Notes under the pieces: generated by a model
Seen by the model: the letters and a program-made list of their open reading frames with translations, nothing else
Told to the model about the DNA's origin: nothing
Database searches by the model: none
In this document: positions 1 to 64,000 of the stretch, one piece after another
Numbering within the stretch: the first letter of the stretch is position 1
Layout of the letters: each line of letters opens with the position of its first letter
DNA from: a virus
Taxonomy: Duplodnaviria > Heunggongvirae > Uroviricota > Caudoviricetes
Length of the DNA: 64,000 bases
Reading direction: 5' to 3' (one strand)
Virus record (IMG/VR): IMGVR_UViG_3300031993_000018
Span: 25,614-89,613 of that record
Program-made: the position numbers and the translations under genes

Positions 1-187
1 AAGTCTCATAATCCTTTACTGAACCCTGGTAGTAACGGATTTTCTTCAAAAGGAAATTTTCCTGGTTATCTGCAACTTCTTTCTTATTTTTCTTTTCCTT
101 ATCCATAACTTAAATATAATATAATGTGATATAAAGTATTTATGGTTATACCATTTTTTGTTATATTTTATAAGTAATTTAGTGGTT

Positions 188-964
188 ATGGGTAAAAGTT
201 ATTATGATGTACTGGGTGTGAAGTCAAATGCAACCCAGGATGAAATAAAAAAGGCATACAGAAACCTCTGTAAGAAGTATCATCCGGATAAAAACAAGGG
301 TGATGATACAAAGATAAAGGAGGTCAATGAGGCATATGCTGTCATTGGTGATGAAACCAAAAGGAAGGAGTATGATGCTCAAAATTCTATGGGTGGATTC
401 GGAAGCGGATTCAGTGGATTCAATTTCAAACAGATGGCAAGAGACATCAATATGAACATAACTATCACTCTTGAAGATGCTTATTATGGATGTAAACACC
501 CCATCAATGTAAATGGTAAGTTATATACTGTTGATGTCCCCAAGGGTATCACAAACGGAAGGATGTTGAGAATAGAAGGTCTTGGTCAGGCAGGTTACAA
601 CATATATGGTCAACCAGCAAAAGGAGATCTCATAGTAAGGGTAAATGTTCAGACATCAGATAAATTCAGTCTGACATCTATGACAAATGGTACAACTGTC
701 CTTGAAATGATGCAGGCCATTGATTGGATAGATGCAATCCTGGGAACAGAGATGACTGTCAAGGTATTTGACAGGAGTGTTAAGGTCAGGGTTCCGAAAT
801 TCACACAGAATGGAGGTTATGTTATGGTAGGAGGACAGGGATTCCATAAGTACAATTCAGATGAATTGGGAAGTTTGAGGGTGAACTTCATAGTCAGGAT
901 GCCAAAGAGTCTCACTGATGAACAGATTAAACAACTACAAAAAATAAAAGAGAGTCTTGAGTGA
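188..964 (+). CDS. dnaJ: DnaJ/CbpA-type co-chaperone (J domain + C-terminal domain, no Zn finger)
   Basis: N-terminal YYDVLGV...[17 protein letters not shown] domain with HPD motif; GDLIVRV C-terminal domain. Start moved to ATG at 188. Confidence 0.9.
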
Positions 965-991
965 CTCTCTTTTTTGATATATTGATTTGAA

Positions 992-1549
992 TTAGAATAC
1001 AAAATCAATGATGTTGTTGATAACACCTGGATCACACAGGAAATCTATGTTCACCTTTGCTTCATACTTATTACCGGATATTTCCCTTGATGAGAGTGAC
1101 TTTTCCCTGTAGTAGTTCTTGAAGGCCTTTACAACAACAGTGATGGTGTCAAGGTCAGTTGCCTTGGTGAGATCTGAATAGTTTGTTCTACCAATGAAAA
1201 GTTTACCAGGTTTCTGGACAATTATGTTGGGAAGGATGTTCTCAACAAGGATTTTCTTCAATGTCTCTGTGTCTGCATCCTTGTTTACAGCATCAATGAT
1301 GAATCCTCCGAATGACTGACCATTGATTGACTCATTCATAAGGTAACCCAGTTTGGTGATACCCTTCAGTTCACCATCAACAGTACCCTGGCAGTCAAAC
1401 CAGAATGGGATTCTTTCTTCGATGAGTTTGCAAAGAACTGTTTCAAAAGTGTTCTTGAAATCATTATAGGTGAGTTTTCTACCCTCCCTTTCATTTCTAT
1501 AATTTGTCAAAGCCCCTTCAGTGAGGAACTGTTTCCAATTTGGCATCAT
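992..1549 (-). CDS. hypothetical protein
   Basis: 185-aa ORF sharing a bidirectional terminator with dnaJ; N-terminus WKQFLTE. Confidence 0.7.
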   Translation of the reverse strand: MMPNWKQFLTEGALTNYRNEREGRKLTYNDFKNTFETVLCKLIEERIPFWFDCQGTVDGELKGITKLGYLMNESINGQSFGGFIIDAVNKDADTETLKKILVENILPNIIVQKPGKLFIGRTNYSDLTKATDLDTITVVVKAFKNYYREKSLSSREISGNKYEAKVNIDFLCDPGVINNIIDFVF

Positions 1550-1607
1550 AATGTTATACTGTTTAAATTTTTACTATATTATATTTATGAAAAGCCATAA
1601 ATAACTT

Positions 1608-2552
1608 ATGAGAAAAATCAGTGAAATATTAAGTGAATCTGTCTGGGGTGGAATACTTGACAGGGGTGCTGGAAATAAGATAAGAAAGGAGGATGACATC
1701 AATAATCTTGATGGTGAGGGATTATATGATTATATAAAATCCCATTATAAACTCTTTAATACTATTGATATGGCATATTTACCAGAATCAAGTAGAATTG
1801 ATGTTCCTATTTTTATGCGTGGAGGTAGTAGAGGACTATCTTTCAATTATGAAAAAAAGGTAGTGTTTACAAATTATTTTATGCCATATAGCATATCTGG
1901 TTTATTTCCAAAATTGACACATAGATTTACAGTGAAGGCAGATTCAGATGAAAACCCATCACTTTATATGATTTATCCAAAAGATGATGTTAGAATTGAA
2001 GTGACAAACAAATTCTTTATTGAAGTCATTGATTTCCTTCTGGAAAATGTTCCTGAAAATGATAGATGCATAGAAAAAATAGTTGAAGAATCAGTCTGGG
2101 GAGGTATCCTTGACAGAGGTGCTGGTGAGACCATAAGGAAAGAGAATGATGTGGATAATATGGATCCAGAAACATTCAAAGAATATTTGAAAAGATTATA
2201 TAAACCTCTGAATTCATATGCCATAATAATCAATTCAAAAGGTATAATAAGTGTTCCAATTATAAAAAAAGATGTAAATTGTAGTATATGCTTCAACACT
2301 AATGTTGAAAAAAATGGTATATCTATTACAGATGATATTATTAATTATGTAAATGGTTTACTCAACAAATTGGAACATATTTATATGGTTGATGAAGTTG
2401 ATATACAAATAAGTAAGGTTTATATAATCTCACCAAAGGATGAAAGTGATGTAACAAATTCATTTTTTATTGAAGTGGTTAATTTCCTTTTGAAGAATAT
2501 ACCTGATTCCTACACCAAATCACTTGAAATCATTGACAAAAATCATAAATAA
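1608..2552 (+). CDS. hypothetical protein with internal tandem duplication
   Basis: ESVWGGILDRGAG..IRKE.D occurs twice; CATAAATA motif at 1596-1603 just upstream. Confidence 0.8.
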   Translation: MRKISEILSESVWGGILDRGAGNKIRKEDDINNLDGEGLYDYIKSHYKLFNTIDMAYLPESSRIDVPIFMRGGSRGLSFNYEKKVVFTNYFMPYSISGLFPKLTHRFTVKADSDENPSLYMIYPKDDVRIEVTNKFFIEVIDFLLENVPENDRCIEKIVEESVWGGILDRGAGETIRKENDVDNMDPETFKEYLKRLYKPLNSYAIIINSKGIISVPIIKKDVNCSICFNTNVEKNGISITDDIINYVNGLLNKLEHIYMVDEVDIQISKVYIISPKDESDVTNSFFIEVVNFLLKNIPDSYTKSLEIIDKNHK

Positions 2553-2571
2553 CATATAAGAAGTTTATAAT

Positions 2572-3720
2572 ATGGAAAATATTAAGAAAAGATTGTCTGA
2601 AATAATTGAGCAGGCAAGCAGTGTATCACCAAAGTGTCAGTATTGCCAGTCATATAAGACCGGCGGTTGCTCATTCGGTTGTGTGAATGAGAGGGTAAGA
2701 ATAACATCTCCCAATTATTCTTGTGAGAATTTCAATGCCAACTATACACTCAATGAGAAGACACTTGACAATTTGAAAGACCTCTTGAAGGCAGCTGAAA
2801 GAGTTGATGATGGTATGAAGAATCTGGATCTCCTCCTTTCAGGTAAGATTACTGAAGATGAGTTTAATGATATTGTAGGATAATATGCAGAAGGATGTAT
2901 TGAAATTTGAGGATTTTGTCAATGAGGAATTGAACTATACAGATTACATTCACCCTGATAATGGTGTCTGCCGTTTGAGTGACAGGTGGTTCTATTATAA
3001 CCTGGATGATGATATCATATATGGTACAGATGAGAAACCGGTCCTGGATGACAATATCCTCTTTGCATTTAATCCTGTTTCCTGCACAATCATAGTGGAT
3101 GGTGAGGAGAAACAGTATGATGTCAATAATCCAATATGTCTCATCCATTATGACACTGTAAACAATGAGGTATTTTTCTTTATAAAAGAAGAAAAAGGTT
3201 ATGATCCCCTGGAATATTTGCAACTTGAGTTTGATTTCAAGGGAGATGACCTCACATCAACTCGTTCAAGACATAGATTGGAATATCTGTTCCAGAAACA
3301 GGATAATGACAAACTCATACTTATCTATGGAGACCAGTTGATTGCATCCAATTTTGATGTGATAGAAGAAAATTAAAGATTATGACTATGTTTGTAAAAT
3401 CTTTCAAAGAATTTATTAATGAAAATATAGAGAAAACAAATCAAATAAACCTTGATGAGATAGATCAGTTGTTTGATTATGAACTGTTTGATAATGGTGA
3501 TACCAATTATTATTTCACTACTGATAAACCTTCTCCAAATAATGATGATACAATGGCACAGTTCCTTGATATGGTTGAAGAAAGTGATGATTCAATAACT
3601 TGGGAGGTTGATGGTTCACAGGCATTTGCTGAAAGACCTGATGGAACAAAGATACAACTTGATGCCGGAGGTGATGGAGACTTCACACATCATTTGGTTA
3701 TGGTTACTGTTATTAAATAA
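2572..3720 (+). other. three co-oriented hypothetical CDS (2572-2883, 2885-3376, 3382-3720)
   Basis: Tightly packed ORFs from the track; the last two start with a KxFxE/DF(V/I)NE motif. Confidence 0.75.
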
Positions 3721-3856
3721 AATACATAACATATGAAAATAGAAAGGGTTGGATTTCTCCAACCCTTTGTTGTTACCTGGGTGTCTAAATTGTTTCTGAG
3801 CACCTCATCTGGTAACAATATGTTGTGTGTTTTGTTATATTTATGATATGGATTTT

Positions 3857-3888
3857 TTTGGATATTTGAAATAAATTCATTATCTTTG
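3857..3888 (+). promoter_or_regulatory. Bacteroidota sigma-A promoter (-33 TTTG, -7 TAnnTTTG)
   Basis: TTTG 3857-3860, 20-nt spacer, TATCTTTG 3881-3888, upstream of ORF 3908. Confidence 0.75.
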
Positions 3889-3907
3889 TAGTGTAAATAG
3901 ATAAAAT

Positions 3908-4321
3908 ATGAGTAAAGTAAAAAGACCGCAATTTTTTGCATTGTACAAGGATTTTCCAAATGGTGAAATAAAACCATATGATGTGCTTGGAGTTATTTTT
4001 GACAGGATTTTCACATCAAAGGGGACAATCAGTACCAATAATTTCTATATCTTTGATGATAAGTGGAACAGGATTCCTGTCAGAACAAAGGAGCAACTCC
4101 AGATGTTCATTGATGATTGGTTCAAATATCATTTCTGGGCAAAGTGTGAATGGGAATTTGTTGTCATAGACTGGCCATATAGGGATACAATAAAGGATTC
4201 ACATCCTGTCAAGATTGATGTGTACAGTCAGCTCAAACCCAATATACCATTCATTACTGATGTGGTATGGAATTACATTGAACCAAAACTTTCAAAACTG
4301 ATAGCAAAGGAGAATGAATAA
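3908..4321 (+). CDS. hypothetical protein
   Basis: 137-aa ORF directly after a promoter. Confidence 0.75.
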   Translation: MSKVKRPQFFALYKDFPNGEIKPYDVLGVIFDRIFTSKGTISTNNFYIFDDKWNRIPVRTKEQLQMFIDDWFKYHFWAKCEWEFVVIDWPYRDTIKDSHPVKIDVYSQLKPNIPFITDVVWNYIEPKLSKLIAKENE

Positions 4322-4814
4322 ACTTTTCATTGATGACCTCATTGATAGGTTTGGATGTGAACTGGAAACCATCTTGTGTGGTGACCAGAATATGGTGAAG
4401 TCAAAACTCATTGAGTTCGGTGATTGTGACAGGTTTCCTATGATCTGTTATGAACACACCAATGACAGTAACTTTGAGGTGGATTTGTCTGAAACCAAGT
4501 TCCTGAATGACCCCATCCATGCCGGTACCTGGATTATGGGTATCAATGATGATGAAATTGTCTTCATCCTCAATCTCAAGAACAGGAACAACATTTCATT
4601 TGAGATTGATGTATTTGAAGTCAGGGATGAATTGAGGGGTTCAGGAATAGGATCCAATCTGATTGCTGTGGTGGAATCTGTTGCAGAGGAATACTACAAA
4701 TGTATTGTGGTGAGTCCTTTTGACACAGATGCACAGAATTTCTGGGAGAAAATGGAATATGAGACAATGCATACCGGTAACCTAATAAAGAGACTTACTT
4801 ATGGAGAAAGTTGA
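4314..4814 (+). CDS. GNAT-family acetyltransferase
   Basis: IDVFEVRDELRGSGIGSNLI acetyl-CoA motif A and AQNFWEKMEY motif B. Confidence 0.75.
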   Translation: MNKLFIDDLIDRFGCELETILCGDQNMVKSKLIEFGDCDRFPMICYEHTNDSNFEVDLSETKFLNDPIHAGTWIMGINDDEIVFILNLKNRNNISFEIDVFEVRDELRGSGIGSNLIAVVESVAEEYYKCIVVSPFDTDAQNFWEKMEYETMHTGNLIKRLTYGES

Positions 4815-7222
4815 TGAAAAATGGCTGAAAAAGCATGGTTGGAAATGCTGGGTTGATGAGGTGACAGAAGACTGGGATTACAATACAAAAATCATCACCC
4901 ATCATACTGTATATGTGAAGAGTGAGGGTACTCCATCTTCCAAGAAGTACAAAAGAGCCAGGTGGGACCATACATACAGGAGAAAGTATCTTGTCAGTAA
5001 GAAGACAGGTAAGGAATATTTTACAGGTACTTCAAATTACTATATGTTCAGTGCCTTCGGTGACATATTCAATGTCGATAACAGGATCTCCCATAGGAAA
5101 TTTGATGCGGAAAAGATTGAGGCCGCTTTAACACTTTGTGGAATTAAATAATCAATGATATGAAGAATTTTTTAGTTTTAGTTATTTCACTGATGTTGCT
5201 TATTGGGTGTGGTCCATCAACATCAAGTTCAAGTCAGAGTTCAAGTACAAAAAATGCAACTGAAATTCGAGAGAGTAACAGGCATAATTTTGTCATAAAG
5301 AATGAGTGGGGTACAACCCAGATACAGAAGGCCAAGGTAATAGGTGTAGATAGATATGACTATCTAATCCAGAGGTTTGACTATGAGGGTAACACATACA
5401 TTCTGTATAAGGAGACAATAATCCAGGTAAACAAGTAATTATGGAAGATAAGAATTTCAACCTTGATTTCAATTTCCTTAAAACAGGATTCTGGCTCACA
5501 ATTTTCCTTGGTGTTATGAAGATCATGAAGGTTGTGGATATATCCAACTTCTGTGTCTTCCTACCTTTTATTGTTGCTGTAGGACTTATGTTCCTTCTGA
5601 TATTCATTATTGGTCTTATTACATTGTATCTGATGAATAATATGGAAAATGAACCCCAAAAGGATGATAAAGAGGGGGATAAGGATGAGTCTGAAGATGG
5701 GGATGAGTCATAAATACTATTATACAATGTAATTTTAATTGTTATGACTATTCGTGAAATTATCAATTCTCTTGAAGCAGAGAAAAATCAACTCAAAGAG
5801 GAACTCAATAACCTCAAAGAGGAAAAGAAACAACTCCAGGAGGCAAATAATACTCTCAAGAAAAAGAATGAGAAACTTGAGGCAGAGAATGAAAGTCTCC
5901 ATGAGGAAATAAAGTCTATGTATGAACCTTCAAAAGATGTTTATACACCTATGGAAGATGAGACTGAAAAACCAAAGAGAAACAGGAAAAAGAAAGTTGA
6001 ACCTATAGAAGAATTGGAAAATGCCTAAAAACTGGAGAGAAAATCTCAAATTCAAAATCAAGAAACTTGAGAAAGGTGACACATTTTATACCTATGATGG
6101 TTATAAGAATCACATCCTGGATTTTGTAAATGATGAGAAGACTGACACCAAACTTGTTGTATATAAGTCTTGGTTGAAGTACAAAGGATATTGGGGTTAT
6201 TACTGCAAAAGTATAGAAGAACTGTTATATGGAATATGTCTTCTGTATGAGGATGTAATTCCCAAAAAAGACAGAGTCAAGTTTTTTGAAATGAATGGTG
6301 CTGATTGTATGGGTTGGGTTAAATAATTAGATTTATGTCAAATGTTTTGAATATTGCTCTCAGAAAGGATGCTTTCGAGAAGCTCATAAATGGGGAAACC
6401 AATGAAATCCCCATAAAGAAAAATGACTGGTGGAAGAAGAGACTGATTGACCAGGAGACAGGTGTATATAAGAAGTTTGATACTGCCAGTGTCACTTGCG
6501 GATCCGCAGAGAAATTCCTTTATACAATTGAAAAGATTGAACTGAAGGGTAACAAGTTCATCATCACTGTTGAACCAGTTAGATGGATAGATAGTAATGG
6601 TGATATTGTTGAACCGGGTGATTCTGATTCAGATTCGGATTTTGATGATTTTTCAGAGGAGTTGAAGGATACAAACAAGAATCCTGAACTTCTTGAACCC
6701 ACCAATGTCAATCCTGTCACAATGAATCCTGATGGCAGTGTAACCCAGACAGTACCCCATATATTGACAGAGGAGGAAAAACAGGCAATAATCCAGAAGT
6801 ATATGAAGAAAGTCCAGGCCCAGCTCACTGATGACATAGAGGAGAATGATGTTGATGTGAAGACCAGGGTATTGAACATTCTTGATTCATTCTGTGAGAA
6901 TAAGGATGTGTTTGTTGTCAATATGCCGAATGTCACAATCAGGTATAATGGTCAGATTGTTGGTTATCATGGAGGACGTAAACTTATCGCAGATCGTGAC
7001 TCTGATGTGAGGATAGACTTCAAGAAGCATGAACTTGTCATGATGCAATATGAAACCAATGATGATGGTTTTATCAAGTACATCAATGATTACCTGGACA
7101 GCATGCTTAAGAACAATTATGTGTTCATCAACCGGAAATCCAGTGGGTTCTATATGGATGCAAATGGTGAATTGGTCTTCAGGATATTTGCGGTGTCAAA
7201 GAAGAAATACCTGTTCAAATAA
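4801..7222 (+). other. run of six hypothetical CDS (4801-5151, 5160-5438 lipoprotein-like, 5441-5713 membrane, 5744-6028 coiled-coil, 6021-6326, 6335-7222)
   Basis: Abutting/overlapping + strand ORFs ending at the terminator near 7228. Confidence 0.75.
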
Positions 7223-7227
7223 AAAGA

Positions 7228-7261
7228 TGAAAAAGAGGGTGAGCAATCATCCTCTTTTTTG
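7228..7261 (+). terminator. intrinsic terminator
   Basis: AAAAAGAGGGTGA-GCAA-TCATCCTCTTTTT hairpin plus T-tract. Confidence 0.8.
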
Positions 7262-7295
7262 TTATATTTAATTGTGTAATTTTAATCTTAAATAT

Positions 7296-7955
7296 ATGAC
7301 AGAATTTGAAAAGTTTTTAAGAGGCAATAATGTGTCTTCTCTGACATTAGGTAAGTATTCATCAAAAATCAATGCCGGTTACATCAACCCCACAATTCTT
7401 GAAGAGAGGAAGATGAATGTGACACAGATGGATGTGTTCTCAAGACTTATGCAGGATAGAATCATCTTCCTTGGTACCGAGATTGATGCAGATGTGGCCA
7501 ATATCATAAATGCCCAGCTTCTGTGGTTGGACAGTATGGGTGAAGAGGAAATAACAATGATGATCAATTCTCCAGGTGGTGTGTGTTATGATGGCCTGGC
7601 CATTATTGACACAATGAACTACATATCATCACCTATCACAACACAATGTGTAGGTATGGCAGCATCAATGGCTGCTGTCATTCTGTCTGCCGGTGAGAAG
7701 GGTCACCGTTTCGCACTTCCTCATTCAAGGGTTATGATTCATCAGCCTATTGGTGGTGCTCATGGTCAGGCAAGTGATATCCTCATTGAGGCAGAACAGA
7801 TCAAGATATTGAAGGATGAACTGTGTGGTATTATTGCAGAGAATTCAGGTAAACCACTTAAGCAGGTTCTGAAGGATGCAGACAGGGATTACTGGATGAT
7901 TGCCTCTGAAGCAAAGGAATATGGTTTGATTGATAATATAATCACAAAGAAATAA
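7296..7955 (+). CDS. clpP: ATP-dependent Clp protease proteolytic subunit
   Basis: MDVFSRLMQDRIIFLG, INSPGG, AASMAAV (Ser), RVMIHQP (His), DRDYWM (Asp); Bacteroidota-type N-terminus ILEERKMNVTQMD. Start moved to 7296. Confidence 0.95.
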   Translation: MTEFEKFLRGNNVSSLTLGKYSSKINAGYINPTILEERKMNVTQMDVFSRLMQDRIIFLGTEIDADVANIINAQLLWLDSMGEEEITMMINSPGGVCYDGLAIIDTMNYISSPITTQCVGMAASMAAVILSAGEKGHRFALPHSRVMIHQPIGGAHGQASDILIEAEQIKILKDELCGIIAENSGKPLKQVLKDADRDYWMIASEAKEYGLIDNIITKK

Positions 7956-7956
7956 T

Positions 7957-8480
7957 ATGAAACAGATTTACAAAAAGAAACCTGAATATCTGGATGTTGT
8001 ATTTGTAGCGGATGACACCCAGAGTATCAAGGATGTATATGAGATGGCAGGTGTTGATAATGCCAATATACACTTTGATTCAAATGGTGAGAGGGTTATT
8101 ACCCTGGATGAGAACACCAACATCACTGTTGGAATGGTTGTGTTCAAGGATAAGAAGACAGGTAAACTTGTGGTTATGCCACAGGAGAAACTCCTTCAGT
8201 TCTATGATGTTTATGATGAAGAGGTAATATCAGATACAAAAGATAAATAATTATGAGTTACAAAGTTAATAAGGAAAATTCCAATGTATCAACCACATGG
8301 AGTATTGAAAAATTATATGAGACAGCATTAACGGTTGAGAATCTTGTTGATACACTCAAAGTAGTGGATGCTTTAAAGAAAAAATATCCTAAAGATGATA
8401 CTATTGCAGCATTTGATGAGGTTGTAAGGGAAGAGTTGTGCAATATGTTCGGTGGAACACTTAATGATGAGGAGAAATAA
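7957..8480 (+). other. two hypothetical CDS (7957-8250, 8253-8480)
   Basis: Packed + strand ORFs. Confidence 0.7.
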
Positions 8481-8481
8481 T

Positions 8482-9033
8482 ATGAAGGTTAATATAGTTA
8501 CAGCACCCGAACACAGGTATTTCCCAAAGGATTCTCTGAAGATTTTTCTTGCCGGTGGTATATGTAATTGCATAGACTGGCAGAAATCTCTCATTGATGA
8601 GTTCACAAAGGAAAATAATCAGTTTTATATTGACAATCCGACATATGATGAGATGTATCTTCTGAACCCCAGGAGAGCAGATTGGATTGAGGAACCAGGT
8701 GCAGCAGAAAGACAGATTGAATGGGAGTTTGACATGATTGAGAGATGTGATGTGTTCTCTATGTATTTTGCAGGAGGAGATTCATTACAACCAGTATGTA
8801 TGTATGAACTCGGAAGGAACATCATAAGGATGCAGAACAAATATCCTAATTCATGGAGATACAGGATAGTCATTACCTGTGATGAAAATTATAAGAGACT
8901 CAATGATGTACTTGTACAGACAAGACTTGCAACAGATGGTCTCATATCTGTAAATGTATCAAAGGGAGAAGAATCTATATTAAGACATGCAGATGCTATC
9001 AAGAAAGCACTAAAATATGTCTATAATGAATAA
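8482..9033 (+). CDS. nucleoside 2-deoxyribosyltransferase-like protein
   Basis: KIFLAGGI..C.DWQ, LNPRR.DW, QIEWE.D.IE..D pattern. Start moved to 8482. Confidence 0.75.
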   Translation: MKVNIVTAPEHRYFPKDSLKIFLAGGICNCIDWQKSLIDEFTKENNQFYIDNPTYDEMYLLNPRRADWIEEPGAAERQIEWEFDMIERCDVFSMYFAGGDSLQPVCMYELGRNIIRMQNKYPNSWRYRIVITCDENYKRLNDVLVQTRLATDGLISVNVSKGEESILRHADAIKKALKYVYNE

Positions 9034-9964
9034 TGGAGTAATTTCAAGAGGTATTTTTATTCCACCCATTAATGTTGGAAACAATATTATAAACAATATT
9101 ACTGATGCTGTACTTGATACAGTGAAAACAGTAAATCAGGATGGAAGTGTCACCTATGACATCAATGATAAAGATGTTATAGGTGTCACTCAATCTATTA
9201 TTTCCGAATCCCTTAACAGATATGTCACTGTTGATGAAATAGCAGCTGACATTGAAAAGAAATTCGGTCCTGATGCAAGTATTGTCCTTATATCTCCCAT
9301 CTATTCCAGGAACAGGTTTTCCATAATACTCAAAGGTATTGCAAGGGCAGCAAAGAAACTCATATTCTGTATGCCTATGGTTGATGAGGTTGGTAACCCT
9401 TGTGGTGTCAATCCTTTCACAGGTGTCAATATTATGGAGTATTATAAGGTTATCTGTGAAATGGAAAACTGTGAATGTGTGATGGATGACAAAGAATGGA
9501 GAAACAGGAAATATCCGGTACTTGATTGCAGACTTCATAATAAGCAGATTCCCAAACCCACAAAAATGATTTATTGGCATATTGATGAGATATGTTCAGA
9601 TGTAAGTTCTGACTGGGGACTTTTGGGATCTGGCAGGGATTCATCAGAAAGAATCAGGTTGTTCCCTGGTGTTGAAACATCAAACAAGATATGTAAAATC
9701 ATCAAGAAAACCATAAGGAAGAGAACAGGAAAAGATGTCATTGTATGTGTATATGGTAATGGATGCCTGAAAGACCCAGTCTATGGTGTATGGCAGTTTG
9801 CAGATCCTGTTACAATGCCTGGTTATACAGACAAGGAACTTCTTGAAACTGTTTCATATGGTTCAACACCAATATTGCACAGGGATTTACTTGCATCACT
9901 TATGAACCTGACTTCAAGAGATGAAACACCTATTGTATTGATTCAAAACTATTTTAAAGACTGA
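9017..9964 (+). CDS. F420-0:gamma-glutamyl ligase (CofE)-like protein
   Basis: SRGI..P.I..G, DKDVIGVTQS, SRNRFSI.LKGIAR.AKK, VYG.G..KDPV..W..ADPV..P.YT resemble the CofE-like family of non-methanogenic bacteria. Confidence 0.55.
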   Translation: MSIMNNGVISRGIFIPPINVGNNIINNITDAVLDTVKTVNQDGSVTYDINDKDVIGVTQSIISESLNRYVTVDEIAADIEKKFGPDASIVLISPIYSRNRFSIILKGIARAAKKLIFCMPMVDEVGNPCGVNPFTGVNIMEYYKVICEMENCECVMDDKEWRNRKYPVLDCRLHNKQIPKPTKMIYWHIDEICSDVSSDWGLLGSGRDSSERIRLFPGVETSNKICKIIKKTIRKRTGKDVIVCVYGNGCLKDPVYGVWQFADPVTMPGYTDKELLETVSYGSTPILHRDLLASLMNLTSRDETPIVLIQNYFKD

Positions 9965-9965
9965 T

Positions 9966-10379
9966 ATGGAAGACAAATTGAATTTGAGAGAAGACAAACC
10001 AATGTTTCTTCTCAGTGACATAGAAACAGAATTTCAGAGGTTGTATGACCATTACAGGAAAATACATCATGAGAATGATTATCTCAGGGAGGAAATTAAA
10101 AAGGTTAAATCTGAAACATACAAGAGTGAAGAAATTACCAGGTTGAAGGAGGAGAATGAGAAGTTGAGTGAAGACTATTACAGGGGATTCCCCATTTCAG
10201 AGGAAGAGGAAAAGAAGATCCATGAATGGATGGACAAACAGATGAAGAAAAATCCAAGTAATGGTGGTGCAATTGGTGGTAGATTCACATATGAATTTAT
10301 TCCAACTAGTATAGGTATCAACGGGACCATCAGGGACAGTTTAACTGGTGACAGTTTCAATTTCCAGGAACTTGGATAA
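9966..10379 (+). CDS. hypothetical coiled-coil protein
   Basis: 137-aa ORF ending at a bidirectional terminator (~10380-10412). Confidence 0.7.
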   Translation: MEDKLNLREDKPMFLLSDIETEFQRLYDHYRKIHHENDYLREEIKKVKSETYKSEEITRLKEENEKLSEDYYRGFPISEEEEKKIHEWMDKQMKKNPSNGGAIGGRFTYEFIPTSIGINGTIRDSLTGDSFNFQELG

Positions 10380-10414
10380 AAGAAAAGAGGAGTTAATCAC
10401 TCCTCTTTTTTTTG

Positions 10415-11209
10415 TTACCATTGAAGGAACTTGGGTGTATATGTGAAACCAAGTGTTATTCCTAATCCGATAGTAGGAACAAACTTTTGGTTGATGGGGT
10501 CATAACTCATACTTGCATTGGGACCAACTGCCACACCGAGACCACAATTCTTTCTCATACTTCTTTCATATGATTTACTCTGTTCTGCCACAATACCCAT
10601 ACCAGAATTGAACTGTACCCCAGGATAATCAGTCCTCAAATGTATGAATGTCTCATCAGTCTTTGTGTTTCTCTCCAACCATCCTTCCACAAATATGTTC
10701 TGGTCAAGAGTGAATGTCGCATTACCTGTGTGAAGTTCATTGTCTGTAACATTATAAGGTATTCCTACAGAGAATGATCTGCTTGATTTACCATAGTTGT
10801 CAGACTTTGCAATCTTAATCGTACCATCTTCAATTTCAGCATTTACCTCAACTTCCTTGATGATGGTTGTTTCAACAGTCACTGTATCTTTGACATGCAT
10901 ATTGGTGTTGATATATGTAAGATACTCCTTGTTTTTCTGCTTGAGAAGACCTATACTGTCCCTCAATTCCTTCTGTGTGAGTTGATATGCATGTTTCTCT
11001 GCATTTGCCCTACCCAGTTCATCCTGGTAATTTGTGATTTGTTCAGTAAGTGTGATTCTGTTGTTCTCCTGTCTGTTGATTTCATTGTTCAGATTACCTA
11101 TCTTACTGTGTTGGCAGGAAATTATGAACCCCAGACCAATTATAATACTGATAAAAATGAGATCCTTGTATTTCTTGAGATACTTCAAGATTTCTAAAAA
11201 CTTTTCCAT
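10415..11209 (-). CDS. membrane-anchored coiled-coil protein (possible spanin-like lysis accessory)
   Basis: N-terminal TM segment, coiled coil, beta-rich C-terminus ending in aromatic W. Confidence 0.5.
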   Translation of the reverse strand: MEKFLEILKYLKKYKDLIFISIIIGLGFIISCQHSKIGNLNNEINRQENNRITLTEQITNYQDELGRANAEKHAYQLTQKELRDSIGLLKQKNKEYLTYINTNMHVKDTVTVETTIIKEVEVNAEIEDGTIKIAKSDNYGKSSRSFSVGIPYNVTDNELHTGNATFTLDQNIFVEGWLERNTKTDETFIHLRTDYPGVQFNSGMGIVAEQSKSYERSMRKNCGLGVAVGPNASMSYDPINQKFVPTIGLGITLGFTYTPKFLQW

Positions 11210-11217
11210 AATATAGT

Positions 11218-11249
11218 TTTGGTTATATCAAAAATAATTGTTATATTTG
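11218..11249 (+). promoter_or_regulatory. Bacteroidota sigma-A promoter
   Basis: TTTG-N20-TATATTTG upstream of the kinase array. Confidence 0.75.
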
Positions 11250-11270
11250 TAATATGATAACAAAATATTT

Positions 11271-11759
11271 ATGGAGGTAATTATACCTATAGGAATATCG
11301 GGGTCTGGAAAGTCAAGACTTTATGAACAGAAATACAAGGATAAAGGATTTAAACTTATATCATCAGACCTTATATGTAAGAAAATAACTGGAGACATAA
11401 ATGACTATTCCAAAGAAGAGGAAGTATTTTATGAATTTTGTAGAATGATTGGTGAATCCATAGAGAAAGGTGAATCAATTTATTATGATAATTGTAATAT
11501 AACTACATATTCAAGAAAGATAGTCTCCTGGTGGTTTAAAGAAACAGGTGCCAAGGTAACATATCTTGTATTTCCTGTGGACTTTGACCTGTGTAAAAAG
11601 AGGATTGAAGAAGACCTCAAAAATGGTATTGAAAGGGGTAATGTTTCAGAACAAGTTTTATTATGGCAGTTTAATTTATACAAACAGTCACTTGATACTA
11701 AATTTGAGGGTGAAAATGTACAAGAGGTAATTTATCTCAAACCTGAAGAGTTGGATTAA
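11271..11759 (+). CDS. AAA_33/Pnk-kinase-like P-loop protein, paralog 1
   Basis: GISGSGKS Walker A; YYDNCN. Confidence 0.85.
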   Translation: MEVIIPIGISGSGKSRLYEQKYKDKGFKLISSDLICKKITGDINDYSKEEEVFYEFCRMIGESIEKGESIYYDNCNITTYSRKIVSWWFKETGAKVTYLVFPVDFDLCKKRIEEDLKNGIERGNVSEQVLLWQFNLYKQSLDTKFEGENVQEVIYLKPEELD

Positions 11760-11760
11760 T

Positions 11761-12243
11761 ATGGAAGTAATAATGCCTATTGGAATTCCTGGTTCTGGGA
11801 AGACCAGACTTTACAAGAAGAAGTATAGTGATTATGCACTTATATCTCTTGATTCTATTTGTAAAGAGGTAATGGGTAATGTAAATGATTGGTCAAAAAC
11901 AGAATATATATTTAAAATTTTTCTACAAAAGATTGATGAATTTATAAGTAAGGGTGAATCAATTTACATTGACAATTGTAATTTGGGTAAAAATGTAAGA
12001 AACATTATTTTAAACAGATTCAAAGGAAAAGACATCAAGGTAATATATCTTGTACTTCCATCAGATGTTGAAATATCAAATAAAAGAATTAAAGAAGCTA
12101 TTAAGAATAATGTTGAGAGATGTCATAATTCAGAAAAAAACTTATCACTTTTTATGAATGTATATAGATATGACATTATGAACAATTTTGCCGGTGAGAA
12201 TGTACAGGAAATAATATATCTTAAAGAGGAAGATTTAGATTAA
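11761..12243 (+). CDS. AAA_33/Pnk-kinase-like P-loop protein, paralog 2
   Basis: GIPGSGKT; YIDNCN. Confidence 0.85.
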   Translation: MEVIMPIGIPGSGKTRLYKKKYSDYALISLDSICKEVMGNVNDWSKTEYIFKIFLQKIDEFISKGESIYIDNCNLGKNVRNIILNRFKGKDIKVIYLVLPSDVEISNKRIKEAIKNNVERCHNSEKNLSLFMNVYRYDIMNNFAGENVQEIIYLKEEDLD

Positions 12244-12245
12244 CA

Positions 12246-12728
12246 ATGGAAGTAATTATACCTATAGGAATATCTGGTTCTGGGAAAAGCAGACTTTACA
12301 AGAAGAAGTACAGTCATTTGACACTTGTGTCAGGAGAACTTATCTGTAAGGAGATGTATGGCAGAATCAATGCATATCATAAACTCAATGAAGTCCGTAA
12401 TGAGATTAATAGAAGAGTTGGTGAACTCATAGAGAAAGGCGAATCATTTTACTATGATGGTTATACTATAGATACTCACAGAAGGAAAAATATTTCTGAT
12501 ATGTTCAGAGGAAAAGACATCAAGGTAATATATCTTTTACTTCCTTCAGATGTTGAGGTGTGTGAAAAAAGAATCAAAGAAGATATAAAGAATAATGTTG
12601 AAAGGGCAAATGTTTCAGGTATAACTCTTAAAATACAACTACATTTTTATAAAGAATCCCTTGAGAATAATTTTGAGGGAGAGAATGTACAGGAGATAAT
12701 TTACCTTAAAGAAGAAGATTTAAAATAA
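12246..12728 (+). CDS. AAA_33/Pnk-kinase-like P-loop protein, paralog 3
   Basis: GISGSGKS; YYDGYT. Confidence 0.85.
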   Translation: MEVIIPIGISGSGKSRLYKKKYSHLTLVSGELICKEMYGRINAYHKLNEVRNEINRRVGELIEKGESFYYDGYTIDTHRRKNISDMFRGKDIKVIYLLLPSDVEVCEKRIKEDIKNNVERANVSGITLKIQLHFYKESLENNFEGENVQEIIYLKEEDLK

Positions 12729-12735
12729 CATAGTT

Positions 12736-13218
12736 ATGGAAATAATAGTACCAATAGGAATTTCAGGGTCTGGAAAGACCAGACTCTACAATATGAGATA
12801 TAAGGATTTGACACTGTTGTCACCTGACCTCATCCGCAAGGAACTGACTGGAAGTATCAGTGACCAGAGGAAGAACAGAGAGGTCTTTGAAGAGGTTGAC
12901 AGGAGAGTCAAGGAGTATGTTGATGAGGGTAGGTCATTCTTCTATGATGCCACCAATGTCAATCCTGAGTTCAGGAAAAAGTTTGTGGAACAGTTCCGGG
13001 GAACAGATGTCAAGATAACATATGTCATTCTTCCTGCTGATATGAATATATCTTATATCAGAATCAAGCAGGATTTGAAGAACAATGTCGAGAGGGCAAA
13101 GGTTCCATTTGAAGTCCTAATCAGGCAAAAGGGATTCTACAACCAGTCTCTCAACTCCAACTTTGAGGGAGAGAATGTACAGGAGGTGATTTATATCAAG
13201 GAAGGAGATTTGGACTGA
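12736..13218 (+). CDS. AAA_33/Pnk-kinase-like P-loop protein, paralog 4 (canonical motifs)
   Basis: GISGSGKT, SPDLIRKEL (DxxR), FYDATN. Confidence 0.88.
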   Translation: MEIIVPIGISGSGKTRLYNMRYKDLTLLSPDLIRKELTGSISDQRKNREVFEEVDRRVKEYVDEGRSFFYDATNVNPEFRKKFVEQFRGTDVKITYVILPADMNISYIRIKQDLKNNVERAKVPFEVLIRQKGFYNQSLNSNFEGENVQEVIYIKEGDLD

Positions 13219-13336
13219 TATGTGAATGGAAACATTATATGTCATATGTTCAAAAATAATGAACACCACTGATATAATGAACAGAAGGATATTAAAAATG
13301 AAGAAGTTTAACACATTAAAATTTTAAGTCCGAAGT

Positions 13337-13930
13337 ATGTACTACACACTGGAAATAAATGATCCGGATAAGTTGTTTTTTTGTAGTGACTCGCATTTTG
13401 GTCATTTTAACATATGCAAATATTGTCACAGACCATTTCAGACGAGGGCAGAGATGGATCAGACACTTGTTGACAACTGGAACTCTGTTGTTCCCCCGGA
13501 TGGTATTGTCATTCATTGTGGTGATTTTATGTTACCACATGACAATGATCCCAAGGAATATATGAAGTACTTGAAGAAACTGAATGGTACAGTATATCTC
13601 ACAAGGGGTAACCATGACAGGATAGACATAGGTACACATCTTCTGGATGGTGTTCCTAAACTCATTGTCAATGACATAATGATGGTTGAGGTTGAGGGAA
13701 TCAAGATTTATGCCCAGCATTGCGGACCTTGCGCCTCACATCTTGGGACATTCCATGTGTATGGCCATATCCATACACTCTTTGATGGTACTTCTTTTGG
13801 TGTCAACCAGGAAGCATTGAAGGCAATGAGGATGTCATCTTATGATGTAGGTGTGGACCAGAATGGATATAAACCCATTTCATATTGGGAATTGTGTGAC
13901 ATTTTAAGAAAAAGATCAAGGGAGAAATAA
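13337..13930 (+). CDS. calcineurin-like metallophosphoesterase
   Basis: SDSHFGH, CGDF, GNHD, GHIH motifs. Confidence 0.92.
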   Translation: MYYTLEINDPDKLFFCSDSHFGHFNICKYCHRPFQTRAEMDQTLVDNWNSVVPPDGIVIHCGDFMLPHDNDPKEYMKYLKKLNGTVYLTRGNHDRIDIGTHLLDGVPKLIVNDIMMVEVEGIKIYAQHCGPCASHLGTFHVYGHIHTLFDGTSFGVNQEALKAMRMSSYDVGVDQNGYKPISYWELCDILRKRSREK

Positions 13931-13933
13931 GTT

Positions 13934-14803
13934 ATGTTTGAGTACAGAATTGTAGAAAAAGTATCTAAAGAAACATATTACACTGTTGAAAGGAGATTTA
14001 AACTCTGGTTCATCAGGGGTAAATGGAGAAGGTGCAAGCTGGAAGTATTTTATGGTTATGGATCTGTAAGATATCCGGCAGTATTTAAAACATATGAAGA
14101 GGCAAAAAAGTATGTAGAACATAAGGGTGCATTGGTAAATGGACTCATTCCCGGTCATCCATTTTATACAGAATAAAAATATGGTTGAAAACAAGTTTTG
14201 GTTGGTAAAGAGTCTGGAAGAAAGGTCAAGATCTTATGAGATGTTCAATGGTGTTCCTCATAGGGTTTTATACAGTGATATAAAATTTTGGACAGCCAGG
14301 CATGGACACTGTTACCTGGGTGAGCAGAGTCTGGGAAAGGTTACAGATATCACAAGTGAAACTGAACCTGTACAGGTAAAGTTGGTACAGACAGACAATG
14401 ACATTCCTGATTTCTATGTACAGAGATATGGGGATTGTCTCTTCATCAATTACAGAACCGAAAAGTATTACAAACCATGTAAGAGGAAACTCATAGGTTG
14501 GAAACATATTGAGGTTGAGAGGGTTCCGCATATATATCAGATTTCAAACAAATTGTTCCCGGAGATTACGGAGGAATCAGGTATTGTAAAATTTAACATA
14601 GAGAGAATATAATGGAAATCAAATTTGAAGACTTGACTGATCAACAGTGTACTGATATCATAGCCCATTTTGTGGAAAGGATAATGACGGGTGAAGTTAA
14701 GGAAATAATCATCCATAATGATAATGATGATATTGTCATCACAAAAAAACCAAGACTGGATGATACTACAGCAAACAATGATTTAATTATTCCGATAGTA
14801 TAA
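13934..14803 (+). other. three hypothetical CDS (13934-14176, ~14181-14612, 14612-14803)
   Basis: Packed + strand ORFs. Confidence 0.7.
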
Positions 14804-15028
14804 TGTACCAGTGAAAAAGGGTTAGTAGTAGCACCTCAAAGTCAGTAACCCTGAGATTATATCAAAATCAGTGGTAGGACACAGATGAGCTGTAGTTGGG
14901 GTATTTTGGTACATTTTGTTATATTTACTTAAATTATCAGAGAACAGAGTTTGTCCATTCTCCAAAAATGGACTGGCGTGGGAAAATAGATTTGAACCTA
15001 TTTAATTAACAATCAAATCCCCAAAATT

Positions 15029-16411
15029 ATGTTTATTTCAAAAAATCAAAATTTCAAAGAGGAGTATTGTGCCTCTGTGGTAAGAATCGGTGAAACTTTC
15101 CCAATTGAGGGTAAGGACAGAATCGTAAAGACTCTTGTCAATGGTCTTTCAATTGTAATCGGAAAGGATGAGTTTAAGACTGGTGATGTTGCTGTCTATT
15201 GTGCAAATGAAACCTGTCTGCATGAACTGTTCCTCCACCTCAACTCAATGTATGAGGATAAGGAGTTGAATGTTGACCAGGAGAAGAAGGGTTATATCAA
15301 CAAGCATGGTCGTATCCGTGTGATCAGACTTGGTGGAATACCTTCCTATGGACTCCTCATTCATGCTGATTCAATTGCCACCTTTATCAATGAACCTGTT
15401 GAGGAAGTTGTAAAGTTCCTTGAAGCACATGTAGGAGAGGACTTTGACGAAATCAATGGTGAAAGGTTCTGCCAGGTTTATGTGCCACCGGTGAAGAATG
15501 TTCCTGAAAAACTCTCAAGACAGGAGAGAATGAAGAAGAAGCTTGACAGGTTCAAGATGCTTATTGAGGGTTCATTCCGTCTGCACTATGAGACCAGTCA
15601 GTTGCAGAAGAATATGAGGGACATCAATCCTGATGATGTAGTGTATATCTCTACCAAGATTCACGGTACCTCCGCTATCTATGCAAACATACTCACCAAT
15701 CTCCCGACCAACTGGTTCAAGAGAATGTGGAGGAAGTATGTAACCCATACCCAGGAATATGACCAGGGATATAACCTTGTATATTCTTCAAGGACTGTCA
15801 TAAAGAATGAGTATATCAACAAGAAGCAGAGACCTGGTGGTTTCTATTCTGATGATATATGGGGTTACTGGGGTAAGAAACTTGAAGGACTTATACCTAA
15901 GGACTACTGCATCTACTGTGAGATTGCAGGTTTCACTCCAAACGGTTCTCCAATTCAGAAGGGTTATGACTATGGTTGTACCCATGTTGCTGAAGAGAAG
16001 TCAAAGTTGATGGTTTACCGTGTGACCAAGGATGGAAAGGATCTTGAAATCCCTGATGTCATAGAAATGGGTAAATATCTCCAGGAACTTCTTGGAGACA
16101 TCATTATGCCATTCCCACTTCTTTATATGGGAACTCTCAAGGATCTCTATCCGGATGTATCAACTACTGAACACTGGCATGAGAATGTCCTTGAACTCCT
16201 GAAGGTGGAGAAGAGGTTTAAGATGGAGGAAGATGAACCTATGTGCAGAACCAAGGTTCCTCGCGAAGGTTTCGTACTCCGTAAGGCAAACGACCCTGTT
16301 GCTGAAGCATGGAAGTTGAAGACTAATGCCTTCAAGATGCGTGAGGCCAAACTGGTTGACGCTGGTGAGGTTGATATGGAAATGGAAGCAGGTTACACAG
16401 AAACCGCTTAA
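15029..16411 (+). CDS. RNA ligase, Rnl2/DRB0094-like family
   Basis: Motif I TKIHGTS, motif III YCEIAG, motif IV REGFVLR, motif V WKLK; N-terminal domain typical of the family. Confidence 0.88.
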   Translation: MFISKNQNFKEEYCASVVRIGETFPIEGKDRIVKTLVNGLSIVIGKDEFKTGDVAVYCANETCLHELFLHLNSMYEDKELNVDQEKKGYINKHGRIRVIRLGGIPSYGLLIHADSIATFINEPVEEVVKFLEAHVGEDFDEINGERFCQVYVPPVKNVPEKLSRQERMKKKLDRFKMLIEGSFRLHYETSQLQKNMRDINPDDVVYISTKIHGTSAIYANILTNLPTNWFKRMWRKYVTHTQEYDQGYNLVYSSRTVIKNEYINKKQRPGGFYSDDIWGYWGKKLEGLIPKDYCIYCEIAGFTPNGSPIQKGYDYGCTHVAEEKSKLMVYRVTKDGKDLEIPDVIEMGKYLQELLGDIIMPFPLLYMGTLKDLYPDVSTTEHWHENVLELLKVEKRFKMEEDEPMCRTKVPREGFVLRKANDPVAEAWKLKTNAFKMREAKLVDAGEVDMEMEAGYTETA

Positions 16412-16489
16412 GGTAGGAGGTGGTATCAACCTTATTTGAAGGTATATGAAAATTGGGGGATGTGAATCTCCCAATTTTTTGTTATTTTA

Positions 16490-16521
16490 TTTGGAAAATC
16501 CAAAAAAATATTGTATCTTTG
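16490..16521 (+). promoter_or_regulatory. Bacteroidota sigma-A promoter (near-identical copy at 18280-18311)
   Basis: TTTG-N20-TATCTTTG; ~37 bp shared with the 18280 copy; follows the terminator at ~16450-16480. Confidence 0.8.
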
Positions 16522-16553
16522 TAGTAAAGTAAAACTAATAATACAAAACTGAT

Positions 16554-17429
16554 ATGGCTGTTATGGATGAAACACCTGATTATAAGGTGGAAAATGGAAA
16601 AATATATAGTTACATAAGCCCAGAATACTATTATGATGTTGATTGGGGTAATTGTGTAAGGGGTGGACATTGGATTGCGGTTGCAGATGATACCCCAGAG
16701 AATAGAAAGATATACGGATTGTAAATATATTCATATGTTAGAAGAAGATAAATTTATTGAGTTGAAGATTGGTGATGTTTTCCGCTTTAACAGGGCAAGA
16801 CATCACTGTAAGGTTGTGAATATGTTTGAATATGAAGGAAAGACATATTTCAACTATATCACAATAGAGGAATATCCTACTATGAAGACAACTACCAAAA
16901 ATTGGTTGTGTGGTGTTTATACCTATTATGGGAATGTTTATGACGGTGTTGTTGAGGTCAACGGATATATCGTGAGGGGAACCGGCGGAAGGGTTCTTAT
17001 CAACCCTAAACCAGTGAAGGAGAAATCCAAGAAACCAAAACCCGAAAAGAAACCTTTGACTGATTTCCAGAAGTTCTGCATATTACAGCGTAGTGGTAAA
17101 ATCAATATGACTGATATTGTGAGAGGTGCATTTCTTACTGAAATGTCAGAATCAAAGTATGAAGACATCCTCTTCCACTATGATGAGTATGAATCAGGTA
17201 AAAGGCAGTGATTATGAACAGAAGGGATTTACTGGTTTTTACAGGTGTCATCATCTTTAGTGTATGTGGTTACTTTGATGTGGCTTCACTTTCAACATCA
17301 GTTGACATCATAAACCATTTTGTGTTTTGGATTGTCCTTATCTGTGTATATCTGGTATTGATGATCATTTTCAGTCTCCTGTTCACCAAATTCGGAAAAT
17401 GGGGAGACAAGGTATTATTCAAGAAATAA
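16554..17429 (+). other. three hypothetical CDS (16554-16724, 56 aa, missed by track; ~16735-17211; 17208-17429 membrane)
   Basis: Translated by hand: MAVMDETPDYKVENGK...RKIYGL*; other ORFs from the track. Confidence 0.65.
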
Positions 17430-17432
17430 GTT

Positions 17433-18272
17433 ATGTTCAAACCTTGTGATATATGTCTTGAAGAGACCTGTAAGGGTGCTCATACCTGTAACTGTGATAC
17501 TTGTAAGGTCAAGGATAAGTGTTACAGGCAACTTGCCGCAACTATAAGGATAACCAACAGGTGTACCCAGGAGTGTTCTCACTGCTGTTTTGAGAGTTCC
17601 CCCAAGTCCAACATTATGATGTCTGTCGAGATGGCCCGGAACATTGCCAAGTTCATCAATGTAAATGGTGTAGAAAGACTGAACCTTATGGGTGGTGAAT
17701 TCTTCTGCAACCCTGACTGGTTTGAGATCTATTCCACACTTATTGACACCAATGTGAATCATGCCAGGTTGGTGACCAATGGTGACTGGGTGAACAGTGA
17801 AAAGACCAAGACACAAATCAAGGAACTGGTTGACAGATTCGGAAAGAAGATTTATTTCTGCATCTCCAAAGATAAGTGGCATACCAACAAGAATGTGGAT
17901 GCTGCCAAGGAATATCTGGACAGTATTGGTACAATTGCACTTGTTGCCACAGAGGAACAAACCAAGAATGAGTCAATTGTCCCTGTGGGAAGGGCACATC
18001 TCCAATATATCAGCGGAATCTATGATATGATGGGATGTTACTGCCAGAATCCGGAGAATATGTATTCCTTCCTCATTGATGAAAAAGGTGAGATATACAA
18101 GTGTGGATTTGGTGTCATCTCATATGCCAATGTTGATGAATATCTGGAAGGTGGTTTCAGAGAGAGGTTCAAGGAGGCAAACTCCAAATTCTACAAACAG
18201 TTTATAGCATCTTGTAGGAGTTGTTACAATTTTGTATTGGTAAAAGCAAGGGATAGGATTGTAGAATATTGA
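17433..18272 (+). CDS. radical SAM protein with Cys-rich N-terminus and C-terminal auxiliary-cluster-like motif
   Basis: ITNRCTQECSHC (CxxxCxxC), GGEF, GEIYKC...CRSC. Confidence 0.9.
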   Translation: MFKPCDICLEETCKGAHTCNCDTCKVKDKCYRQLAATIRITNRCTQECSHCCFESSPKSNIMMSVEMARNIAKFINVNGVERLNLMGGEFFCNPDWFEIYSTLIDTNVNHARLVTNGDWVNSEKTKTQIKELVDRFGKKIYFCISKDKWHTNKNVDAAKEYLDSIGTIALVATEEQTKNESIVPVGRAHLQYISGIYDMMGCYCQNPENMYSFLIDEKGEIYKCGFGVISYANVDEYLEGGFRERFKEANSKFYKQFIASCRSCYNFVLVKARDRIVEY

Positions 18273-18319
18273 TGTTTTATTTGGAAAATCCAAAAAATTA
18301 TTGTATCTTTGTAATAGAT

Positions 18320-19950
18320 ATGGAAATATTCAGAGCAATATATGACAAGAGAGTGTGGGATGATGGCCGCAATTATGATAGTCACATCATACACACTGAA
18401 ATAGGTTTCTACACATCAAGAGAGAAGGCTGAAAGAGAATTGTATCTTTATATGACCCAGAGGATTGTAGGTCTTGACAAGGAGAGAACAAAGAAGTGTA
18501 TATCCCAGACAAGTAAAGACAATAAGATTATTATCAATAAGGATAATTATTACTGGATTGAACCGGTAGAAGTAAATGAATAATTATTAAAAAACTATAA
18601 GCATTATGGATGATAAAATTGTATGTAAGAATTTAGATGACTTTATAGAAAGATGTTGTCGGTACTTTAAGAATAATTATCTGTATGTGGCCGGTCATGA
18701 GTCATTTATCAGAGATTTTAAATCCTTCACAAGTAAGTTGAGTATTACTGGTAAGAAGTGGAGTGATTATGATGAGTGTATGCTTCAGAATATCATAAAG
18801 GATGAAAATTGTCCTCTTGACTCTGACCAAATAGAGTGGATAAAATCTCTAAAGAATATGTTGTCTTGAAACAAGCAATAGAGATATGAAAGAAATACAT
18901 TTCTATACAAACCTCACCAATGAGGAACAGACTTCAGAGAAGGACCTGGATACTATGTTGGTGGATTACTTCACATCCTGGGCAGCAATTGAGAATCCTA
19001 ATGTGGAGGTGGTGAAGACTACCCAGATTGCTTTACTCAGGAATGCCTGGGATTACATCAGAAGAGGTGATGCAGTGTTCATCCACAATGGTAGGAAAGT
19101 CCTTGAGGTGAAGGAACATATGGAAGGTACACAGAAGGATATCAGAGTTGGTCACAACATCCTGAGTATCCTTACAGGAGGTACTTTCGGACCAATTGAA
19201 TAACATTTAAATTATAAAAATATGAGTAGTGATAGCGGTTCATCAAGTGGTATTAGTTTTGGAGGAGCACTTTTTCTTATCTTCCTTATCCTTAAACTTG
19301 TGGGAGTGATTGACTGGAGTTGGTGGTGGGTTTTTTCACCCCTTTTGATTGGTGTGGGTTTCTGGATTTTGCTTATACTTTTTATAACAATTGTAATTAA
19401 AAGGTCATAAATTATGAATAAAGAACAACCCCGTTTTCGTATCCTTAACAAGACCTCCAAGACAGTAACTTTGAGACTTGGAGACAAACCTATGACATTC
19501 CCCTGGGAAGAGTTCAACAAGAAACTTATTGTAGTTGACAAGATTTGGGCAACTTTCAATGAGGAGGAAGCAAAGAAACAAGCAGAGGCAGATGATCTCA
19601 TCAATGATGCAGTTGTTGCTGTTCTCGTTCAGAATGGTGGTGGAGAGCCTGGATTCAAAATGATGCATATGGCTGCCCTTCCGGGTATTATTGACAAACT
19701 GACTGTACTCCTGGAGTGCAACAGGTTGGAGGTAATGAACATCATCCGTAAGAGACTTATGGCTATGAATCCATTTATGTCCAAACCTATGTTCACAGAT
19801 GATGAACTCAAAAGGAATGGTATCCATCATAAGAAGAAACATCTTCCAAAGGATGAAAAACCGGTTCCTGTGTTTGAGGTGGAGAAACCTACATTGGGAG
19901 ATGCTTTCCCGGGTCTTGCTGACCTTAAAGAAAAATTGGAGAATAAGTAA
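18320..19950 (+). other. five hypothetical CDS (18320-18583, 18606-18869, 18886-19203, 19222-19410 membrane, 19414-19950)
   Basis: Packed + strand ORFs after the promoter at 18280-18311. Confidence 0.7.
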
Positions 19951-19952
19951 AA

Positions 19953-21377
19953 ATGAAGAAAGAAGAATTCCTTAAAATAACCGGATATATTGGTGGTATC
20001 ATCAAGGGTACTTCCTTTGAGAATCATGTCTTTGCTGTAGGCGGGTCTGTAAGAGACCTGTGTATGGGTAATGACATCAAGGATATTGACCTTGTAATAG
20101 ATCTTCCTCATGGTGGTGTGGATTTTGCCAACTGGTGTAAGAACCAGGGTTACACAAACACTGTTGTGATTTATGAGACCTATGGAACAGCTATGTTCAA
20201 ATTTAAGGAATTCCCTGGTGAGGAAATTGAGTGTGTGATGACCAGAGGTGAGAAGTATCTTGACAAGGAATCCAGAAACCCTGTGACATCATTTGCCGAC
20301 ATCAATGAGGATGCAATCAGAAGAGACCTCACCATCAATGCCCTTTATTATAATGTAAGTACAGGTGAAATCCTGGATCTGGTTGGTGGTATGAAGGATA
20401 TTGAGGACCATATCATCAGGACCACCAATACTGACCCTGATGTTGTATTTGATGATGACCCCTTGAGAATCCTGCGAGTAATCCGTTTCGCAACAAGATA
20501 TGGTTGGGAGATTGAGGAGAAGACCTTCAAGTCTATGAAGAAATATGTCAGAAGACTTGACATCATCACCAAGGAGAGGATCCAGGCTGAACTCAACAAG
20601 ATTCTTCTTTGTAGGAATGCAGTAATGGGTATAGGTTATATCCATGACATAGGTGCTATGAAATATGTCATCCCGGAGTTTGAGAAATGTTATGGTCTTG
20701 AGCAGAATGCTTTTCATTTCGGTGATGTGGCAGAACACACCCTTGCTGTCCTTCAACACCATTGTGAAACCTTTGAACCCAATCTGACAGAGAGACTGGC
20801 ATGTCTTCTCCATGACATTGGTAAGGTCATCACAATGACAGTAAAGGATGGTAAAGTACATTTCTACAACCATGAATATGCAGGTGTGGGTATGGCTGTA
20901 AATATCCTCAAAGATTTGAAGTATGACAATGACACCATTGATGAGGTATGTTTCCTTATCAAGAACCATATGAGAACCAAGCAGATGGGTGATGGTGCCA
21001 GACTTATGAAGGATAAGTCTCTGAACAAACTCCTTTATGAGTGCAAGACCTATGAGAGATTTGAGTCTCTTATGAGGATAATTGAGTGTGACAACCTGGC
21101 ACACAAGAAGGAGTGCTGCATATATCACCAATACAAGGAACTGACAGAGAAGGTAAAGGGTTCAGACACTTATATGAAGATGTTTGGATACAGACTTCCT
21201 GTAACCGGTAATGACATTATGGAAACCTTGGGTATTGCACCTGGTCCCATTATTGCAGAGATAAACAACAGACTTCTCAAGCAGGCATTCAACAATCCTG
21301 GTATCACGAAGGAGAGTTGTCTTGCTATGCTTCCAAGACTGAATAAAGAGGCAGAACAGGTAATCAAGGAGAAATGA
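19953..21377 (+). CDS. cca: CCA-adding tRNA nucleotidyltransferase with HD domain
   Basis: VGGSVRDL, KDIDL, RRDLTINAL, DDPLRILR..RF, LLHDIGK. Confidence 0.93.
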   Translation: MKKEEFLKITGYIGGIIKGTSFENHVFAVGGSVRDLCMGNDIKDIDLVIDLPHGGVDFANWCKNQGYTNTVVIYETYGTAMFKFKEFPGEEIECVMTRGEKYLDKESRNPVTSFADINEDAIRRDLTINALYYNVSTGEILDLVGGMKDIEDHIIRTTNTDPDVVFDDDPLRILRVIRFATRYGWEIEEKTFKSMKKYVRRLDIITKERIQAELNKILLCRNAVMGIGYIHDIGAMKYVIPEFEKCYGLEQNAFHFGDVAEHTLAVLQHHCETFEPNLTERLACLLHDIGKVITMTVKDGKVHFYNHEYAGVGMAVNILKDLKYDNDTIDEVCFLIKNHMRTKQMGDGARLMKDKSLNKLLYECKTYERFESLMRIIECDNLAHKKECCIYHQYKELTEKVKGSDTYMKMFGYRLPVTGNDIMETLGIAPGPIIAEINNRLLKQAFNNPGITKESCLAMLPRLNKEAEQVIKEK

Positions 21378-23178
21378 AGCAGAACAAATACATAATCCTG
21401 GTTAAGAATGGTAATGTTGAGTTCAGATGTGGATATGTCATCAGACATGCCCATCTTCTTAACAAACCTGATGAGGACCAGTATGTAATAGGTGGAGGAA
21501 AGTTTGCTTTCAGTGATGAGGATAATGCTGTAGTCCTTTATGGTGCCAGTGATGATTATGGTTATCCCAGGAACATTGGGGAGAATCTTAAAAAGTGTTA
21601 TGCTTCGGCAATGGAATCACTTGGAGATGAATATTACTATCACTTCAAAGAGTATGAGGAAATGCCAGATGGTTACAGACTGGTCTATGTTGATCCCTTT
21701 GGTGTGTCCAGGGATGTAAATACAGGTAAGGTAGTACTTCTCAAAACCAGATGTTATGCCTGATTCATTCTATGCCGGAGTAACCGTCTGTGGTGTCTAT
21801 TCTGAAGGTTGGGTAATTCCCCAATACTTTGATAATGGAGAATGGTGGTACTGGATGCCTGGTGTCGGAACAGTTCCAGAACATAATCTTATAAAAAAGT
21901 GAGGATTTTTTCCTCACTTTTTTTGGTTATATCAAATATTATTATTATCTTTGTATCAGAAACAAACAATAACAGATATGACACCTTTAGAACTTATTAA
22001 GAAAGACCTCCAGGAGAGGAAGGATTTGTATGGTCGTCCTATGATTGATTCATATGTCATTCTGAAGAAGGATGACAAGGGATATTACATTGAGTATGCA
22101 TTCAAGGAGGGTGCTCCCCATGACAACCGTTGTCTGTCCTGGTATGACTCTTATCAGGAGAAAGCATATCTTTATAATGGCTGGTGTCAGTCAAATGGGG
22201 TTGATCTCCCAGAAGAGGAAACCAGAAAGATTCTGGATTCTATCAGAAAGAAGAGAGAGGAAAGGGTTGGAAAGATTTTCATACTCCATTCATTTACATG
22301 TGGTTATGAGGAGGATGAAAAGGGTCGCCTTGAAGAGGCAGAAAAGTCCTGGATTGAATTCAAGGAGTATCATTCCGATGAGAATGGTGTAATGAAACCC
22401 TTTGTTCCAGGAGACCACATCTGTAAGGTTGGTTGTCCTGCCAAGGAATGTGACTGGGTTAAGAATAAGAAACACCCCTGGACATATGAAGAACCTGTCA
22501 AGTGTGCCTGTTGGAAACTTGAGGATGGTGTGACTATGGAGGAATTCATCAACAACTATAGAATTTCAATGAAGGCCACAGAGTTGGCCAAGCTTCTCTG
22601 ATATGGATAAACTCATCAATTATATTGAGTTCCGGGCCGCCAAGTATGGTATGATAAAGGGTATTGCCTCCACCAGTTCTATGTACTATCAGATTGGTAT
22701 CAACAAGGTGAGGGTGTCTGATCATATCAAATATGGTGAAGATAGTGTAAAGGAATGTGATTATTACTTCATCATCCAACCAAATGACACATACATTTTC
22801 CTCACCAGTCCCAAATATGTAAAGGGTGGTAAGGGTTATTTGAAGATTGTGTCATATGAAGAGGCAAAAGATTTCATCAAGTCACTTGATGAGTTTGCAA
22901 TGCAGTACACCAAGATGACTGACTGGTATATCCCGGAAGACTGGAACAGACAGCTTGAACCAAGGAGAGTGGATAAAATGCCTTGGGAGGAGTTCTACAA
23001 GAAGTTCCTGGAAGGTAAGTCTGAGCAGTATATAATGGGAGTTATCAGTAGGATTGAATCCCTTGTATATGGCAACCCCAAGAAGGGAAACATTAATGCA
23101 AAGATGGAGATAATTGAATCTTTATATGATGGTCTGACTGCATCCCAGTATGGTGCTCTTATGGCAAAAATGGAGTAA
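21374..23178 (+). other. four hypothetical CDS (21374-21763, 21756-21902 48 aa missed by track, 21978-22601, 22603-23178)
   Basis: ATG-TGA coupling; terminator ~21895-21925 and sigma-A promoter 21922-21953. Confidence 0.65.
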
Positions 23179-23211
23179 TAAAAATTTTCAGATTTTTTGT
23201 TATATTTAGTT

Positions 23212-23228
23212 TGTGTAAGTTTTACACA
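23212..23228. promoter_or_regulatory. palindromic operator resembling an NrtR box
   Basis: TGTGTAA-GTT-TTACACA (GT-N7-AC core) next to TTGTTATATTTA and overlapping CATAAATA, upstream of pncA. Confidence 0.5.
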
Positions 23229-23340
23229 TAAATATAATGTAAGCTGGAAATAAAAATCCACAGAATCCTATCTGGATTCAGAATGTGAGGTAATAAAAAC
23301 AGGTTACGTAAAGTAATACAAATTAAAGTTTATATAACTT

Positions 23341-23883
23341 ATGAAAAAAATTCTCGTTGTCGTCGACATGCAGAACGACTTTCTTACTGGCGCACTCGCC
23401 AATGAATCTGCTGTAAATGTTATCCCCAATATCAAGAGGGAAATCGAAAGTGGTAATTACACCCACATTATCTTTACAAGAGACACCCACACAAGTGATT
23501 ATCTGAAGACTCAGGAAGGTAAGCTCCTCCCTGTACCTCATTGTATCTATCTCACAAAGGGTTGGGAAGTCTGTGAGGAACTTGAGGATGCTGATTTCAA
23601 AGGCATTGAACCAATGTTCCTTGACAAACCGACATTTGGTTACAATGATTGGATTGGTTATTTTGACAATAACTATCTGATAGGTAATGACTCAGAGTTC
23701 ACATTTACCGGTACTTGCACCGACATCTGTGTAGTAAGTAATGCACTTGCAATCAAGGCAGCCTTCCCTGAAGCAAAGGTAAGATGTCTTGCTGACTGCT
23801 GTGCACCTCTCTTTGGTGACCCCAAGAGACAGGAATCAGCACTCACTGTCATGGAATCATGTCAGGTGGAAGTTGTTAGGTAA
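23341..23883 (+). CDS. pncA: nicotinamidase (isochorismatase family)
   Basis: VVDMQNDF, TRDTH, HC..TKGW, DKPTFG, GTCTDICV. Confidence 0.88.
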   Translation: MKKILVVVDMQNDFLTGALANESAVNVIPNIKREIESGNYTHIIFTRDTHTSDYLKTQEGKLLPVPHCIYLTKGWEVCEELEDADFKGIEPMFLDKPTFGYNDWIGYFDNNYLIGNDSEFTFTGTCTDICVVSNALAIKAAFPEAKVRCLADCCAPLFGDPKRQESALTVMESCQVEVVR

Positions 23884-23899
23884 TTGAAAGTGGGTAGTT

Positions 23900-24721
23900 A
23901 TGGAATACGTCGCCGGAAGATCAAATCTCGCTTGTACTATCTTTGTACCCTTTGATTGTGACAATAATTGTCCTTTCTGTACTTCAAAGTGGATGTACAG
24001 GGAATCTGGAATTGAAATGAACATTGACAGAATCCTTGAAATGATAAGGTATGTCAATGAATCACCTGTCATTTCAGAATTTGTCATTACCGGTGGTGAA
24101 CCTACTGCCAATCTCACACTTCTCAAAAAGATTGTTGATGTCTGTCAGAAAAAGGTATTTATCAACACCACCCTCCCCAAGAAAAACATTGATGCTGTTA
24201 TTGAGTATCTGAATAGTGAGGATAAGATTTGTGGTGTCAATGTTTCCCGTCAGTTTGGTAAGCTCAACAATCTTTATAAGTATGTCGCCAGTCCTGAAGA
24301 CATTCTTAAAATCAGGACTTCCATCAGAATCAATGTGATGAGAACCAAGGATTGGATCGAGAACCTGGACCAGTTTATGGAAACCTGGATCAGAAGGTCT
24401 GACATTCTCCTCAATCTACGTGAGGATTACCGTTACATCACAAAGGAAAATCTCAAGCTCAGGAATGATATAGTTGATTACCTCGCAAACCGTTTCGTGT
24501 ATGTTGGAGGTAGTGGTTGTATGGTTTGTAATGGTGAGACATTCGTCAATCCTAATACAGACCAGTTTATCCACTATCACAGAGGTATTGAACACTCTTG
24601 TGTGAGATATGCAGACAGAACCTATGTCAATGATGTCATTATCCGTCCGGATGGAAGGGTATATGATGACTGGGACTGGTCTGTTGAGATGGATGGAGAT
24701 ACAATTAAACATATCAAGTGA
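23900..24721 (+). CDS. radical SAM enzyme, candidate peptide maturase
   Basis: CDNNCPFC motif, TGGEP, extra GCMVC..C near the C-terminus. Confidence 0.85.
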   Translation: MEYVAGRSNLACTIFVPFDCDNNCPFCTSKWMYRESGIEMNIDRILEMIRYVNESPVISEFVITGGEPTANLTLLKKIVDVCQKKVFINTTLPKKNIDAVIEYLNSEDKICGVNVSRQFGKLNNLYKYVASPEDILKIRTSIRINVMRTKDWIENLDQFMETWIRRSDILLNLREDYRYITKENLKLRNDIVDYLANRFVYVGGSGCMVCNGETFVNPNTDQFIHYHRGIEHSCVRYADRTYVNDVIIRPDGRVYDDWDWSVEMDGDTIKHIK

Positions 24722-24763
24722 TTATAACCAAGAAATTTATTGATATAACAAAATAAGAAAACT

Positions 24764-24916
24764 ATGTGTGGATATTCTAATTACAGATACTCCAGTGGCT
24801 GTGGATCATCAGGCTGTGGATCATCAGGTTGCGGAGGTGGAGATTACAGACAATATCGTCCATCATATGGTGGATGTGGTTCATCAGGTTGTGGGGGATC
24901 CTGGGGTTGTGGTTAA
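24764..24916 (+). CDS. 50-aa Cys/Gly/Ser-rich repeat peptide (candidate RiPP precursor)
   Basis: MCGYSNYRYSSGCGSSGCGSSGCGGGDYRQYRPSYGGCGSSGCGGSWGCG*, 42 nt after the rSAM stop, A-rich leader; repeats vary at synonymous positions (ggc tgt/ggt tgc/ggt tgt). Confidence 0.8.
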   Translation: MCGYSNYRYSSGCGSSGCGSSGCGGGDYRQYRPSYGGCGSSGCGGSWGCG

Positions 24917-24971
24917 AAAAATTGGAAAACCCAAAATAAAACATTATATTTGTAACAAGAAAGTAAAAGAT

Positions 24972-25802
24972 ATGATTACAGTAAATCACAGATTAGTAAA
25001 AGTTGGGCATTTCCCTGATGGTACACAGTGTATTGTGTTTCCATCTGATGCCCTCTGGAAAGAGCTGGATAATCCAAATGAGATTTCCTGGTATTATGAT
25101 TCGGATGAAGAGTTATTTACTCTTGCATGCACTGTGGACTGGATTCACAGGACTGATGTAAAGAAGAGCAGACTCATTCTGAATCTCCCCTATGTTCCCA
25201 ATGCCAGAATGGACAGAATCAAGGATGATATTGAGAATTTCTCACTTAAGGTATTTGCAAATTTCATCAACTCAATGGGATTTGATGAAGTCAATGTGTA
25301 CAATGTCCATTCCAATGTAAGTGAGGCACTGATTAACAGTGTACATTCTTCAAAACCTGCTGCTGATATTATTTCAGCAATAGACAAATATCAACCAGAT
25401 GTCATTTTCTTCCCAGATGAAGGTGCATGTAAAAGGTATTATGACCTGGGAGTCATCAAGAATTCCGGTCTCCCTGTTACATTCGGTATCAAGAAAAGAG
25501 ACTGGAAGACAGGAAAAATCCAGGGATTGAATGTCATTTCAGATATTGACCTCACTGGAAAGAAGGTTCTTATCATTGATGACATCTGTTCGGCTGGTGG
25601 AACATTCAAGTTCTCTGCAATAAAACTCAAGGAGATGGGTGCTTCTGATGTTGCTCTTTATGTATCACACTGTGAGGACAATATTCAGAATGGAGACCTC
25701 CTTAAGACTGACCTGGTATCAAAGATTTATACCACAGACTCAATCCTCCACATCACTGATCCCAAGATTGAGATTATACACAAAATGAGAATAACACTAT
25801 GA
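24972..25802 (+). CDS. prs: ribose-phosphate pyrophosphokinase-like protein (Prs/Adps)
   Basis: HFPDG, LPYVPNARMDR, VHS, FFPDEGA, IIDDICSAGGTF, YVSH. Start moved to 24972 after a promoter-like element at 24921-24952. Confidence 0.9.
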   Translation: MITVNHRLVKVGHFPDGTQCIVFPSDALWKELDNPNEISWYYDSDEELFTLACTVDWIHRTDVKKSRLILNLPYVPNARMDRIKDDIENFSLKVFANFINSMGFDEVNVYNVHSNVSEALINSVHSSKPAADIISAIDKYQPDVIFFPDEGACKRYYDLGVIKNSGLPVTFGIKKRDWKTGKIQGLNVISDIDLTGKKVLIIDDICSAGGTFKFSAIKLKEMGASDVALYVSHCEDNIQNGDLLKTDLVSKIYTTDSILHITDPKIEIIHKMRITL

Positions 25803-26710
25803 GTATAATGAATTATAAGATATTTGAATCATCCAATAAGGATGTAAAGAAGTTTGTCTTCACAAAAGACAATGAAGATGGTACCAGGGATATTGCCGTT
25901 GAGGCAGTCCTTTACAGATATGGAAACTATGCAACCAGGACCGTCATCTGTTGTTCAACCCAGTGTGGTTGTCCTGTAGGATGCAGTTTCTGTGGAACAG
26001 GAAAGTTCTTTGTAAGAAACCTCACCTGGGAGGAGATATGTGAACAGGTTATATCAGTTCTTTCAACCATTGACTGTGAGACCTCTGAAATCAAGAAGTT
26101 CCAGATTATGTTTATGAGTATGGGTGAACCCTTCCTCAACTACTACAATCTGGAAACTGCAATCAGAGTACTGCATGAGAAATATCCCAATGCACAGCTT
26201 CTTGTCAGTACATCTGCACCCACATCAATGAAGAATCACTTTGATGAGTTCATTGCTCTTTCAAAGGAGATTGACAAGGTTGGTTTGCAGTTCTCTGTCC
26301 ATGAGTCTCTTGATGAGAACAGAAGGAAACTCATTCCCACCAACACATCAACCCTGAAGGAGATTTCAGAATATGGTGAACTCTGGGCATCCCAGGTAGG
26401 AAGAAAGGTGTTCTACAACTATTGTGTACACCCGGGTAATGATTCGGAGGAGGATGCAGACAGACTTATCAAACTGTTCAACCCCGCTTGTTGGGAAACA
26501 ACCCTTTCAGTCATCTGTGAAAAATCAGAAAGTGTGAAGTCAAGTATTGAAAGACAGCTTGAAATAATCAACACATTTGCAGGTTATCTCACCCAGAAAG
26601 GTGCATCCCTCAGAATATTCAACCCTGCCGGACAGGATGACATAGGTGGTGGTTGTGGTCAGCTCTGGTTTTTCCAGGAATGGCTCAAAAAGAGAAATAA
26701 TAACAAATAA
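25799..26710 (+). CDS. RlmN/Cfr-family radical SAM RNA methyltransferase (N-terminally short)
   Basis: ICCSTQCGCPVGCSFC, FMSMGEP, SVH, DIGGGCGQL with the catalytic Cys. Confidence 0.85.
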   Translation: MSIMNYKIFESSNKDVKKFVFTKDNEDGTRDIAVEAVLYRYGNYATRTVICCSTQCGCPVGCSFCGTGKFFVRNLTWEEICEQVISVLSTIDCETSEIKKFQIMFMSMGEPFLNYYNLETAIRVLHEKYPNAQLLVSTSAPTSMKNHFDEFIALSKEIDKVGLQFSVHESLDENRRKLIPTNTSTLKEISEYGELWASQVGRKVFYNYCVHPGNDSEEDADRLIKLFNPACWETTLSVICEKSESVKSSIERQLEIINTFAGYLTQKGASLRIFNPAGQDDIGGGCGQLWFFQEWLKKRNNNK

Positions 26711-26740
26711 TCATTTATACAATTAAAATCTTATATAGAT

Positions 26741-28237
26741 ATGATTAATAATACTTTAGCAATTCTTTTGTGTGACACTTATAAGACTTGTCACAACCGT
26801 ATGTACCCGAAGAACCTTAAGAAACTTACATCTTATTGGGTACCCCGTAGATCAATGTTTGAGAAACCTGAAAACCAGAAGATGGTCTGGTTTGGTATGC
26901 AGGCCTTTGTCCAGGAGTGGCTCATTGACTACTTCCAGAGAAACTTCTTTGATCTTCCTCTCAACAGAGTAATGAAGGAATACAAGTTCACAATGAATAT
27001 CCAGATTGGTGAGGGTAACTATGATGTTGAACCCATTGAAAATCTTCACACACTTGGTTATCTTCCTTTGGAGATCAATGCTCTTCCTGAGGGTTCACTG
27101 GTGAATATGGGTGTTCCTTGTATTGAGATTACAAATACAGTTGATGGATTTGCATGGTTGGTTCAGTGGATTGAGTGTATCCTCCAGTCTGAACTTTGGA
27201 AGACTTCAAACCATGCCACAATCGGTCATATGTACTACAAGTTGGCAAAGTACTGGTATGACAAGTCTGTTGATGACAACATTGATCCGCGAAATGCATT
27301 CGCAGATTTTGGAATGAGAGGTATGTCTTGTATGAATGAGGCTGTCCGCTGTTCAGCAGCCTGGCTTCTCTCATCAAACAAGACCAGTACCATAGCAGCA
27401 ATTCCTTATCTGGATGAGTATTATGATGCAGACTGTTCATTCAACCATATAGGTGTTGGCGCAGTTTCTACTGAACACTCTGTAATGGGTGCCAACTATG
27501 CCCTTGATGGTGATGAGAGAACCTTTGTAAAGAGACTTCTCACTGAACTATATCCTACATCAAGTTTCTCAATGGTATCTGATACCTATGACTACTGGAA
27601 TATGGTAGAGAACATCATTCCTTCACTCAAGGATGAGATTCTTGCACACAAGGGTAAACTCCTTATCCGCCCTGACTCTGGTGACCAGTATGAGACCACA
27701 GTTGAGACTGTCCAGAAACTCTGGGATTCTTTCGGTGGTACTGTCAACAGTAAGGGTTACAAGGTACTTGACTCACACATTGGTGTAATCCTGGGTGACG
27801 GATGTACTCTTAATGTACTCCGCAAGATCTGGAAGGAACTTGACCGTCGTGGATTTGCCGCCAACAATGCCATCTTTGGTGTGGGTGCTTTCTGCTTCAC
27901 TGCAATATTTGAGGGTGACAAGATGATTGTCAACACCAGAGATACCTATGGTTGTGCTTGTAAGGCTACCTATGGTGTATTTGGTGACCAGGAACTCAAA
28001 ATCTATAAGGATCCCAAGACTGATACATCACATCTCAAGAAGTCTCACAGAGGTCTTGTATTTGTGGAGAAGGTTGATGGTGAATATATCTACAAGGATG
28101 ACATGCTTCAGGCAGAATATGATGAGTATGCAAAGACTCACAAGTCAGCTCTGAGAACAGTCTTCAAGGATGGTAAGATGCACAACCGTGAGACCTTCAC
28201 AACTATCCGTGACCGTCTCGCTAATGAAAAGGATTAA
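26741..28237 (+). CDS. nadV: nicotinamide/nicotinate phosphoribosyltransferase-fold enzyme (Nampt/Namat-like)
   Basis: DTYKTCH..MYP, DFGMRG, TEHSVM, VSDTYD, IRPDSGD, GDG, GVGAF, RDTYG, KDPKTD..KKS.RG. Confidence 0.9.
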   Translation: MINNTLAILLCDTYKTCHNRMYPKNLKKLTSYWVPRRSMFEKPENQKMVWFGMQAFVQEWLIDYFQRNFFDLPLNRVMKEYKFTMNIQIGEGNYDVEPIENLHTLGYLPLEINALPEGSLVNMGVPCIEITNTVDGFAWLVQWIECILQSELWKTSNHATIGHMYYKLAKYWYDKSVDDNIDPRNAFADFGMRGMSCMNEAVRCSAAWLLSSNKTSTIAAIPYLDEYYDADCSFNHIGVGAVSTEHSVMGANYALDGDERTFVKRLLTELYPTSSFSMVSDTYDYWNMVENIIPSLKDEILAHKGKLLIRPDSGDQYETTVETVQKLWDSFGGTVNSKGYKVLDSHIGVILGDGCTLNVLRKIWKELDRRGFAANNAIFGVGAFCFTAIFEGDKMIVNTRDTYGCACKATYGVFGDQELKIYKDPKTDTSHLKKSHRGLVFVEKVDGEYIYKDDMLQAEYDEYAKTHKSALRTVFKDGKMHNRETFTTIRDRLANEKD

Positions 28238-28240
28238 GAT

Positions 28241-28774
28241 ATGGCAACAAACAGACATCTTATAGACATTTATAAGGCAATCTATCTTCTGGATGGTGTT
28301 AGAGAACCGTTTGATTTTTTCGGTCCCAACCATCCGAAGATTGGTGATAAGGTAAGTCCAAGTATTTACTTCTCCTATGACTTCACATATAAGTTAGACA
28401 AGATTCCACATAATTGCAAACTCACCAAGGAAGACATCCTTTCAAATAAATGGGTTTGTACAAAAATCCGTCAGAAAGACTATCACTCATATGTGACTTT
28501 CAGATCAGTTGACAAGATTGATGGAAAGAGAAGGAATATTACATATACTGATGAATATGGTCTGACCTGTGAGATTGTGGATATGCCGGAGAAGGCAAAA
28601 CTTATCATTGACTATAAGAATGGTAAGTACACCAGAATTGAACTGTTCAGGATATTCCAACAGAAGGGTTATACAGCCAGTGTATTCTTCACCTCATTAC
28701 TTGGTAGTCTGGAAATGAATGCTGAGGAATATCTCCAGGTGATTGATGAACTTAATAAGGAGGGTAAGATATGA
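28241..28774 (+). CDS. hypothetical protein inside the NAD operon
   Basis: 177-aa ORF coupled to its neighbours. Confidence 0.7.
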   Translation: MATNRHLIDIYKAIYLLDGVREPFDFFGPNHPKIGDKVSPSIYFSYDFTYKLDKIPHNCKLTKEDILSNKWVCTKIRQKDYHSYVTFRSVDKIDGKRRNITYTDEYGLTCEIVDMPEKAKLIIDYKNGKYTRIELFRIFQQKGYTASVFFTSLLGSLEMNAEEYLQVIDELNKEGKI

Positions 28775-29286
28775 TTAAAGAAGTTGAAGGCAATTTATTA
28801 ACATATCCTGGTCTTGAAGTTATAGGGCACCAGGTTAACTGTTTAGGAATAATGGGTGCAGGAATAGCAAGACAAATCAAGGAGAAGAATCCGGAACTGT
28901 ATAAGGCATATGTCTGGTTGTGTAAGGATGGTGTTGAGACTCCTGACCCCCACAAACTGTTGGGAAGAATCCAGATTGTCAAGACAGATGACGGTAAACA
29001 GTATGTTGCCAATCTCTTTGGTGAGTATTCTTTCTGTGAGAGTGTCGCACCATATGAGGAGGGTGGAAAACCCAGACACACTGATTATGATGCTCTGAAG
29101 GAATGTCTTCACAGACTCCACACCTGGATGGTCCTGAATGACATTGAGAAAGGTGGACTTCCTGATCATATAGGATGTGGTCTTGCTGGTGGTGATTGGA
29201 ATGGTGTTGTCTATCCTATGATTAAGAAAGAGTTTGAGGAGGATGAAGACATCACAATGTACATAGTAAAATACAATAAAAGATAA
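28771..29286 (+). CDS. macrodomain protein (Poa1p/DarG/TARG1-like)
   Basis: GNLL, HQVNCLGIMGAGIA, ANLFG, IGCGLAGGDW. Confidence 0.88.
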   Translation: MIKEVEGNLLTYPGLEVIGHQVNCLGIMGAGIARQIKEKNPELYKAYVWLCKDGVETPDPHKLLGRIQIVKTDDGKQYVANLFGEYSFCESVAPYEEGGKPRHTDYDALKECLHRLHTWMVLNDIEKGGLPDHIGCGLAGGDWNGVVYPMIKKEFEEDEDITMYIVKYNKR

Positions 29287-29291
29287 AGAAT

Positions 29292-30080
29292 ATGGAAAAT
29301 TATAGTTTTAATGTAGAAAAGGTAACCAGGGATTGTATCCAGTGGATTAAGGATTGGTTTGAAAAGAATGGCCCTGGATGTAATGCAATTATAGGAATGT
29401 CAGGTGGAAAGGACTCCACTGTCACAGCAAAACTTTGTGTAGAAGCTCTTGGTGCAGACCGTGTAATTGGTATTTCACTTCCAGATGGAAATCAGGGTAT
29501 CAATGATGCAGACAAGATTTGTGCGCATTTCGGAATGAGATATATGATAGCAAATATTGGTCCTGCATGTGATGGTATCAGAAACCTTTCTATTGTTGAC
29601 AATGGAATGGTCAAGAATGGTATGTGGACTGAACAGGCAGAACAGAACCTTCCTGCAAGAATTAGAATGACAATGCTTTATGCAATTGCACAGACCAACA
29701 ATGGTAGAGTTGCAAACACCTGTAACCTCTCTGAGGACTATGTAGGTTATGCTACCCTGTATGGTGATTCTGCCGGAAGTTTTGCACCCCTGTCACATCT
29801 GACAGTAACAGAGATTTACCAGATTGGTGACTATCTTGGTATCCCTTACCAGTGGGTTCACAAGACTCCTGATGATGGTCTTCCCCATTCTTCATCTGAT
29901 GAAGAGAAGTTTGGTTTCACATATGCTGAACTGGACAAATACATCAGGGAGGACATCATGCCGATAGGTAAGTGCAGTAACTCAAATGAGTTCAAGTTTG
30001 ACAAGATCAAGAGGATGTATGAGAAGAATAAGTTTAAGACTGAAATCATCCAGATCCCTTGCTTTAAACCTGTCTTTTAA
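29292..30080 (+). CDS. nadE: NH3-dependent NAD+ synthetase
   Basis: SGGKDS, N..ARIRM..LY, TCNLSE..VGY.TLYGD, PDDGL..DE; terminator at ~30083-30110. Confidence 0.93.
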   Translation: MENYSFNVEKVTRDCIQWIKDWFEKNGPGCNAIIGMSGGKDSTVTAKLCVEALGADRVIGISLPDGNQGINDADKICAHFGMRYMIANIGPACDGIRNLSIVDNGMVKNGMWTEQAEQNLPARIRMTMLYAIAQTNNGRVANTCNLSEDYVGYATLYGDSAGSFAPLSHLTVTEIYQIGDYLGIPYQWVHKTPDDGLPHSSSDEEKFGFTYAELDKYIREDIMPIGKCSNSNEFKFDKIKRMYEKNKFKTEIIQIPCFKPVF

Positions 30081-30151
30081 ATAGAAAGTGGGAGTAATAT
30101 CCCACTTTTTCCATAAATACCATAAAATTTACATTTATAATCGTTAATGTT

Positions 30152-31349
30152 ATGGAACTTAATGAGTCTATAAATGAGTCCGGATGGTCTGAAGAAGATG
30201 AATCAAATTTCAAGAAATTGGATGATGATTTGTGGACTTTCTTTTCCTGGCATATGAAAGACCCATCAGGTGTAAATGGTGTCCCTGATATTTCAGTTAG
30301 TATCAGTGGTTTAATAAATGACACATTATCAAGGTATTATCCAAAATGTGATACCAGGGAAAATTTGAGAAATGTCATTAATGAACTATATGTAAGGGAA
30401 GTCAGAATAAACATCAGTCCCAGAGAAAAGACTGAATACACCCCATACAGCGAAAAGGAATTGATTGAACTTGTAAGGGGGAAAGTGGTAGGTGGAAAAC
30501 GGTGCGAAATATACGGCGTAACGAAAGATGGAGAAACAATTCACTTAAAATATGAGTGGGTAGTATAAAAAGAGGTTCAAATGAACCTCTTTTTTTATTG
30601 ATTTATTTGGATTTCTGACATAAAATTGTTATCTTTGTATAGGATAAACATGATCAATCTATGACTATAAATGTTAATGAGGTTGTATATAGTCCTGGAG
30701 AAAAGGATTATATTAGAGAAAAAGAATATGAATTGGAGATTCCGGATGGGAAAATCTTTGATAAGATAACCATAGATTCTCCAACCTATTGGTATGCAAC
30801 AATAGATGGAAAACTGTTCAAGTCTGACCAGGGAAATGGTGTAAAGTCTATCCTGTTTTCTTCAAAGGAGACTCTTACTCAACGTCTTGCAGAAGCTCTT
30901 TATTGGAGAAAGGGACTTATCCCCAGGATTGGTCAGGGTGTCGGTTATGACACTGATGATTTCTATGAGAAACTTGTCAAGACATTCAATGTTGAATTCA
31001 AAACAGTACAGTTCTAATGGATAAGTTGACTGAATTTATACATGATCTCCTCAGAAGGGGTATGCATATATCCGGTGTCAGTCTCCGGGGTGGAGTGTTG
31101 GCATATGACCTGGAAGGATTTGCCAAATCCGGACATGGCACACTTTTTGTTGAGGATGATGTGATAAAACTGGAGACCAGATATAATCAGATAGATGAGA
31201 TTCATTCCCTTTCTGACCTGGTTAGAGTTGCTTATGACTGGGATTGTGGATATTGCAGTAAAAACAGCATATACACAGTCTATGGGGTCAGAAATGAGTG
31301 GAGAAAACTTTATGAGGAATTTGGTTACAACACAGATAATCTGAGATAA
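30152..31349 (+). other. three hypothetical CDS (30152-30568, 30661-31017, 31017-31349)
   Basis: ORF track; terminator ~30567-30598 and sigma-A promoter 30606-30637. Confidence 0.7.
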
Positions 31350-31350
31350 T

Positions 31351-33219
31351 ATGGACAACAAGCAGTTATACGACCAGGCAAAAGAGGCCTATTACAATGG
31401 TGAACCTATTATGACTGACCTTGAGTTTGATGAACTTGAGGAGGAACTCGGTTTGGAAAACAAGGGATATGTGGGTACACATCATCAGAAGTCATATACG
31501 GTGAAACATCCTTTCCTTATGGGTAGTCTCTCCAAGATTCAGATCAAGGAGAAGGAAGACCATACAATACCCTGGATGTTTTATGATCATGAAATAATAA
31601 AATACCTCAAAAAGGCAAATGGTTATTTCTCACGGGGTTGGTTCTATGAGGTAACCCCAAAGTATGACGGTTGTTCCTGGGAGGCAGTCATTGATCCCAA
31701 GGGAAACCTGGTATCTGTTTCCACTCGTGGAGATGGTGAATGGGGAAAGGACATCAAGGTCTGGTTTGAGAATGAATGGAAGACCAACTATGAACCTTAT
31801 GTAATGGATTATTACAGGTCAGCACTGGATGAACAGAGTTATTTCTTCCTCAAAGAGTTTGTAGTAAGAGGTGAGTGTCTGGTAAAGAAGTCCACCTTCC
31901 GGAATAAGTATGCAAAGGAGTTCACCCTTCCCCGTAGTTTTGTAGCAGGAGTACTTGGTCAGGACTGGGAAGGAAATGATGACCAGATGGAAATGAGAAA
32001 TGACCTCTCCTGGGTTGCATATGACTTCCGTGAGGTGTATGAGAACGGTACCATCATTGAACTCGGTTACACAAAGTATGATGAACTCTCCAAGTACACT
32101 CTGGGTAACAGACCTGATTTCATCATCACTGATGCAAGTATAGACATTAAAAACCTATATGATATCTTCGAGAAGGTCAGAAGAGACAGTGAGTTTGCAC
32201 TTGATGGTTTTGTGATAAAACCAGGCACCAAGTTCAGACTCCAGGATGGAGAGAGAACAAGACAGGAAGATTGTGTTGCTATCAAGTTCCTTCCTGAAAT
32301 TGTGGATGCAGAACTTATTGATGTTGAATGGAATGTAGGTAAGACTGGTGAGTATTACCCCACAGGTATTCTGAAGGAAATCATCATTGGTGGTAAGAAG
32401 AATGACAGGGTGAGTCTGTCAAACTATGGAAATATCATTAAGAACAATATAGGTATAGGATCCCATTTGAAGATCTCACTGGCAGGTGACATCATACCTT
32501 ACTGCTACAAGGTGGTGACCGGAGGTGAACCTGTGAAACTTCCTGAAGACTCTTATATTGATGGTGTTCACCTGATGAAGACATTGAGTCAGGAACAGAA
32601 GACATTCATCAAGTTCATCAACTCTGTCAATGTACTCAAACCAGATGGCATAGGTGAGAAGGTGGCAGAGAAACTCTTTGATCTCTTCCCGACAGACAAC
32701 ATTGTTGACTTTATGTTGTTCCCGGAAAGATGGGCACCACAGTTGGATGACAGTAAGTCTTCACAGAACATCATCAACTCCATAGAGGAGAGAAAGAAGA
32801 CTCTGACTCTTCCTGACCTTATACAGTCAATGGGATTTGAGAACTGTGGTGAAAAGAATGCACTGTGGTTGGCAAAGAAGTTCTCTGGACTGACTGTTGA
32901 TTCAAAGGGTATTCCCACAGCAATCATTGATTTGAGTGAGGACAGTAAGTACCAGTTCAATGTTTCCTATATGGTGAAAATGTTGGGTATCAAACTCCTG
33001 GAAGAGACAAAGACTGACGGTATTCCTGTCATCCTTACAGGTAGTCCCAAGGAGTGTGGATATAACACCAAACTGGACTTCCTCAAGACTCATCCTGAAT
33101 TCATAGAGACAACAAAGTGGAATGAGTGTAAGATTCTCTTTACTGATGACCTCAATTCCACCAGTTCAAAGATGGAGAAGGCAAAGAAACTTGGAATTGA
33201 AATAAAAAGATATATTTGA
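31351..33219 (+). CDS. ligA: NAD+-dependent DNA ligase
   Basis: Y..AKEAYY..G.P..TD.EFD.L, H..LMGSL.K, PKYDG, RGDG, VRGE, DGFVIK, A.KF, W.VGKTG, BRCT-like C-terminus. Confidence 0.93.
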   Translation: MDNKQLYDQAKEAYYNGEPIMTDLEFDELEEELGLENKGYVGTHHQKSYTVKHPFLMGSLSKIQIKEKEDHTIPWMFYDHEIIKYLKKANGYFSRGWFYEVTPKYDGCSWEAVIDPKGNLVSVSTRGDGEWGKDIKVWFENEWKTNYEPYVMDYYRSALDEQSYFFLKEFVVRGECLVKKSTFRNKYAKEFTLPRSFVAGVLGQDWEGNDDQMEMRNDLSWVAYDFREVYENGTIIELGYTKYDELSKYTLGNRPDFIITDASIDIKNLYDIFEKVRRDSEFALDGFVIKPGTKFRLQDGERTRQEDCVAIKFLPEIVDAELIDVEWNVGKTGEYYPTGILKEIIIGGKKNDRVSLSNYGNIIKNNIGIGSHLKISLAGDIIPYCYKVVTGGEPVKLPEDSYIDGVHLMKTLSQEQKTFIKFINSVNVLKPDGIGEKVAEKLFDLFPTDNIVDFMLFPERWAPQLDDSKSSQNIINSIEERKKTLTLPDLIQSMGFENCGEKNALWLAKKFSGLTVDSKGIPTAIIDLSEDSKYQFNVSYMVKMLGIKLLEETKTDGIPVILTGSPKECGYNTKLDFLKTHPEFIETTKWNECKILFTDDLNSTSSKMEKAKKLGIEIKRYI

Positions 33220-33220
33220 T

Positions 33221-33661
33221 ATGAAGAAAACAACAGCAGCAATAGTTATGATTGACAGAATGGGAAACATTCTGGGTTGTCATGGCACAAGTAAGCCTGA
33301 AAATACAGGATATGATTTTCCCAAGGGTTGTGTTGACGAAGGTGAAACAGACATCGCAGCTGCAATTAGGGAACTCAGAGAGGAGACAGGTCTTGTTGTA
33401 TCTGAATCTGATTTGATTGATGCAGGAACATATCCTCATAACAGGGAAAAGAATATTCACATCTTCATCTGCAAGATGAATGTATTACCTAATACAGCAA
33501 CCCTGAAATGTACATCCTATTTTGAAACGCCAGATGGAAAAAGACTTCCTGAAATGAATGGTTTCAAAATCATCTCCAAAGAGGAGAGAGGTATGTTCAA
33601 CAAGGTGTTGCAGAACAAATTTGATATTATAGACTCATACAATGAGAGAAAAGATTTATAA
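33221..33661 (+). CDS. Nudix hydrolase
   Basis: PKGCVDEGETDIAAAIRELREETG Nudix box. Confidence 0.92.
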   Translation: MKKTTAAIVMIDRMGNILGCHGTSKPENTGYDFPKGCVDEGETDIAAAIRELREETGLVVSESDLIDAGTYPHNREKNIHIFICKMNVLPNTATLKCTSYFETPDGKRLPEMNGFKIISKEERGMFNKVLQNKFDIIDSYNERKDL

Positions 33662-34625
33662 AATAACCCCAGATAATGGTTCAGAACCATACTATATGAT
33701 AGCGGTTAAGAAACACTGGTGGTCACCTTATGAACTACAACCACATTTCTGGAGATATGGAGATGATGGAAAAACATTGTATCTTTGTGAATATGCATCA
33801 GTAAATAGAGTATAAATTATGGAAGATTTTATCAAATCATTAAAGATCTTTGAGAAGTATTGTGATGACTATCACAAGCGGTATCCATTCTGTTGTGATC
33901 ATGACATCATCATATTCAATGGAGCTGGAAAAGATGATGTAAGTAAGGAAGATAAGGAAGAGTTGGAAAAACTTGGGTGGATACCTTTTGATGATTTTGG
34001 ATTTTGTTCACACAGATTTGGAAGTAACTGATATGAAGATTAAGGAGATATATAAGATATTCAGATTTTTGAGAAAGAGCAAATCCTGTCTCATTCTCAA
34101 GGATGATTTTCAACTTGGTTTCTTTGGTGAAACTGATGAGAAAATGATGAAGTTCAATGAAGAGATTTTAAAGATTTCAATCAAGAAATAATGGAACACA
34201 CTATTACAGAATTTAAGGAATGGCCGGAAGGTCTGGAAGTGAGTTACCATGACTGGGTGATAAAGACATCAAAGGAAGAGATTGCCAGGAAACTTGGGTT
34301 CAAACCTGTTTACAAGAGGGGACCAAAATGTACATACACCTGGAAGTGTAACCTTGACAATGGCAGATATTTCTTCACCATTTATGATATGTCATATGGT
34401 AGAAGACTTGGTAAGAATGACGTCACAGAATATCATATTGGATTTGATTGTACTTATGATGATGTACATCAGTTCTGGCCTAACAAGTTGGAGGCCTTGG
34501 ATATGTTGGAGGCCTTGGATGAGATTGGTCTGACACCTTGTCATTCTGACCTATGGACAAAATTACATGCCACAGGGGCACTCAAGAAAATAGAAGAACT
34601 AATCAGAAAGAATTTATGGAAGTAG
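33642..34625 (+). other. four small hypothetical CDS (33642-33815 missed by track, 33819-34031, ~34033-34191, 34191-34625)
   Basis: Packed + strand ORFs. Confidence 0.6.
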
Positions 34626-35122
34626 TACAAAGTTTCACAATTGATCACACAAACCTCAAACCTGGTATCTATATATCCAGGGAAGACCAGTGGTTCACAA
34701 CCTTTGACATAAGGATTACTGAACCCAATAAGGAACCGGCAATGGCACCGGCTGCCATACACAGTCTTGAACATCTGATGGCAACCTGGTTTAGGAACAA
34801 TGTTGACATCAAGGGAGATGTGGTCTATGTAGGACCTATGGGTTGTCTGACGGGAATGTATGTCATTATGTCAGGTGTTCCAGGTTCGTATACTGTTGAG
34901 GATATGAGAGAACTGGTGATTGAGTGTCTCAAATGGATCCTTGAACAGGATGAAGTACCGGCAACAACACCAGAGACCTGTGGAAACTATCTGCTCCATG
35001 ACCTGCCAATGTGCAAGTGGGAGTGTAGAAGGTATCTGTCAAGACTGATGACTGATTTCCACAGTGAGTATAAGAGACTTGATGTTACCCTCCCTGATGG
35101 AAGGAAATTTGCGGATGCATAA
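34616..35122 (+). CDS. luxS: S-ribosylhomocysteine lyase
   Basis: SFTIDH, HSLEH, GPMGCLTG, CGNY..HDL. Start moved to 34616. Confidence 0.93.
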   Translation: MEVVQSFTIDHTNLKPGIYISREDQWFTTFDIRITEPNKEPAMAPAAIHSLEHLMATWFRNNVDIKGDVVYVGPMGCLTGMYVIMSGVPGSYTVEDMRELVIECLKWILEQDEVPATTPETCGNYLLHDLPMCKWECRRYLSRLMTDFHSEYKRLDVTLPDGRKFADA

Positions 35123-35135
35123 AATTTAGAAGACA

Positions 35136-37102
35136 ATGATTAAGATATTACCTCTTGAAGAGAACAATGAAAATGTAAAACCATATTACAGGTTGGTAGT
35201 AACCCTTGGATATGGTGAACATTGTGATGACACTTTCACTCATTCCTGGATGGAAATTGATGATGAAAAGGCAATCAAGTATGACTCCCTTTCTGATGAA
35301 GAGATTGAGGATATGGATTTTATGGAATTACAGGAATTGTCTGATTACATAACCCAATATGAGGCAGAAAGTATTGTCAAGTTTGTCAATTCACTGTGGG
35401 AAAGAAAAAACAAGGATGGTTATAATGTAGATCATATAGTCCTGAATGACGGATGTGATTCATTCTGGTGGAAAGATCGGGCAGGAATGACAAACAAGGA
35501 ATATAAATGGTTTTCTGATATCTATCAGAAATATCAGAGTAATCTTTTCAATCCGGAAATAGAACACAACTGGTATGGTGTTGTTGGTGCCAAGATTGAA
35601 TATATTGACTGTCACAATAAGGTCCATAAATGTGAGGTTGTATAATGGAAAGGATTATCGCGGCCGCATATAAGGTCAAACCTGAATTCATCTGTAATGA
35701 TGGTGGTGTAAGAAAAACAACCATTCCGGAAAGAGATGACATCTACCAGTGCAGGATTGGAAGACACCATGCTGAAATCATCCACATCTGGGGTAAGGAA
35801 ATAGATCATGATACTGATGGTTTTTACACATCATATGGCAGATGGGTGGATAGGAAAGAGGCAGCCAGGATCGCCCTTGAAAGTGGACAGATAAAAAAGT
35901 GTCATTACTTTGGTGGTGAAGAACTTGACAGTAGTGATATCTTTGATTTGGATTATGATGGAAATATGTTATGAAACATATTCCAAAGAAGTATAAATTA
36001 ATTTAAATAATATATGGGTTGTTTTAATCATAAATGTAACTTTTCACAGTTACCTGTTAAGTATGGTGATAGAATAGTTGTAGTCCTTGGGGTAAAACCA
36101 ATTGGACCTGCAGAGCATATGATGGATATTGACAATTTTTCTCCTGGTAATTCATTCACTCCTATATCTGTACCTATCAGAGGTGAATATAATGACTATG
36201 GAGGAATACAGAATGTAGATATGACTCCTGGTATTGAAGTACTTGAGAACTACTTTGATATGGGAATTGAAGAGATTGTTGATATTGCCGAGCGTGTAAC
36301 TTGTGGTTGTAAAAATCAAGAAGAAGATACTTATAAGAAGATAAAAGATATTCTTACTGATAAGAAGTTAAGTTTTTTATATAAAAATGTTGAACTTACT
36401 TACATCATGGAGCATGAGGATATCTTTGATGATATGATAAATAGAAGCAATCTTGCTTATAAGAACAGATATTTCTGGAGAATACCCCATGAATTTCTTA
36501 ATGATATAGGTTATATTGAAAATAATCTTGGTAAGAATAATAACAATTATGATATTATAGAGTGGACTCATCCTACTTTACCGAAGTTAAAGGAAGAGTG
36601 TTACATATATAGGACAGAGGATGTTGGTGATTATAACAAGGTTTGTAATACTATTGAAGAGTTTGCCAAATATATCGGTGCTGAAATTCCTGAAAAGTAT
36701 AACAGATCATATTATGAATGCCGTTTTATTGAAGACATAAAAACAATGTCTGATGAATCTCTTAGCAGAATTGATAAACGCCTTAGAGCTTATGAAAATA
36801 GACACTATTCATTTCTTAAATTTGCTGAATATGGTTTATTTCATCAAGGAGAACATACTGGTATATTTAGTTATCTTCTTTGTTCATTTGGAAATAATGA
36901 TGAACATATGCAGGAAAAATTCATGAAGGAAGTAATTGAGATTGCTTTACTTTATGATGCATTGAGACTGATGGAGATGACTTGGGGAAATACTAGTTAT
37001 TACCGTCAAGACATCAGTTATGAACCTCATATTGAATTCCTCAAGAAATGCTTGGAAGTTGCTGAAAGCAAAAGAAAAGAATATGATTATGTAGAGGAAT
37101 GA
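35136..37102 (+). other. three hypothetical CDS (35136-35645, 35645-35974, 36014-37102)
   Basis: ORF track. Confidence 0.7.
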
Positions 37103-37116
37103 TTTTATAAATTCAA

Positions 37117-37554
37117 ATGATGAAACTGATTGAGTTTGGATCCAGGTACTCATTCTATGATTGGTTCTGGAGAGGTAAAAGGAGTGACAACTACCCATTG
37201 ATTGAACTCAATTACAGACACTGTTGGGAAGAGGACACTCATATCTATCGGGCAACTGAGAATGGAAAGGATGTTGGAATCATCTTCATCTCCTGCTGTA
37301 ATCCAGGAGAGATGTGGATTGATTTGTTTGAGATAAGGGAAGGTTATTGTAACAAAGGTCTTGGTACAGAGATGTTCAAACTCCTTATTGAAAAACATAA
37401 ACCGGAATACATAAAACTCCAGTGTGTTGAGGAAAGGGATGATGAAGCATTGTCATTCTGGAGAAAGATGGGATTCCATAAAAAGAGGAATAGTGGTTAT
37501 TATGATAATCTGATGTATAAGAACATTAGTAAAAAGTATTGGAAAAATGTTTAA
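37117..37554 (+). CDS. GNAT-family acetyltransferase
   Basis: FEIREGYCNKGLGTEMF and ALSFWRKMGF. Confidence 0.8.
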   Translation: MMKLIEFGSRYSFYDWFWRGKRSDNYPLIELNYRHCWEEDTHIYRATENGKDVGIIFISCCNPGEMWIDLFEIREGYCNKGLGTEMFKLLIEKHKPEYIKLQCVEERDDEALSFWRKMGFHKKRNSGYYDNLMYKNISKKYWKNV

Positions 37555-40500
37555 CCCATTGTTGTTTCAAGGTTTATATTATCTTGTAAAGAGTCGTTGT
37601 GAGAGTGAGAAGGAACATGTTCCTGATTGCTGTGAAGACTGTAAACACTTCAGAGGAATGAAAAGGAAGTGTAGGAAGGGTTGGTATCCTGATGAGAAGG
37701 ATTATTTCTGTTGTGACCAGGAGGATGACTTCAACTGTGATGAGGATTTTGATTATGATGATGAAGACATTGACTGGGATAATGAATATGATGATGAATA
37801 TTGATTATGAAACAAGAAGATAAAGAACTTTTATTAAAAGACCTCTGTGCAAGGTTACCTTATGGTTTTGTTATCCATAGGGAATCAGATAACAGTGACA
37901 TAAAAATCAATGACATTGATGAGTTTGCCCATTTCCTTGAGTATTCTGATGGTGAAGAGTTCAAACCCTATCTTCGCCCTATGTCTTCAATGACTGATGA
38001 AGAAAAGAAGGAAATAAATGAATATATACATTCAATAGAGGGACAACTGATAGGATTTGGTGGTAAGATTATCTGGTTGACTGATTACTATCTGTCACAT
38101 CATATAGATTTCAGAGGTATGATAAAGAAAGATATTGCTCTTGAGGCTCTTGAGAATATGTATAAAACTGAATAATTATGACAGAAGAAATAAAAAAGTT
38201 GGTGCTAAAAGACCTTTCTGCAAGGGTGCCTTATGGAGTTAAAGTTTGGTATCCTAATGGTTTTGGAGCCATTTCTACTGTTAGAGGAATAGTAGATGAT
38301 ATTTGTTACTTTAATGAAAATCCAACATATGGTAATTTTTGCCATATTGAGCAGGTTAAACCATATCTCCGCCCTTTGTCATCTATGACAGAGGAAGAGA
38401 AAGAAGACTTGAAGCAAGAGCATATTAAAGATGAAAAGATTTATATTGAAGTTATAATGAAAGCTGCAAATGGAGATTCCTCCATGAGAGGTAAAGCAAT
38501 CCCACATTTTGCAGCAGATTGGTGCAATAAATATCAATTTGACTACAGGGGGTTAATTCCTATGGGTTTGGCTCTTGAAGCAACTGAAGGTATGTATAAC
38601 AAAAAGGAAAAGTAATATGGACGAAATATTTGAAAAGGCACTTGAATGGTATATGTCAGGCAACCTTGAACGAAAAAAGATGGCCTGTGAACTCTTTCCT
38701 GAAATCCAACTCAAGGATAGGATGGAAAAATATGAGGAGGAAAAGAGGATAAAGAGAGAGAAAGAAAGAGAGGAACAACTTCAAAAGAACCTTGAAAGAT
38801 GTAAGGAACTCTTTCCGATAGGAACACCTGTATGGAGTGATGATGGAACAGACAACTGCCCCAATATCATTGTCAGTGAACCATACATTGAAGAAACCAA
38901 ATACCGTGAACCTTATGGTGCCTATGACCTTTTATACAAAGGACCAAAGAAATCAATCTTTGCAAAGACCATAAGAGTTTTACATAATGAACCTCTTGAG
39001 GGACGCTGGAAAAACAGTGTTGTCTGTCTTGAAAAGTGTCTTTATGCAATGGACAGTGAAAGTCCATATTGTCACAGGGAACATATCATTGACTTTGAGG
39101 ACTTCTACAAGAAGCAGAATGAAGAGAGAACAAACAGGATAAAAAGACTCAAAGAGAACATTGAAAGAGTTGAAAAGGATCTCAGTCAATACAAGGATGA
39201 ACTTGAGGATTTTGAGAAATACAATCCACTTGATTTCAATCAGGAATTTATAAACAAAATAGTTAAAGATTATGCTTAAATATTCAGAACATCTTCCGGT
39301 TAATTTATCAAAGGAACTCAAAGAATATGGTTGTACTTTATTTCTTCCAACCTATTCTGAAGTATTCGAGTGGTTTGCATCAGAGAAGGGTATCATAATA
39401 ACACTTGAACCTTTCTTCACAATGGCCTTGGGTGGTCATACAGCATACACCTGGAAAGTATCTTATCCTCATGGGAAACTGCCGGTTATGGTAAGTATCA
39501 CAGAAATGGAAAAGTGGAAAGAGGGATCATTGGGTGGTTCATTCTGCCCCACTGCTGATGCTGCGATTGAATTTGCGATGACCCTGGGTGACAGAAGATT
39601 TAAATATATAGAGGTTGATATAAATACCTTATAAAGAAAACAAAACAACTATGACAAGAGTTGAGATCAACAAGAAGATAAAGGAATATATAATCTCATT
39701 ACACAATATCCTTCATGGAAATGAGAAACCTGTCTATGTGGATATTATGGATTGGCCATACACTGTTCCCATTAATGTAATTGTCGGCAGCGGAAACATG
39801 GAAACCCATTCGGCAAAGATGTTGAAGGTGGTGAACAAGTCAGCAATCTGTGTTGATGATGAGTATGTGGAGATACCTGTAAAGGATCTCACCAAAATTG
39901 AGGCAAAAGACCTTTATATTATGCTCAAACAATGTTATGATGAACTTGGTGGTGAATCTGATTCAATTTAATTTATTATGACAGCAATAGAAGCACTTGA
40001 AGAGCTTGAAGAATATATCAAGAACAAGAGAGATGCAGTGTATTCTGAAATGGGATATGCCAATGAACACAAATTCAAGATGGAATGGCAGGCACTCCAA
40101 TACAAATCAGAGGTATATAATGATATAAACGGTAAAATCCTGGTGATGTTACACAAACTATACAATAAGGAAGAATGAAGACATATATTATAGTATATCA
40201 ACTCAGGGATTATTCCAATGTGGATTATATGCCATTCTATGATGCAATAAAGACCAACTACCCAAACAGGTGGAATCATTTTGTAGAGGATGGTTGGTTT
40301 GTCAAGACAGATGATACTGCTGAACAGATATATGACAAGATAAGACCTTTCATGCAAAAGACCGATTCATTGTTTGTCAGTGAGATTACTGATGATTTCA
40401 AAGGATGGTTGGCAGTAAGTGTCTGGCCCTGGTTAAGAGATAAGGAAGATGGGAAAGAATAAACCAACATTTGACGGGTTTGGCTGGGATGGAAAACCCA

Positions 40501-40929
40501 CAGGACACAAATGTGCGATATGCATACACCAGGATGAAGAATGTCCACATCAGGGATTCTTCGGTGAAGGTGCATTTCTGATTTGTAATTATGATTTAGA
40601 AAAGTGTTTAAAAGATGGAAATAATTAAAGATTTGAGACCAAGTACACACCTGTACAAGTTCATTCACCACAACTGCTGCGAATTTACCGCAACAGGAAA
40701 TGAGTTCAAATGGGTAACAGGTCAGTACAATGAGACAATGGCAGATGTAATATGTCCGCAGTGTGGAAAACAGTTTTATTATAATCCTGAGGAGATAACA
40801 AATGAATCAACTGACTCATTTTCTGGTTGGCCAAATTTCACCAACTGTCCCAGGAACTGTAAGACCTGTTATGCAAAATGTATGTACAGGAAAGAACCTT
40901 ATGTTGAATCTGTAATAGTAAACAAATAA
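37547..40929 (+). other. run of about ten small hypothetical CDS, including the paralog pair 37801-38175 / 38178-38615 and a missed ORF at 40449-40628
   Basis: The pair shares LKDL.AR.PYG...KPYLRP.SSMT.EEK...D.RG.I...ALEA.E.MY. Confidence 0.7.
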
Positions 40930-41696
40930 TGAAAGTTTTAGGAAGATATGTACACGGATCCCAGGATAGCCTGGATGTTGATGTATATTACTGGGTGGAT
41001 GAAATGCCTTCTACAATCCAGGAGTGTAAGGAATGGTGTGAAAAGAAAGAGGGTGAGAATGCCAACCTCTTTACAGTAAAGCAGAACTTTACTATGGAGA
41101 GAGTGGAGTCTTACATTGACAAGGTGTATAAGGGTTCACCTGATGAAGTGAACAATTCATTGATTAGGACATATTATCTTCATCCCCAGGAAAACCCATT
41201 ACCCCAAGGATTAGAGTATGTCAAGAGAGACAACATAATCAAGTATATAAGAGCAGTGAGGATAATTCTCAGTCATTTGTCAAAGTCCCCATACAGGGAA
41301 AACATAAAGCATGCCCTCAACTTTGGAGACTGGGATGAAAGACTCAATACTCTTGAGGATGTTCCGATTGGAGGACTTGACTTTTCAAGACTCAATCCCA
41401 AGATGACTCCAGAGGATATCAAGAAGGTGATGGCTTTCCAGATTGGTCAGTCAATAGGTCTGATGGATGGAAGGGAATACTACACCAAGTCTGAAATAGC
41501 GGAGGCATACCCTGTGTTGAGACAGTTCCTCTACCGCGAACAGGACAGCAACACCTATGAACTCCAGGCAATGGTTACATACTTTATCAAGAGGTTAAGA
41601 GAAGAAGTTAGTGAGAAAATCATATATATGAATGACTTTGATATAACCTTCATAGATGGTAAGTATAATATAAAGGATGAGAAGAGAATTTGGTGA
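40929..41696 (+). CDS. putative pol-beta-fold nucleotidyltransferase
   Basis: N-terminal HGSQDSLDVDV resembles the GS-x-D-x-D signature. Confidence 0.45.
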   Translation: MKVLGRYVHGSQDSLDVDVYYWVDEMPSTIQECKEWCEKKEGENANLFTVKQNFTMERVESYIDKVYKGSPDEVNNSLIRTYYLHPQENPLPQGLEYVKRDNIIKYIRAVRIILSHLSKSPYRENIKHALNFGDWDERLNTLEDVPIGGLDFSRLNPKMTPEDIKKVMAFQIGQSIGLMDGREYYTKSEIAEAYPVLRQFLYREQDSNTYELQAMVTYFIKRLREEVSEKIIYMNDFDITFIDGKYNIKDEKRIW

Positions 41697-41756
41697 TTTT
41701 TTTGTTATATTTAATATTGAAAAATAATTTTCATAAATACTTTACATAAATATAGT

Positions 41757-41898
41757 ATGATGACACTCAATAATAACATATCAGATAGGAGATCCGATTT
41801 AAATAAATGGGATCCATCAGGTGTGTGTTGAAGTGTCAAACTATAAAATCATCCAATATATCTCTCAACCACACCTTTGAAAAAAGATGTGGTTTTTT
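41757..41898 (+). promoter_or_regulatory. leader peptide (41757-41831, MMTLNNNISDRRSDLNKWDPSGVC) with antiterminator/terminator
   Basis: AGGTGTGTGTTGA at the ORF end pairs with TCAACCACACCT, which is also the 5' arm of the terminator at 41867-41898. Confidence 0.65.
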
Positions 41899-41909
41899 AT
41901 TTGAAATAA

Positions 41910-41941
41910 TTTGGATAATTCAAAAAAAGTTGTTATCTTTG
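41910..41941 (+). promoter_or_regulatory. sigma-A promoter of the first tRNA operon
   Basis: TTTG-N20-TATCTTTG. Confidence 0.8.
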
Positions 41942-42082
41942 TAGTGTTGAAAGTTCAATACCAGTTAAGTATCAGTATCGAGGGTTGTAGGCCAATACTT
42001 AACTAGCACCAACTGACAGTGTGTGGAATATGTAGCAATGTGGCTATACTGATACTCTGGTTTTGAATTAATTATTAGGTTA

Positions 42083-42155
42083 GGCTCCGTAGCTCAGTTG
42101 GTAGAGCACGGCACTTTTAATGCCGGGGTCACGGGTTCGAGCCCCGTCGGAGTCA
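42083..42155 (+). tRNA. tRNA-Lys(TTT)
   Basis: Full cloverleaf, loop CTTTTAA. Confidence 0.95.
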
Positions 42156-42313
42156 CAAAAAAGTTCTGGGTGGGACCGGATAACCTTGCAAGGGTTATTG
42201 ATGATTATACTATATGTACTGATGGGTTAGTCCAGACTTAAAATCCACAAAGGCAATTGTACATAGTCCTGAAGTGGTTGAGGAGAGGTGCTTGCAATAC
42301 TCTCACCAAAAGG

Positions 42314-42389
42314 AATATCATAGCTCAGTTGGTTAGAGCACCCACAGACTGTAATTGGGAGGTCAGAGGTTCGAGTCCCCTTGATGTTA
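42314..42389 (+). tRNA. atypical tRNA with 9-nt anticodon loop (AGACTGTAA)
   Basis: Normal acceptor, D and T arms; enlarged loop, identity unclear. Confidence 0.55.
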
Positions 42390-42407
42390 CAAATTAGTTC
42401 TTTGAAA

Positions 42408-42742
42408 TATTTGTCTCAATGATGGTTATTTCTGCTTGTGTTTAGAGTTCCCGTCAGCAAACCTCAAAAGGATTAAATGTGGATTTCCACTATGTCCCGG
42501 TAATAACGCTGATAGCAGAATTAACAATCCCTATCTGGTGAAGACTGAAGATAAGGTGCTAAGCCCTGTAAAGATGAAAAATCACTATCTATGTCAATCC
42601 AGGACACTGTTTGTTTAAGATAGTGTATTGAAATATAGAGGGTAGTCCAAACAGGTTAGGATGCGAAGTTTAAGTAACATTACTATGGACGTAGAACACT
42701 TCTCTATTCTTGCAAGATTTCAATGAGGGATTGAGACAAATA
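42408..42742 (+). ncRNA. unidentified ~335-nt structured RNA
   Basis: Perfect 13-bp terminal helix TATTTGTCTCAAT/ATTGAGACAAATA, directly after a boxA-like motif and before tRNA-Asn. Confidence 0.6.
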
Positions 42743-42746
42743 ACAT

Positions 42747-42820
42747 TGGGATGTAGCTATAATGGTTAGAGCAACTGGCCGTTAACCAGAAGGTTGCAGG
42801 TTCGAGTCCTGTCATCCCAG
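42747..42820 (+). tRNA. tRNA-Asn(GTT), C33 variant
   Basis: Cloverleaf, loop CCGTTAA, G73. Confidence 0.9.
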
Positions 42821-42828
42821 CAAAAGAT

Positions 42829-42913
42829 ACCCCAATGGTGGAATGGTAGGCACGTCAGATTTAAGATCTGATGACCCGTAAGGGTCGTGTGGGTTCGAGT
42901 CCCACTTGGGGTA
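42829..42913 (+). tRNA. tRNA-Leu(TAA)
   Basis: Class II cloverleaf, loop TTTAAGA. Confidence 0.95.
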
Positions 42914-43030
42914 CACACCACGAACACAATGATGCAGCGTGGGTTCGGCATACTAGCTGCCGGGGTGTCTTTGACATCATAGAATTGGTGCGTCATCGGC
43001 CAGGTGACCCGAGTGGAAGACTGGCAAATA

Positions 43031-43104
43031 GGGCCTTTAGCTCAGTTGGTCAGAGCAACTGACTCATAATCAGGAGGTCCCAGGTTCAAGCCCTGGAAGG
43101 CCCA
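43031..43104 (+). tRNA. tRNA-Ile2/Met(CAT)
   Basis: Cloverleaf, loop CTCATAA, GGGCCTT acceptor (Ile2-like). Confidence 0.9.
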
Positions 43105-43195
43105 CAAATATTAAAGAAAGAATTTATGACACAGATGCTTAAACAGAAACAGGTATAGTCTGACCTCATTCAGTTATGAGGTCTCAAATGATTAT

Positions 43196-43267
43196 GGCCT
43201 TGTAGCTGAGTGGTAAAGCACCTGTCCTTTAAACAGGGGATCGTGGGTTCAATCCCCACCTGGGCCA
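43196..43267 (+). tRNA. tRNA-Lys(TTT), C33 variant
   Basis: Loop CCTTTAA; body similar to tRNA-Lys(CTT) at 51264. Confidence 0.8.
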
Positions 43268-43277
43268 CAAAACATAT

Positions 43278-43349
43278 GCCTCCATAGTTCAACGGATAGA
43301 ACGGAAGTTTCCTAAACTTTTGATATGGGTTCGATTCCCGTTGGAGGTA
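43278..43349 (+). tRNA. tRNA-Arg(CCT)
   Basis: Loop TTCCTAA. Confidence 0.9.
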
Positions 43350-43355
43350 CAAAGA

Positions 43356-43539
43356 TAAATAGCACCCATACAAAGATCTATATGGGTAAAGACAACTGGA
43401 CACGCCAAAGACTACGTGCCTTCTGGGATCGACACTCCGGAGTTATGTCACCCACCTGAGCGGCGGAACTGGTCTGGGTAACCAGGGTTTAATCTGAAGG
43501 GAAACCCCAGAGGAAGAGATGTCCGGATTGTGCTATTTA
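43356..43539 (+). ncRNA. unidentified ~184-nt structured RNA
   Basis: Perfect 10-bp terminal helix TAAATAGCAC/GTGCTATTTA, GC-rich interior. Confidence 0.55.
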
Positions 43540-43732
43540 ATAAAACGTTTAGGAATAGAGGTAGTTTTCCAGCGGGAATTAAGGATCACTGCTCGACATT
43601 AAGTTGTGAGTAAGATTGCCACCGGGTAACCAAACCTGGGTCGCCAGTAAGAAAGGTGGGTATGGTCGTCCCACCGAGTATGAACGCGGGCATAAAGACA
43701 GAACACTATAACCCTAAATATGAGACCAATAT

Positions 43733-43805
43733 GGTCTGGTAGCTCAATGGATAGAGCAACAGCCTTCTAAGCTGTGGGTTCTGGGTTCGAGTCCCAGCCG
43801 GATCA
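43733..43805 (+). tRNA. tRNA-Arg(TCT)
   Basis: Loop CTTCTAA. Confidence 0.95.
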
Positions 43806-43968
43806 CTTAAGGGATGATAGTCCACCTCCCTTAACATAGGATGATATGTTAGAAGAAATTACTGTGGACAACAAAACCAAAGCCAGACTGCAAATGGTGA
43901 AGGTTGGCGTTCTGAATATGAACAATTGGATTTTGCAGTGTTCAGTTGGGATTTGAAGGTTCGTAAAA

Positions 43969-44038
43969 TGCTTGTTGGTGTAGTGGTTAGCATTCCCCCA
44001 CCCGGGGGCGACGCTCGGTTCGAATCCGGCACAGGAGA
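43969..44038 (+). ncRNA. tRNA-like RNA with a 4-nt anticodon loop
   Basis: D arm GTG-TAGTGGTTAG-CAT, CCCCC-ACCC-GGGGG hairpin, GGTTCGAATCC T loop. Confidence 0.55.
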
Positions 44039-44059
44039 CTAAGTTATAATAATTAAGGA

Positions 44060-44371
44060 ATGGAACAGAAACCAAGAATTAAGTGGAAGAACTTCAAGAT
44101 CTGGATTAAGGACCAGTTGAAGAGGAAGACCTGGTTCAGGAATTTCTTCATTACAGGAAATGCCTGGGGTGGATTCAGTATCAACTCACACATCAACCAG
44201 CATACAGGTCAACCGAAGATAACCTACAACCATTTTGAATCCGCAAAGAAAGCGGCAGACAAGATGAGTCAGAAACATGGTACACATTTCAGTGTTTACA
44301 AGTGTCTCTATTGTGACGGTTATCACATAGGAAAGAACAGGGAGAATAAGACGGATTATGACAAAAAATAA
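44060..44371 (+). CDS. hypothetical protein
   Basis: C-terminal VYKCLYCDGYHIG (CxxC..H). Confidence 0.75.
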   Translation: MEQKPRIKWKNFKIWIKDQLKRKTWFRNFFITGNAWGGFSINSHINQHTGQPKITYNHFESAKKAADKMSQKHGTHFSVYKCLYCDGYHIGKNRENKTDYDKK

Positions 44372-44376
44372 AAATT

Positions 44377-44838
44377 ATGAGTAAGTTAGAGAACAAGATC
44401 CAGGAGGATATGGTTGAGGCAATGAAGAACAAGAATGAGTTTGTACGTGATACACTCAGGATTGTCAAGAGTGAGATAGGTGTCTTCAAGACCAGTGAGA
44501 AGTTCATCAAGAGAAATACTGAAATCACAGATGATGATATTCAGGGTATCCTTGAAGAGATGGTCAAGAGGAACAGAAAGAACATTGACACAGCGAAGGC
44601 CGCAAACCGTGATGACATAGTAAAGAAGAATGAGGATGAGATTTCAGTCTTTGAGAGTTATCTCCCAAAGAAGATGACTGAATCAGAGATAGAGGAGGTT
44701 GTTGTGAAGACCATCCAGGACCTGGGTGCAACATCAATGAAGGATATGGGAAAGGTAATGGGTTTCATCACCAAGACATATGCCGGAAAGGTGGATGGTT
44801 CAGTTGTTTCAAAAATTGTGAAGTCTAAACTTGGTTAA
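44377..44838 (+). CDS. yqeY: GatB/YqeY domain protein
   Basis: AMKNK...RDTLR.VKSEI, E.I.V.ESYLP..MTE.EI, MKDMGKVMG. Confidence 0.9.
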   Translation: MSKLENKIQEDMVEAMKNKNEFVRDTLRIVKSEIGVFKTSEKFIKRNTEITDDDIQGILEEMVKRNRKNIDTAKAANRDDIVKKNEDEISVFESYLPKKMTESEIEEVVVKTIQDLGATSMKDMGKVMGFITKTYAGKVDGSVVSKIVKSKLG

Positions 44839-44849
44839 TATAAAGAATT

Positions 44850-45080
44850 ATGAAAACTTGGATAATAGTATTGACAATTGCTTTCATCTTCTTGAAGCTT
44901 GTTGCAAGAGGGTTTGCAAACTACATCAGGAATGACAAGGAAGAGAGAGTGAAGTATTACTTTACCAGTGGTGCAACCCCACTTGGTGTGATACACGGAT
45001 TCATTTCTCTCTTTGGTACACTGGTAGGATTTGCTGATATAATCCTGATCATCATAATGGTTGCGAACAGATTGTTATAA
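44850..45080 (+). CDS. small membrane protein
   Basis: Two hydrophobic segments. Confidence 0.65.
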   Translation: MKTWIIVLTIAFIFLKLVARGFANYIRNDKEERVKYYFTSGATPLGVIHGFISLFGTLVGFADIILIIIMVANRLL

Positions 45081-45187
45081 ATCATTACATAAATATTTGG
45101 ATGTTTCAGATATTTTTGTTATATTTGTAACCAGAAAAGAGAAAGTTCTTTGAAATTTTTAAAATTTGTTCAACATAAATATAATAT

Positions 45188-45970
45188 ATGATTGTCGAAC
45201 AAATGGATAAACCCAAGTATCATTATTTCTATAAAATAACAAATAGACTCAATGGACATTATTATTATGGTGTTCATTCAACATATAATCTTGATGATGG
45301 ATATATGGGGTCTGGAAAAAGATTACATATTGCTTATAAGAAATATGGTATAGAATGTTTTGAAAAGGAAATTTTAAAATTTTTCAATACCAGAAAAGAA
45401 TGTGAGGAATATGAAGAATCAGTTGTTAATGAAATATTGATTGGTGATGACAATTGTTATAATTGTGTACCTGGTGGAGGAACTTTAAAAACTCCAGGAA
45501 AAGCATGCTTCATTGATGAAAATGGTAATATTATACAAGTAACCACAGAAGATGCACATAAGAGAGGATTAAGAGGTAATGCAGTGGGTACAACATTAGT
45601 AATTGTTGATGGTGAATATGTTATGGCTGATGTTGATAAACTTAATGATTATGATTCATTTAAGTATCCTATGAGTGGAAAAATAACAGTATATGACAAA
45701 AATAATAACCATTATGTTGTAAGTTGTGATGATAAAAGATATATTTCTGGAGAATTAAGACCATTCTGGTCAGGTAAAAAACTTTCAGAGGAAACAAAAA
45801 CAAAAATTAAAACATCACTATCACTAATACATCATCAACAAGGTGAAAAAAATTCTCAATATGGAACTTGTTGGATTACTAAAAATAATGAAAACAAGAA
45901 AATTAAAAAAGAGAATTTAGAAACATATCTTAATGATGGTTGGGTTAAAGGAAGATTTATAAAACACTAA
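45188..45970 (+). CDS. free-standing GIY-YIG (Seg-like) homing endonuclease
   Basis: YFYKITN..NG.YYYGVH....DDGYMGSG, F.KEIL..F, E; NUMOD-like tail GW.KGR; sigma-A promoter 45096-45127 and CATAAATA 45174-45181. Confidence 0.88.
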   Translation: MIVEQMDKPKYHYFYKITNRLNGHYYYGVHSTYNLDDGYMGSGKRLHIAYKKYGIECFEKEILKFFNTRKECEEYEESVVNEILIGDDNCYNCVPGGGTLKTPGKACFIDENGNIIQVTTEDAHKRGLRGNAVGTTLVIVDGEYVMADVDKLNDYDSFKYPMSGKITVYDKNNNHYVVSCDDKRYISGELRPFWSGKKLSEETKTKIKTSLSLIHHQQGEKNSQYGTCWITKNNENKKIKKENLETYLNDGWVKGRFIKH

Positions 45971-45985
45971 ATGTGTTAATGATAT

Positions 45986-46295
45986 ATAGGTCTTGTTGAT
46001 ACTTTCAGGAAAAACTGTAGGACACGGGTTCGAGTCCCGCTACCTCCACAAATTTATATTTTTTATATGGGGGTATATTGGTTTTGACTGCTTTTAAGTA
46101 TGGGAAGAGGAGAGGTCTATCGCCAATAACTGGCAAAAACAACAATTTCTCTGTAAACTTTGGCCCTGTTGCACAAACAGCTGCTCCAAAGGCTATGATG
46201 GCTGCCGCTTAATCGTGGTTTCCCTGATTAGTAAGTACACTGGCCAGGCTGGTGTCACAGAAGGTTCTATCCATCTTGTCCAAAAAGATGGATCT
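45986..46295 (+). ncRNA. ssrA: circularly permuted (two-piece) tmRNA
   Basis: Acceptor piece ~45986-46048 (T arm, TACCTCC-A) precedes coding piece starting GGGGGTA at 46069 (G3:U70); helix 2 AAGTAT/ATACTT; tag ORF 46132-46212 (A)GKNNNFSVNFGPVAQTAAPKAMMAAA*. 3' end is approximate. Confidence 0.88.
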
Positions 46296-46460
46296 TTTGA
46301 AAGTTCTTTAAAATATTATATGGGTGGATTGTATGCAGTTCTTGATAAGTCTGTATCAGTACTTGCAGATACTGTCTTGAATTAAAGTAAAGAATAGGAT
46401 CCTGATTACAATAAGTTCCCACCCGCCCTTACAGTTATGGTTAATCTGTGAAAACCAAAT

Positions 46461-46653
46461 GGGTCAATAGCTCAATGGTAGAGCAGCGGACTGTATAAGG
46501 AGTGGTTTACCGGAACAAACCAACCTGGTATGGTCGAGTGGTCAAAGACGTAGGTTTAGAAAACCGGAGTAAGTTAAAAACTTGCAGACGTTGGTTCAAA
46601 TCCAACTATCAGGTCTAATCCGCAGGTTGTAGGTTCGAGCCCTACTTGGCCCG
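46461..46653 (+). tRNA. tRNA-Asn(GTT) interrupted by a 121-nt insert (46495-46615) containing a nested class II tRNA-like element (46524-46614)
   Basis: Exons join into a perfect cloverleaf GGGTCAA..GCGGA-CTGT|TAA-TCCGC..TTGGCCC-G. Confidence 0.85.
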
Positions 46654-46657
46654 CAAA

Positions 46658-46745
46658 GTACATAGGAAGTCCTGGTCGTGGTGCACGCTTATGTTAGGTT
46701 CGGGTTTGATCAACCCACAGAGGTTCGAGTCCTCTCTATGTACCA
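46658..46745 (+). ncRNA. tRNA-like RNA with G-1:C73 (His-like) acceptor end and degenerate anticodon arm
   Basis: GTACATAG/CTATGTAC-CA, T arm AGAGG-TTCGAGT-CCTCT, variable hairpin GGGTT..AACCC. Confidence 0.65.
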
Positions 46746-46762
46746 AATAATAAATATAATAT

Positions 46763-46853
46763 GGAGGAGTGGCAGAGTGGTTTATTGCAGAGGTCTTGAA
46801 AACCTCCGGGCGTGTTGAGCGCCCCGTCGGTTCGAATCCGGCCTCCTCCGCCA
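46763..46853 (+). tRNA. tRNA-Ser(TGA)
   Basis: Class II cloverleaf, encoded CCA. Confidence 0.95.
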
Positions 46854-47034
46854 GTATAACAAATTCCAAAAGTTTGTTATATTTATTAAGGTTTTGTTAT
46901 GTGTTTGTTTTAAGTTAAAGGTTCTAACCGCAACAATTACAAAAAAGATGCTGTTCACATTTTCCAAATGAACCTTGTTTTGTTTCAAACACACAACTTC
47001 AAACCAAATAAACATTTAAATTAATTAAAAAAGT

Positions 47035-47676
47035 ATGAAGAAATTTTTGGCGTTTCTTATGAGCCTTGTGCTCATTTTCGGTTTGAGTTCATGTAACTCT
47101 TGCACAAGAAACCAGACTACTCCTACTGAAGAGACCACACCGGCAGTTGCTGAGTTGGTTGTTGAGAATGTAATCTCTACTGACCGTCAGGCAATGTACC
47201 TTGCACATGGTGGTGACTACAGATGGTATGAGACTGGTGTTCAACTCAAGGACTGGCTTGATGAAGAGAATGATGGTACTATCGATATGGTAGTTAATGT
47301 TTTCCAGGTAATTGAGGAGTATGATTCAACAAGTTTTGATACCTATGTTTACAAGTATCAGCATTTTTCAGATGGTACTGTAAATGAAGATGGTGTTCAT
47401 GGTTTCTGGGTTGAGGATTATCCTCTTGAACAGGAAGTAATTAAGGTAACATTCAAGGAAGCTTACCAGAAGATCCAGGAAGTTAATCTCCCAAGACCTC
47501 ATTCACGTCAGGTTGTATTGAGAAAGCCTATCGGTCCTAAGGATTGCAATCCACAGTGGATATTTGGTAATCTCCATGAGCAGATTTGGGTTGATGCAGT
47601 TACAGGTGAAGTTACTAACAGTAACCCTGCATTTGATGGTCTGAATCTCGGTACTCCACTTGGTGAGTGGCCCTAA
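47035..47676 (+). CDS. lipoprotein of unknown function
   Basis: Signal peptide MKKFLAFLMSLVLIFGLSSC. Confidence 0.8.
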   Translation: MKKFLAFLMSLVLIFGLSSCNSCTRNQTTPTEETTPAVAELVVENVISTDRQAMYLAHGGDYRWYETGVQLKDWLDEENDGTIDMVVNVFQVIEEYDSTSFDTYVYKYQHFSDGTVNEDGVHGFWVEDYPLEQEVIKVTFKEAYQKIQEVNLPRPHSRQVVLRKPIGPKDCNPQWIFGNLHEQIWVDAVTGEVTNSNPAFDGLNLGTPLGEWP

Positions 47677-47763
47677 TAGAAACAATATAGGTTGAATGGT
47701 ACAACCTGAAGTTAAATATCCACAGGGAAAGGGTTAGCCCTGGAAGTTAAAGTCACCCAATAC

Positions 47764-47888
47764 TATGATGTGACAAGGAATAGGTATACTTGCGCCACGA
47801 GATAATATCAGATGGAAGAAGAGGAAGGGTATTCTTCATAAAAGTTGGACTAATTTAGTCAATGTGGGTTCGAGTCCCACTATCATAG
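47764..47888 (+). ncRNA. expanded tRNA-like RNA (125 nt)
   Basis: TATGATG/TATCATA-G acceptor, CAAG/CTTG D stem, GTGGG-TTCGAGT-CCCAC T arm, enlarged centre. Confidence 0.65.
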
Positions 47889-47895
47889 CAAATAT

Positions 47896-47969
47896 CGTGG
47901 GGTGCTAGCAGTGGTCAGCTAACTGGGCTCATAACCCAGAGGTCAGGGGTTCGAATCCCTTCCCCGCTA
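47896..47969 (+). tRNA. tRNA-fMet(CAT)
   Basis: C1 mismatch, GGG/CCC anticodon stem, loop CTCATAA. Confidence 0.9.
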
Positions 47970-47977
47970 CTAAACTT

Positions 47978-48115
47978 GCCAGTATAGGACAGTATATTGG
48001 ACATCTGTAACCTCATGGGAGGTCGCAAGAGAGAATGAAGGTAACATCTTCAACGTACCGGGTTAGTTCAAAGTAGAATACTCTTGTTATGTAAGTTCGA
48101 TTCTTACTATTGGCA
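47978..48115 (+). ncRNA. expanded tRNA-like RNA (138 nt)
   Basis: GCCAGTA/TATTGGC-A acceptor, GTAAG-TTCGATT-CTTAC T arm, several internal hairpins. Confidence 0.65.
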
Positions 48116-48144
48116 CAAAAAAAAATAAAAAAGTTTCAAAAATA

Positions 48145-48196
48145 TTTGGTAGTTTCAAATTTTTTTGTTATCTTTGTAGTGTTGAAAGTTCTTTGA
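48145..48196 (+). promoter_or_regulatory. sigma-A promoter plus boxA-like AGTTCTTTGA (near-identical block at 56651-56699)
   Basis: TTTG-N20-TATCTTTG followed by AGTTCTTTGA at 48187-48196. Confidence 0.8.
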
Positions 48197-48205
48197 TAGT
48201 TTTAA

Positions 48206-49285
48206 ATAAAACAAGGGTGGGTTTCTCATCCTTCCCAAGAAGCCTTCGGGTTGAGGGAGAAAGATAACCAGTGAATACATAAGCTGGGAAAGTCAGTAAG
48301 ATATTGCATAGTATCCCTGGCGGAGGGTTCAAATCCTCCCTGTAAGAAAACCAAGATGGTCAGCATATCCTGGAATGGCAGTACACTGTGAAAGGGGTAT
48401 GCGGAGGCTCTTACCAAGTCTCCTTGAGTGGTAACACTGACAAGAACCATTTTGCTTCCGGACAAAAAGATTACCGGTCTGATTGTCTGAATGACCAAAG
48501 TTTATTGATATCCAAGAGACTACACCAAGTCTTCCTAACAGGTGGTGCTGAGATTCCAGAAATGGTTGGATATTAGAATTAGTAGAATGAGTAACACAGA
48601 GGTGTGTGAAAGTAGAAAGGTGATGTATCTAAACCTCTCAAAAGGAGGCATGATAACAAGGGTAACCTCATCTTTCAATCGGTAAATGCTCAATGATTCA
48701 AATTGGATGTTGACCAAAGACAGAATAATTAGATTATTAAGCAAGCAAAAGTGTTACCCACACTGTAGGACAATACAGTTATGCTTCTGTAAGATGAAGC
48801 CTTATGGATCCCGCAAAGTGAAGTAAGAGTATCGCCAGTATGGACAATGCAAGTGGAGGCATCCACTCAACTCGGCAGAGGTCTTTGGCTTGAAAGCAGC
48901 TATGTAATACAGTGTAGTGACTATGGTAGTCTTGGTGGAAACACCATAAATCCACCTGTATCCGCTTCACCAATAGCAATGTTGGTGTGTGTAAATCTCA
49001 GGCGACTGGGACTTGTCCTGAAAAGGAAGAGAGTAGAGGCGGCGATTGGGGTCAACACTCAGCCCAAATCAATGAATTATTCAGAGTCGGTAACCAGTCC
49101 GGTATGGAAGAGCGAGACTTCCCTGGATAACAAAGTGATATTATAGAGGTACAAATTCTCCTGAATATATAGAACCACTCAGGAGGTTAATTCGAGGCCA
49201 GGGATATTACTGAAACAAATTCCCTTTTGGTTCACAGGGAATGGGAAGAGTGAGTTTGTAATCTGCGAGGTCGGGTTAGTTTTAT
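48206..49285 (+). ncRNA. candidate giant structured ncRNA (~1.08 kb; GOLLD/ROOL-like context)
   Basis: No credible ORF, visibly GC-richer than flanks, many hairpins, ends ATAAAAC/GTTTTAT, lies between a promoter/boxA and tRNA-Asp. Confidence 0.55.
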
Positions 49286-49295
49286 CTCTTCAAAT

Positions 49296-49369
49296 GGTGC
49301 GTTGGTGAAGTTGGTTATCATGCCACCCTGTCACGGTGGAGTTCACGGGTTCGAGTCCCGTACGCACCG
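49296..49369 (+). tRNA. tRNA-Asp(GTC)
   Basis: Loop CTGTCAC, G73. Confidence 0.95.
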
Positions 49370-49531
49370 CACATAAATATTATGTAAAGAACCATACCGC
49401 AATTTTAAACAAATTTCATTTTGATTGAAGAAACCATTGGTTCTTGTTTCGTTTCTTTGTTTAGAAAAACAAAGTGGCAGAGACTGGTGGAAACACCCCT
49501 CTTGTGAGTGGTAATCTCACATACAAAAACT

Positions 49532-49614
49532 TGCCGGCTATACCCTGGAGGTAAAGGTGTCACAGGCCTATGCATGGGCTGTTTGCAGTACTGGTTCGAA
49601 TCCAGTCTGGGTAG
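49532..49614 (+). ncRNA. non-canonical tRNA-like RNA
   Basis: T arm ACTGG-TTCGAAT-CCAGT, extended D stem ATACC/GGTGT, long central hairpin. Confidence 0.5.
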
Positions 49615-49667
49615 CAAATAAAAATGAAAATTGAATTTACATAAATAACTTATAAAGATTAAAAATT

Positions 49668-49884
49668 ATGATGACATTGCATACACATATTATGTTTATT
49701 GCGGGCAAGCCAGGTTGTTATCGTTTTTGGGAACAGAAGCAACTCGGACCTAAAGGTGTGTGGGTATGTCACCAGGATAAATAAGGATTAAACCAGGATA
49801 GGAAAGAAGGTACAGGAAATCCAACAAATATCAATAGAGACATCTCACACAAATCCAAAAAAAGATTTATGTGAGATTTTTTTT
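49668..49884 (+). promoter_or_regulatory. second leader peptide (49668-49784, MMTLHTHIMFIAGKPGCYRFWEQKQLGPKGVWVCHQDK) with antiterminator/terminator
   Basis: GTGTGGGTATGTC (49758-49770) pairs with GACATCTCACAC (49839-49850), which overlaps the terminator at 49842-49884; CATAAATA at 49640. Confidence 0.65.
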
Positions 49885-49892
49885 ATTAACAC

Positions 49893-49967
49893 TGGGTAGT
49901 ACGGTAATTGGTTCACCGGCTGCATTTGGGATGCAGACATATGCGAGTTCGAGTCTCGTCTACCCAA
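49893..49967 (+). tRNA. tRNA-Pro(TGG)
   Basis: Loop TTTGGGA. Confidence 0.88.
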
Positions 49968-49992
49968 CAAATATACAAAACAAAATAAGATT

Positions 49993-50238
49993 ATGGAGAC
50001 ACTCAAACAGATTGTGAAGGGAAGTGCAAAGTTGGAATGCATGAGGAGTGGTGGTGTCGCAGAATACATCATCACATCAGAGACAGGAAAAAGATATGTA
50101 TTGGACATAGACCTGTCAGACAAGGTGGACTGTGGAGAGAGTGCTTCATTTATGCCATACTATGAGAGAGCAATAATCCTGATGCGATGGATTCGCAGAG
50201 CAATGGAGAAGGGTGAATTGATAGAGTTAAATTCATAA
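49993..50238 (+). CDS. hypothetical protein
   Basis: 81-aa ORF with A-rich leader. Confidence 0.7.
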   Translation: METLKQIVKGSAKLECMRSGGVAEYIITSETGKRYVLDIDLSDKVDCGESASFMPYYERAIILMRWIRRAMEKGELIELNS

Positions 50239-50397
50239 ACACATCCGAGATGATCATAGGATGTGGGTTGGGAAGATGAGGATATGTCCGAAAAATTGCA
50301 TAAAGTAGGATGTATTTAGGTAGCGAGCCCCTCCCTGGTAGCCAAACAGGTAGTTTAAAGTGCTTAAGAACAGACCAATCATTGAATTATTAGATAT

Positions 50398-50472
50398 GCC
50401 GGGTTCTACTAATTGGAATAGGTACCCTGATTTTCAATCAGTGCAATATGGGTTCGAGTCCCATACCCGGTA
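50398..50472 (+). tRNA. tRNA-Glu(TTC)
   Basis: Loop TTTTCAA. Confidence 0.85.
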
Positions 50473-50477
50473 CAAAT

Positions 50478-50560
50478 GCGGATGTGGTGTAATGGTAGCC
50501 ACACTTGGTTCAGAGCTAAGCGGCCGAAAGGCCATATGGGTTCGAGTCCCTTCATCCGCA
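50478..50560 (+). tRNA. tRNA-Leu(CAG)
   Basis: Class II, loop TTCAGAG. Confidence 0.92.
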
Positions 50561-50565
50561 CACAT

Positions 50566-50639
50566 TGGGGGATCATCTAATAGAGTAAGGATACCACTCT
50601 GATACAGTGGAAATCCGGGTTCAAATCCCGGCCTCCCAA
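50566..50639 (+). tRNA. tRNA(GAT) on a Gln/Glu-like body
   Basis: U1:A72 TGGGGGA acceptor, TCATCTAAT D region, loop CTGATAC. Confidence 0.7.
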
Positions 50640-50673
50640 CAAAAGAAAGTTCTTTGACATATTGTACACATTT

Positions 50674-50749
50674 GGGTCTGTGGCAGAGATGGTCTATGCG
50701 CTGGACTGAAAATCCAGAGAAGGAGGTTCGAGTCCTCCCGGACCCACCA
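50674..50749 (+). tRNA. tRNA-Phe(GAA)
   Basis: Loop CTGAAAA, encoded CCA. Confidence 0.93.
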
Positions 50750-50957
50750 AGATTTGGGAAAAGGTTCTTGCATTGATGAAAGTAAATGACACCAGACACC
50801 TGATCAGTGAGGAAGTGTTGTTGAAATCGTCTAAAGTTGAGATGGGGAAAGTGTCATCAGTACTAGTCAAATGATGGGATGGAACTCAAGGAGACATATA
50901 CTCTGCCTGGCGTGGGAGTCAGGAGGTTCATCAGCAAGTAAAGTGGAATCTTGACCT

Positions 50958-51041
50958 GTGGGAGTGGCGTAACTGGTAGCCGCGTCGGTCTAAGAAGCCG
51001 ATCCCAGAAATGGGGTGAGAGTTCGAGTCTCTCTTTCCACA
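50958..51041 (+). tRNA. tRNA-Leu(AAG)
   Basis: Class II, loop CTAAGAA (A34). Confidence 0.88.
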
Positions 51042-51047
51042 CAATAT

Positions 51048-51130
51048 TGGTCCCGGCATCATAGTAGATGTCATGGAAGCTGCCTGATTCAGCAGGACTG
51101 AACAGTGGGGTTCGATACCCTGGGGACCAT
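51048..51130 (+). ncRNA. non-canonical tRNA-like RNA
   Basis: TGGTCCC/GGGACCA acceptor, 5-bp D stem, 8-nt central loop CTGATTCA. Confidence 0.5.
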
Positions 51131-51135
51131 CAAAT

Positions 51136-51258
51136 GTATATGTGAAGCAGATAGGATGTGCTACTACAAGAATTAGTAATCATTTGGATATTGCATACAT
51201 ATGTTCAGTAGAGATGAAAAGGATGTGGACTATGTGAGTTCGAATCTCATCATATACA
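51136..51258 (+). ncRNA. expanded tRNA-like RNA (123 nt)
   Basis: GTATATG/CATATAC-A acceptor, GTGAG-TTCGAAT-CTCAT T arm. Confidence 0.65.
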
Positions 51259-51263
51259 TAAAT

Positions 51264-51338
51264 GCTCCCGTAGCTGAGTTGGTTCAAAGCACCTGTCTCT
51301 TAAACAGGGGATCCTGGGTTCGAGTCCCAGTGGGAGTA
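51264..51338 (+). tRNA. tRNA-Lys(CTT)
   Basis: Loop CTCTTAA. Confidence 0.95.
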
Positions 51339-51348
51339 CAAAACAACT

Positions 51349-51637
51349 GGGGCACAGAGGAGATAAATCGGCTGGAAGCCAGCATTCTATGAAGTCATGA
51401 ATTCATAAAGTGTACTCTGTGTGAGGGTTTTTACCAGAGATTGCATCATGCAATTGATGAATGGGAGTTTCCCTTTTAAGTTCGAATCCACAGTGCTCCA
51501 CAAATGCCGGCTTATCACAGTATATAGGTGACTGTAGCCGCCCCGTACAGGCGGGTCTGGCCAACCGAAAGTGTACAGCTCGAGACAATGTATATGAGTA
51601 GAAGTCAGATATGGATGGTTCGATTCCTCCGATGGCA
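51349..51637 (+). ncRNA. two degenerate expanded tRNA-like RNAs (51349-51500, 51506-51637)
   Basis: GGGGCAC/GTGCTCC-A and GCC../..GGC-A ends, each preceded by a GTTCGA T-loop motif; T stems imperfect. Confidence 0.5.
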
Positions 51638-51867
51638 CAAAGTTTGTTATATTTTAATAAAGGGTTCTTTATGACAGTTTGAACCTTAGATGTTAATAAC
51701 TGTTAGTAGTCCTTTGCATCTTTATCCTACTATATCTTATGAAGATGTTTTAAGCCCAAAGTACACGGGAACGAAGATGGGATCTGCCTCTTAACAATGC
51801 ATACTGAATCCTCCAAAACGTAGGTTGGCACAGTTAGACCTCTGGGGTTATTCTAAAAGGTCATTAT

Positions 51868-51940
51868 GGACCATGTAGTGTAACGGCGAGCATATCACAT
51901 CTGCACTGTGATGGAGGGGTTCGAATCCCACATGTGTCCA
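51868..51940 (+). tRNA. atypical tRNA, loop TCTGCAC (Ala TGC, or shifted Cys GCA)
   Basis: D, anticodon and T arms present; bulged acceptor stem. Confidence 0.55.
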
Positions 51941-52215
51941 CAAATGAATATTTGAGGTTCCAGAAGGCTTCCGTAATGTGGCATAGTCGGAGGAGACACT
52001 GGAGATGGATAAACATGGAAATTCGGGCTACCGGGTGAGGCAGTGTTAGACGAGGAGGCTTGCTGGAATAAGCAGTCCGGGTAGAATATTCATCACAAAA
52101 CCACAGAGTGTCCAGAGTGTCGAAGCATTGGTTGGTATGATGCTTTAAAAGTTTAAACTCTACTCCGAAAGTGGGCGACATATTCGAGACTATACTCTGT
52201 GTGACAAAACTTTTC

Positions 52216-52291
52216 TATGGTATCTTCTAGTGGTCCAGGAAGTCCGAGGCTAACAGCGGTAGGGACAGAGGTTCGAATCCTCTTACCATAG
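52216..52291 (+). tRNA. Gln-like tRNA with enlarged anticodon region containing CTA
   Basis: U1:A72, G73, TCTTCTAGTGGTCCAGGA D arm; three extra nt in the anticodon arm. Confidence 0.55.
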
Positions 52292-52313
52292 CAAATTAAA
52301 TAATTCATATAAT

Positions 52314-53021
52314 ATGAAATTAGGAAATTTAAAGTATCATTATTTTTATAAGATAACCAACAATATAAATGGTCATTTTTATTATGGTGTTCATAACACA
52401 AATAATTTAGATGATGGTTATATGGGTAGTGGTTTAAAATTACAAGAAGCATATAAAAAATATGGTATTGAAAACTTCACTAAAGAAATATTAAAGTTCT
52501 TTGACACATCTGAAGATGCATTTAAATATGAAAGTGAGATTGTTACAATTGATTTAATAAAGTCAAAGAAATGTTATAATATTCAACTTGGTGGTAAATC
52601 CATTAACACTTCTGGTTTAATTGTTGTTATTGATAAAAATAATATAAAAACATTAATACCAAAAGATGATGACAAAATAATAAAAGGTAATGTGAAAATT
52701 TATTCTCCTTTAAAAAATAAATTGGTTGTAAAATATAAAAATGATAATGATTATTTTTTAATTAATAGTGATGAATATGATTCTAACATTTATGAAACAA
52801 GTTGGACAAATAGACATCACACACAAGAATCAAAAAGTAAAATAAGAAAGACTTTAACACCTCAAAATTCTAATAATTCACACATATGGATTAATAAAAA
52901 TGGGATAGTTAAATATTTAGATAAAAGAAAATTAGATGAATATTTAAATGATGGATGGACATTGGGAAGAAGTGGATATAAACCAAGAAAGGGATGTAGA
53001 GGTAAGAAAATAGAAATATAA
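52314..53021 (+). CDS. free-standing GIY-YIG (Seg-like) homing endonuclease, paralog of 45188
   Basis: YFYKITNNINGHFYYGVH...DDGYMGSG; very AT-rich. Confidence 0.88.
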   Translation: MKLGNLKYHYFYKITNNINGHFYYGVHNTNNLDDGYMGSGLKLQEAYKKYGIENFTKEILKFFDTSEDAFKYESEIVTIDLIKSKKCYNIQLGGKSINTSGLIVVIDKNNIKTLIPKDDDKIIKGNVKIYSPLKNKLVVKYKNDNDYFLINSDEYDSNIYETSWTNRHHTQESKSKIRKTLTPQNSNNSHIWINKNGIVKYLDKRKLDEYLNDGWTLGRSGYKPRKGCRGKKIEI

Positions 53022-53024
53022 TTT

Positions 53025-53111
53025 GGGAAGGTTGAGCAAATGGTTGAGCTCATCGGTCTGTAAAACCGACACTATGAAACACTGTGGGTTCGAGTCCCAC
53101 CCTTCCCACCA
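53025..53111 (+). tRNA. tRNA-Tyr(GTA)
   Basis: Class II, encoded CCA. Confidence 0.93.
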
Positions 53112-53114
53112 AAT

Positions 53115-53185
53115 GCAGGATTAGTTTAATGGTAGAATGTCAGCCCTCCAAGCTGAATGTGGGAGTTCGATTCTCCTATCCTGCT
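53115..53185 (+). tRNA. tRNA-Gly(TCC), C33 variant
   Basis: Loop CCTCCAA, U73. Confidence 0.88.
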
Positions 53186-53191
53186 CTAAAT

Positions 53192-53266
53192 ACCGATGTA
53201 GCTCAGTTGGTCCAGAGCAGTGGACTCATATTCCACAGGTCATTGGTTCGATTCCAATCATCGGTA
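53192..53266 (+). tRNA. tRNA-Met(CAT)
   Basis: Loop CTCATAT. Confidence 0.92.
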
Positions 53267-53281
53267 CAATAAATATTATAT

Positions 53282-53368
53282 AGGTCGGTGGCCGAGTGGT
53301 CGAAGGCAGCGGTCTCCAAAACCGCCAAGATGGTAACATCTTCGAGGGTTCGAATCCTTCCCGGCCTG
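53282..53368 (+). tRNA. tRNA(CCA, Trp anticodon) with a Ser-like class II body
   Basis: Loop CTCCAAA; long variable arm AAGATG-GTAA-CATCTT; G73. Confidence 0.85.
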
Positions 53369-53378
53369 CTTGAGGAAT

Positions 53379-53450
53379 TGGACTATTGTGTAATGGTTAG
53401 CACATCAGATTTTGGATCTGACAGTCTGGGTTCGAATCCCGGTAGTCCAG
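53379..53450 (+). tRNA. tRNA-Gln(TTG)
   Basis: U1:A72, loop TTTTGGA, G73. Confidence 0.95.
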
Positions 53451-53550
53451 CAAAGTAAGAGTGTGGAAATAACTTGTAACTCAAGTAGAGAGTTTCCAGT
53501 AAATGGGTGGTGAGAAGAGTAATGAACTTACAATTTAGCCTTACTGAAAT

Positions 53551-53621
53551 TGGGATATAGTATAAGGGTAGTACGTTTGACTCTGGATCAAAAGGTGTGG
53601 GTTCGAATCCTGCTATCCCAG
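53551..53621 (+). tRNA. tRNA-Gln(CTG)
   Basis: U1:A72, loop CTCTGGA, G73. Confidence 0.93.
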
Positions 53622-53627
53622 CAAAAT

Positions 53628-53698
53628 GTCGGGGTGGCCGAGGGGCTAGGCAGCGGTCTGCAAAACCGCCTACGCAGGTTCGAATCCTGTCTCCGACT
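53628..53698 (+). tRNA. tRNA-Cys(GCA)
   Basis: Loop CTGCAAA, U73. Confidence 0.95.
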
Positions 53699-53770
53699 CT
53701 AAACTCTGGAGCATACCGCCAGTACGGAAGTGGAAAAGAGGTACTGCTCTGTTTCCTACCAGAGTTAAAT

Positions 53771-53842
53771 GTCCCTGTGGTGTAATGGACAGCATACCAG
53801 ACTACGGATCTGTTGGAGAGGGTTCGAGTCCTTCCAGGGATA
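53771..53842 (+). tRNA. tRNA-Arg(ACG)
   Basis: Loop CTACGGA. Confidence 0.92.
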
Positions 53843-53876
53843 CTAAAATTTTGTTATATTTAATGTATAACATCTT

Positions 53877-53948
53877 GCCGGGGTAGCTCAGTGGTAGAGT
53901 ACATCTTTGGTAAGGATGAGGTCAAGAGTTCAAATCTCTTCTTCGGCT
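53877..53948 (+). tRNA. tRNA-Thr(GGT)
   Basis: Loop TTGGTAA. Confidence 0.95.
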
Positions 53949-53953
53949 CAAAT

Positions 53954-54025
53954 GCAGTGTTCGTATAATGGTTATTATATAGCCTTGCCAAGGCTGAGAT
54001 GGGAGTTCGATTCTCCTACACTGCT
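53954..54025 (+). tRNA. tRNA-Gly(GCC)
   Basis: Loop TTGCCAA. Confidence 0.92.
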
Positions 54026-54026
54026 C

Positions 54027-54213
54027 AAAGTATACATAAAACGTTAATCCCGAGAATGATAGGTTACCACAAGGCAGTAGGTGTAAAAGAATAATTACTG
54101 TTTAACAAGTCTGCAACAGGGATCCCGGTAGTAATACTGAGTGTTCAGCGAAATCTGAAATAGAGTGATAACTAAAGGTGAAAGTCCTTACAAACGTCCT
54201 ATCTGTATACTTT
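54027..54213 (+). ncRNA. unidentified ~187-nt structured RNA
   Basis: Perfect 10-bp terminal helix AAAGTATACA/TGTATACTTT between two tRNAs. Confidence 0.55.
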
Positions 54214-54218
54214 TATAT

Positions 54219-54295
54219 GGTGATGGTGGCCGAGTGGTATAGGCGCATGCCTGTGGAGCATGTTTACGTGGGTTCGATCCCCACCCTTCACCCCA
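54219..54295 (+). tRNA. tRNA-His(GTG)
   Basis: G-1:C73, loop CTGTGGA, encoded CCA. Confidence 0.95.
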
Positions 54296-54308
54296 AATTA
54301 CAAAAGTT

Positions 54309-54632
54309 ATGGACAAAGATTTTAAAAAGAAGTTCCTGACAGACACTGATGAGACAGGAAGGTTTATTGTAAAGTCATTGAAGACAGGTAAGACCTACTT
54401 TGTTGAACCGGTGAACCAAGGTGTAAGAACAAACTGGGGAGACCTGGATCCAGTCACAAGAAAGATGACCGGAAGTTATGGAGAGAAATACAAGGGAAGT
54501 GTAACTCCTGATGAGTCTCTCATAACAGAGGAAAATGGATTTGATAAGGTATATACATTAAGTCCTGGTGAATCTCCTCTTTCTTACATTGATATGATTG
54601 ATGATGAGTATTTTAAAAAGATGAATAAATGA
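54309..54632 (+). CDS. hypothetical protein (followed by a 41-aa membrane peptide at 54629-54754)
   Basis: ORF track plus hand translation. Confidence 0.75.
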   Translation: MDKDFKKKFLTDTDETGRFIVKSLKTGKTYFVEPVNQGVRTNWGDLDPVTRKMTGSYGEKYKGSVTPDESLITEENGFDKVYTLSPGESPLSYIDMIDDEYFKKMNK

Positions 54633-54750
54633 AACCGAGAATTTACAGAAGACACAGGGATGACACTAATCTCAGGACTAATATGAACATCATATTGGCA
54701 ATTGGTGGAACTATAATTTTATTGGGTGTATTTTATTTGATGTTCATAAT

Positions 54751-55689
54751 ATGAGTAAAAGGATATTGGTGACCGGTGGTGCTGGATTCATAGGTTCAAA
54801 CCTTTGTAAGAAACTTGTGAATGAAGGTAATGATGTCATATGTCTGGACAACTTCTATACAGGAAGAAAGGACAATATATATGAACTGATAGGTCAGAAG
54901 AATTTTGAACTTGTTAGACATGATGTATGTCAGCCTTACCTGGCGGAAGTTGATGAGATATACAACCTTGCATGTCCCGCTTCTCCGATACATTACCAGA
55001 ATGACCCCATCCAGACAACAAAGACATCTGTCCTGGGTGCATATCATATGCTGGGATTGGCAAGGAGGACAAAGGCAAAAATACTCCAGGCATCTACAAG
55101 TGAGGTCTATGGTGACCCGACTGTCCATCCACAGACAGAAGATTACTGGGGAAATGTGAACTGTCACGGTTTCAGGTCCTGTTATGATGAAGGAAAAAGA
55201 TGTGCCGAATCATTGTTCTTTGACTACAACCGTATGCATGGGATAAGGATAAAGGTGATAAGGATATTCAACACCTATGGTCCCAATATGGCAGTCAATG
55301 ATGGAAGGGTGATTTCAAACTTCATCAACCAGGCACTCAATGATGAGGATATCACGATATATGGTGACGGAAGTCAGACCAGGTCTTTCCAGTACATTGA
55401 TGACCTGATAAATGGTATGACAAAGATGATGAATACTGATGATTCATTCACAGGTCCGGTCAATATAGGAAACCCTCAGGAATATACAGTACTGGAACTG
55501 GCAAACAAGGTGATAGACCTGACAGGTTCAAAGAGCAAGATAGTATTCTGTCCTCTGCCTTTTGATGATCCAAAGAAGAGGAAACCGGATATAACACTGG
55601 CAAAGAAGGAATTAGACTGGTCACCAAAGGTTGATGTTGATGATGGGTTGATTAAGACAATAGAATATTTCAAGTCATTGAGAAAGTAA
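54751..55689 (+). CDS. UDP-glucuronate decarboxylase (UDP-xylose synthase), extended SDR
   Basis: [44 protein letters not shown]. Confidence 0.92.
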
Positions 55690-55695
55690 TATTCT

Positions 55696-55777
55696 GGGAG
55701 TGTCGCATAGTGGCAATTGCAAGGGTCTGTAACACCCTCGCCTTCGGGCTTCGGAGGTTCGAGTCCTCCCGCTCCCA
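55696..55777 (+). tRNA. tRNA-Tyr(GTA)
   Basis: Class II, loop CTGTAAC. Confidence 0.93.
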
Positions 55778-55793
55778 CAAAAACTTTAAGGTT

Positions 55794-56126
55794 ATGAAAA
55801 AGACAGTTAAGTTTTTCAAACAGGATGACAAATGGTATGCAGACATTCCAAACCACACACTGGATGAAAATGAGATGGTGATGGGTTCTGATATTATGTT
55901 GGAGATGTTTGCGAACGGTGCGAAGGAACTCACATTAACATTGTCTGATGATGATATGTCTGATGCATTCATAACATTGAGAAGAAAGGAACATGATGAG
56001 GATGGTGCCTGGTACACAGTGTTCGGGACAGACTTTGAGGATGTTTGGATATGTAATGTGACACATGATGTCTTCGGTGAACACCCTGAATGTATCTACA
56101 TCAGTAAGATAACTCAACATAAATAA
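55794..56126 (+). CDS. hypothetical protein
   Basis: MKKTVKFFKQDDKWYADIP...; start moved because the track ORF overlaps tRNA-Tyr. Confidence 0.75.
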   Translation: MKKTVKFFKQDDKWYADIPNHTLDENEMVMGSDIMLEMFANGAKELTLTLSDDDMSDAFITLRRKEHDEDGAWYTVFGTDFEDVWICNVTHDVFGEHPECIYISKITQHK

Positions 56127-56213
56127 GGGGATGTGCTGAAACTGGCAGCCAGGCCAGACTTAGGATCTGGTGTCCGGAAGGACGTATGGGTTCGAGTCCC
56201 TTCATCCCTACCA
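56127..56213 (+). tRNA. tRNA-Leu(TAG)
   Basis: Class II, encoded CCA. Confidence 0.95.
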
Positions 56214-56290
56214 CAGTCTTTCGGGACTTTAAAGAGTTGTAGAAATACAATCCATCGAGGTCAGTCCAGAACCAGTTAATCTGGACATTT

Positions 56291-56373
56291 GCGGCAGTGG
56301 CGGAATGGTAGACGCGCCACTTTGAGGGGGTGGTCCGGGCAACCGGGTATGGGTTCGAGTCCCATCTGCCGCA
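56291..56373 (+). tRNA. tRNA-Leu(GAG)
   Basis: Class II, loop TTGAGGG. Confidence 0.93.
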
Positions 56374-56474
56374 CAATAAAAAGGGTGGGCCAATCGGAAT
56401 AAGGCAGGGTAAGTCTCCGGTTCTTCTTTGATGAGGGTGCACCAGTAATCAAAGTTTCTTAAATTACCCAACCC

Positions 56475-56548
56475 GGGCAAGTAACTCAGTTGGTTAGAGT
56501 ACCACTCTGATACAGTGGTGGTCGTAGGTTCGAGTCCTACCTTGCCCA
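56475..56548 (+). tRNA. tRNA-Ile(GAT)
   Basis: Loop CTGATAC. Confidence 0.93.
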
Positions 56549-56556
56549 CAACAAAT

Positions 56557-56631
56557 GCCCCTATCATACTAATAGGTTTAGGTGGCCACCCTCTCAAGGT
56601 GGAGATACGGGTTCGAATCCCGTTGGGGGTA
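56557..56631 (+). tRNA. tRNA-Glu(CTC)
   Basis: Loop CTCTCAA. Confidence 0.9.
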
Positions 56632-56890
56632 CAAAAAATATTCAAAAATATTTGGTAGTTTCAAATTTTTTTGTTATCTTTGTACTGTAAGTTCATTGAA
56701 ATATTGATGCACATATAGGAACAACAAGATGGGGTACCTATAAGTCTCACATAAGGATTCTAGATTGAGGGGGTGTGAGAGAAGGGTACAAATAATGTTA
56801 AAGAGGATTCCCGACCCTTAATAGGAGGAGAAAAGCGCTCTCTCCGATCCTCTGACAACAGTGACTACGGAAATCTGTTGTGTTCTTTAT

Positions 56891-56973
56891 GCCCAGGTGG
56901 GGGAATGGTAGACCCAGCTGTCTCAAAAGCAGCCGACCATCCGGTCATGTGAGTTCGAGTCTCACCCTGGGCA
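56891..56973 (+). tRNA. tRNA-Leu(CAA)
   Basis: Class II, loop CTCAAAA. Confidence 0.95.
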
Positions 56974-57587
56974 CTTTGATGAAAATCCTAGGTGGGTGGT
57001 ATCTATAGCAGACTCCTTTAAAATGGGGAAGGAGGAAAGATACCGAATACTGGACAGGTGGTTTCGTCTAGCATCCTGGTGAGGGGGAATGTCCTCACAA
57101 GACCACTTGAGAATGGTGACTACGGAATTCCATTTGTTTTCATTTTTTATGGTGGGGTTATCAAACTTAACCACCCGCATCCTTGAAGAGAATGTGTTGC
57201 CGAGCCGTGTCAAGTTTATCTTGTATCCGGAGGAGTGAAACTTCCAAGTTGACAGGTTATTGCACTCGCCTGTCAATTATTACTGAACCCACCAGTAAGA
57301 CTGTTAAGCAGTATATCAGTATGGTACATGGGAGTTGTGCATGAGCTGGCTGAAGAGTAGTTTCCGGATATGGTGTTGAAACCCGGGGAAAATGAAAAGT
57401 AAGTCAATAGCAATAGGGAACCGGTGGAGTTACTGTGACTTTGTAATTTTGTCCATTACAGAACCGGGGAAATAATGGAACACCAATGTGGCTAAAATGG
57501 TAGGGATTCACAAAAATCAGTGAAGGTGGCCACACACCTGGACAATCACTGATTACGAAAATTATTTTTTATAAATATATAACAGTT

Positions 57588-57659
57588 GGCGCCCTCGTCT
57601 ATCGGTTAGGACACGAGATTTTCATTCTCGGAAGAGGGGTTCGATTCCCCTGGGCGCTA
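57588..57659 (+). tRNA. tRNA-Glu(TTC)
   Basis: Loop TTTTCAT. Confidence 0.93.
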
Positions 57660-57719
57660 CTAATCAACCGGAAGGTTGTTTACTATCCAGTCAATAATTC
57701 ATGAATAAACCTGGGTAGA

Positions 57720-57793
57720 GGTCTGATAGCTCAGATGGTGAGAGTACCACACTGATACTGTGGAGGTCACAAGTTCAAGTCTTGTTCAGACTA
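57720..57793 (+). tRNA. tRNA-Ile(GAT)
   Basis: Loop CTGATAC. Confidence 0.92.
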
Positions 57794-57803
57794 CGAAACA
57801 TAT

Positions 57804-57903
57804 CGCGGGGGAGTGAAACGGATAAGAACATCCCACAAGTTTGTTCAAAGATCATTACAGGCTCATAACCTGTAGATACTGGCTTCGACTGCCAGACCCG
57901 CAA
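57804..57903 (+). tRNA. fMet-like tRNA(CAT) with a ~28-nt hairpin insertion in the D loop
   Basis: CGCGGG/CCCGCA with C1:A72, loop CTCATAA, insert GAACA..TGTTC between GTGA and TCAT. Confidence 0.7.
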
Positions 57904-57907
57904 CAAA

Positions 57908-58065
57908 GACCTTTATGAAGCAAGTGGAATTCGGTATTTCAACCTATGCAAGTTATCAGAGTCAGTGTACAATGAATCTGAAGAACAGTATAAAAGTCAA
58001 TACTGATAAGTCTTCTGTGGAAATTCAAGCCCAGTTGTCCTGGTTCGAGCCCAGGTAAAGGTCCA
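57908..58065 (+). ncRNA. expanded tRNA-like RNA with G-1:C73 (158 nt)
   Basis: GACCTTTA/TAAAGGTC-CA, T arm CCTGG-TTCGAGC-CCAGG. Confidence 0.65.
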
Positions 58066-58087
58066 TATACAACAAAAAACAACAAAC

Positions 58088-58231
58088 ATGGCAACAGTTA
58101 AAAACACATCATTCTCAAGAAGAGAAGTCAAGCATAAGAAACGCCCTGGAATCATTTCCAAGTGTAAGTCTTCAAAGAACAAGACATCAAAACACTATGT
58201 GAAACCATACAGAGGTCAGGGCAGACCATAA
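58088..58231 (+). CDS. 47-aa highly basic peptide
   Basis: MATVKNTSFSRREVKHKKRPGIISKCKSSKNKTSKHYVKPYRGQGRP*; A-rich leader; not in the track. Confidence 0.7.
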   Translation: MATVKNTSFSRREVKHKKRPGIISKCKSSKNKTSKHYVKPYRGQGRP

Positions 58232-58238
58232 AAACCTT

Positions 58239-58320
58239 CGGGGTGTAACCGGTAGTTGGTTTCCGACCAGTTTTGGGAACTGGGCCGCAAGGCGCGCAGG
58301 TTCGAGTCCTGTTACCCCGA
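58239..58320 (+). tRNA. tRNA-Pro(TGG) with a long variable arm
   Basis: C1:G72, loop TTTGGGA, extra hairpin GCC-GCAA-GGC. Confidence 0.85.
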
Positions 58321-58323
58321 CAA

Positions 58324-58505
58324 CACCTGGTGGACAAATGGTAAAGTCGCCCTATTGGGTAGGGAGGTGTGTAATAGAAGTTTTCCGGCAGTGAGGAGTA
58401 ATGGAGTCGCGATCCACCGAAGGCACGGGAACGAGAATAAGCACAGGCCTGGATGTATTCGCGATGCTGAAGGGTGAATGGGGGTTCAATTCCCCTTCGA
58501 GGTGA
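58324..58505 (+). ncRNA. expanded tRNA-like RNA (182 nt) with a ~110-nt variable-region insert
   Basis: CACCTGG/CGAGGTG-A, canonical D arm GAC-AAATGGTAAA-GTC, CCCTA-TTGGG-TAGGG mini anticodon arm, GGGGG-TTCAATT-CCCCT T arm. Confidence 0.7.
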
Positions 58506-58812
58506 CAAAGATTGTTGTGGTGTTGCAGAACTTTAAAAGGAACAACACAGGTGTAGAGGGAAACTTTAATGGGTAATTTTTTTTACCAGCTAACCTTCAG
58601 AGACCTCACCAAGGATGATGCTTCATCATGGAGGGCACTCCAAGATGACAAAAAGATAGTTACAGTGAGAGTCTTATTGAGAACTGTTCGACCCAGGAGG
58701 AGTGATGTTTTAGAGCATGTTTGACTGTACGGGGATAAACGGTGGCGACCGGTGAGTTTTTCTGGGCACTTCTCAGAACAAAAACAAAGAAAATTAACAA
58801 AACAGTCTTTAA

Positions 58813-58887
58813 GGGTGTTTAGCGCAGCTGGTTCAGAGCATCTCGTTTACACCGAGAAGGTCGGGGGTTCGAATCCCTCATCACCCA
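58813..58887 (+). tRNA. tRNA-Val(TAC)
   Basis: Loop TTTACAC. Confidence 0.93.
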
Positions 58888-59025
58888 CAAAGAGATACTT
58901 GAAGAAGCTACGGGTGTAAGATACTAGTAAAGATTACACATAGGGGCCTACCATATTGTAGTTTATGTGTTCTAAAACATCAAGTAACAACATAGAGGAC
59001 TTCGAATTAATCTATGGCTCTTAAT

Positions 59026-59097
59026 GCCGATGTAGCTCAGTGGCAGAGCAGGGGTTTTGTAAACCTCAGGTCGAGATCTCGGTATTCTCCATCGGCT
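59026..59097 (+). tRNA. tRNA-Thr(TGT) with a non-canonical T loop (CTCGGTA)
   Basis: Rest of the cloverleaf is normal; loop TTTGTAA. Confidence 0.75.
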
Positions 59098-59155
59098 CAA
59101 AATTATTGAACTTGAACTTTCATAAATACTTTATAAGGATTATAAAAGTTCAACT

Positions 59156-59749
59156 ATGACAAACTGGGAAGATAGAAAAGATACCCTGGTAGATTTGATA
59201 CAGGTTCAGAAATTACCATATGAACAGATTGGTAGAATGTTCAATTGTTCAGGTAATAACATCAAGAAAGTTGCAAAAAAACTTGGTATTGAATTAGTCC
59301 AGAAAAGAAAGATAAATGAAAGTGAAACTTTCAATAAAGGAAAAGGTAATAAGGGTATCTGTTTAAACTGTGGATGTGAATATAACATTTACAGGTCTTC
59401 AAAAGGAAAGTTCTGCTCAAACAAATGTCAGGGAGAGTATGAATATAAAGAGTTCATTGAAAAATGGAAAAAGGGTGAAGAATCTGGATTGACAGGAGAA
59501 TATGGAATTTCTCGTCACATAAGGAGATACCTTTTTAATAAGTACAAATGTAGTTGTCAAATTTGTGGATGGAGTGAAGTAAATCCATTTACTGGTAATG
59601 TTCCTTTGGAAATTCATCATATAGATGGCAATTACGTAAATAATAAAGAGGAAAATTTACAACTCCTTTGTCCAAATCATCACTCACTGACTGAAACCTT
59701 TAAGAACCATAATAAAAATGGTAGAAAAGGTAGAAGGAAGTACAATTGA
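59156..59749 (+). CDS. free-standing HNH homing endonuclease
   Basis: CLNC..CSNKC Zn motif; CQICG..LEIHHIDGN..NN..NLQLLCPNHH; CATAAATA at 59121. Confidence 0.92.
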   Translation: MTNWEDRKDTLVDLIQVQKLPYEQIGRMFNCSGNNIKKVAKKLGIELVQKRKINESETFNKGKGNKGICLNCGCEYNIYRSSKGKFCSNKCQGEYEYKEFIEKWKKGEESGLTGEYGISRHIRRYLFNKYKCSCQICGWSEVNPFTGNVPLEIHHIDGNYVNNKEENLQLLCPNHHSLTETFKNHNKNGRKGRRKYN

Positions 59750-59755
59750 TAATTT

Positions 59756-59910
59756 GCCCCAGTGGCTCAATGGTAGAGCAACGCACTTGTATAGATGGCG
59801 AAATTCCATTTTAAAAACTATGACTACATCAAAAGGCTCATAGGAGTGAGGGTTCGATTCCCTTATGTAGTCCAATGCGTAGGTTGCTGGTTCGATTCCG
59901 GCCTGGGGCT
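59756..59910 (+). tRNA. tRNA-Thr(TGT) interrupted by an 83-nt insert (59791-59873) containing a nested mini tRNA-like element (59822-59872)
   Basis: Exons join into GCCCCAG..ACGCA-CTTGT|AA-TGCGT..CTGGGGC-T. Confidence 0.85.
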
Positions 59911-59968
59911 CAAGAAAAAGGATTTTGGCCTGTTAGTTAAAATCCATATAAAATAAAAAGTCAAATTT

Positions 59969-60589
59969 ATGTCAAAATTAATGAAACCAGAAGAGAGGGA
60001 TCAGCAGATCAAGGATTTGATGATTACCATTAGAAGGAACACACAGGGTTCCAAATGTATTGAGATCTTTGAAAATCTTTTGAATGAGGTTGAGGACAAA
60101 GAGTTTGTTGATACTGTTATAGCAGACACTCACAAATTCATCTCTGAGTTCTCAAGACTATGTAAGGATGTGGACAATATGAAGAATCTGGATTATATCT
60201 CCAGAATCCTCACACATGAGTTCATACTTCCCCACAAGTATTTCCGTAAGTCACAGAATATGGCGAAGGTATACTTGCTGATGTATGACAGACTTGTGAA
60301 GATATATTCACATCCTGTATATGATGTTGAGAAAGGTATCATCCTTTCCAATGTCAACTTCCTGGGTACAATTCACCACAAGGAAGACCTCACTGCAAAT
60401 GATGTGATTGCAGTGTTCAAGTATTTCGGTGACCTTTCAGGACTTTCCGTTGACCAGGTAAAGGAAAAGAAGGAAGAAGCCAGGATGGTCATCTTACTCT
60501 ACAATTATCTGCCTGCCATAGTGAAGGCACTTATTCAGACCAAGAGGAGAAGCTTGAATCTTGACAAGAACTCCAAGAAGTTTGAATAA
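59969..60589 (+). CDS. hypothetical protein
   Basis: 206-aa ORF. Confidence 0.75.
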   Translation: MSKLMKPEERDQQIKDLMITIRRNTQGSKCIEIFENLLNEVEDKEFVDTVIADTHKFISEFSRLCKDVDNMKNLDYISRILTHEFILPHKYFRKSQNMAKVYLLMYDRLVKIYSHPVYDVEKGIILSNVNFLGTIHHKEDLTANDVIAVFKYFGDLSGLSVDQVKEKKEEARMVILLYNYLPAIVKALIQTKRRSLNLDKNSKKFE

Positions 60590-60617
60590 ATAACAGAACT
60601 AACAGGCTGGAATCTTT

Positions 60618-60694
60618 GGGGGATTAGCTCAGCTGACTAGAGCACCTGATTTGCACTCAGGAGGTCATGGGTTTGAATCCCATATCCTCCACCA
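60618..60694 (+). tRNA. tRNA-Ala(TGC)
   Basis: G3:U70, loop TTTGCAC, encoded CCA. Confidence 0.95.
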
Positions 60695-60744
60695 AAAAAG
60701 GACAATTATTTGCTGGGATACTGTGAGTGTCCCTTTTTTATTCA

Positions 60745-61815
60745 ATGAAAAGAATATTTATATTCATTGTATTTTTATTCCTTGGTATGACATCACTGCA
60801 ATCGCAGAATGTCGTATCATCTACTGTTGAGTTTTTATTCAACACAGATGAGTTTGTACAGAATGAGAAATATGACAATTTCATAAACACAATTGTACCT
60901 TATATCAACAGCAACAAGGATAATATTGAGAGTATCCTGTTGGTGGGATCTGCATCCCCAGAAGGAAACAAGGAATGGAATGACTACCTTGCTGTCACCA
61001 GGGCCGAAAAGGTACACTCATATTTTATGGACAGTATTCCAAGACAGAAGGTCAATGTCATCAATGACTATGACCTATTCCTGGAAAAGACAGGTTATGA
61101 TGAGAAGAACTGGAAAAGGTTGAGGGCAACTTATATTGAAATCCAACTCAAAAAAGCACCTGAAACCATAACCCTGTTTGACACCATATATATAAAGGAG
61201 ATGGATACAATCTACCAGTGCTGTGGCACTGATACTGTATATATCAAACAGGAACCGGAAAGGATACCTCTTCTTGCAGTAAAGACAAATCTCCTTTCTG
61301 ATGTTCTCATCACCCCCAGTATTCAAGCTGAACTCTACACACATCTCTGGGGACTCTCACTTGAATTTGACTACACATTCCCCTGGTATCACAATGATGA
61401 TGTATATTGGTATTACCAGATCCTCAATGGTACTGTTGGAATAAGGAAGTACTTGAACAATGAGTACTATGGTCATTACTTTGGAATATATGGAAACACT
61501 TTCACATATGACATCTGTTTTGATGCAGATAATGGATACCAGGGTGAGGGTAATGGAATCAGTATAGGTTATGGATATGTGTTCAGGAGTAAGAAACATC
61601 CCAAACTGAAGTTTGAACCTTATGTCAGGTTGGGTTATCTGTATTCAAGATTTGACACATATCATGCCTCTAATCCCTGGGATGGAAAGTATTACTACAA
61701 CTGGCATAAGAAGGCCAGTGAATTTACTCCCAGGAGACTTGAACTTAATTATTTCGGACCTACTGCAATAGGTTTCAATATAACATACGACTTGATATGG
61801 TTAAGAAAGTATTAG
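60745..61815 (+). CDS. DUF3575-like outer-membrane protein with OmpA-like N-terminal part
   Basis: Signal peptide; GSASPEG...N..LA..RA; AVKTNLL...W..beta-barrel; YFGPT C-terminus. Confidence 0.78.
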   Translation: MKRIFIFIVFLFLGMTSLQSQNVVSSTVEFLFNTDEFVQNEKYDNFINTIVPYINSNKDNIESILLVGSASPEGNKEWNDYLAVTRAEKVHSYFMDSIPRQKVNVINDYDLFLEKTGYDEKNWKRLRATYIEIQLKKAPETITLFDTIYIKEMDTIYQCCGTDTVYIKQEPERIPLLAVKTNLLSDVLITPSIQAELYTHLWGLSLEFDYTFPWYHNDDVYWYYQILNGTVGIRKYLNNEYYGHYFGIYGNTFTYDICFDADNGYQGEGNGISIGYGYVFRSKKHPKLKFEPYVRLGYLYSRFDTYHASNPWDGKYYYNWHKKASEFTPRRLELNYFGPTAIGFNITYDLIWLRKY

Positions 61816-62861
61816 TTTTTATTGTTTCACTGTTGTTAGTTTTTTCTGCTTGTGATAAGAAACCTCTATATCTTCAGGGTGATGCAGCAGTCACCGTTAA
61901 TGTACAGACTCAGGTATCAATAGAAGCATATTGGAATACAAACATTCAAAGTACATTAAGATATGACTGGGACACCACTTTGTATGGACCAATAGGTTAT
62001 TCAAAGGTGGATAATGTTGACCTTGTGATATTCAACAACAAAAAGATAATAGAAAGGAAGACATTAAACACAGGAAAACGTCAACTGATAGATATTGAAT
62101 TAGGTAATACATATGACTTTTTGATTTTCAATAAAACAGAAAACACCGAGGATTTTTATATAGACAACAAGTTTTTAATAAGTACAACCACTCCTGGTAC
62201 AAAGTCTGTTGTTGAAGATGTATATTATGATTTGACAAACCAACCTGGTGAGATATTTTGTGTTTATCAAAAGAATGTATTTTTGTCAGATGATTTGTCT
62301 CAATATAAAGAGGTATATGATCATGACAAGTTAATATATGTGTATGACATCAATACTGAATTAAAACCGGTATCATACATCTACCTTATACAGTTTATTA
62401 TTGTAAAGGATGACAGTTTGGATATTGATGTGAAAGGTATTCCGGAATACAGAATAACCGGTGTGAGTTCCTCAAAGAATCTTTTCACCAACACTCCTGT
62501 ATATACCGGAAAGAAAGAAATCAGGTCAACTGACATCAAACCCCCACAGGTGGTAGAGGATAGTTTGATTTTTGCGTCAAAATTCACTATATTGAACTTG
62601 GGTAGTGATGATGAACAAAGTTCATGGGAGACTCCTGATAATTATATATACAACTGTTTGATAAATATTGAGACTGAGAAATCAGGAAGTTTTAATGGAA
62701 TTGTCAATATTACAGACCAACTTAAAAAACAACCACAAGGAGGAATAATAACAATAAGGATTAACAGTTCAACATTGAGAAGGAAGGATCAGGACAGTGG
62801 TGGAATTAATGTTGATGTTGAACCCTGGCAAGAGGAAGAGGTTCAAGAAATAGAAATATAA
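61797..62861 (+). CDS. DUF5119/FimB-Mfa2-like lipoprotein
   Basis: Lipoprotein signal LLVFSAC, K.L.L..., C-terminal GG..VDV.PW..E....I strand; position in the operon. Confidence 0.65.
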   Translation: MVKKVLVFIVSLLLVFSACDKKPLYLQGDAAVTVNVQTQVSIEAYWNTNIQSTLRYDWDTTLYGPIGYSKVDNVDLVIFNNKKIIERKTLNTGKRQLIDIELGNTYDFLIFNKTENTEDFYIDNKFLISTTTPGTKSVVEDVYYDLTNQPGEIFCVYQKNVFLSDDLSQYKEVYDHDKLIYVYDINTELKPVSYIYLIQFIIVKDDSLDIDVKGIPEYRITGVSSSKNLFTNTPVYTGKKEIRSTDIKPPQVVEDSLIFASKFTILNLGSDDEQSSWETPDNYIYNCLINIETEKSGSFNGIVNITDQLKKQPQGGIITIRINSSTLRRKDQDSGGINVDVEPWQEEEVQEIEI

Positions 62862-62903
62862 TACATAAATAATACATAAATAATAATAAAAAACTTAATT
62901 GAA

Positions 62904-64000
62904 ATGAAAAAGATTTTATTCACATTATTAACCATATTAATGGTAATCGTATCATGTGCAAAAATAGATATTGTACCTGATACATATAATTCTCGTAATG
63001 AGAATGTGGAGATTGTTTTCGGTGCCCATGCAGGCAAGGGTTTGATGACAAGAGCAGTCATTAATGGTGATACTTTACCAGATGGATCAGAGTTTGGTGT
63101 TTATTCATACTATGCAGCAGGAACCAATCATTTGTTGATTGACAATGGTCACTATGCAGTAAACAAGGATACAGCCAGGGCTACTGGTGGTGAAAAGTAT
63201 TATTGGCCAAAGTCAGATAACAATAATGTCACAAAGGATAGTATTGACTTCTTGGCAATTTATCCATATAGTACAACTGATTATTCTCGTTCAGGAAACA
63301 CTGTTACTATTACACTTAATGCATCAACAACAGATAGTACTTCTACAAAGGATGTTCTTTATGCAATAGCTGATAATCAGTATCATCAGACAGTTGGAAC
63401 TTATAACAATACTACACCAAATAAGTATTATGTTCCATTGACATTTAAGCATGCATTGACATTGGTTGAGTTCCAGGGTAAACATGCTGGAGCAACAAAT
63501 AACATTGATACTATAACTGTTACAGAGATTGCTTTCTTGAATAGTGATGGTACTGCATATGCTATTTACACTGGTGGTTCAATATCATTTGATATATCTA
63601 AAATAACTGCAACCACAAAACCTGATACAACTTTTACAGGTGGTACAACAAACAATACTTTAAACTTTGCTAATAATTGTGGTCTTACATCATCAAAATA
63701 CACAACAATATCAAAGGCAATAATGGTTCCTCAGGCTGTACCTAATAAGGTTCGCATAACTTATAATATAACCATTAAGAATACTAATGGTGAAAAAGTG
63801 GAGTTCACTGGTCGTCAGGTAGTAAAAGAAATTAATACCGGTAGTGATATGACAAATAATACTCCTAGAAATTATGTATCTAACTGGTATTCTGGTAAGC
63901 ATTATGTTTACAGGTATTATATAACTGCTGAAGCTATTGAGTTTACTGTAACAGTTGATGACTGGGATCTTCCTGATGGTTGGCAGATTTGGGATCATGA
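62904..64000 (+). CDS. fimbrillin (Mfa1/FimA-like type V pilin), runs off the window end
   Basis: MKKILFTLLTILMVIVSC, TRA processing-site-like motif, KYYWP, F.A.YP, VPL.FKHALT.V.F, I.F...V.DW; open frame to 64000. Confidence 0.8.
   Translation, partial: MKKILFTLLTILMVIVSCAKIDIVPDTYNSRNENVEIVFGAHAGKGLMTRAVINGDTLPDGSEFGVYSYYAAGTNHLLIDNGHYAVNKDTARATGGEKYYWPKSDNNNVTKDSIDFLAIYPYSTTDYSRSGNTVTITLNASTTDSTSTKDVLYAIADNQYHQTVGTYNNTTPNKYYVPLTFKHALTLVEFQGKHAGATNNIDTITVTEIAFLNSDGTAYAIYTGGSISFDISKITATTKPDTTFTGGTTNNTLNFANNCGLTSSKYTTISKAIMVPQAVPNKVRITYNITIKNTNGEKVEFTGRQVVKEINTGSDMTNNTPRNYVSNWYSGKHYVYRYYITAEAIEFTVTVDDWDLPDGWQIWDH

Follow-up and report, generated by a model that had tools for sequence, protein, structure and literature searches.

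A Namat-like gene between pncA and nadE

By which route might a phage rebuild NAD+ when its Adps- and Namat-like genes lie between genes for a nicotinamidase and an NAD+ synthetase? The question is raised by a locus in a 64,000-nucleotide stretch of virus DNA from a large gut phage (IMGVR_UViG_3300031993_000018:25614-89613; the whole stretch is referred to here as the window). Adps and Namat together form the known NARP1 system of phages SPbetaL1, Bas63 and others (bioRxiv 10.1101/2024.02.11.579819; structures in PMC12774641 and PMC13586617). An earlier note on this DNA had described a cluster of pncA, a Prs-like gene, a Nampt-like gene, a macro-domain gene and nadE. All five do lie on the + strand within the span it gave, but they are not contiguous, as four other ORFs are interleaved. 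The features of the region are:

23212-23228, no strand: perfect inverted repeat TGTGTAA-N3-TTACACA, about 110 nt 5' of pncA
23341-23883, +: PncA-like nicotinamidase, 180 aa (Pfam Isochorismatase, 63 bits)
23900-24721, +: radical SAM protein 1, 273 aa (Pfam Radical_SAM and Fer4_12)
24764-24916, +: Cys/Gly/Ser/Tyr-rich ORF, 50 aa, with GCGSSGCG repeats
24972-25802, +: Adps-like PRPS-fold enzyme, 276 aa (phrog_619, 231 bits)
25799-26710, +: RlmN/Cfr-like radical SAM protein, 303 aa (NCBIfam matches below cut-off)
26741-28237, +: variant Namat P0001 (Nampt-like), 498 aa (352 bits against solved Namat)
28241-28774, +: ORFan, 177 aa, without family match
28771-29286, +: macro-domain protein, probable Adpp, 171 aa (phrog_335 'phosphatase', 1.5e-37)
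29292-30080, +: NadE, NH3-dependent NAD+ synthetase, 262 aa (Pfam NAD_synthase, 171 bits)
30083-30110, +: terminator-like hairpin, 11-bp stem, -14.9 kcal/mol
31351-33219, +: NAD-dependent DNA ligase, 622 aa (Pfam DNA_ligase_aden and DNA_ligase_OB); context, outside the module
33221-33661, +: Nudix hydrolase, 146 aa (Pfam NUDIX, 48 bits; phrog_1185, 1.6e-29); context only

The Prs-like ORF had previously been drawn too long, at 24768-25802 (344 aa); homologues begin at its Met69, and the gene is therefore placed at 24972-25802. The cluster ends at a terminator-like structure: the 11-bp hairpin begins 5 nt past the nadE stop codon and is stable relative to shuffled sequences (z -5.5), though its U-tract is short. 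A consensus terminator scan called a sole strong terminator at 30567-30594, beyond the ORF that follows nadE, and the post-nadE hairpin was not among its calls. The inverted repeat upstream of pncA is a candidate operator. Pfam and phrog matches bore out the ligase and Nudix genes reported 3' of the cluster; the ligase, LigA, is an NAD+ consumer of the phage encoded 1.3 kb downstream of the module.

The two radical SAM genes, the Cys-rich peptide ORF and the 177-residue ORFan are lineage-specific insertions and not parts of the pathway. Radical SAM protein 1, with weak NCBIfam matches to NrdG2 and HxsB/HxsC, has a counterpart in only one of the 86 variant loci surveyed below, that of a close relative (L010), where a homologous Cys-rich ORF adjoins the radical SAM gene and shares the MCGYSN start and the Cys pattern. 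The 50-residue ORF is a candidate precursor of a modified peptide, carried as inserted cargo. The protein encoded at 25799-26710 gave 109 bits with the RlmN and 94-95 bits with the Cfr models of NCBIfam, far under their cut-offs; its gene, between Adps and Namat, was not at that site in any other locus examined, and weak RlmN/Cfr-like matches were found at other positions in L019, L020 and L041. For the ORFan, Pfam, PHROG and NCBIfam searches gave no match, the phage collection none, and the Atlas no usable match; its single homologue found (55% identity) is in L009, and its AF2 model has a mean pLDDT of 40.6.

Partner enzymes of the transferase

The best solved relatives of the PncA-like protein are the nicotinamidases/pyrazinamidases 1ILW, 2H0R and 3PL1. 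Its Asp/Lys/Cys triad and its Asp-x-His plus His metal site aligned with P. horikoshii PncA (1ILW), at positions that we take to be the known catalytic and metal-site residues of that enzyme. The NCBIfam PncA equivalog gave 22 bits against a cut-off of 174, so that PncA activity is something we infer. NadE scored 159 bits against TIGR00552 (cut-off 63.65), carries an SGGKDS PP-loop at residues 37-42 and is without a glutaminase domain. Both flanking proteins look like active enzymes.

The Prs-like protein is 28-36% identical to the Adps of classical NARP1 operons from phages BPS10C, EC_OE_11 and G1, whereas the best canonical PRPS structure gave only 53 bits and the NCBIfam PRPS cut-offs were not reached. 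Its PP-loop reads DDICSAGGTFKF; published Adps has a DDIC loop and a Phe221/Phe223 lid. Adps and Namat genes are adjacent in nearly all relatives, and in the window one radical SAM gene lies between them.

The macro-domain protein scored 16.7 bits against Pfam Macro, under the cut-off of 22. An alignment covering 96% of its length matches it to gp179 of Vibrio phage ABurr at 35% identity. The ABurr gene lies between Adps and Namat, as does the published Adpp gene of NARP1-AP (bioRxiv 10.64898/2026.01.28.702374). The window protein is probably the same enzyme, Adpp, the ADPR-1''-phosphate phosphatase of NARP1-AP. Of the two roles suggested for it in the earlier note, a supply of ADPR fits a likely Adpp (phrog_335 and the ABurr match), while an eraser of ADP-ribosylation is the less likely one.

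A Namat with an altered nicotinamide pocket

P0001 scored 352 bits against chain 9w5x/9w5w, assumed here to be SPbetaL1 Namat; human NAMPT gave 163 bits. In a tree with NadV-type Nampt as outgroup, the variant clade (SH-aLRT 100) was nested among classical Namats. This comparison, of a kind that the earlier note had listed as a check, places the clade inside the Namat radiation, and the Prs-like protein groups with classical NARP1 Adps. The Nampt-type GGGLLQ helix of ValKK3 NadV is absent from P0001, and true NAPRTase models matched at an E-value of about 1e-4 (21 bits, cut-offs about 300).

The catalytic His246 is intact in P0001, and the core residues Phe189, Arg192, Arg306, Asp308, Asp13' and Tyr15' are aligned and conserved. 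The pocket differs at three sites, with Ser216 for Namat Asp215 (NAMPT Asp219), Ser243 for Ala242 and Lys214 for Gly213. In Namat, nicotinamide is held by a hydrogen bond to Asp215, and Ala242 forms part of the pocket lining (PMC12774641). In the human enzymes, D219 of NAMPT binds the amide and S214 occupies the equivalent site in NAPRT, although determinants beyond this site are needed for NAMPT/NAPRT specificity (PMC4442680). As tabulated in PMC4919578 from Khan et al. 2006, D219S switched substrate affinity in NAMPT. An N/D-K-T-S motif was present in 121/121 of the closest database homologues (60-93% identity), all with Ser at the Asp215 site; the residue there is Ala in Phass-1 and MT835544.

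The adenine-clamp helix of P0001 reads G-A-F-C-F-T, then a 9-residue insertion, then N-T-R-D. Relative to the published Namat signature, the insertion shifts the third aromatic position (7), and the aromatic residues at 3 and 5 are retained. Use of ADPR-PP is consequently less certain in the P0001 clade than for Phass-1. In Phass-1, which uses genetic code 15, the transferase is 32% identical and has the full motif in a canonical Namat clamp, GAYTYQYVTRD, with the same gene order and an Ala/Ser/Arg pocket.

Linkage of the variant pocket to PncA and NadE

To relate pocket type to gene context, 170 loci were surveyed, 86 with the variant and 84 with the classical pocket; these are the best 80 matches of two queries and not a random sample. 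Variant loci with at least 3 kb of upstream and at least 4 kb of downstream sequence (73/86) were counted as fully flanked. Within these best-match sets, all 73 fully flanked variant loci had PncA upstream, an Adps-like gene and NadE downstream, whereas PncA or NadE was found at 0/84 classical loci (Asp or Glu, Gly, Ala pocket), 82 of which had Adps. There are exceptions to the linkage: at L190 neither PncA nor Adps occurs within 6 kb, and PncA is missing from L192. A macro gene was present in 52 of the 73 modules, and some others had a small HAD-like DxDxT protein in its place. Among 50,697 phage records, any NadE match occurred in 51 and a Nampt-family match in 2,024. The module was also found in Lachnospiraceae/Clostridia assemblies, some of them isolate scaffolds 0.5-0.8 Mb long, and in bacterial assemblies it is a tight four-gene operon.

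A single origin of the variant pocket was not rejected by an AU test (p 0.58), and the association of the pocket with PncA and NadE may be one long-maintained evolutionary event; a Fisher p-value for the linkage therefore overstates the independence of the loci.

Search for an adenylyltransferase

The window contains no NMN/NaMN adenylyltransferase, as the earlier note had stated, with zero matches to PF01467 (cytidylyl/adenylyltransferase fold). The same family gave no match in the complete Phass-1 genome or in two relatives, of 345 and 412 kb, that are each 94% complete. On the contig beyond the window there are two CoaD-type (pantetheine-phosphate adenylyltransferase) genes, with 137 and 139.5 bits against TIGR01510 and about 20-27 bits against NMNAT models; their presence is a point against the route proposed below. 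We found no NadD-type gene in the window, the two near-complete relatives or Phass-1. A NAPRTase of the PncB family was likewise not found, and the window has neither NadR nor PnuC.

A proposed deamidated route to NAD+

We propose that the locus is probably a nicotinate-type (deamidated) NARP1 composed of PncA, Adps, variant Namat and NadE. Defence NADases would cleave NAD+ to ADP-ribose and nicotinamide. PncA would convert nicotinamide to nicotinate and NH3, and the Adps-like enzyme ADPR and ATP to ADPR-PP and AMP. The variant Namat, with Ser/Ser/Lys for Asp/Ala/Gly, would then join nicotinate and ADPR-PP directly to NaAD and PPi, without an adenylyltransferase, and NadE would form NAD+ from NaAD, ATP and NH3. 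As an accessory feeder, the Adpp-type macro protein would convert ADPR-1''-phosphate, a RES-type NADase product, to ADPR. All of these substrates and products, and the counter-defence role, are predicted from sequence and gene context. That a Namat-like enzyme here accepts nicotinate, giving NaAD and then NAD+, was already suggested in the earlier note and is supported by the Asp to Ser change with the two further pocket changes, by the 73/73 versus 0/84 linkage, by the place of the clade within the Namat radiation, by the grouping of the Prs-like partner with Adps, and by the lack of an NMNAT/NadD-type gene in near-complete relatives. The ADPR-based reading follows from the grouping of the Prs-like protein with Adps, its poor fit to PRPS models and the frequency of Adpp-type macro genes.

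It is also possible, however, that the module boosts an ordinary Preiss-Handler pathway, with the Prs-like enzyme making PRPP, the variant transferase forming NaMN from it and nicotinate, host NadD converting NaMN to NaAD, and phage NadE finishing. The pocket changes favour nicotinate and are silent on the ribosyl donor, and the clamp insertion could weaken adenine recognition. Such gene sets in gut jumbo phages have been annotated as Preiss-Handler or salvage (PMC11662467). Since classical Namat can use PRPP as well in vitro, the module could form NaMN for host NadD to adenylate. To our knowledge NadD is universal in bacteria, and a missing phage copy is therefore compatible with this account. 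It is nevertheless weakened, and we consider it unlikely: the transferase branches within the Namat radiation and apart from Nampt and PncB, the Prs-like partner clusters with Adps and does not reach the PRPS cut-offs, a macro gene of the ADPR-1''-phosphate phosphatase type, present in most modules, is sensible only with an ADPR substrate, and in Phass-1 the altered pocket occurs together with a complete Namat-type adenine clamp.

An ordinary NARP1-AP acting on nicotinamide, with PncA and NadE as unrelated, co-located salvage genes that depend on host PncB and NadD, and with neutral drift behind the pocket changes, would fit the intact catalytic core (His246, Arg, Phe, Asp, Tyr) and the known tendency of NARP1 operons to gather accessory genes. 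It is very improbable, as the three changes are fixed in 121 close homologues and at every PncA/NadE-linked locus and occur at none of the 84 classical loci, where an acidic residue is retained; phage PncA would moreover use up nicotinamide, the substrate of such a Namat. A different proposal keeps the chemistry but sees its purpose not in counter-defence but in a general provision of NAD+ to a large phage whose enzymes, LigA among them, consume it in gut Clostridia that depend on niacin. The NAD-dependent ligase 1.3 kb downstream is consistent with it, as are the occurrence of the module in Lachnospiraceae/Clostridia assemblies and a published report of bacterial NARP1 with no role assigned. 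As the use of ADPR as feedstock and the Adpp-type accessory suggest that products of NADases are being recycled, and classical NARP1 has been demonstrated to counter NADase defences, we regard this as a distinctly doubtful alternative; it concerns purpose and not mechanism, and is compatible with the deamidated NARP1 preferred here.

Relation to known NAD+ restoration systems

Like NARP1, the module pairs an Adps-like PRPS-fold gene with a Nampt-fold transferase that is far nearer to solved Namat than to NAMPT and conserves the catalytic His and ribose-phosphate core, and it needs no adenylyltransferase. Unlike NARP1, it has the altered pocket, the clamp insertion and the flanking PncA and NadE, and its proposed transferase product is NaAD, whereas that of the classical system is NAD+. 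A small (Poa1p-like) macro-domain gene, its likeness measured against the ABurr protein, is shared with NARP1-AP, which in Vibrio phage Gary has the order Adps - Adpp macro phosphatase - Namat (bioRxiv 10.64898/2026.01.28.702374); in the window the macro gene lies after the transferase gene and not before it, and among the modules it is optional (52 of 73). With the Preiss-Handler pathway (PncA, PncB, NadD, NadE) the proposed route has in common the initial deamidation of nicotinamide, the final amidation by NadE, and nicotinate and NaAD as intermediates, but Adps and a Namat-type transferase acting on ADPR-PP would replace the middle steps. NARP2 (NadV Nampt and NatV NMNAT, Vibrio phage KVP40) and NARP3 (PnuC and NadR, PMC13464706) are likewise phage-encoded means of restoring NAD+ against NADase defences; the window differs from them in having no NMNAT, NadR or PnuC, and its transferase in lacking the GGGLLQ helix.

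No description of a PncA-Adps-variant Namat-NadE route was found in the literature searched. It seems reasonably likely that formation of NaAD and PPi from nicotinate and ADPR-PP by the variant Namat constitutes an adenylyltransferase-independent deamidated pathway that is widespread in gut phages and Clostridia. If so, possible gains over classical NARP1 are, for example, that the pyridine would be trapped as a charged, non-diffusible acid, that the last step would be irreversible and ATP-driven, and that the intermediate may be poorly cleaved by defence NADases.

Organization of the cluster

The source contig of the window is viral and 153.6 kb long, with a completeness estimate of 64%, and nine ORFs on the + strand occupy 23341-30080 of the window:

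23341-23883, +, isochorismatase/PncA-like protein
23900-24721, +, radical SAM protein
24764-24916, +, 50-aa Cys/Gly/Ser-rich ORF
24972-25802, +, Prs-like protein (start corrected by homologues)
25799-26710, +, RlmN/Cfr-like radical SAM protein
26741-28237, +, Nampt-like protein (P0001)
28241-28774, +, ORFan, 177 aa
28771-29286, +, macro-domain protein
29292-30080, +, NadE

The five genes named in the earlier note are all present, but the four ORFs lying between them had been overlooked. As called, the Prs-like ORF begins with a GTG at 24768; its homologues start at Met69 of this ORF, and the start of the gene was therefore placed at 24972. An 11-bp hairpin (-14.9 kcal/mol, z -5.5) lies 3' of the nadE stop codon, a consensus scan located a stronger terminator one ORF further on (30567-30594), and an NAD-dependent DNA ligase and then a Nudix protein are encoded downstream of the cluster. 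Upstream, 19953-21377 of the window encodes a protein of the CCA-adding-enzyme/poly(A)-polymerase family that contains an HD domain. A perfect inverted repeat, TGTGTAA-N3-TTACACA (23212-23228), is found approximately 110 nt 5' of pncA with AT-rich promoter-like motifs on either side, and from its sequence may be a candidate operator for the operon; a further hairpin lies nearby at 23263-23279. In the phage collection, megablast returned no match to this region.

Almost none of the other modules contains the radical-SAM genes, the Cys-rich peptide ORF or the ORFan. The 50-aa ORF, which had been masked by the over-extended Prs-like call, is rich in Cys, Gly, Ser and Tyr, contains GCGSSGCG repeats, starts with MCGYSN and lies 42 nt 3' of the radical-SAM gene. 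Another locus (L010, 6663-8140) has a diverged homologue, sharing its start and Cys pattern, near the orthologous first radical-SAM gene, and this joint recurrence suggests that the two genes form a separate modified-peptide (RiPP-like) cassette that has entered the NAD operon. The RlmN/Cfr-like protein (25799-26710), encoded between Adps and Namat, scored 109 bits with RlmN, far under the cut-off, and no other locus examined has such a gene at this place. L010 carries a different radical-SAM-like gene (307 aa) 5' of Adps; radical-SAM cargo seems to collect at this spot of the operon. The ORFan had no match in Pfam (E up to 1), PHROGs, NCBIfam, the phage collection or the ESM Atlas, and its AF2 model has a pLDDT of 40.6. 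In L009 and L010, macro and NadE are separated by a 135-aa gene, for which no counterpart was found in the window.

The Nampt-like protein is a Namat with an altered pyridine pocket

P0001, the Nampt-like protein, scored 352 bits against chains 9w5x/9w5w and 163 bits against human NAMPT. These chains are taken to be SPbetaL1 Namat, the enzyme that joins a pyridine to ADPR-PP, because their numbering and motifs agree with the published description (PMC12774641). The nicotinamide pocket of Namat comprises Phe189, Arg192, Asp215, Ala242, Arg306, Asp13' and Tyr15', with Asp215 making the hydrogen bond to the ligand (PMC12774641). P0001 retains the core of this pocket but has Ser216 for Asp215, Ser243 for Ala242 and Lys214 for Gly213. 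The K-T-S motif is common to 121/121 of its closest database homologues (60-93% identity), all of which also contain the adenine-clamp helix insertion of 9-11 aa; the nearest Namat relatives in isolate phages are < 48% identical to P0001. At the position equivalent to Asp215, human NAMPT has the amide binder Asp219 and human NAPRT has Ser214 (PMC4442680), and a table in PMC4919578, citing Khan et al. 2006, gives NAMPT D219S as a substrate affinity switch.

The altered pocket is linked to PncA and NadE

We compared the best 80 viral loci retrieved with P0001 and the best 80 retrieved with a classical Namat/NadV alignment, neither set being a random sample, together with further loci from assemblies and phage records. 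Among variant loci with full flanks (73/86, with at least 3 kb upstream and at least 4 kb downstream), in which the pocket positions are Ser/Ala, Ser and Lys/Arg/Asn, PncA, Adps and NadE were each present in 73/73 and the macro gene in 52/73. Classical loci, with a pocket of Asp or Glu, Ala and Gly, contained Adps (82/84) and occasionally macro (4/84), whereas PncA and NadE were each found in 0/84; these are locus counts, and the Fisher p-value calculated for the contrast does not stand for a number of independent trials. Variant loci without PncA, Adps or NadE were mostly interrupted by the contig end. In the isolate-phage collection, a Nampt-family gene occurs in 2,024 records and any NadE in only 51. 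In bacterial assemblies, twenty loci, chiefly of Lachnospiraceae and other Clostridia, have the tight four-gene form, with the exception of L190, an Agathobacter MAG contig with the variant transferase, macro and NadE in which PncA and Adps are absent within 6 kb, and L192, a contig without PncA.

A subclade of classical Namats carries Glu where the others have the amide-binding Asp (G-S-E), with Adps downstream rather than upstream (loci L103-L105, L110, L112-L114, L118-L123, L130, L132, L134-L139, L141-L142, L150-L151, L159-L160, L165 and L168); none of these loci has PncA or NadE. In two gut-phage contigs, L005 (15518-20731) and L006 (8367-13162), genes for a P-type cation ATPase, TerD-family proteins, a vWA/TerF-like protein and a PspA-like protein lie within a few kb of the module, and L006 ends with a NADAR-domain gene.

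A phylogeny against characterised Namat, for which the earlier note had asked, was rooted on NadV Nampt and placed the variant clade (SH-aLRT 100) inside the classical Namats. The Phass-1 phage (genetic code 15) has a transferase 32% identical to P0001, with an Ala/Ser/Arg pocket and a textbook Namat clamp, in the gene order of the variant modules: nicotinamidase, Prs-like, transferase, small gene, NadE. In quick trees Phass-1 fell away from the main variant clade on a long branch. Because monophyly of all NadE-linked sequences was not rejected by an AU test (p 0.58), and given the long Phass-1 branch, a claim of independent, convergent origins of the variant pocket was dropped; the association of pocket, PncA and NadE may reflect one origin and long maintenance, not necessarily many independent events. 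It is maintained down to 32% identity, across very different phage genomes.

Accessory genes point to ADPR as the feedstock

The Prs-like protein belongs to phage family phrog_619 (231 bits), and was compared with a published residue list and with the Adps genes, encoding the enzyme that converts ADPR to ADPR-PP, of classical operons. It is 28-36% identical to Adps of three classical NARP1 operons, but reached no more than 53 bits with canonical PRPS structures and also fell short of the PRPS cut-offs. Its PP-loop, DDIC...GGTFKF, has the DDIC and Phe-x-Phe features in common with Adps, for which both have been described (PMC13586617).

The macro protein is a member of phrog_335 ('phosphatase') and is 35% identical to the product of the macro gene between Adps and Namat of Vibrio phage ABurr. 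That arrangement is the architecture of NARP1-AP, Adps-macro-Namat, in which the macro protein Adpp turns ADPR-1''-phosphate into ADPR (bioRxiv 10.64898/2026.01.28.702374). Modules without a macro gene often have a small HAD-like DxDxT protein in its place, which may be an alternative feeder phosphatase. This protein (135-139 aa) is encoded between transferase and NadE in L005 (11463-11870) and L008 (7579-7998), and tblastn also detected its gene in many classical NARP1 loci (e.g. L089, L093-L097). In a subgroup of 646-aa transferases, the C terminus is extended by a region that matches HAD-like proteins weakly (P0119, residues 490-646).

A proposed nicotinate route to NAD+

In the proposed pathway, PncA would convert nicotinamide to nicotinate, Adps would convert ADPR to ADPR-PP, the variant Namat would join nicotinate and ADPR-PP to give NaAD, and NadE would convert NaAD to NAD+, with Adpp supplying ADPR from ADPR-1''-P. 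In alignments with nicotinamidases of archaea, yeast and mycobacteria, the PncA-like protein has residues at both the catalytic and the metal-binding positions, and NadE is a single-domain, ammonia-type enzyme over its cut-off with an SGGKDS motif. We regard this whole four-step route, with its Adpp feeder, as probable.

The main rival keeps nicotinate but uses PRPP as the donor and relies on host NadD. To our knowledge NadD is universal in bacteria, so the host enzyme could take part; the macro and HAD-like accessories, on the other hand, make sense only with ADPR as the feedstock, which argues for an ADPR-based route, and we consider the PRPP alternative unlikely. The earlier note's observation that the window holds no NMN/NaMN adenylyltransferase was borne out: the only PF01467 genes of the contig are two CoaD-type paralogues outside the window (G000:C1:135617-136000 and 149513-149893, contig coordinates), one of which adjoins an FKBP-type isomerase gene. 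These were rejected as the missing adenylyltransferase, since they pass the CoaD cut-off (137 and 139.5 bits on TIGR01510, equivalog cut-off 103), are 46 and 60 kb away from the window, and have no PF01467 counterpart in two relatives of 94% completeness (345 and 412 kb, with Namat 96% and 92% identical). The complete Phass-1 genome likewise has no PF01467 gene.

Implications

Depleting NAD+ is a major defence of bacteria against phages, and the known phage answers to it are NARP1, NARP2 and NARP3. The original NARP1 preprint (bioRxiv 10.1101/2024.02.11.579819) makes no mention of NadE, PncA or nicotinic acid, our literature search found no paper joining ADPR-PP/Namat with nicotinate, NaAD, PncA or NadE in such a route, and a paper on gut jumbo phages annotated such genes through pathway maps only (PMC11662467). 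If true, the nicotinate route would be a fourth phage answer, with a new Nampt-fold activity, ADPR-PP:nicotinate transferase, and a second adenylyltransferase-free way to a pyridine dinucleotide. It raises the question of what the phage gains from the NaAD detour; we speculate that gains could include a charge-trapped pyridine, a final step that ATP drives irreversibly and an intermediate more resistant to NADases. The Ser/Ser/Lys pocket signature would offer a simple annotation rule telling the two pathway types apart, and the route would account for the constant co-occurrence of genes currently labelled Nampt, Prs, PncA and NadE at hundreds of loci in gut phages and Clostridia.

What the first reader, a model, noticed from the sequence alone, without database searches (positions are those of the whole stretch)
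45986..46295. Circularly permuted two-piece tmRNA with an unusually long 27-aa tag
Seen: the 3' tRNA-like half (T arm, TACCTCC-A at 46048) comes before the 5' half (GGGGGTA at 46069), separated by a 20-nt AT-rich spacer. G3:U70 is present and helix 2 pairs across the pieces. The resume context AATAACT-GGC gives (A)GKNNNFSVNFGPVAQTAAPKAMMAAA. Established: two-piece tmRNAs are known from certain proteobacterial and cyanobacterial lineages; Bacteroidota tmRNA is normally one-piece with a short tag such as GENNYALAA; C-terminal AA is a ClpXP degron. Inference: an independent permutation in a Bacteroidota phage, with a tag possibly tuned to the phage's own ClpP (7296). I cannot check whether tmRNA databases already list such phage genes.
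Basis: partly seen in the sequence, partly recalled or inferred. Interest (0 to 1): 0.72.

Follow-up and report, generated by a model that had tools for sequence, protein, structure and literature searches.

The report
Two-piece tmRNA of rumen megaphage
A giant phage of rumen Bacteroidales carries a real, rearranged ("two-piece") gene for tmRNA, the RNA that frees stalled ribosomes. It appears to descend from the ordinary one-piece tmRNA of its host group, so it is a new phage-only branch of an already known kind of gene.

Summary

The gene is conserved. All five large TerL relatives (185-411 kb, rumen) carry it, and I collected 23 distinct copies from viral and gut metagenome contigs.

- **Structure:** the acceptor stem, the T stem and three helices joining the two pieces covary. 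G3:U70 is invariant in 23 of 23 copies.
- **Tag:** the frame varies mostly at third codon positions (6/4/16) and its indels are whole codons.
- **Rescue kit:** every relative also encodes SmpB and ClpP. This record also encodes a ClpA-like ATPase with an IGF loop.
- **Host:** Bacteroidales is supported by 11 canonical Bacteroidota promoters against 1.4 expected, one feeding this gene, and by ClpP's best 80 genome matches.
- **Origin:** the RNA shares the Gly resume codon, its context and the D-loop with Bacteroidales one-piece tmRNAs, and fails the beta and cyano lineage models (the alpha model was never reported). A related huge phage has a one-piece tmRNA with a related tag. A separate permutation is therefore likely, though it may be older than this clade.
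- **Tag length:** the long tag belongs to one subclade only; the sister subclade has 15-16 residues.

Earlier agents of this scan reached similar verdicts on the same sequence and on related DNA. Verdict: a new variant of a known kind.

The parts
45096..45127 (+). Bacteroidota-type promoter (-33 TTTG, 20 nt, -7 TATATTTG), the likely promoter of the transcription unit that holds the tmRNA gene
   Evidence: The pattern TTTG-N19-21-TAnnTTTG occurs 11 times in the window against 1.43 expected (largest shuffle 5). Ten of the 11 are on the + strand. In relative L057 the same element lies directly upstream of the tmRNA gene.
45188..45970 (+). Homing endonuclease gene inserted between the promoter and the tmRNA gene (inserted segment about 45159-45981)
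   Evidence: PHROG phrog_314 homing endonuclease, E 1.5e-30. In L057 the homologues of window 45158 and 45982 lie 3 nt apart, so the segment is an insertion specific to this phage.
45986..46048 (+). Acceptor piece. It holds the 3' strands of cross-piece helices P2c (45986-45994), P2b and P2a, then GAC, the T arm (46024-46040), the acceptor 3' strand (46041-46047) and discriminator A (46048).
   Evidence: ARAGORN and RF04321. Covariation in the T stem, acceptor stem and P2a-c across 23 distinct genes. One RNA-library contig of a relative ends exactly at 45986 (weak).
46049..46068 (+). Intervening spacer that must be removed to free the 3' end. It begins CAA, so CCA is not encoded.
   Evidence: Spacer length varies from 16 to 113 nt among relatives, with no conservation between the groups. 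Sequence read.
46069..46298 (+). Coding piece. In order: acceptor 5' strand (46069-46075), D-loop analogue TGGTTTTGAC, 5' strands of P2a-c, the GCCA/TGGC hairpin that closes on the resume codon, the tag frame, a 3' domain, then a terminal hairpin (46269-46293) followed by a T run.
   Evidence: The terminal hairpin covaries (columns 433-441 with 449-456).
46132..46212 (+). Tag reading frame: GGC resume codon, 26 codons, then TAA
   Evidence: ARAGORN. The frame is open in all 23 genes. Indels are whole codons. Variable sites by codon position are 6/4/16, with binomial P = 0.003 for 16 or more of 26 falling at the third position.
7272..7955 (+). Phage ClpP, a possible protease for tagged proteins
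   Evidence: Pfam CLP_protease at 233 bits. It passes the NCBIfam ClpP subfamily cut-off NF001368 (256.7 against 249) but stays below the equivalog cut-offs, for example NF011091 at 299 against 361. It is present in all 5 relatives.
19953..21377 (+). Phage CCA-adding enzyme, which could complete the unencoded CCA end of the acceptor piece
   Evidence: PHROG tRNA nucleotidyltransferase, E 3.5e-71. The best NCBIfam match is CCA tRNA nucleotidyltransferase, below its equivalog cut-off. 35 of 41 tRNA genes called in the window also lack an encoded CCA.

Best explanation
This is a functional, circularly permuted (two-piece) tmRNA gene of a 350-410 kb class phage that infects rumen or gut Bacteroidales.

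**Proposed mechanism**
1. A host-type promoter at 45096-45127 drives a transcript through an inserted homing-endonuclease gene into the tmRNA gene.
2. The acceptor piece (45986-46048) and the coding piece (46069 to about 46298) fold together. They are held by the 7-bp acceptor stem and three cross-piece helices of 8, 5 and 9 bp.
3. RNase P cuts before G46069. The 3' trailer after A46048 is trimmed.
4. CCA is added by the phage or host CCA-adding enzyme. This step splits the RNA into two pieces.
5. AlaRS charges the RNA through G3:U70.
6. SmpB, which is phage-encoded in every relative, delivers it to stalled ribosomes.
7. Translation resumes at GGC 46132 and adds 26 more residues.
8. The tagged protein is presumably degraded.

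**What is shown:** the anatomy, covariation, selection on the tag frame, co-occurrence with SmpB and ClpP, the host-type promoter, and sequence likeness to Bacteroidales tmRNA.

**What is inferred:** processing, charging, tagging and proteolysis.

**Origin and role:** the gene most likely arose by permutation of a Bacteroidota-type one-piece tmRNA within phages or other mobile elements, separately from the alpha-, beta-proteobacterial and cyanobacterial two-piece lineages. Its likely role is to keep ribosome rescue running in a phage that carries its own translation and tRNA-repair kit.
For: **Detection**
- ARAGORN tmRNA* and RF04321 at 56.4 bits against a cut-off of 47.
- RF04321 matches in all five TerL relatives, four of them above the cut-off, and ARAGORN calls a permuted tmRNA in all five.
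- 23 distinct genes from 6 viral and 23 metagenome contigs.

**Structure**
- The acceptor stem occurs in 8 sequence variants that all pair (one has a single U-U mismatch). G3:U70 holds in 23 of 23.
- RNAalifold predicts 49 pairs, 16 of them with compensatory changes. These include helices between the two pieces.

**Tag**
- Variable sites by codon position are 6/4/16 (P = 0.003), and indels are in-frame.

**Two-piece form**
- The spacer is variable and unconserved, at 16-113 nt.
- CCA is not encoded in 8 of the 23 genes, so the 3' end has to be processed and completed.

**Rescue kit**
- SmpB at 174-180 bits and ClpP in all five relatives.
- A ClpA-like ATPase with a PIGF loop in this record.

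**Host**
- 11 Bacteroidota-type promoters against 1.43 expected.
- ClpP's best 80 genome matches are all Bacteroidales or Bacteroidia where a taxon is named.

**Origin**
- Bacteroidales one-piece tmRNAs share the GGGGAUG acceptor strand (with subclade B), UGGUUUUGAC, the GCCA-UAAC-UGGC hairpin and tags that begin GN.
- The beta lineage model matches only the tRNA-like domain (26-42 bits against a cut-off of 84) and no cyano match was listed. Control viral permuted tmRNAs match beta or cyano models over their full length.
- The huge phage LR756500 has a one-piece tmRNA with tag GNNAEMRMAA, close to subclade B's ...NEMVMLAAA. It ranks 1st and 2nd nearest to the two subclade B representatives in a 41-sequence panel.

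**Expression (weak)**
- Contigs from four rumen RNA libraries hold relatives of the gene. In one library the tag region has 50-180x depth against 1-4x for the flank.
Against: - There is no direct evidence of processing, alanylation or tagging.
- The RNA-library data are assembled contigs. One of them bridges the spacer, so it is either precursor RNA or contaminating DNA.
- SmpB is not in this record, which is only 64% complete.
- RF04321 scores for the family sit near the cut-off (41.7-68 bits), and one relative is below it.
- This copy has an A-C mismatch at the first pair of the T stem.
- I found no convincing pseudoknot 1 and did not resolve the domain 3' of the tag.
- The likeness to Bacteroidales tmRNA rests on short segments. 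The ranking is noisy, and the panel held no one-piece tmRNAs from outside GTDB Bacteroidota.
- The alpha_tmRNA model was never reported for any locus, and the output hides lower-scoring hits of the same clan, so alpha origin was not separately excluded by a score.
Confidence: 0.85

Rival explanations
1. The phage lineage took a two-piece tmRNA from an established two-piece lineage (Alphaproteobacteria, the betaproteobacterial lineage or cyanobacteria). Its tag and resume region then converged on the Bacteroidales type. On this reading there was no separate permutation event.
For: The best lineage-specific Rfam hit is beta_tmRNA, at 42 bits on the tRNA-like domain. Phages are known to move two-piece tmRNAs between host groups (Melnitz, PMC9004378). 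The tmRNA database lists a few 'alpha', 'beta' and 'cyano' permuted genes in Bacteroidota genomes. No alpha_tmRNA score was reported, so alpha origin is excluded only indirectly.
Against: The beta match is local (model positions 82-161 of 331) and far below the cut-off of 84. Viral beta and cyano types match their lineage models over the full length at 78-299 bits. The D-loop, the resume hairpin, the Gly resume codon and the subclade B acceptor stem match Bacteroidales one-piece genes and not the other permuted genes. A related huge phage has a one-piece gene with a related tag.
Confidence: 0.07
2. The RNA is made and tags proteins, but not mainly to send them for ordinary degradation. The long, conserved tag (core FSVNFGPVAQ...APKAM) is a private signal read by a phage factor: the phage's ClpA-like ATPase with ClpP, or an adaptor. 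It could also be a tag that escapes the host's proteases.
For: The tag core is under purifying selection well beyond the C-terminal residues. Most relatives end in AFA or AYA, not the host's LAA or MAA. The phage encodes ClpP and a ClpA-like ATPase with an IGF-type loop. Tag length roughly doubled within the clade, from 15-16 to 24-27 aa.
Against: Nothing tested links the tag to any reader protein. This window's own tag ends in the ordinary AAA. Long tags also occur in cellular and cyano-type tmRNAs (31 aa).
Confidence: 0.25
3. The locus is a decoy or a decaying remnant: an RNA that resembles tmRNA, competes with host tmRNA or is not used, and does not tag proteins.
For: A phage tmRNA without a coding region that inhibits host tmRNA has been reported (mycobacteriophage DS6A, cited in PMC11915505). 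This copy has one T-stem mismatch and a homing endonuclease gene between it and its promoter.
Against: The tag frame is intact in 23 of 23 genes with third-position variation. All helices keep pairing through compensatory changes. SmpB is co-encoded in all five relatives.
Confidence: 0.04

Closest known systems
Phage-encoded two-piece tmRNAs of aquatic myophages (OM43 phage Melnitz, pelagimyophages, cyanophages; PMC9004378)
   Same: A circularly permuted ssrA gene carried by a large phage, with the acceptor piece upstream of the coding piece. ARAGORN and Rfam detect it as permuted.
   Different: Those genes belong to the alpha or cyano lineages of their hosts or former hosts. The viral examples fetched here pass lineage models. 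This family matches no lineage model beyond the tRNA-like domain, carries Bacteroidales signatures, sits in a tRNA array behind a Bacteroidota promoter, and always travels with a phage SmpB.
One-piece tmRNA of Bacteroidales (tags GNNNYALAA, GNNTVALAA, GENNYALAA)
   Same: Gly (GGC) resume codon, AUAA(C/A)U context, the GCCA/UGGC hairpin on the resume codon, the UGGUUUUGAC D-loop analogue, the GGGGAUG/CAUCUCC acceptor stem (subclade B), and an Asn-rich tag start.
   Different: The gene order is standard and the RNA is about 395 nt with a pseudoknot-1 region. Tags are 9-10 aa and end LAA or MAA. The phage RNA is split, about 300 nt in total, shows no evident pseudoknot 1, and has a 15-27 aa tag.
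One-piece tmRNA plus SmpB of other huge Bacteroidota-associated phages (LR756500.1, 462 kb; Prevotella phage Lak-B5)
   Same: Huge phages with SmpB homologues, 45-50% identical. LR756500's tag GNNAEMRMAA resembles subclade B's tags. The same GTTCTTTGA...ATAT motif lies just upstream of the RNA.
   Different: Their tmRNA genes are in the standard order, and RF04321 found no match in them. Only the clade studied here, and some other viral contigs, have the permuted form.
Two-piece tmRNA of Caulobacter and other Alphaproteobacteria (Keiler, Shapiro and Williams 2000; Rfam RF01849)
   Same: The same logic: the precursor is cut by tRNA-processing enzymes into an acceptor piece and a coding piece that stay together by base pairing.
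   Different: A separate lineage, with an Ala resume codon, an encoded CCA, and a different helix and pseudoknot layout. No alpha_tmRNA match was reported for this family.

Membership tests
tmRNA (ssrA), permuted or two-piece gene form | A tRNA-like domain: a 7-bp acceptor stem, a T arm with a GTTCGA-type loop, and a D-loop analogue (GG...GAC) | tested here: met
   All three are present. The stems covary across 23 genes.
tmRNA (ssrA), permuted or two-piece gene form | The alanine identity pair G3:U70 and discriminator A | tested here: met
   G:T at pair 3 in 23 of 23 genes, while pairs 4-7 change. The discriminator is A in all.
tmRNA (ssrA), permuted or two-piece gene form | Permuted order: the 3' half (T arm, 3' acceptor strand) lies upstream of the 5' half, separated by a spacer that is discarded | tested here: met
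   The spacer is 16-113 nt and is not conserved between groups.
tmRNA (ssrA), permuted or two-piece gene form | A tag reading frame with a resume codon and an in-frame stop, conserved as a coding sequence | tested here: met
   open in all 23 genes, variable sites 6/4/16 by codon position, indels in whole codons.
tmRNA (ssrA), permuted or two-piece gene form | Helix 2 joining the two pieces | tested here: met
   P2a, P2b and P2c pair across the pieces and show compensatory changes.
tmRNA (ssrA), permuted or two-piece gene form | Rfam RF04321 gathering score | tested here: met
   56.4 bits against 47 for this gene. Relatives score 41.7-68.2, and one is below the cut-off.
tmRNA (ssrA), permuted or two-piece gene form | The partner protein SmpB in the same genome | tested here: inconclusive
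   Not found in this 64%-complete record. Present in all five relatives at 174-180 bits.
tmRNA (ssrA), permuted or two-piece gene form | Cleavage into two RNAs, alanylation and trans-translation | not testable with these tools
   Only contigs from RNA libraries were available. RNA-end mapping and biochemistry are needed.
Beta- or cyanobacterial two-piece lineages (RF01850, RF01851) | A full-length match above the lineage model's gathering score | tested here: not met
   The best hit is beta_tmRNA at 26-42 bits, local to the tRNA-like domain, against a cut-off of 84. No cyano_tmRNA match was listed. Control viral genes match beta or cyano models over their full length at 78-299 bits, and three of the four pass the cut-off.
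Alphaproteobacterial two-piece lineage (RF01849) | A full-length match above the lineage model's gathering score | tested here: inconclusive
   No alpha_tmRNA match was listed for any locus, including the comparison phages. The output hides lower-scoring overlapping hits of the same clan, so any alpha score lies below the weak beta score but was not seen directly.
Descent from Bacteroidota-type one-piece tmRNA | Shared derived signatures: a Gly resume codon with the AUAA(C/A)U context and GCCA/UGGC hairpin, and U instead of C in UGGUUU(U)GAC | tested here: met
   In a sample of GTDB Bacteroidota tmRNAs, only a subset has these signatures: 12 of 35 tags start with Gly and 7 have TGGTTTTGAC.
Descent from Bacteroidota-type one-piece tmRNA | A phylogenetic position among Bacteroidota tmRNAs in a structure-aware tree of all tmRNAs | not tested
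   Only a segment-similarity ranking over 40-41 sequences was made. It is consistent but noisy.

The most novel reading that the evidence does not exclude
Phages and other mobile elements of Bacteroidota carry their own, separately permuted lineage of two-piece tmRNA. On this reading the permutation was selected because it lets the gene mature inside polycistronic tRNA arrays using only RNase P, 3' trimming and CCA addition. The expanded, conserved tag would be a private degron read by the phage's own ClpA-like/ClpP machine. That would give the phage ribosome rescue and disposal of stalled products that do not depend on the host's SsrA-SmpB-ClpXP system, for example when host defences cut tRNAs or mRNAs.
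Probability: 0.25. Interest if true: 0.7.

Novelty: new variant of a known kind. Interest (0 to 1): 0.5.

Why it matters
Gene permutation of tmRNA has been described in three bacterial lineages and in mitochondria. A further, apparently separate case confined to phages of Bacteroidota shows that the rearrangement recurs. Here related huge phages carry the one-piece form (LR756500, Lak), so the two arrangements can be compared directly to ask what selects for a split tmRNA.

These megaphages carry a near-complete ribosome-rescue module: tmRNA, SmpB, ClpP, a Clp ATPase and a CCA-adding enzyme. It sits beside about 40 tRNA genes. That bears on how far giant phages free themselves from the host's translation quality control.

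There is a practical point too. The family scores at the edge of the Rfam cut-off, and its best lineage-specific hit is the beta model. Catalogues may therefore miss it or type it as 'beta'.

Tried and rejected
- **Phage database:** BLAST of the gene and of 20 kb of the window against 50,697 phage records gave no match.
- **First DNA pattern:** a generic permuted-tmRNA pattern found only alpha-, beta- and cyano-type viral genes, and no relatives.
- **Species genomes:** a strict family pattern found nothing in one genome per species for 185,579 species. A sample of 151 Bacteroidales genomes gave one other, different permuted gene on a mobile-element-like contig.
- **Loose pattern:** a looser pattern for Gly-resume permuted genes was mostly noise. 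120 stretches yielded only four further Gly-resume genes.
- **Single-sequence folding:** co-folding the two pieces one genome at a time gave inconsistent structures, so I dropped it in favour of comparative analysis.
- **Alternative P2b pairing:** AAGUAU with AUACUU fails in subclade B. The GGAAG/CUUUC register covaries, so I preferred it.
- **3' domain:** I could not define pseudoknots or resolve the domain 3' of the tag.
- **Promoter motif:** counted alone, TAnnTTTG was not enriched (72 against 61). Only the full two-box pattern and the TATCTTTG variant are enriched.
- **RNA libraries:** these gave only assembled contigs of relatives, so they show no ends, strand or processing. Parts of the stretch without cover say nothing.
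- **Literature:** I found no paper describing two-piece tmRNA in Bacteroidota phages. The Lak paper does not mention tmRNA or SmpB.
Full report
**1. Observation**

ARAGORN reports 41 tRNA genes and one permuted tmRNA (tmRNA*) at 45957-46303 on the + strand. Its tag is GKNNNFSVNFGPVAQTAAPKAMMAAA. Rfam's tmRNA_permuted model (RF04321) matches 45991-46212 at 56.4 bits, against a gathering score of 47 and with E 2.7e-8 for the whole window.

- TACCTCC at 46041-47 and discriminator A at 46048.
- A 20-nt AT-rich spacer.
- GGGGGTA at 46069-75, which gives G3:U70.
- Resume codon GGC at 46132 and stop TAA at 46210.

One detail needs correcting. CCA is not encoded, because the DNA reads A-CAA.

**2. What genome this is**

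The window lies in a 153,613-bp IMG/VR virus record estimated to be 64% complete. The window and the rest of the record encode a T4-type large terminase, ClpP, a CCA-adding enzyme, an RNA ligase, an NAD-dependent DNA ligase and a YqeY-like protein.

The terminase finds five large relatives in IMG/VR, 185-411 kb long, three of them at least 94% complete.

Two lines of evidence point to Bacteroidota, and specifically Bacteroidales, as the host:
- **Promoters.** The two-box Bacteroidota promoter TTTG-N19-21-TAnnTTTG occurs 11 times against 1.43 expected (largest shuffle 5). Ten of the 11 are on the coding strand and share an extended consensus. The variant TATCTTTG alone occurs 18 times against 4.3 expected.
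- **ClpP.** The phage ClpP's 80 best matches among one genome per species for 185,579 species are 58-64% identical. All that carry a taxon name are Bacteroidales or Bacteroidia, many from ruminant guts.

Public runs that hold the sequence are bovine, goat and sheep gut metagenomes. One relative comes from a human gut assembly.

**3. Conservation**

All five TerL relatives have an RF04321 match (four above the cut-off), and ARAGORN calls a permuted tmRNA in each. A family-specific DNA pattern gave these results:

| Collection | Result |
|---|---|
| Viral contigs | 6 contigs |
| Metagenome contigs | 23 contigs |
| Species genomes | none |

Together these give 23 distinct genes. They fall into two subclades.

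| Subclade | TerL identity to the window | Members | Tag length | Tag |
|---|---|---|---|---|
| A | 84-86% | the window, G001, G002 and most metagenome contigs | 24-27 codons | G[KN][NT]N[GNAV]FSVNFGPVAQT[AVT]APKAM[VMF]A[FAY]A |
| B | 70-72% | G003-G005 and four metagenome contigs | 15-16 codons | GNFNNNTNEMVMLAAA, GNFNRNTEQVMYAAA |

**4. Structure**

Helices were extracted by sequence anchors from the 23 genes.
- **Acceptor stem:** 8 sequence variants, all pairing (one with a single U-U mismatch). Pair 3 is G:U in 23 of 23, while pairs 4-7 change on both sides.
- **T stem:** three of its five pairs covary. The window's own copy has an A-C mismatch at the first pair.

RNAalifold on the full alignment predicts 49 pairs, 16 of them with compensatory changes. 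These include three helices between the acceptor piece and the coding piece:
- P2a, 8 bp, directly flanking the tRNA-like domain.
- P2b, 5 bp, with G-C changing to A-U at both ends.
- P2c, 9 bp, formed by acceptor-piece bases 45986-45994.

It also predicts a 4-bp hairpin (GCCA/UGGC) that closes on the resume codon, and a terminal hairpin at 46269-46293 followed by a T run.

Almost the whole acceptor piece is therefore paired with the coding piece. I saw no room for a normal pseudoknot 1 and did not resolve the 3' domain.

**5. The tag is a coding sequence**

Among the 15 subclade A genes with 26 codons, variable sites fall 6, 4 and 16 at codon positions 1, 2 and 3. The binomial probability of 16 or more of 26 at the third position is 0.003. 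Eight codons vary only synonymously. The two length variants differ by +1 and -2 whole codons, and the stop stays in frame in every gene.

The conserved core (FSVNFGPVAQ, APKAM) lies well away from the C-terminus. Selection therefore acts on more than a terminal degron.

**6. Why it must be two pieces**

The spacer between the discriminator and the 5' G ranges from 16 to 113 nt and is not conserved between groups.

In 8 of the 23 genes the bases after the discriminator are CAA, not CCA. A chargeable 3' end can then arise only by cleavage and CCA addition, which separates the pieces.

The same holds for the phage's tRNAs. 35 of the 41 tRNA genes called in the window lack an encoded CCA, and most are followed by C and an A run. 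The phage also encodes a CCA-adding enzyme.

**7. Transcription context**

In relative L057, a canonical Bacteroidota promoter and a GTTCTTTGA...ATATATAGG motif lie directly upstream of the acceptor piece. In the window the same promoter is at 45096-45127. An 823-bp segment holding a homing-endonuclease gene (45188-45970) has been inserted between it and the tmRNA gene.

In subclade B the acceptor piece starts about 10 nt after a tRNA gene. In several genomes a tRNA follows the terminal hairpin at once. The gene is therefore embedded in tRNA-type processing units.

**8. The rest of the rescue system**

SmpB is absent from this partial record. It is present in all five relatives at 174-180 bits, above NCBIfam's equivalog cut-offs. 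ClpP is also present in all five.

This record also encodes a 655-aa ClpA-like double-AAA+ protein with a PIGF loop, the kind of loop that docks on ClpP. Whether it reads the tag is unknown.

**9. Origin**

*Lineage models.* Viral permuted tmRNAs fetched as controls match lineage-specific Rfam models over their full length: beta at 298.7, 97.6 and 78 bits, and cyano at 122.2 bits, with 84-172 bits on RF04321. The megaphage family scores 42-63 bits on RF04321 and matches beta_tmRNA only locally on the tRNA-like domain, at 26-42 bits against a cut-off of 84. No alpha_tmRNA match was reported for any locus. Lower-scoring hits of the same clan are hidden in the output, so alpha origin is excluded only indirectly.

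*Host signatures.* One-piece tmRNAs from five Bacteroidales genomes have tags GNNNYALAA, GNNNLALAA, GNNTVALAA and GNQSYALAA. They also have:
- a 5' end GGGGATG(T)TTTGGTTTTGAC;
- a 3' acceptor strand CATCTCC in four of the five;
- the resume context GCCATAACTGGCAAC.

The phage genes share these features. The acceptor stem is identical in subclade B.

Across a sample of GTDB Bacteroidota, only a subset has the Gly resume codon (12 of 35 tags) or UGGUUUUGAC (7). The other permuted viral genes all resume with Ala.

*Related phages.* SmpB homologues occur in Lak Prevotella megaphages and in the huge phages of Al-Shayeb et al.. RF04321 finds nothing in five of those records.
- LR756500.1 carries a one-piece tmRNA with tag GNNAEMRMAA and the same upstream GTTCTTTGA motif.
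- Lak-B5 has a weak RF00023 match of 48 bits that ARAGORN does not call. I read it by eye as a one-piece gene with tag DDEIEFRMAA.
- In a 41-sequence panel, LR756500 ranks first and second nearest to the two subclade B representatives.

*Conclusion.* The simplest reading is that a Bacteroidota-type one-piece tmRNA was carried by huge phages and became permuted in one lineage.

The event may be older than this clade. Four further viral contigs have permuted genes with Gly-resume tags: L220, L310, L314 and L327. One of them starts GKAKNFS, like subclade A. A ParB-bearing contig in a Bacteroidales genome holds another permuted gene with a Gly resume.

**10. Expression**

Assembled contigs from four rumen RNA libraries of four studies contain relatives of the gene at about 85-95% identity. 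In one library the tag region reaches 50-180x depth against 1-4x for the flank. One contig ends at 45986. Another bridges the spacer, so it is either precursor or DNA. This is a weak hint of transcription and says nothing about processing.

**11. What is known already**

- Huge phages are reported to carry tmRNA and SmpB (PMC7162821).
- Two-piece tmRNAs are reported in 53 phage genomes, mostly marine, and are assigned to the known lineages (PMC9004378).
- The 2025 tmRNA database recognises alpha, beta and cyano permuted types. It lists 79 phage sequences and a few dozen permuted genes in Bacteroidota genomes, with no further comment that I found (PMC11915505).
- I found no description of a Bacteroidota-phage two-piece lineage.
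- Earlier agents of this scan examined the same sequence under another record, and related genes, and reached the same verdict.

**12. Verdict**

This is a genuine, conserved and very probably functional two-piece tmRNA. It is a new, phage-borne variant of a known kind of gene, with good but not conclusive evidence for a separate permutation event.

The long tag is real and under selection, but it is a feature of one subclade and is not unprecedented in length. Its link to the phage's Clp proteins is a hypothesis.

Noticed in passing
window 45159-45981: A homing-endonuclease gene (ORF 45188-45970) is inserted exactly between the Bacteroidota-type promoter and the first base of the tmRNA gene. 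Relative L057 lacks it, with the flanks 3 nt apart. Related endonuclease sequences occur at other places in relatives' tRNA arrays.
   Followed up: partly
window 3857, 11218, 16490, 18280, 21922, 30606, 41910, 45096, 48145, 56651 (+ strand): Ten copies of an extended promoter consensus, TTTGG...N...TTGTTATCTTTG. This is the Bacteroidota -33/-7 type. Several copies head tRNA blocks, and two (48145 and 56651) are identical.
   Followed up: partly
window 46303-46325; L035, L057, L065 upstream of the tmRNA; L210 (LR756500.1) upstream of its one-piece tmRNA: A motif GTTCTTT(G/A)A, then 6-10 nt, then ATAT(A)GG, lies immediately before the first base of stable-RNA genes in this clade and in a distant huge phage. 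It may be a second promoter or a processing signal.
   Followed up: no
L036 1565-1671, L062, L066; L032 and L072; L033 and L053: In some relatives the discarded spacer is 72-113 nt long and is conserved within each group, with predicted GC-rich hairpins. These are inserts of unknown nature inside the tmRNA precursor.
   Followed up: no
L161 / L175 110-596 (G033 contig C48, 109 kb, Bacteroidales genome): A different permuted tmRNA, with tag GNKIESKIAA, a spacer of about 250 nt and a TAtaTTTG promoter box upstream. It sits on a contig with a ParB-like gene and giant multidomain ORFs, so the contig is probably a mobile element.
   Followed up: partly
L220 11748-12110; L310 350-843; L314 2248-2774; L327 11570-12096: Further viral contigs hold permuted tmRNA genes whose tags start with Gly: GNVNNIVDYTHVA, GKAKNFSMRRRSVHRMMRAAA and GKTIQMFPQQLRAVA. 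Gly-resume two-piece tmRNAs therefore look broader than the clade studied here.
   Followed up: no
L211 about 1500-1910 (Prevotella phage Lak-B5, MK250024.1 409798-410207): A one-piece tmRNA-like gene that ARAGORN does not call (RF00023, 48 bits). It has a 5' GGGGATG, a putative tag DDEIEFRMAA and a 3' CCATCTCCA. The phage also has an SmpB homologue at 112449-112877. The Lak paper does not mention tmRNA or SmpB.
   Followed up: partly
G000 10920-12887 (about 12.7-14.7 kb upstream of the window; locus L026 421-2388): A ClpA-like double-AAA+ protein of 655 aa. Its first Walker A looks degenerate (GDFGSGKR), its second module is intact and it has a PIGF loop. It has no N-terminal domain and scores far below the ClpA and ClpB equivalog cut-offs.
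   Followed up: partly
window 42083-60694: 35 of 41 tRNA genes called in the window lack an encoded CCA. Most are followed by C and then an A-rich run, the same trailer as the tmRNA acceptor piece.
   Followed up: yes
window 46305-46460: The stretch just after the tmRNA terminator begins GGGTGGATTG. It is conserved elsewhere in relatives' tRNA arrays (for example L063 1167-1280 and L067 2527-2671) and is covered by an RNA-library contig. It is probably another small stable RNA.
   Followed up: no

Follow-up and report, generated by a model that had tools for sequence, protein, structure and literature searches.

On balance, we favor the view that positions 46461–46653 hold a working tRNA-Asn(GUU) gene split by a mobile, non-self-splicing intron, and that the gene is spliced, along a route we infer, by tRNA end-processing enzymes together with a phage RNA ligase. 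Coordinates refer to the window, the whole 64,000-nt stretch of phage DNA that was analyzed. To our knowledge, the tRNA introns of bacteria and phages are thought to be self-splicing ones only, of group I or II. The present intron has no such self-splicing core, yet its exons are kept functional, and therefore something must cut and rejoin these tRNAs. The interrupted gene is one of 11 complete split tRNA genes of the same design, and comparison among them gives the proposal its testable parts: a ruler from T loop to exon 2, a terminal C in the place of C74, and an invariant N-U-A start. These features turn a published curiosity into a testable mechanism.

The split tRNA-Asn gene and its 121-nt insert

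The interrupted gene is laid out as follows:

46461–46494, + strand: exon 1 of tRNA-Asn(GUU), from ARAGORN on the joined exons
46495–46502, + strand: 5′ single strand of the intron, ATAAGGAG, in which +2 U and +3 A are invariant across the intron family
46503–46522, + strand: leader hairpin TGGTTT/AAACCA with loop ACCGGAAC, from RNA folds
46523–46614, + strand: tRNA-like domain, a Ser-type class II cloverleaf, from ARAGORN, Rfam and alignment with the window's Ser(TGA) gene
46615, + strand: last intron base, an unpaired C 14 nt past the T loop, at the place of C74, compared over 11 introns
46616–46653, + strand: exon 2 of tRNA-Asn, from the joined-exon cloverleaf

Exon 1 supplies the 5′ strand of the acceptor stem, the D arm, the 5′ strand of the anticodon stem and loop nucleotides C32 U33 G34 U35, and exon 2 supplies U36 A37 A38, the 3′ strand of the anticodon stem, the variable loop, the T arm, the 3′ strand of the acceptor stem and G73, so that the split falls between anticodon nucleotides 35 and 36. 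Excision of 46495–46615 leaves a flawless 73-nt cloverleaf with acceptor stem GGGTCAA/TTGGCCC, D stem GCTC/GAGC, anticodon stem GCGGA/TCCGC, T stem GTAGG/CCTAC and discriminator G73; a perfect tRNA-Asn(GTT) had been read here in the preliminary description, and ARAGORN on the joined exons agrees. Only at the junction proposed there does ARAGORN call Asn(GTT). Moving it by 1–3 nt keeps the fold, but the Asn-type body then carries an anticodon for Ser, Arg or Tyr. Run with default settings on the genomic sequence, the program misses the gene, while its -io option detects a split gene at 46461–46654. The practical consequence is that tRNA finders miss or misname the split genes of this intron family. 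Because an uninterrupted tRNA-Asn gene is present in the same phage (42747–42821), the split copy could be dispensable.

The insert runs in order through an 8-nt single strand, a hairpin, the tRNA-like cloverleaf and a single final C. It starts A-T-A, and the following AGG (+4 to +6) is pairable with CCT at 46524–46526, at the 5′ edge of the tRNA-like domain; at +4 most family members have C instead of this A. The domain carries an anticodon loop TTAGAAA, an acceptor helix CCTGGTA/TATCAGG extended by an A(-1):T73 pair, and a T arm GTTGG TTCAAAT CCAAC, and its closing helix and T stem add up to 13 bp, one above the standard tRNA. ARAGORN calls the nested element Ser(AGA) at 46524–46615, and the Rfam tRNA model scores it at 45.8 bits (46524–46614), with an A.G mismatch in the anticodon stem and a D stem of only 3 bp as its flaws. 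Folds, ARAGORN and Rfam thus match the layout first described, from the ATA start and the TGGTTT/AAACCA hairpin to a class II tRNA-like element ending 1 nt before exon 2. The idea of a nested tRNA stands in part: the element has the shape of a tRNA and stops one base short of exon 2, but its full size is not conserved, the closest relatives (contigs L120 and L156) having at the same place a 69-nt stump with acceptor helix and T arm only and no anticodon arm. A Shine-Dalgarno reading of AAGGAG was discarded, with no start codon at a usable distance and, in L120, none whatever.

As judged from sequence, the intron is not self-splicing by any known route. Within the 46461–46653 region no Rfam intron or ribozyme family, RF00028 included, matched at E ≤ 1, and known small self-cleaving ribozymes (hammerhead, HDV-like, twister, pistol, hatchet and others in Rfam) gave no match at E ≤ 1 or E ≤ 5; as a positive control, the group I intron in the neighboring tRNA-Ser gene of L120 was detected by RF00028 at 42.9 bits (E 1.5e-9). 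All 11 introns end in C rather than the G of group I introns. By manual inspection of sequence and folds, no bulge-helix-bulge—a 4-bp helix flanked by two 3-nt bulges—could be drawn, and the earlier statement that the insert has neither a group I/II core nor this motif holds. EndA (PF01974) is absent from phage genomes G000 and G001, with archaeal controls positive and the search confined to phage genomes; among the phages' own genes there is no EndA, RtcB or RNase Z. Other rules for the cut sites were tried and dropped. A helix starting exactly at +1 as an RNase P site fits some copies and fails in five (D, E, G, H and J); pairing of the exon 1 end with GUA of the tRNA-like 5′ strand changes register between copies and is absent in two (F and J); and the spacing between the outer D loop and the cut varies (13, 14 or 15 nt). 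Hammerhead N-U-H logic fits neither splice site, and an HDV-like ribozyme wants a G at +1, which is never present in these introns.

The intron family and selection on its exons

The split tRNA-Asn is real but not unique: complete split genes for Asn, Thr, Leu, Arg, Val and Pro tRNAs were found, 11 in all, from three phage lineages and one gut contig. The window holds a second:

59756–59911, + strand: split tRNA-Thr(UGU), with exon 1 at 59756–59790, an 83-nt intron at 59791–59873 and exon 2 from 59874

The introns, 79–121 nt long, all share an N-U-A start, a helix from +4, a leader hairpin, a tRNA-like domain and a terminal C, and in every one the T loop of the tRNA-like domain ends exactly 14 nt before exon 2. 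The middle, by comparison, is replaceable, being a full tRNA, the 69-nt stump or other fillers. A longer leader, with 8–9 nt of single strand and a separate hairpin whose loop is pairable with +4 to +6, is found in the window copy and six others. The +4 to +6 triplet and its partner change together (CAG:CUG in four cases, CGG:CCG in two), and introns G and I keep ACCGRRAC as leader loop with both strands of the stem changed (AGCCC/GGGCT, TGTTC/GAACA). The final C also has a counterpart outside the family. Among the ordinary tRNA genes of three phages, 95 of 98 have C74 and only 13 a full CCA; the intron's last base is therefore the point up to which those genes are conserved.

The split tRNA-Asn recurs in three other contigs (L120, L156 and L157), with a leader identical at 28 of 29 positions in all four copies while the exons differ. 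Arg, Thr and Val genes contain related leaders; for instance, introns D (Thr) and H (Val) lie in separate phages, with leaders that agree at 27 of 28 positions. The recurrence of one leader in tRNA genes of different identity and from different phages indicates that the introns are mobile. The introns in the orthologous Thr genes of G000 and G001, moreover, are not the same and interrupt the genes at separate points, 36/37 and 34/35. The search for copies by exon 1 sequence returned 116 loci, nearly all ordinary Asn genes; a leader-sequence search found nothing beyond L120, L156 and L157, and a search via the neighboring tmRNA recovered L120 alone. ARAGORN -io, run over all the other loci, called nothing but group I introns and chimeras of adjacent tRNAs, and no introns of the family were found in the relatives G002, G003 and G004.

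The way the exons diverge supports reading 46461–46653 as a genuine interrupted tRNA gene with both exons under selection. All 11 exon pairs give cloverleaf tRNAs after excision, with standard pairs in 207 of 210 cloverleaf pair cells, and they retain the identity features of their anticodon (among others G73 in Asn, C1-G72 plus A73 in Pro and a long variable arm in Leu). Orthologous exons have diverged at about a quarter of positions, and each stem change is compensated, including in pairs between exon 1 and exon 2. For example, the Asn genes of the window and L120 differ at five acceptor pairs, with the changes paired across the intron; pair 27-43 of the anticodon stem is G-C in L120 and A-T in L156; and the three split Thr genes show paired differences in acceptor, anticodon and T stems. 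Covariation in relatives had been suggested as a check on the gene, and compensatory changes are indeed seen in both exons across the three other contigs. Decayed exons, which would have pointed to a dead gene, are seen in none of the 11 genes. Nine of the 11, in addition, are the sole gene for their anticodon in the phage's tRNA set. In the tRNA sets of G001 and G005, which number 26–35, Asn, Thr, Leu(UAA), Val, Pro, Arg(UCU) and Arg(CCU) are represented by split genes alone.

Candidate enzymes, a possible splicing route and its rivals

Genes that may bear on splicing or on intron mobility are found in the same window:

11271–13930, + strand: four tandem P-loop kinase genes (AAA_33, polynucleotide-kinase-like) and a metallophosphoesterase gene, possible end-healing enzymes, from profile matches
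15029–16411, + strand: ATP-dependent RNA ligase of 460 aa, candidate exon joiner (PHROG 968 'RNA ligase', 6.7e-46; Pfam PHA02142 OB fold)
45188–45970, + strand: free-standing GIY-YIG-type homing endonuclease gene, ending 491 nt upstream of the split Asn gene (PHROG 314 'homing endonuclease', 1.5e-30)
59156–59749, + strand: HNH-type endonuclease gene directly upstream of the split tRNA-Thr (Pfam HNH and HNH_3, E ~5e-4, below cut-offs)

Profile matches thus bear out the kinases, phosphoesterase and RNA ligase first noticed in one cluster at 11.3–16.4 kb, and the GIY-YIG gene described as about 490 nt upstream, although its Pfam GIY-YIG match (0.0027) is below the cut-off. The ligase had been called Rnl2-type; it stands closer to the Naegleria ligases (Rnl5-type, N-terminal OB), by a weak match to Naegleria RNA ligase, and would be of their nick-sealing type as opposed to the anticodon-loop-specific T4 Rnl1 type. 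The window phage and the two other intron-bearing phages examined, G001 and G005, have an RNA-repair gene set including the ligase, and a ligase homologue is encoded as well in G002, where no such intron was found. A CCA-adding enzyme, a Thg1-like enzyme and several unknowns are found only in the three intron-bearing phages and are absent from three intron-less relatives, a comparison of six related genomes, some of them incomplete, that cannot single out the splicing nuclease.

These parts can be assembled into a route. RNase P and RNase Z recognize stacked acceptor and T arms, and the tRNA-like domain would recruit the enzymes that mature ordinary tRNAs. RNase P would cut in front of the domain, and a 3′ endonuclease of the RNase Z kind would cut behind the unpaired C, 14 nt past the T loop, freeing exon 2 with a 5′ phosphate. 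Across the family the RNase P cut would leave a leader of 27–31 nt on exon 1, and a separate cut at the 5′ splice site would therefore be needed. The preliminary description had proposed that ordinary processing of the nested tRNA frees both halves; the tRNA-shaped unit does end one base before exon 2, but RNase P alone would leave 28 nt on exon 1 of the window copy. A further endonuclease may accordingly—and here the candidates are an RNase E/G-type enzyme or a phage enzyme reading the leader—cut the RNA one nucleotide 5′ of the leader's invariant U-A; RNase E/G-type enzymes prefer a U at +2. The phage RNA ligase would then seal the two halves, held together by the tRNA body. ATP-dependent RNA ligases join a 3′-OH to a 5′-phosphate; should the cuts instead leave cyclic-phosphate and 5′-OH ends, the neighboring kinases and phosphoesterase could heal them first. 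Because the terminal C takes the place of the conserved C74, tRNA end-processing enzymes are the suggested cutters and the phage ligase the suggested joiner. Cutting after that C is nevertheless an assumption, because RNase Z usually cuts after N73, C74 disfavors RNase Z in Bacillus, and the 13-bp helix is one pair over the standard. More tentatively, large phages of Bacteroidota might use a protein-dependent form of tRNA splicing not known from bacteria, built on a tRNA-shaped handle for RNase P and a 3′ endonuclease cutting behind C74, a nuclease for the N-U-A leader and a phage ligase, with the introns spreading as mobile elements.

RNA data touch the locus lightly. Parts of 45950–47700 are present in 24 mostly rumen RNA runs, four of which were compared with 45900–60100. 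In these four rumen metatranscriptomes contig cover is thin (46374–46847) and no contig joins 46494 to 46616, though contigs cannot show absence. One contig, X1, matches both exons around a different anticodon arm (CACGG CTGTTAA CCGTG) and so was rejected as a spliced product of the split gene at 46461–46653; it derives from a separate Asn tRNA, which a relative either encodes without an intron or makes by splicing.

That no spliced RNA was seen would also suit a selfish DNA insert in a dead gene, the halves of which are perfect since the insertion is recent and the nested unit is the only notable RNA, with the phage using its second Asn gene and host tRNAs. The uninterrupted gene, the mobility of the inserts, and homing-endonuclease genes near several copies (GIY-YIG upstream of the split Asn, HNH upstream of the split Thr and of the L157 copy) lend this reading some weight, but we think it quite improbable in view of the compensated exon divergence, the 11 flawless cloverleaves with their identity features, and the split genes of G001 and G005 that are the only ones of their kind. 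The same endonuclease genes, beside three copies, fit a reading that we regard as unlikely, in which protection is the main selective reason for the insert: it would break the DNA site of a neighboring homing endonuclease or, up to a late stage of processing, hide the anticodon loop from a host anticodon nuclease. Splicing would still be required, and removal of a homing-endonuclease target, as suggested earlier, would be compatible with it. Different introns at 36/37 and 34/35 of the Thr genes are as expected from repeated invasion of the same target, and tRNA repair makes up a heavy genetic investment in this group of phages; against this, copies B, D, E and F in G001 have no endonuclease gene close by, and the two HNH proteins are barely similar to each other.

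The intron itself might, alternatively, be the functional RNA. A new, very small self-cleaving or self-splicing RNA, in which the N-U-A start, the +4 helix, the leader loop and the terminal C form a catalytic fold and proteins serve at most for ligation, would account for the conservation of sequence, beyond structure, at both ends and in the leader loop of distant copies. No protein endonuclease could be named for the 5′ site, and kinases and a phosphoesterase beside the ligase suit the healing of the cyclic-phosphate and 5′-OH ends that ribozymes leave. The prospect is nonetheless very doubtful: Rfam ribozyme and intron models gave no match at E ≤ 1–5, the middle is freely replaceable, the conserved stretches are short, with simple helices accounting for most of them, and the sole strict metric, 14 nt from T loop to cut, is a ruler of the kind used by protein or RNP tRNA-processing enzymes. 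It is also unlikely that the nested unit is a working tRNA-Ser(AGA), with the split Asn gene as its expression or processing cassette. Its complete class II cloverleaf, Ser-type D loop, long variable arm and Rfam score speak for such a tRNA, but the stem mismatch and 3-bp D stem do not, Ser(UGA) and Ser(GCU) genes are already present in the phage, and A34 is unusual among bacterial Ser tRNAs. Since L120 and L156 lack an anticodon arm there, decoding is not what the intron family conserves.

Relation to known systems

The closest precedent is found in the Lak megaphages, for which four 'enigmatic' tRNA introns were tabulated, situated in the anticodon loop of otherwise intact phage tRNA genes and belonging to no Rfam family; one of them, in a Thr UGU gene, was said to 'encode a possible tRNA' (Devoto 2019, Table S6). 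By eye, all four have an N-U-A-C-A start, a hairpin from +4, a tRNA-like domain, a T loop 14 nt before exon 2 and a C as last base (sequences from Devoto 2019, Table S6), and the leader of intron F (Leu, G001) resembles that of the Lak Phe intron. The Lak introns obey the same rules, so the window intron by its sequence features joins them in a single family, a published kind whose mechanism has hitherto been unexplained. For these introns excision was remarked to fall in truth one base away from where tRNAscan places it, in agreement with the terminal-C rule, and no architecture, mechanism or link to ligase genes was described for them (Devoto 2019); we found no paper in the literature that explains these introns. 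The phages differ, those studied here being of ~240–345 kb and 38–40% G+C from rumen and gut, compared with 540 kb and 26% G+C for Lak, and the introns differ in the class II Ser-type cloverleaf of the window copy and in the longer leader that it shares with six others. As a separate observation, a Lak 'Tyr' gene of the published table (Devoto 2019) reads better as Asn in our view.

Group I introns of bacterial, plastid and phage tRNAs, such as tRNA-Leu(UAA) (RF00028), share with this family the anticodon-loop position, mobility and an association with free-standing or intron-borne homing endonucleases. They differ in having a catalytic core, a length of ~200 nt or more and a terminal G, as opposed to 79–121 nt, a tRNA-like domain and a terminal C. 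Both kinds meet in L120 and G005, where the adjacent tRNA-Ser(UGA) gene holds a true group I intron. Archaeal and eukaryotic tRNA splicing (bulge-helix-bulge, EndA/Sen, RtcB or Trl1) likewise deals with short anticodon-loop introns lacking catalytic RNA, some of which carry other functional RNAs, and cutting by proteins followed by a ligase would be shared. Those introns, however, lie at 37/38 rather than at 34/35 to 36/37, and the phages here have no bulge-helix-bulge, EndA or RtcB; in the phage family the splice sites are set by intron features and not by the mature tRNA domain.

The tRNA repair system of phage T4 (Pnkp and Rnl1) and the RNA-repair sets of jumbo phages offer a parallel in their clustered kinase, phosphoesterase and ATP-dependent RNA ligase. 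Repair genes of the T4 type are known to serve in resealing tRNAs that have been cut in their anticodon loop. During T4 infection a defense nuclease of the host cuts a mature tRNA, whereas here the break would be part of the normal maturation of an intron-bearing gene, and the ligase subfamilies differ, T4 Rnl1 against a Naegleria-type OB fold. If the proposed route is correct, phage RNA ligases and repair kits have a housekeeping job in tRNA splicing besides countering defense nucleases, and tRNA-shaped handles are a general way of programming RNase P and RNase Z cuts. Such handles are familiar from mascRNA at the MALAT1 3′ end, mitochondrial tRNA punctuation and the permuted tRNA genes of Cyanidioschyzon, in each of which a tRNA-shaped element embedded in a larger RNA brings RNase P and RNase Z to cut at its two ends. 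In those cases the cuts release neighboring RNAs, and in none are the flanks rejoined into a tRNA, as we propose for the split tRNA-Asn gene.

The split tRNA-Asn gene and its neighborhood

The window, taken from an IMG/VR virus record of 153.6 kb judged 64% complete, carries 41 tRNA genes according to ARAGORN, together with a permuted tmRNA. The split Asn gene escapes a default ARAGORN run, which reports only the element nested within it, tRNA-Ser(AGA) at 46524-46615 (45.8 bits on the Rfam tRNA model); with introns allowed and overlaps permitted, the program calls a split gene at 46461-46654. Its parts are:

46461-46494: exon 1, last bases C-T-G-T
46495-46615: intron
46616-46653: exon 2, first bases T-A-A

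The joined exons form a 73-nt cloverleaf, called tRNA-Asn(GTT) by ARAGORN. Moving the junction by 1-3 nt folds equally well, but places a Ser, Arg or Tyr anticodon on an Asn-type anticodon arm with G73. Within the 121-nt insert, ATAAGGAG is followed by a hairpin (TGGTTT/AAACCA, 8-nt loop), one A, a 91-nt cloverleaf of class II and a terminal C. The preliminary description of 46461-46653—a tRNA-Asn split by an insert whose nested class II tRNA-like element stops one nucleotide before exon 2—is borne out by the sequence and by the ARAGORN calls with and without the insert.

The closest relative, G001 (the 345-kb contig L120), was reached via the lipoprotein gene downstream of the split gene, and its layout between tmRNA and lipoprotein gene is the same. 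The intron leaders, preceding the tRNA-like domain, agree at 28 of 29 positions, while the Asn acceptor stem reads GGCCAGG/CCTGGCC in G001 versus GGGTCAA/TTGGCCC in the window. Searching metagenome contigs with the leader yielded a human-gut contig, L156, and a contig with a cut-off copy, L157. The L156 intron (98 nt) differs from that of G001 by one base, and anticodon-stem pair 27-43, which joins exon 1 to exon 2, has changed on both sides, from G-C in G001 to A-T in L156. Covariation among relatives, named as a check in the preliminary description, is thus seen in both the acceptor stem and this pair.

The nested unit of the window copy aligns as a Ser-type class II tRNA; its anticodon stem contains an A.G mismatch, its D stem has 3 bp and its anticodon, AGA, is unusual. 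The anticodon arm is missing altogether in relatives; in G001 the unit is a 69-nt stump of acceptor helix (TCTGGTA/TACCAGA), small hairpin and T arm, and nothing else. Most simply, the unit is a Ser tRNA captured as an intron handle, or an ancestral form of that handle. Decoding by it is possible, yet is not the feature that the intron family has kept.

Several other RNAs and genes lie close by. A circularly permuted two-piece tmRNA at 45991-46212 (ARAGORN 45957-46303; Rfam tmRNA_permuted, 56.4 bits; 26-residue tag) is conserved in G001 and L156. Directly behind the split Asn gene lies a conserved tRNA-like RNA (window 46658-46747; L120 5424-5505), missed by ARAGORN and Rfam, with an 8-bp terminal stem (GTACATAG/CTATGTAC), T arm, small hairpin, CCA end and no usable anticodon arm; L156 has another element there, with a different 7-bp stem. 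A GOLLD-like large RNA at 48615-49065 matches Rfam RF02032 with 77 bits (E 8e-20), short of the gathering score (150); among the stretches covered in four rumen metatranscriptomes, its region (48270-49217) is by far the deepest, with a summed contig depth of 175-477. Upstream of the tmRNA the window carries a GIY-YIG gene; G001 has neither a GIY-YIG nor an HNH gene there, and in L157 an HNH endonuclease gene (84-593, minus strand) directly precedes the split Asn gene.

The intron family: distribution and architecture

Intron-permitting ARAGORN on whole records, and a pattern built from two inserts that led to a third lineage, G005 (139 kb), brought the total to 11 complete split tRNA genes.

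Complete split tRNA genes by identity
Asn: 3 copies (window, G001, L156)
Thr(UGU): 3 copies (window 59756-59911; two in G001)
Leu(UAA): 1 copy (G001)
Arg(CCU): 1 copy (G005)
Arg(UCU): 1 copy (G005)
Val(UAC): 1 copy (G005)
Pro(UGG): 1 copy (G005)

With the intron removed, all 11 yield tRNA calls bearing the expected anticodon, and standard pairs fill 207 of 210 stem cells when the ten class I genes are aligned. The split Leu gene has a long variable arm, and its D arm resembles that of the window's intact Leu(UAA) gene; the split Pro gene keeps the identity features C1-G72 and A73. Within phage tRNA sets of 26-43 genes, nine of the 11 are the sole gene for their anticodon: in G001, Asn, Thr and Leu(UAA) are represented by split genes only, as are Val, Pro, Arg(UCU) and Arg(CCU) in G005. 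Moreover, the Thr genes preceding the same 206-aa gene in the window's phage and G001 hold different introns at different positions (36/37 versus 34/35), and the leaders of intron D (Thr, G001) and intron H (Val, G005) are alike at 27 of 28 positions. Intact cloverleaves, sole-gene status, differing Thr introns and a shared leader point to a mobile intron entering functional genes and away from decaying pseudogenes.

The window's second split gene, tRNA-Thr(UGU) at 59756-59911, is its phage's only Thr(UGU) gene; in its 83-nt intron (59791-59873) the leader hairpin is simple and the tRNA-like domain is a mini version, and an HNH-type ORF (59156-59749) lies directly upstream. In a phage tRNA-Asn at about 690-760 of L048 (IMGVR_UViG_3300048838_000238), unrelated sequence follows right after the anticodon loop CTGTTAA; this gene may carry an insert at a different position.

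The introns (79-121 nt, last base C; letters below denote single introns) all open with N-U-A, U+2 and A+3 being present in 11 of 11. A complement exists for positions +4 to +6, which usually read C-R-G. In C and F these positions start a simple hairpin; in D, E, G, H, I and J the complement is a C-Y-G located in the loop of the next hairpin, and the two sides covary (CAG:CUG in four cases, CGG:CCG in two). Introns A, B, D, E, G and H offer an alternative partner at the start of the tRNA-like domain, in its first three bases, and either pairing may be the one used. The stem of the leader hairpin is 5-6 bp long. Its loop, ACCGRRAC, is constant in A, B, G and I, where all five adjacent stem pairs change on both strands. 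The 3' module is always a closing helix beside a T-arm-like hairpin (UUCGAAU, UUCAAAU or UCCGAAG); T stem and closing helix together stack 13 pairs, followed by one unpaired C and then exon 2. In every one of the 11 introns, 14 nt separate the end of the T loop from exon 2. Since the exon sides of the junctions have nothing in common and the split falls at 34/35, 35/36 or 36/37, the splice sites must be set by the intron.

Proposed excision and joining

Rfam intron and ribozyme models found no match in the window intron or in D and E, while the group I intron of the adjacent tRNA-Ser(UGA) in G001 was detected (RF00028, 42.9 bits, E 1.5e-9), and no bulge-helix-bulge could be drawn; the lack of a group I/II core and of a bulge-helix-bulge had been noted in the preliminary description. 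The same group I insert (185-186 nt) interrupts the tRNA-Ser(UGA) genes of G001 (gene at L120 5542-5813) and G005 (gene at 46822-47092, minus strand), so the same phages hold two kinds of tRNA intron; the window's tRNA-Ser(UGA), at 46763-46853, is intron-less. No EndA, RtcB or RNase Z-like protein is encoded in the window's phage or G001; any tRNA-processing nuclease would be the host's. The genes foreseen for rejoining are present:

11.3-16.4 kb: RNA-repair cluster of four tandem AAA_33 kinases, a metallophosphoesterase and a 460-aa RNA ligase

This ligase resembles Naegleria enzymes more than the suggested Rnl2 type; it matches PHROG 968 and the Pfam PHA02142 OB fold, and weakly a Naegleria RNA ligase. 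Homologues occur in G001 (84% identity), G005 and the intron-less relative G002, and none was found in G004, another such relative. The kinases, paralogous 160-aa P-loop proteins resembling polynucleotide kinase, occupy 11271-13218, ahead of the phosphoesterase and ligase genes. All three intron-bearing phages, but none of G002-G004, encode a CCA-adding enzyme and a Thg1-like enzyme, a link that is only suggestive in genomes that are few, related and partly incomplete.

The 3' splice site offers the best hint to the machinery. In standard numbering the last intron base is C74, and C follows the discriminator in 95 of 98 ordinary tRNA genes of the window's phage, G001 and G005, of which only 13 have the full CCA (CAA being the commonest continuation); the splice site thus coincides with the limit of conservation in ordinary genes. 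All 11 introns pair N73 with N-1, versus ~60-78% of ordinary genes. Conservation of C74 suggests that 3'-end maturation retains it and that the phage-encoded CCA-adding enzyme completes the end; the same 3'-end enzyme may cut intron and ordinary tRNAs alike.

Architecture, selection on the exons, mobility and the lack of a known self-splicing core are all observed in the sequences, and on balance we lean slightly toward a functional tRNA gene with a protein-spliced, tRNA-handle intron. More tentatively, and as one version of this, RNase P would cut in front of the tRNA-like domain and an RNase Z-type enzyme just past the C, leaving exon 2 free with a 5'-phosphate end; another cut, ahead of N-U-A, would release exon 1, and the phage ligase would seal the nick in the anticodon loop. 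As a candidate 5' nuclease, RNase E/G, which prefers U at +2, fits four of the five start motifs, and these only loosely. The route has weak points: the 3' cut must fall after C74, not after N73, and the phage ligase is of a nick-sealing type. No spliced RNA was seen in RNA data that comprise thin contigs only. A dead gene is improbable given intact, often sole genes, and a new small ribozyme, outside the known cores searched, seems about equally so. Protection from a homing or anticodon nuclease, itself rather unlikely, would be an added reason for the intron that is compatible with protein splicing.

Introns of Lak megaphage tRNAs

The tRNAs of Lak megaphages contain introns termed 'enigmatic', of which the one in Thr(TGT) may itself encode a tRNA (Devoto et al. 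2019). Compared by eye, the four introns printed in Table S6 of that study all have an N-U-A-C-A start, a hairpin from +4, a tRNA-like domain and a last base C, and in all four the T loop and exon 2 are 14 nt apart. The Lak Phe intron and the G001 Leu intron have closely similar leaders. The true excision point lies one base off the tRNAscan call (Devoto et al. 2019), in agreement with the terminal-C rule. Table S6 also lists a Tyr(GTA) gene whose body is of class I and whose discriminator is G73; under this rule its intron sits at 35/36, as in the window gene, and its anticodon becomes GUU (Asn). On these shared sequence rules, the split Asn gene of the window is a further member of a published, so far unexplained, kind of intron.

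Follow-up and report, generated by a model that had tools for sequence, protein, structure and literature searches.

Oversized tRNA-like RNAs in the tRNA island of a giant rumen phage are candidate natural tRNA scaffolds

The record analyzed here (153.6 kb, 64% complete) belongs to a giant rumen phage, and the 64-kb stretch of it considered below (the window, whose coordinates are used throughout) harbors a tRNA island. This island, on the plus strand, includes 42 tRNAs, a permuted tmRNA (45957-46303, plus strand, identified by ARAGORN and Rfam) and a GOLLD-like RNA. Interspersed with the ordinary tRNA genes, on the same strand, are seven oversized tRNA-shaped RNAs (e1 to e7), in which the tRNA frame encloses 70-130 nt of extra hairpins. 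The window also contains an ORF of 474 amino acids (19953..21377, plus strand) with a CCA-adding-type tRNA nucleotidyltransferase domain (PF01743, 92.6 bits, 20031-20420). The 3' CCA is encoded neither in the tRNA genes nor in e1-e7, and this phage enzyme is a likely source of it. Further degenerate tRNA-like sequences are found in the island at 43969, 46659, 49541, 51048 and 52216, and the order and content of its cassettes vary among relatives.

A sequence-only reading of this DNA had proposed at least seven such elements, and an acceptor-like helix together with a GTTCRA T-loop motif is indeed present in every one of them, over total lengths (123-181 nt) that bear out its estimate. Its description of a tRNA-like acceptor and T arm around an insert applies to six of the seven, in which the terminal acceptor helix is accompanied by a T arm and by a D arm whose loop contains GG; the exception is e4, which has no T stem. 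By direct reading, T8-G9 and the GG D loop are kept in six of the seven elements, which makes their tRNA elbow complete, a feature absent from that earlier description. We also scanned the whole 153.6-kb record with strict settings (a TTCRANN loop on a T stem of 5 bp and, immediately adjoining that stem, an acceptor helix of 7 bp), which returned 50 matches on the plus strand versus 0 on the minus strand, including e1 (47764-47887), e2 (47978-48114), e3 (51136-51257) and e6 (57909-58062). The acceptor and T arm are strictly tRNA-like in these four elements, are so with one conserved mismatch or bulge in e5 and e7, and fail at the T stem in e4.

The 3' ends had been described as those of the real tRNAs. 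This is correct for five of the seven elements, which share the N73-CAA trailer with 21 of 40 ARAGORN tRNAs (background frequency of CAA, 2.2%); e6 ends in C-CAT, and the claim does not extend to e3, which ends in A-TAA. Position 73 is an A in four of the seven. The spacers between the elements and the adjacent tRNAs are tRNA-like (5-9 nt), and a promoter-motif scan of the island placed the motif only at 41910, 45096, 48145 and 56651, with no promoter of their own upstream of e1-e7. Among assembled metatranscriptome contigs, which barely cover the elements and do not resolve RNA ends or levels, an RNA contig of low depth (47777-48008) extends across e1 and tRNA-Met into the first part of e2.

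The first element, e1 (47764..47888, plus strand, 125 nt), is located 90 nt downstream of a 213 amino acid ORF and 8 nt upstream of tRNA-Met. It has the acceptor stem TATGATG/TATCATA with T8 and G9, a D arm CAAG/CTTG with the loop GAATAGGTATA, three cargo hairpins, and the T arm GTGGG-TTCGAGT-CCCAC followed by G73-CAA. The second, e2 (47978..48115, plus strand, 138 nt), joins the acceptor GCCAGTA/TATTGGC and the D arm ACAG/CTGT to a short anticodon-like hairpin (loop of 4-6 nt), a multi-hairpin cargo and the T arm GTAAG-TTCGATT-CTTAC, and ends in A73-CAA. In the relatives L001 and L021, e2 is present as a 46-nt allele from which about 90 nt of the interior are gone, leaving a minihelix and not a tRNA; because both carry this cargo-less allele, the e2 cargo is dispensable in these two phages. 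The 5' part of e2 is related to that of e5 (51506..51637, plus strand, 132 nt), which has the same D arm pairing (ACAG/CTGT), an acceptor of 6 bp with one G-A mismatch, and a bulged T stem, the latter two features being kept in its homologues. The anticodon-like hairpin of e5 has the loop CYGTACA, with C33 in the window, one cargo hairpin exposes CTCGAG within an 11-nt loop, and the T arm is followed by A73-CAA.

The most ornate element is e7 (58324..58504, plus strand, 181 nt), located directly 3' of tRNA-Pro(TGG). Its acceptor has 7 bp with one G-G mismatch, its D arm GAC/GTC is class II-like with a 3-bp stem and the loop AAATGGTAAA, and one additional base precedes the T stem, the T arm being followed by A-CAA. 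At the variable-arm position, about 110 nt form a cargo with two arms, and both of its hairpin loops carry TCGCGA (58407 and 58459).

The remaining three elements are private cassettes, missing from the syntenic sites of L001, the nearest relative. Among them, e3 (51136..51258, plus strand, 123 nt) has the acceptor GTATATG/CATATAC with T8 and G9, a D arm AGC/GCT with the loop AGATAGGATGT, its cargo, and the T arm GTGAG-TTCGAAT-CTCAT before A73-TAA, and e6 (57909..58063, plus strand, 155 nt) has the acceptor ACCTTTA/TAAAGGT (8 bp counting an outer G-C pair) and the T arm CCTGG-TTCGAGC-CCAGG before C73-CAT. The weakest member of the set is e4 (51349..51500, plus strand, 152 nt), in which stable cargo hairpins and A73-CAA accompany an end helix GGGGCAC/GTGCTCC (7-8 bp) and the T-loop motif GTTCGAATCC; by direct reading only two of the five T-stem positions pair, which leaves the motif without a paired T stem. 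No homologue was found for e3 in five related whole records and the loci compared by BLAST, for e4 in five related whole records, or for e6 among five related whole records. Apart from the common 5' part of e2 and e5, the cargos of e1-e7 are unrelated to one another, and for this reason the term family, as used in the sequence-only reading, is too strong.

Homologues of e1, e2 and e7 are present in related rumen megaphages, with compensatory changes in both the frame and the cargo. In alignments that comprise three to five distinct sequences from a single clade of rumen phages, compensatory changes affect 10 of the 25 consensus pairs of e1 (five distinct homologues; acceptor, D stem, cargo and T stem), 8 of the 44 pairs of e2, and 17-18 of the 48 pairs of e7 (four homologues), and column shuffles attained the observed count in 0 of 200 cases for each of the three. 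The alignment-fold z scores are -5.1 (e1), -4.8 (e2) and -6.9 (e7), and in L020 the e7 acceptor helix is preserved through fully compensatory changes. The anticodon-like loops of e2 and e7 are variable in size and sequence and the rest is conserved; the 5-nt anticodon loop attributed to e7 is real in the window, but among the homologues it spans 5-7 nt, with unrelated sequences and neither a conserved U33 nor a conserved anticodon. For e5, homologues in L001/L036 and L088 share 86-89% identity and are too alike for covariation testing; G-U exchanges make up most of their substitutions, and the T stem contains one compensatory change. Compensatory change in related phages is accordingly found for e1, e2 and e7, e5 is conserved, and e3, e4 and e6 contribute no homologues. 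Single-sequence folding gave z scores of -2.9 (e2), -2.9 (e4) and -2.7 (e6), and unremarkable values for e1, e3 and e5.

The hairpin loops of e5 and e7 add a further trace of constraint. Palindromes of 6 nt are purged genome-wide (median observed/expected ratio of 0.31): CTCGAG has a single site in the 153.6-kb record, in the e5 loop, and TCGCGA has four, two of them in the e7 loops. Both motifs are invariant in these hairpin loops across homologues, and their GC-rich, palindromic nature points to possible loop-loop (kissing) contacts, either intramolecular or between copies. Across the RNA island as a whole, rare palindromes are over-represented (12% of the genome holds 27 of the 80 occurrences), so their retention shows a constraint at the RNA level, not one specific to kissing.

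We propose, with a probability of about 0.6, that e1-e7 are natural tRNA scaffolds, that is, non-decoding RNAs that carry a putatively functional structured cargo and are released by tRNA enzymes. This interpretation is well founded for e1, e2, e5 and e7, and may be extended to e3, e4 and e6 by analogy only. In the proposed design, the acceptor/T minihelix and the D-loop/T-loop elbow would make up the upper tRNA half, the anticodon stem would be reduced to a non-decoding hairpin, and a structured cargo of 70-130 nt would sit at the variable-arm position. Judging from the array and the promoter positions, the elements would be co-transcribed with the adjacent tRNAs, starting at the few promoters of Bacteroidetes type that the island contains. 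Their tRNA-like ends suggest that RNase P would then cut at +1 and that a 3' nuclease would trim the CAA trailer back to N73, after which CCA would be added, possibly by the phage nucleotidyltransferase. The tRNA frame would thereby define the ends precisely and stabilize the RNA, leaving the work to the cargo. The location in a tRNA array, the tRNA-like spacing, the lack of own promoters, the common trailer and the conserved frame and cargo together fit a scaffold that borrows tRNA processing. The scaffold interpretation already offered by the sequence-only reading is thus supported in part by array context, trailer, conserved frame and cargo, and the layout of T4 RNA C (see below), without its family label.

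The insert could also be read as an intron, excised to yield a normal decoding tRNA. Lak megaphages of gut Bacteroidota carry large tRNA sets and far oversized tRNA-like genes with highly conserved inserts, that of tRNA-Thr(TGT) being itself tRNA-like; these oversized pseudo-tRNAs of Prevotella megaphages were described as bearing 'enigmatic introns' (Devoto et al., preprint 10.1101/356790). The window likewise has two tRNAs with anticodon-loop inserts of 121 and 83 nt (46461-46654 and 59756-59911, ARAGORN), and the e7 hairpin in the window is readable as a loop AUUGGGU (UGG). However, the Lak inserts lie in the anticodon loop and their removal restores a tRNA, whereas no single contiguous excision restores a cloverleaf in any of e1-e7, as judged from the ARAGORN intron mode, the e2 allele and the e7 homologues. 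ARAGORN made no call at e1-e7 with or without introns, its intron mode recovering 46461 and 59756; a brute-force deletion scan with the same program was so permissive that its output was disregarded. The 41 RF00005 matches at gathering score include none of e1-e7, and relaxing E up to 10 added only a partial match (21.6 bits, 48057-48115). A canonical anticodon arm (5-bp stem, 7-nt loop, U33, conserved anticodon) is missing from e1, in which direct reading found no 3' strand able to pair into an anticodon stem, and is deviant in e2, e5 and e7; the short e2 allele is a natural minihelix rather than a tRNA, and the e7 loop keeps neither length, U33 nor anticodon. An Rfam search found no match to group I intron families, and e1-e7 match no Rfam family. 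We therefore regard spliced tRNAs as highly improbable.

Two other explanations are unlikely in our view, each less so than splicing. Under one, e1-e7 are degenerate duplicated tRNAs that lost the anticodon arm and gained functionless inserts, their acceptor and T arms persisting only as cut sites that punctuate a polycistronic transcript. The private e3, e4 and e6, absent from the L001 sites and five related records, the broken T stem of e4, the cargo-less e2 of L001 and L021, the degenerate tRNA-like sequences elsewhere in the island (listed above) and its inconstant cassette order and content all agree with decay. Against it, compensatory changes preserve the cargo helices of e1, e2 and e7, cargo loops show no variation, palindromic sites persist despite genome-wide avoidance, and the adjacent tRNAs have RNase P sites of their own and therefore no need of an element helix. 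The earlier statement that these are no simple pseudogenes consequently stands for e1, e2 and e7, with their compensatory changes in frame and cargo, and does not reach e3, e4 and e6, which have no homologue among the relatives searched. Under the other explanation, which we consider about as doubtful, the elements act through their tRNA end, either as a putative decoy or sponge for host enzymes or host toxins directed against the acceptor end or elbow of tRNAs, or as RNAs charged by an anticodon-ignoring synthetase (Leu, Ser or Ala type) for a tmRNA-like use outside normal decoding. Decoys for tRNA-targeting defences and for uncharged-tRNA sensors, as suggested by the sequence-only reading, are likewise hypothetical functions. 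A complete upper tRNA half including the elbow, A73 in four of seven elements, the class II-like 3-bp D stem of e7 and the heavy investment of the phage in tRNA supply (42 tRNAs, tmRNA and CCA enzyme) would suit such mimics, but diverse conserved cargos would be superfluous in a pure decoy, none of e1-e7 shows G3:U70 when its acceptor stem is read directly, and no tag reading frame was called there.

Like the elements, tmRNA joins a tRNA-like acceptor/T domain to a large structured non-tRNA domain, and it is encoded by the phage in the same island; it differs in having G3:U70, a tag reading frame and pseudoknots, and in lacking a D stem. With neither G3:U70 nor a called tag, and with the ARAGORN and Rfam tmRNA calls confined to 45957-46303, we rejected a tmRNA identity for e1-e7. 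YrlA-type bacterial and phage Y RNAs (RF02553) are also non-decoding RNAs with a tRNA-like elbow that occur in phages (PMC4201824). They differ in that their ends lie in the Ro60-binding stem, opposite the tRNA-like part, whereas the ends of e1-e7 form the acceptor stem. A YrlA identity was likewise rejected, with no significant RF02553 match over any element; the sole match (21.2 bits, E = 1.9, 53786-53928) lies over true tRNAs, and a TROVE/Ro60 gene (PF05731) is absent from the 64%-complete record.

In the engineered tRNA scaffold, a cargo placed in the tRNA body obtains exact ends and stability from cellular tRNA-processing enzymes. This approach to recombinant RNA expression is the method behind PMC3753655. 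Principle and topology are the same as in e1-e7, with the difference that the engineered scaffold is man-made and its cargo replaces the anticodon stem, whereas the cargo of the phage elements lies mostly at the variable-arm position and an anticodon-arm stub is left in e2, e5 and e7.

By analogy of layout, T4 RNA C (species 1 RNA, rnaC) is in our view the closest precedent for e1-e7. Its annotation is that of a small stable RNA, located within the T4 tRNA cluster beside the segB GIY-YIG homing endonuclease. RNA C is freed by RNase P; to our knowledge, it has long been without an explained function. As folded here, its 139 nt form a terminal helix and a canonical T arm next to the 3' end (CCGGG-UUCGAAU-CCCGG) around a hairpin-rich, non-tRNA insert of about 95 nt, and like e1-e7 it is encoded in a phage tRNA cluster on the tRNA strand. 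It differs in having two U-U mismatches in the end helix and no clear D arm. BLASTN of rnaC against e1-e7 aligned only the T loop (9-13 nt), so that the likeness appears to be one of design, not descent. T4 RNA D, likewise a small stable RNA of that cluster, showed no T arm in the fold computed here. Such RNAs number one or two in T4 and at least seven in this phage.

The tRNA islands of phages are commonly interpreted as kits for codon supply or anti-defence, and genes rejected by tRNA finders are ignored or labelled pseudogenes. The record analyzed here, from an uncultured rumen megaphage (153.6 kb, 38% G+C), harbors a tRNA island at 42083-60694 of the window, wholly on the + strand, which includes 42 tRNAs called by ARAGORN, a permuted tmRNA, a GOLLD-like RNA, and homing-endonuclease-like ORFs (two GIY-YIG and one HNH). 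On comparative grounds, seven oversized elements of this island (e1 to e7) are real, conserved and, as their predicted folds indicate, non-decoding tRNA-shaped RNAs of a known but obscure kind, with e3, e4, and e6 each represented by a single sequence.

A structural scan of the whole record required a 5-bp T stem, the loop TTCRANN, and, closing 66-260 nt upstream of these, a 7-bp acceptor helix. It gave 50 matches on the + strand and 0 on the - strand, recovering the true tRNAs together with e1 (47764-47887), e2 (47978-48114), e3 (51136-51257), e6 (57909-58062), and two tRNAs with long anticodon-loop inserts (starting at 46461 and 59756). Both e5 (51506-51637) and e7 (58324-58504) miss the strict pattern solely through a conserved mismatch or bulge; e4 (starting at 51349) keeps its end helix and T-loop motif but only two of the five T-stem pairs. 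The scan and direct reading therefore confirm the seven tRNA-like elements with acceptor helix and T-loop motif described in the sequence-only reading, e4 being marginal.

From 5' to 3', the elements consist of an acceptor stem, a D arm, a hairpin or none, a multi-hairpin domain, a T arm, and an N73-CAA trailer. The full tRNA elbow (T8-G9 together with a D arm bearing a GG loop) is kept in six of the seven. The anticodon-like hairpin is shrunken in e2, e5, and e7 and missing from e1, and the large multi-hairpin domain, which we refer to as the cargo, occupies the position of the variable arm. A 5' part is common to e2 and e5; the remaining cargos are unrelated to each other. The N73-CAA trailer is found in five of seven elements and 21 of 40 island tRNAs (background 2.2%), CCA being present in 5/40 of these tRNA trailers, and gaps of 5-9 nt separate the elements from adjacent units. 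A search by D-arm similarity for the parental tRNA isotype of each scaffold gave no clear winner.

For comparative analysis, IMG/VR and JGI metagenomes were queried with two flanking genes, and 89 related loci were retrieved. The alignment of e1 (five distinct sequences) had 25 consensus pairs, 10 compensatory, and an alignment-fold z of -5.1; the corresponding values were 44 pairs, 8 compensatory, and -4.8 for e2 (four sequences), and 48 pairs, 17-18 compensatory, and -6.9 for e7 (four sequences). Column shuffles never matched the observed compensatory count (0/200 for each of the three), and the signal was lost when pairing partners were shifted by 1-3 columns. In these alignments of 4-5 sequences, compensatory changes affect both frame and cargo: they occur in the acceptor stem, the D and T stems, and the cargo helices. 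For e5 (three sequences, 86-89% identity) the changes fit the fold and are few in number. Compensatory evolution in these alignments shows that several genes rejected by tRNA finders are working RNAs, predicted to be unable to decode.

In L001, the nearest relative, none of e3, e4, and e6 is present as a whole unit at the syntenic sites, and a search for them in five related whole phage records returned an embedded tRNA-Lys as the sole match; as genes, each is a prediction from one sequence. In a further related locus (L020), the e7 homologue lies directly 3' of a 213-aa gene, which in the window is 10 kb away from e7. These private elements and the displaced e7 homologue indicate that the units are gained, lost, and reshuffled like cassettes, resembling in this the tRNA genes of such islands. 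L001 also has a similarly designed element of its own (160 nt, L001:14499-14658), missing from the window, with a 7-bp acceptor stem, a T arm (CTTGG-TTCGACT-CCAAG), an A-CAA trailer, and a fold z of -2.0.

Several known identities were considered for these elements. No Rfam family explains any of e1-e7, either at gathering score or at E values up to 10. As regards intron-bearing tRNAs, the intron mode of ARAGORN calls the genes at 46461 and 59756 and none of e1-e7. Moreover, e2 is represented in two relatives by a 46-nt allele consisting of the acceptor, 15 nt, and the T arm, and removal of the insert therefore does not yield a tRNA. Deleting each internal segment before ARAGORN analysis proved too permissive, as positive controls also gave mixed isotypes, and this result was left unused. 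A decoding function for e7 is at odds with its anticodon-position loop, which measures 5, 6, or 7 nt and has unrelated sequences among four homologues, the rest being highly conserved. Neither a G3:U70 pair nor a tag frame was found in e1-e7, as a tmRNA-type identity would require, and no Ro60/TROVE gene was found in the incomplete phage record.

Megablast against 50,697 deposited phage records returned just two trivial tRNA matches, exact-motif scans of IMG/VR with the e1, e5, and e7 cores revealed no relatives beyond the two or three already found, and the e7 motif had no exact match in any of 185,579 prokaryote genomes. No systematic description of such non-decoding phage RNAs was found in the literature searched. 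Oversized pseudo-tRNAs have been noted in Lak megaphages and interpreted as introns (Devoto et al., 10.1101/356790). This type is present in the window (46461-46654 and 59756-59911) but is distinct from e1-e7; in both genes ARAGORN intron mode places the insert in the anticodon loop (121 and 83 nt, respectively), and the insert of the former contains a whole class II tRNA-like gene (46524-46615).

The closest precedent is RNA C (species 1 RNA) of phage T4, annotated in its record as a small stable RNA of the T4 tRNA cluster, beside segB. When folded in the present analysis, the T4 sequence is predicted to form a canonical T arm and an end helix around a ~95-nt insert. Its sequence likeness to e1-e7 is limited to the T loop, so that it shares their design without belonging to the same family. 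To our knowledge, T4 RNA C is still without a function. The elements are conserved and diverse megaphage counterparts of this RNA, and cargo features such as the palindromic loops offer concrete experimental handles.

We consider a natural tRNA scaffold the most likely reading of the elements (probability of about 0.6). The elements would be co-transcribed with the tRNAs, released by RNase P and a 3' nuclease, and then given a CCA end, possibly by the CCA-adding-type nucleotidyltransferase encoded in the window (ORF 19953-21377; PF01743, 92.6 bits); the tRNA frame would stabilise the RNA, and the cargo would be its active part. The sequence data establish the structure and conservation of the elements, as well as the array context and trailer that they have in common with the tRNAs; each enzymatic step of this scheme and the activity of the cargo are inferred. 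The engineered tRNA scaffold follows the same principle, and the megaphage set suggests that this trick of RNA engineers is also used by nature.

With regard to transcription, the motif TTTG-N17-23-TAnnTTTG, taken here as the promoter type of Bacteroidetes, was counted 14 times in the window vs 3 expected. Within the island it is present only at 41910, 45096, 48145, and 56651, and the island therefore consists of a few long transcription units. In four rumen/sheep metatranscriptomes, analyzed as assembled contigs that give neither RNA ends nor levels, bins with e3-e6 had a depth of 0-5, e7 was covered in its 3' third only, and one depth-3 contig covered e1, tRNA-Met, and the beginning of e2. 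The GOLLD-like RNA (48266-49072; Rfam part 48615-49065, RF02032, 77 bits, E 9e-19, below the gathering score of 150) reached a contig depth of 400-1200 in all four, vs 1-20 in flanking genes.

The cargos of e7 and e5 carry palindromic loops. Each of the two arms of the e7 cargo ends in a loop with TCGCGA, which is invariant across four homologues whose flanking stems covary, and a conserved hairpin of e5 has CTCGAG within its 11-nt loop. Palindromes of 6 nt are purged from the phage record (median observed/expected 0.31 over 153.6 kb), ACGCGT, CACGTG, CCATGG, CCGCGG, and GGGCCC being absent. Across the 153.6 kb, CTCGAG occurs at the e5 site alone, and two of the four TCGCGA sites are in the e7 loops. 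The concentration of rare palindromes across the RNA island (27 of 80 occurrences in 12% of the genome) shows constraint at the RNA level. These palindromes may form kissing loops, within a molecule or between copies; when the phage record was searched for antisense targets of the conserved loops, the best was an 11-mer, as expected by chance. It is conceivable, if quite improbable, that the tRNA frame serves as a handle for cargos that act as assembly or docking modules, with the invariant UCGCGA (twice in e7) and CUCGAG (e5) mediating homodimers, higher RNA-only assemblies, or docking to the GOLLD-like RNA, which is very abundant and encoded 500 nt downstream of e2. Were this true, phage tRNA islands would for the first time be functionally linked to the giant ornate RNAs found alongside them.

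Further features of the island were observed. An identical 32-nt promoter-like sequence, TTTGGTAGTTTCAAATTTTTTTGTTATCTTTG, is found at 48145-48176, just before the start of the GOLLD-like RNA, and at 56651-56682, preceding a second non-coding stretch (56722-57144; RNA contig depth 77-195, no Rfam family match). The GOLLD-like RNA contains, in its transcribed 5' part, a T-arm-like hairpin (GAGGG-TTCAAAT-CCTCC, 48323-48339). A 305-nt block (58508-58812) separating e7 from tRNA-Val is missing in L001 and has an RNA contig depth of 83-203 and an unremarkable fold z (-0.95), and the interval between e6 and tRNA-Pro encodes a small, strongly basic 47-aa ORF (58088-58231; 80% nucleotide identity in L001).

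ARAGORN also missed a tRNA-Met(CAU)-like gene at 57803-57903. Its anticodon arm (loop CTCATAA) and T arm are normal, its D region is ~30 nt larger, and it shares the C1xA72 mismatch of bacterial initiator tRNA. The gene is kept in L001, L041, and L028, and its T stem shows compensatory changes. Finally, five tRNA-like units of normal length (43969-44037, 46659-46743, 49541-49614, 51048-51130, and 52216-52291) combine perfect or near-perfect acceptor and T arms with aberrant anticodon arms. ARAGORN called none of the five and 52216-52291 alone passed Rfam (36 bits); conservation in L001 was seen for several of them.
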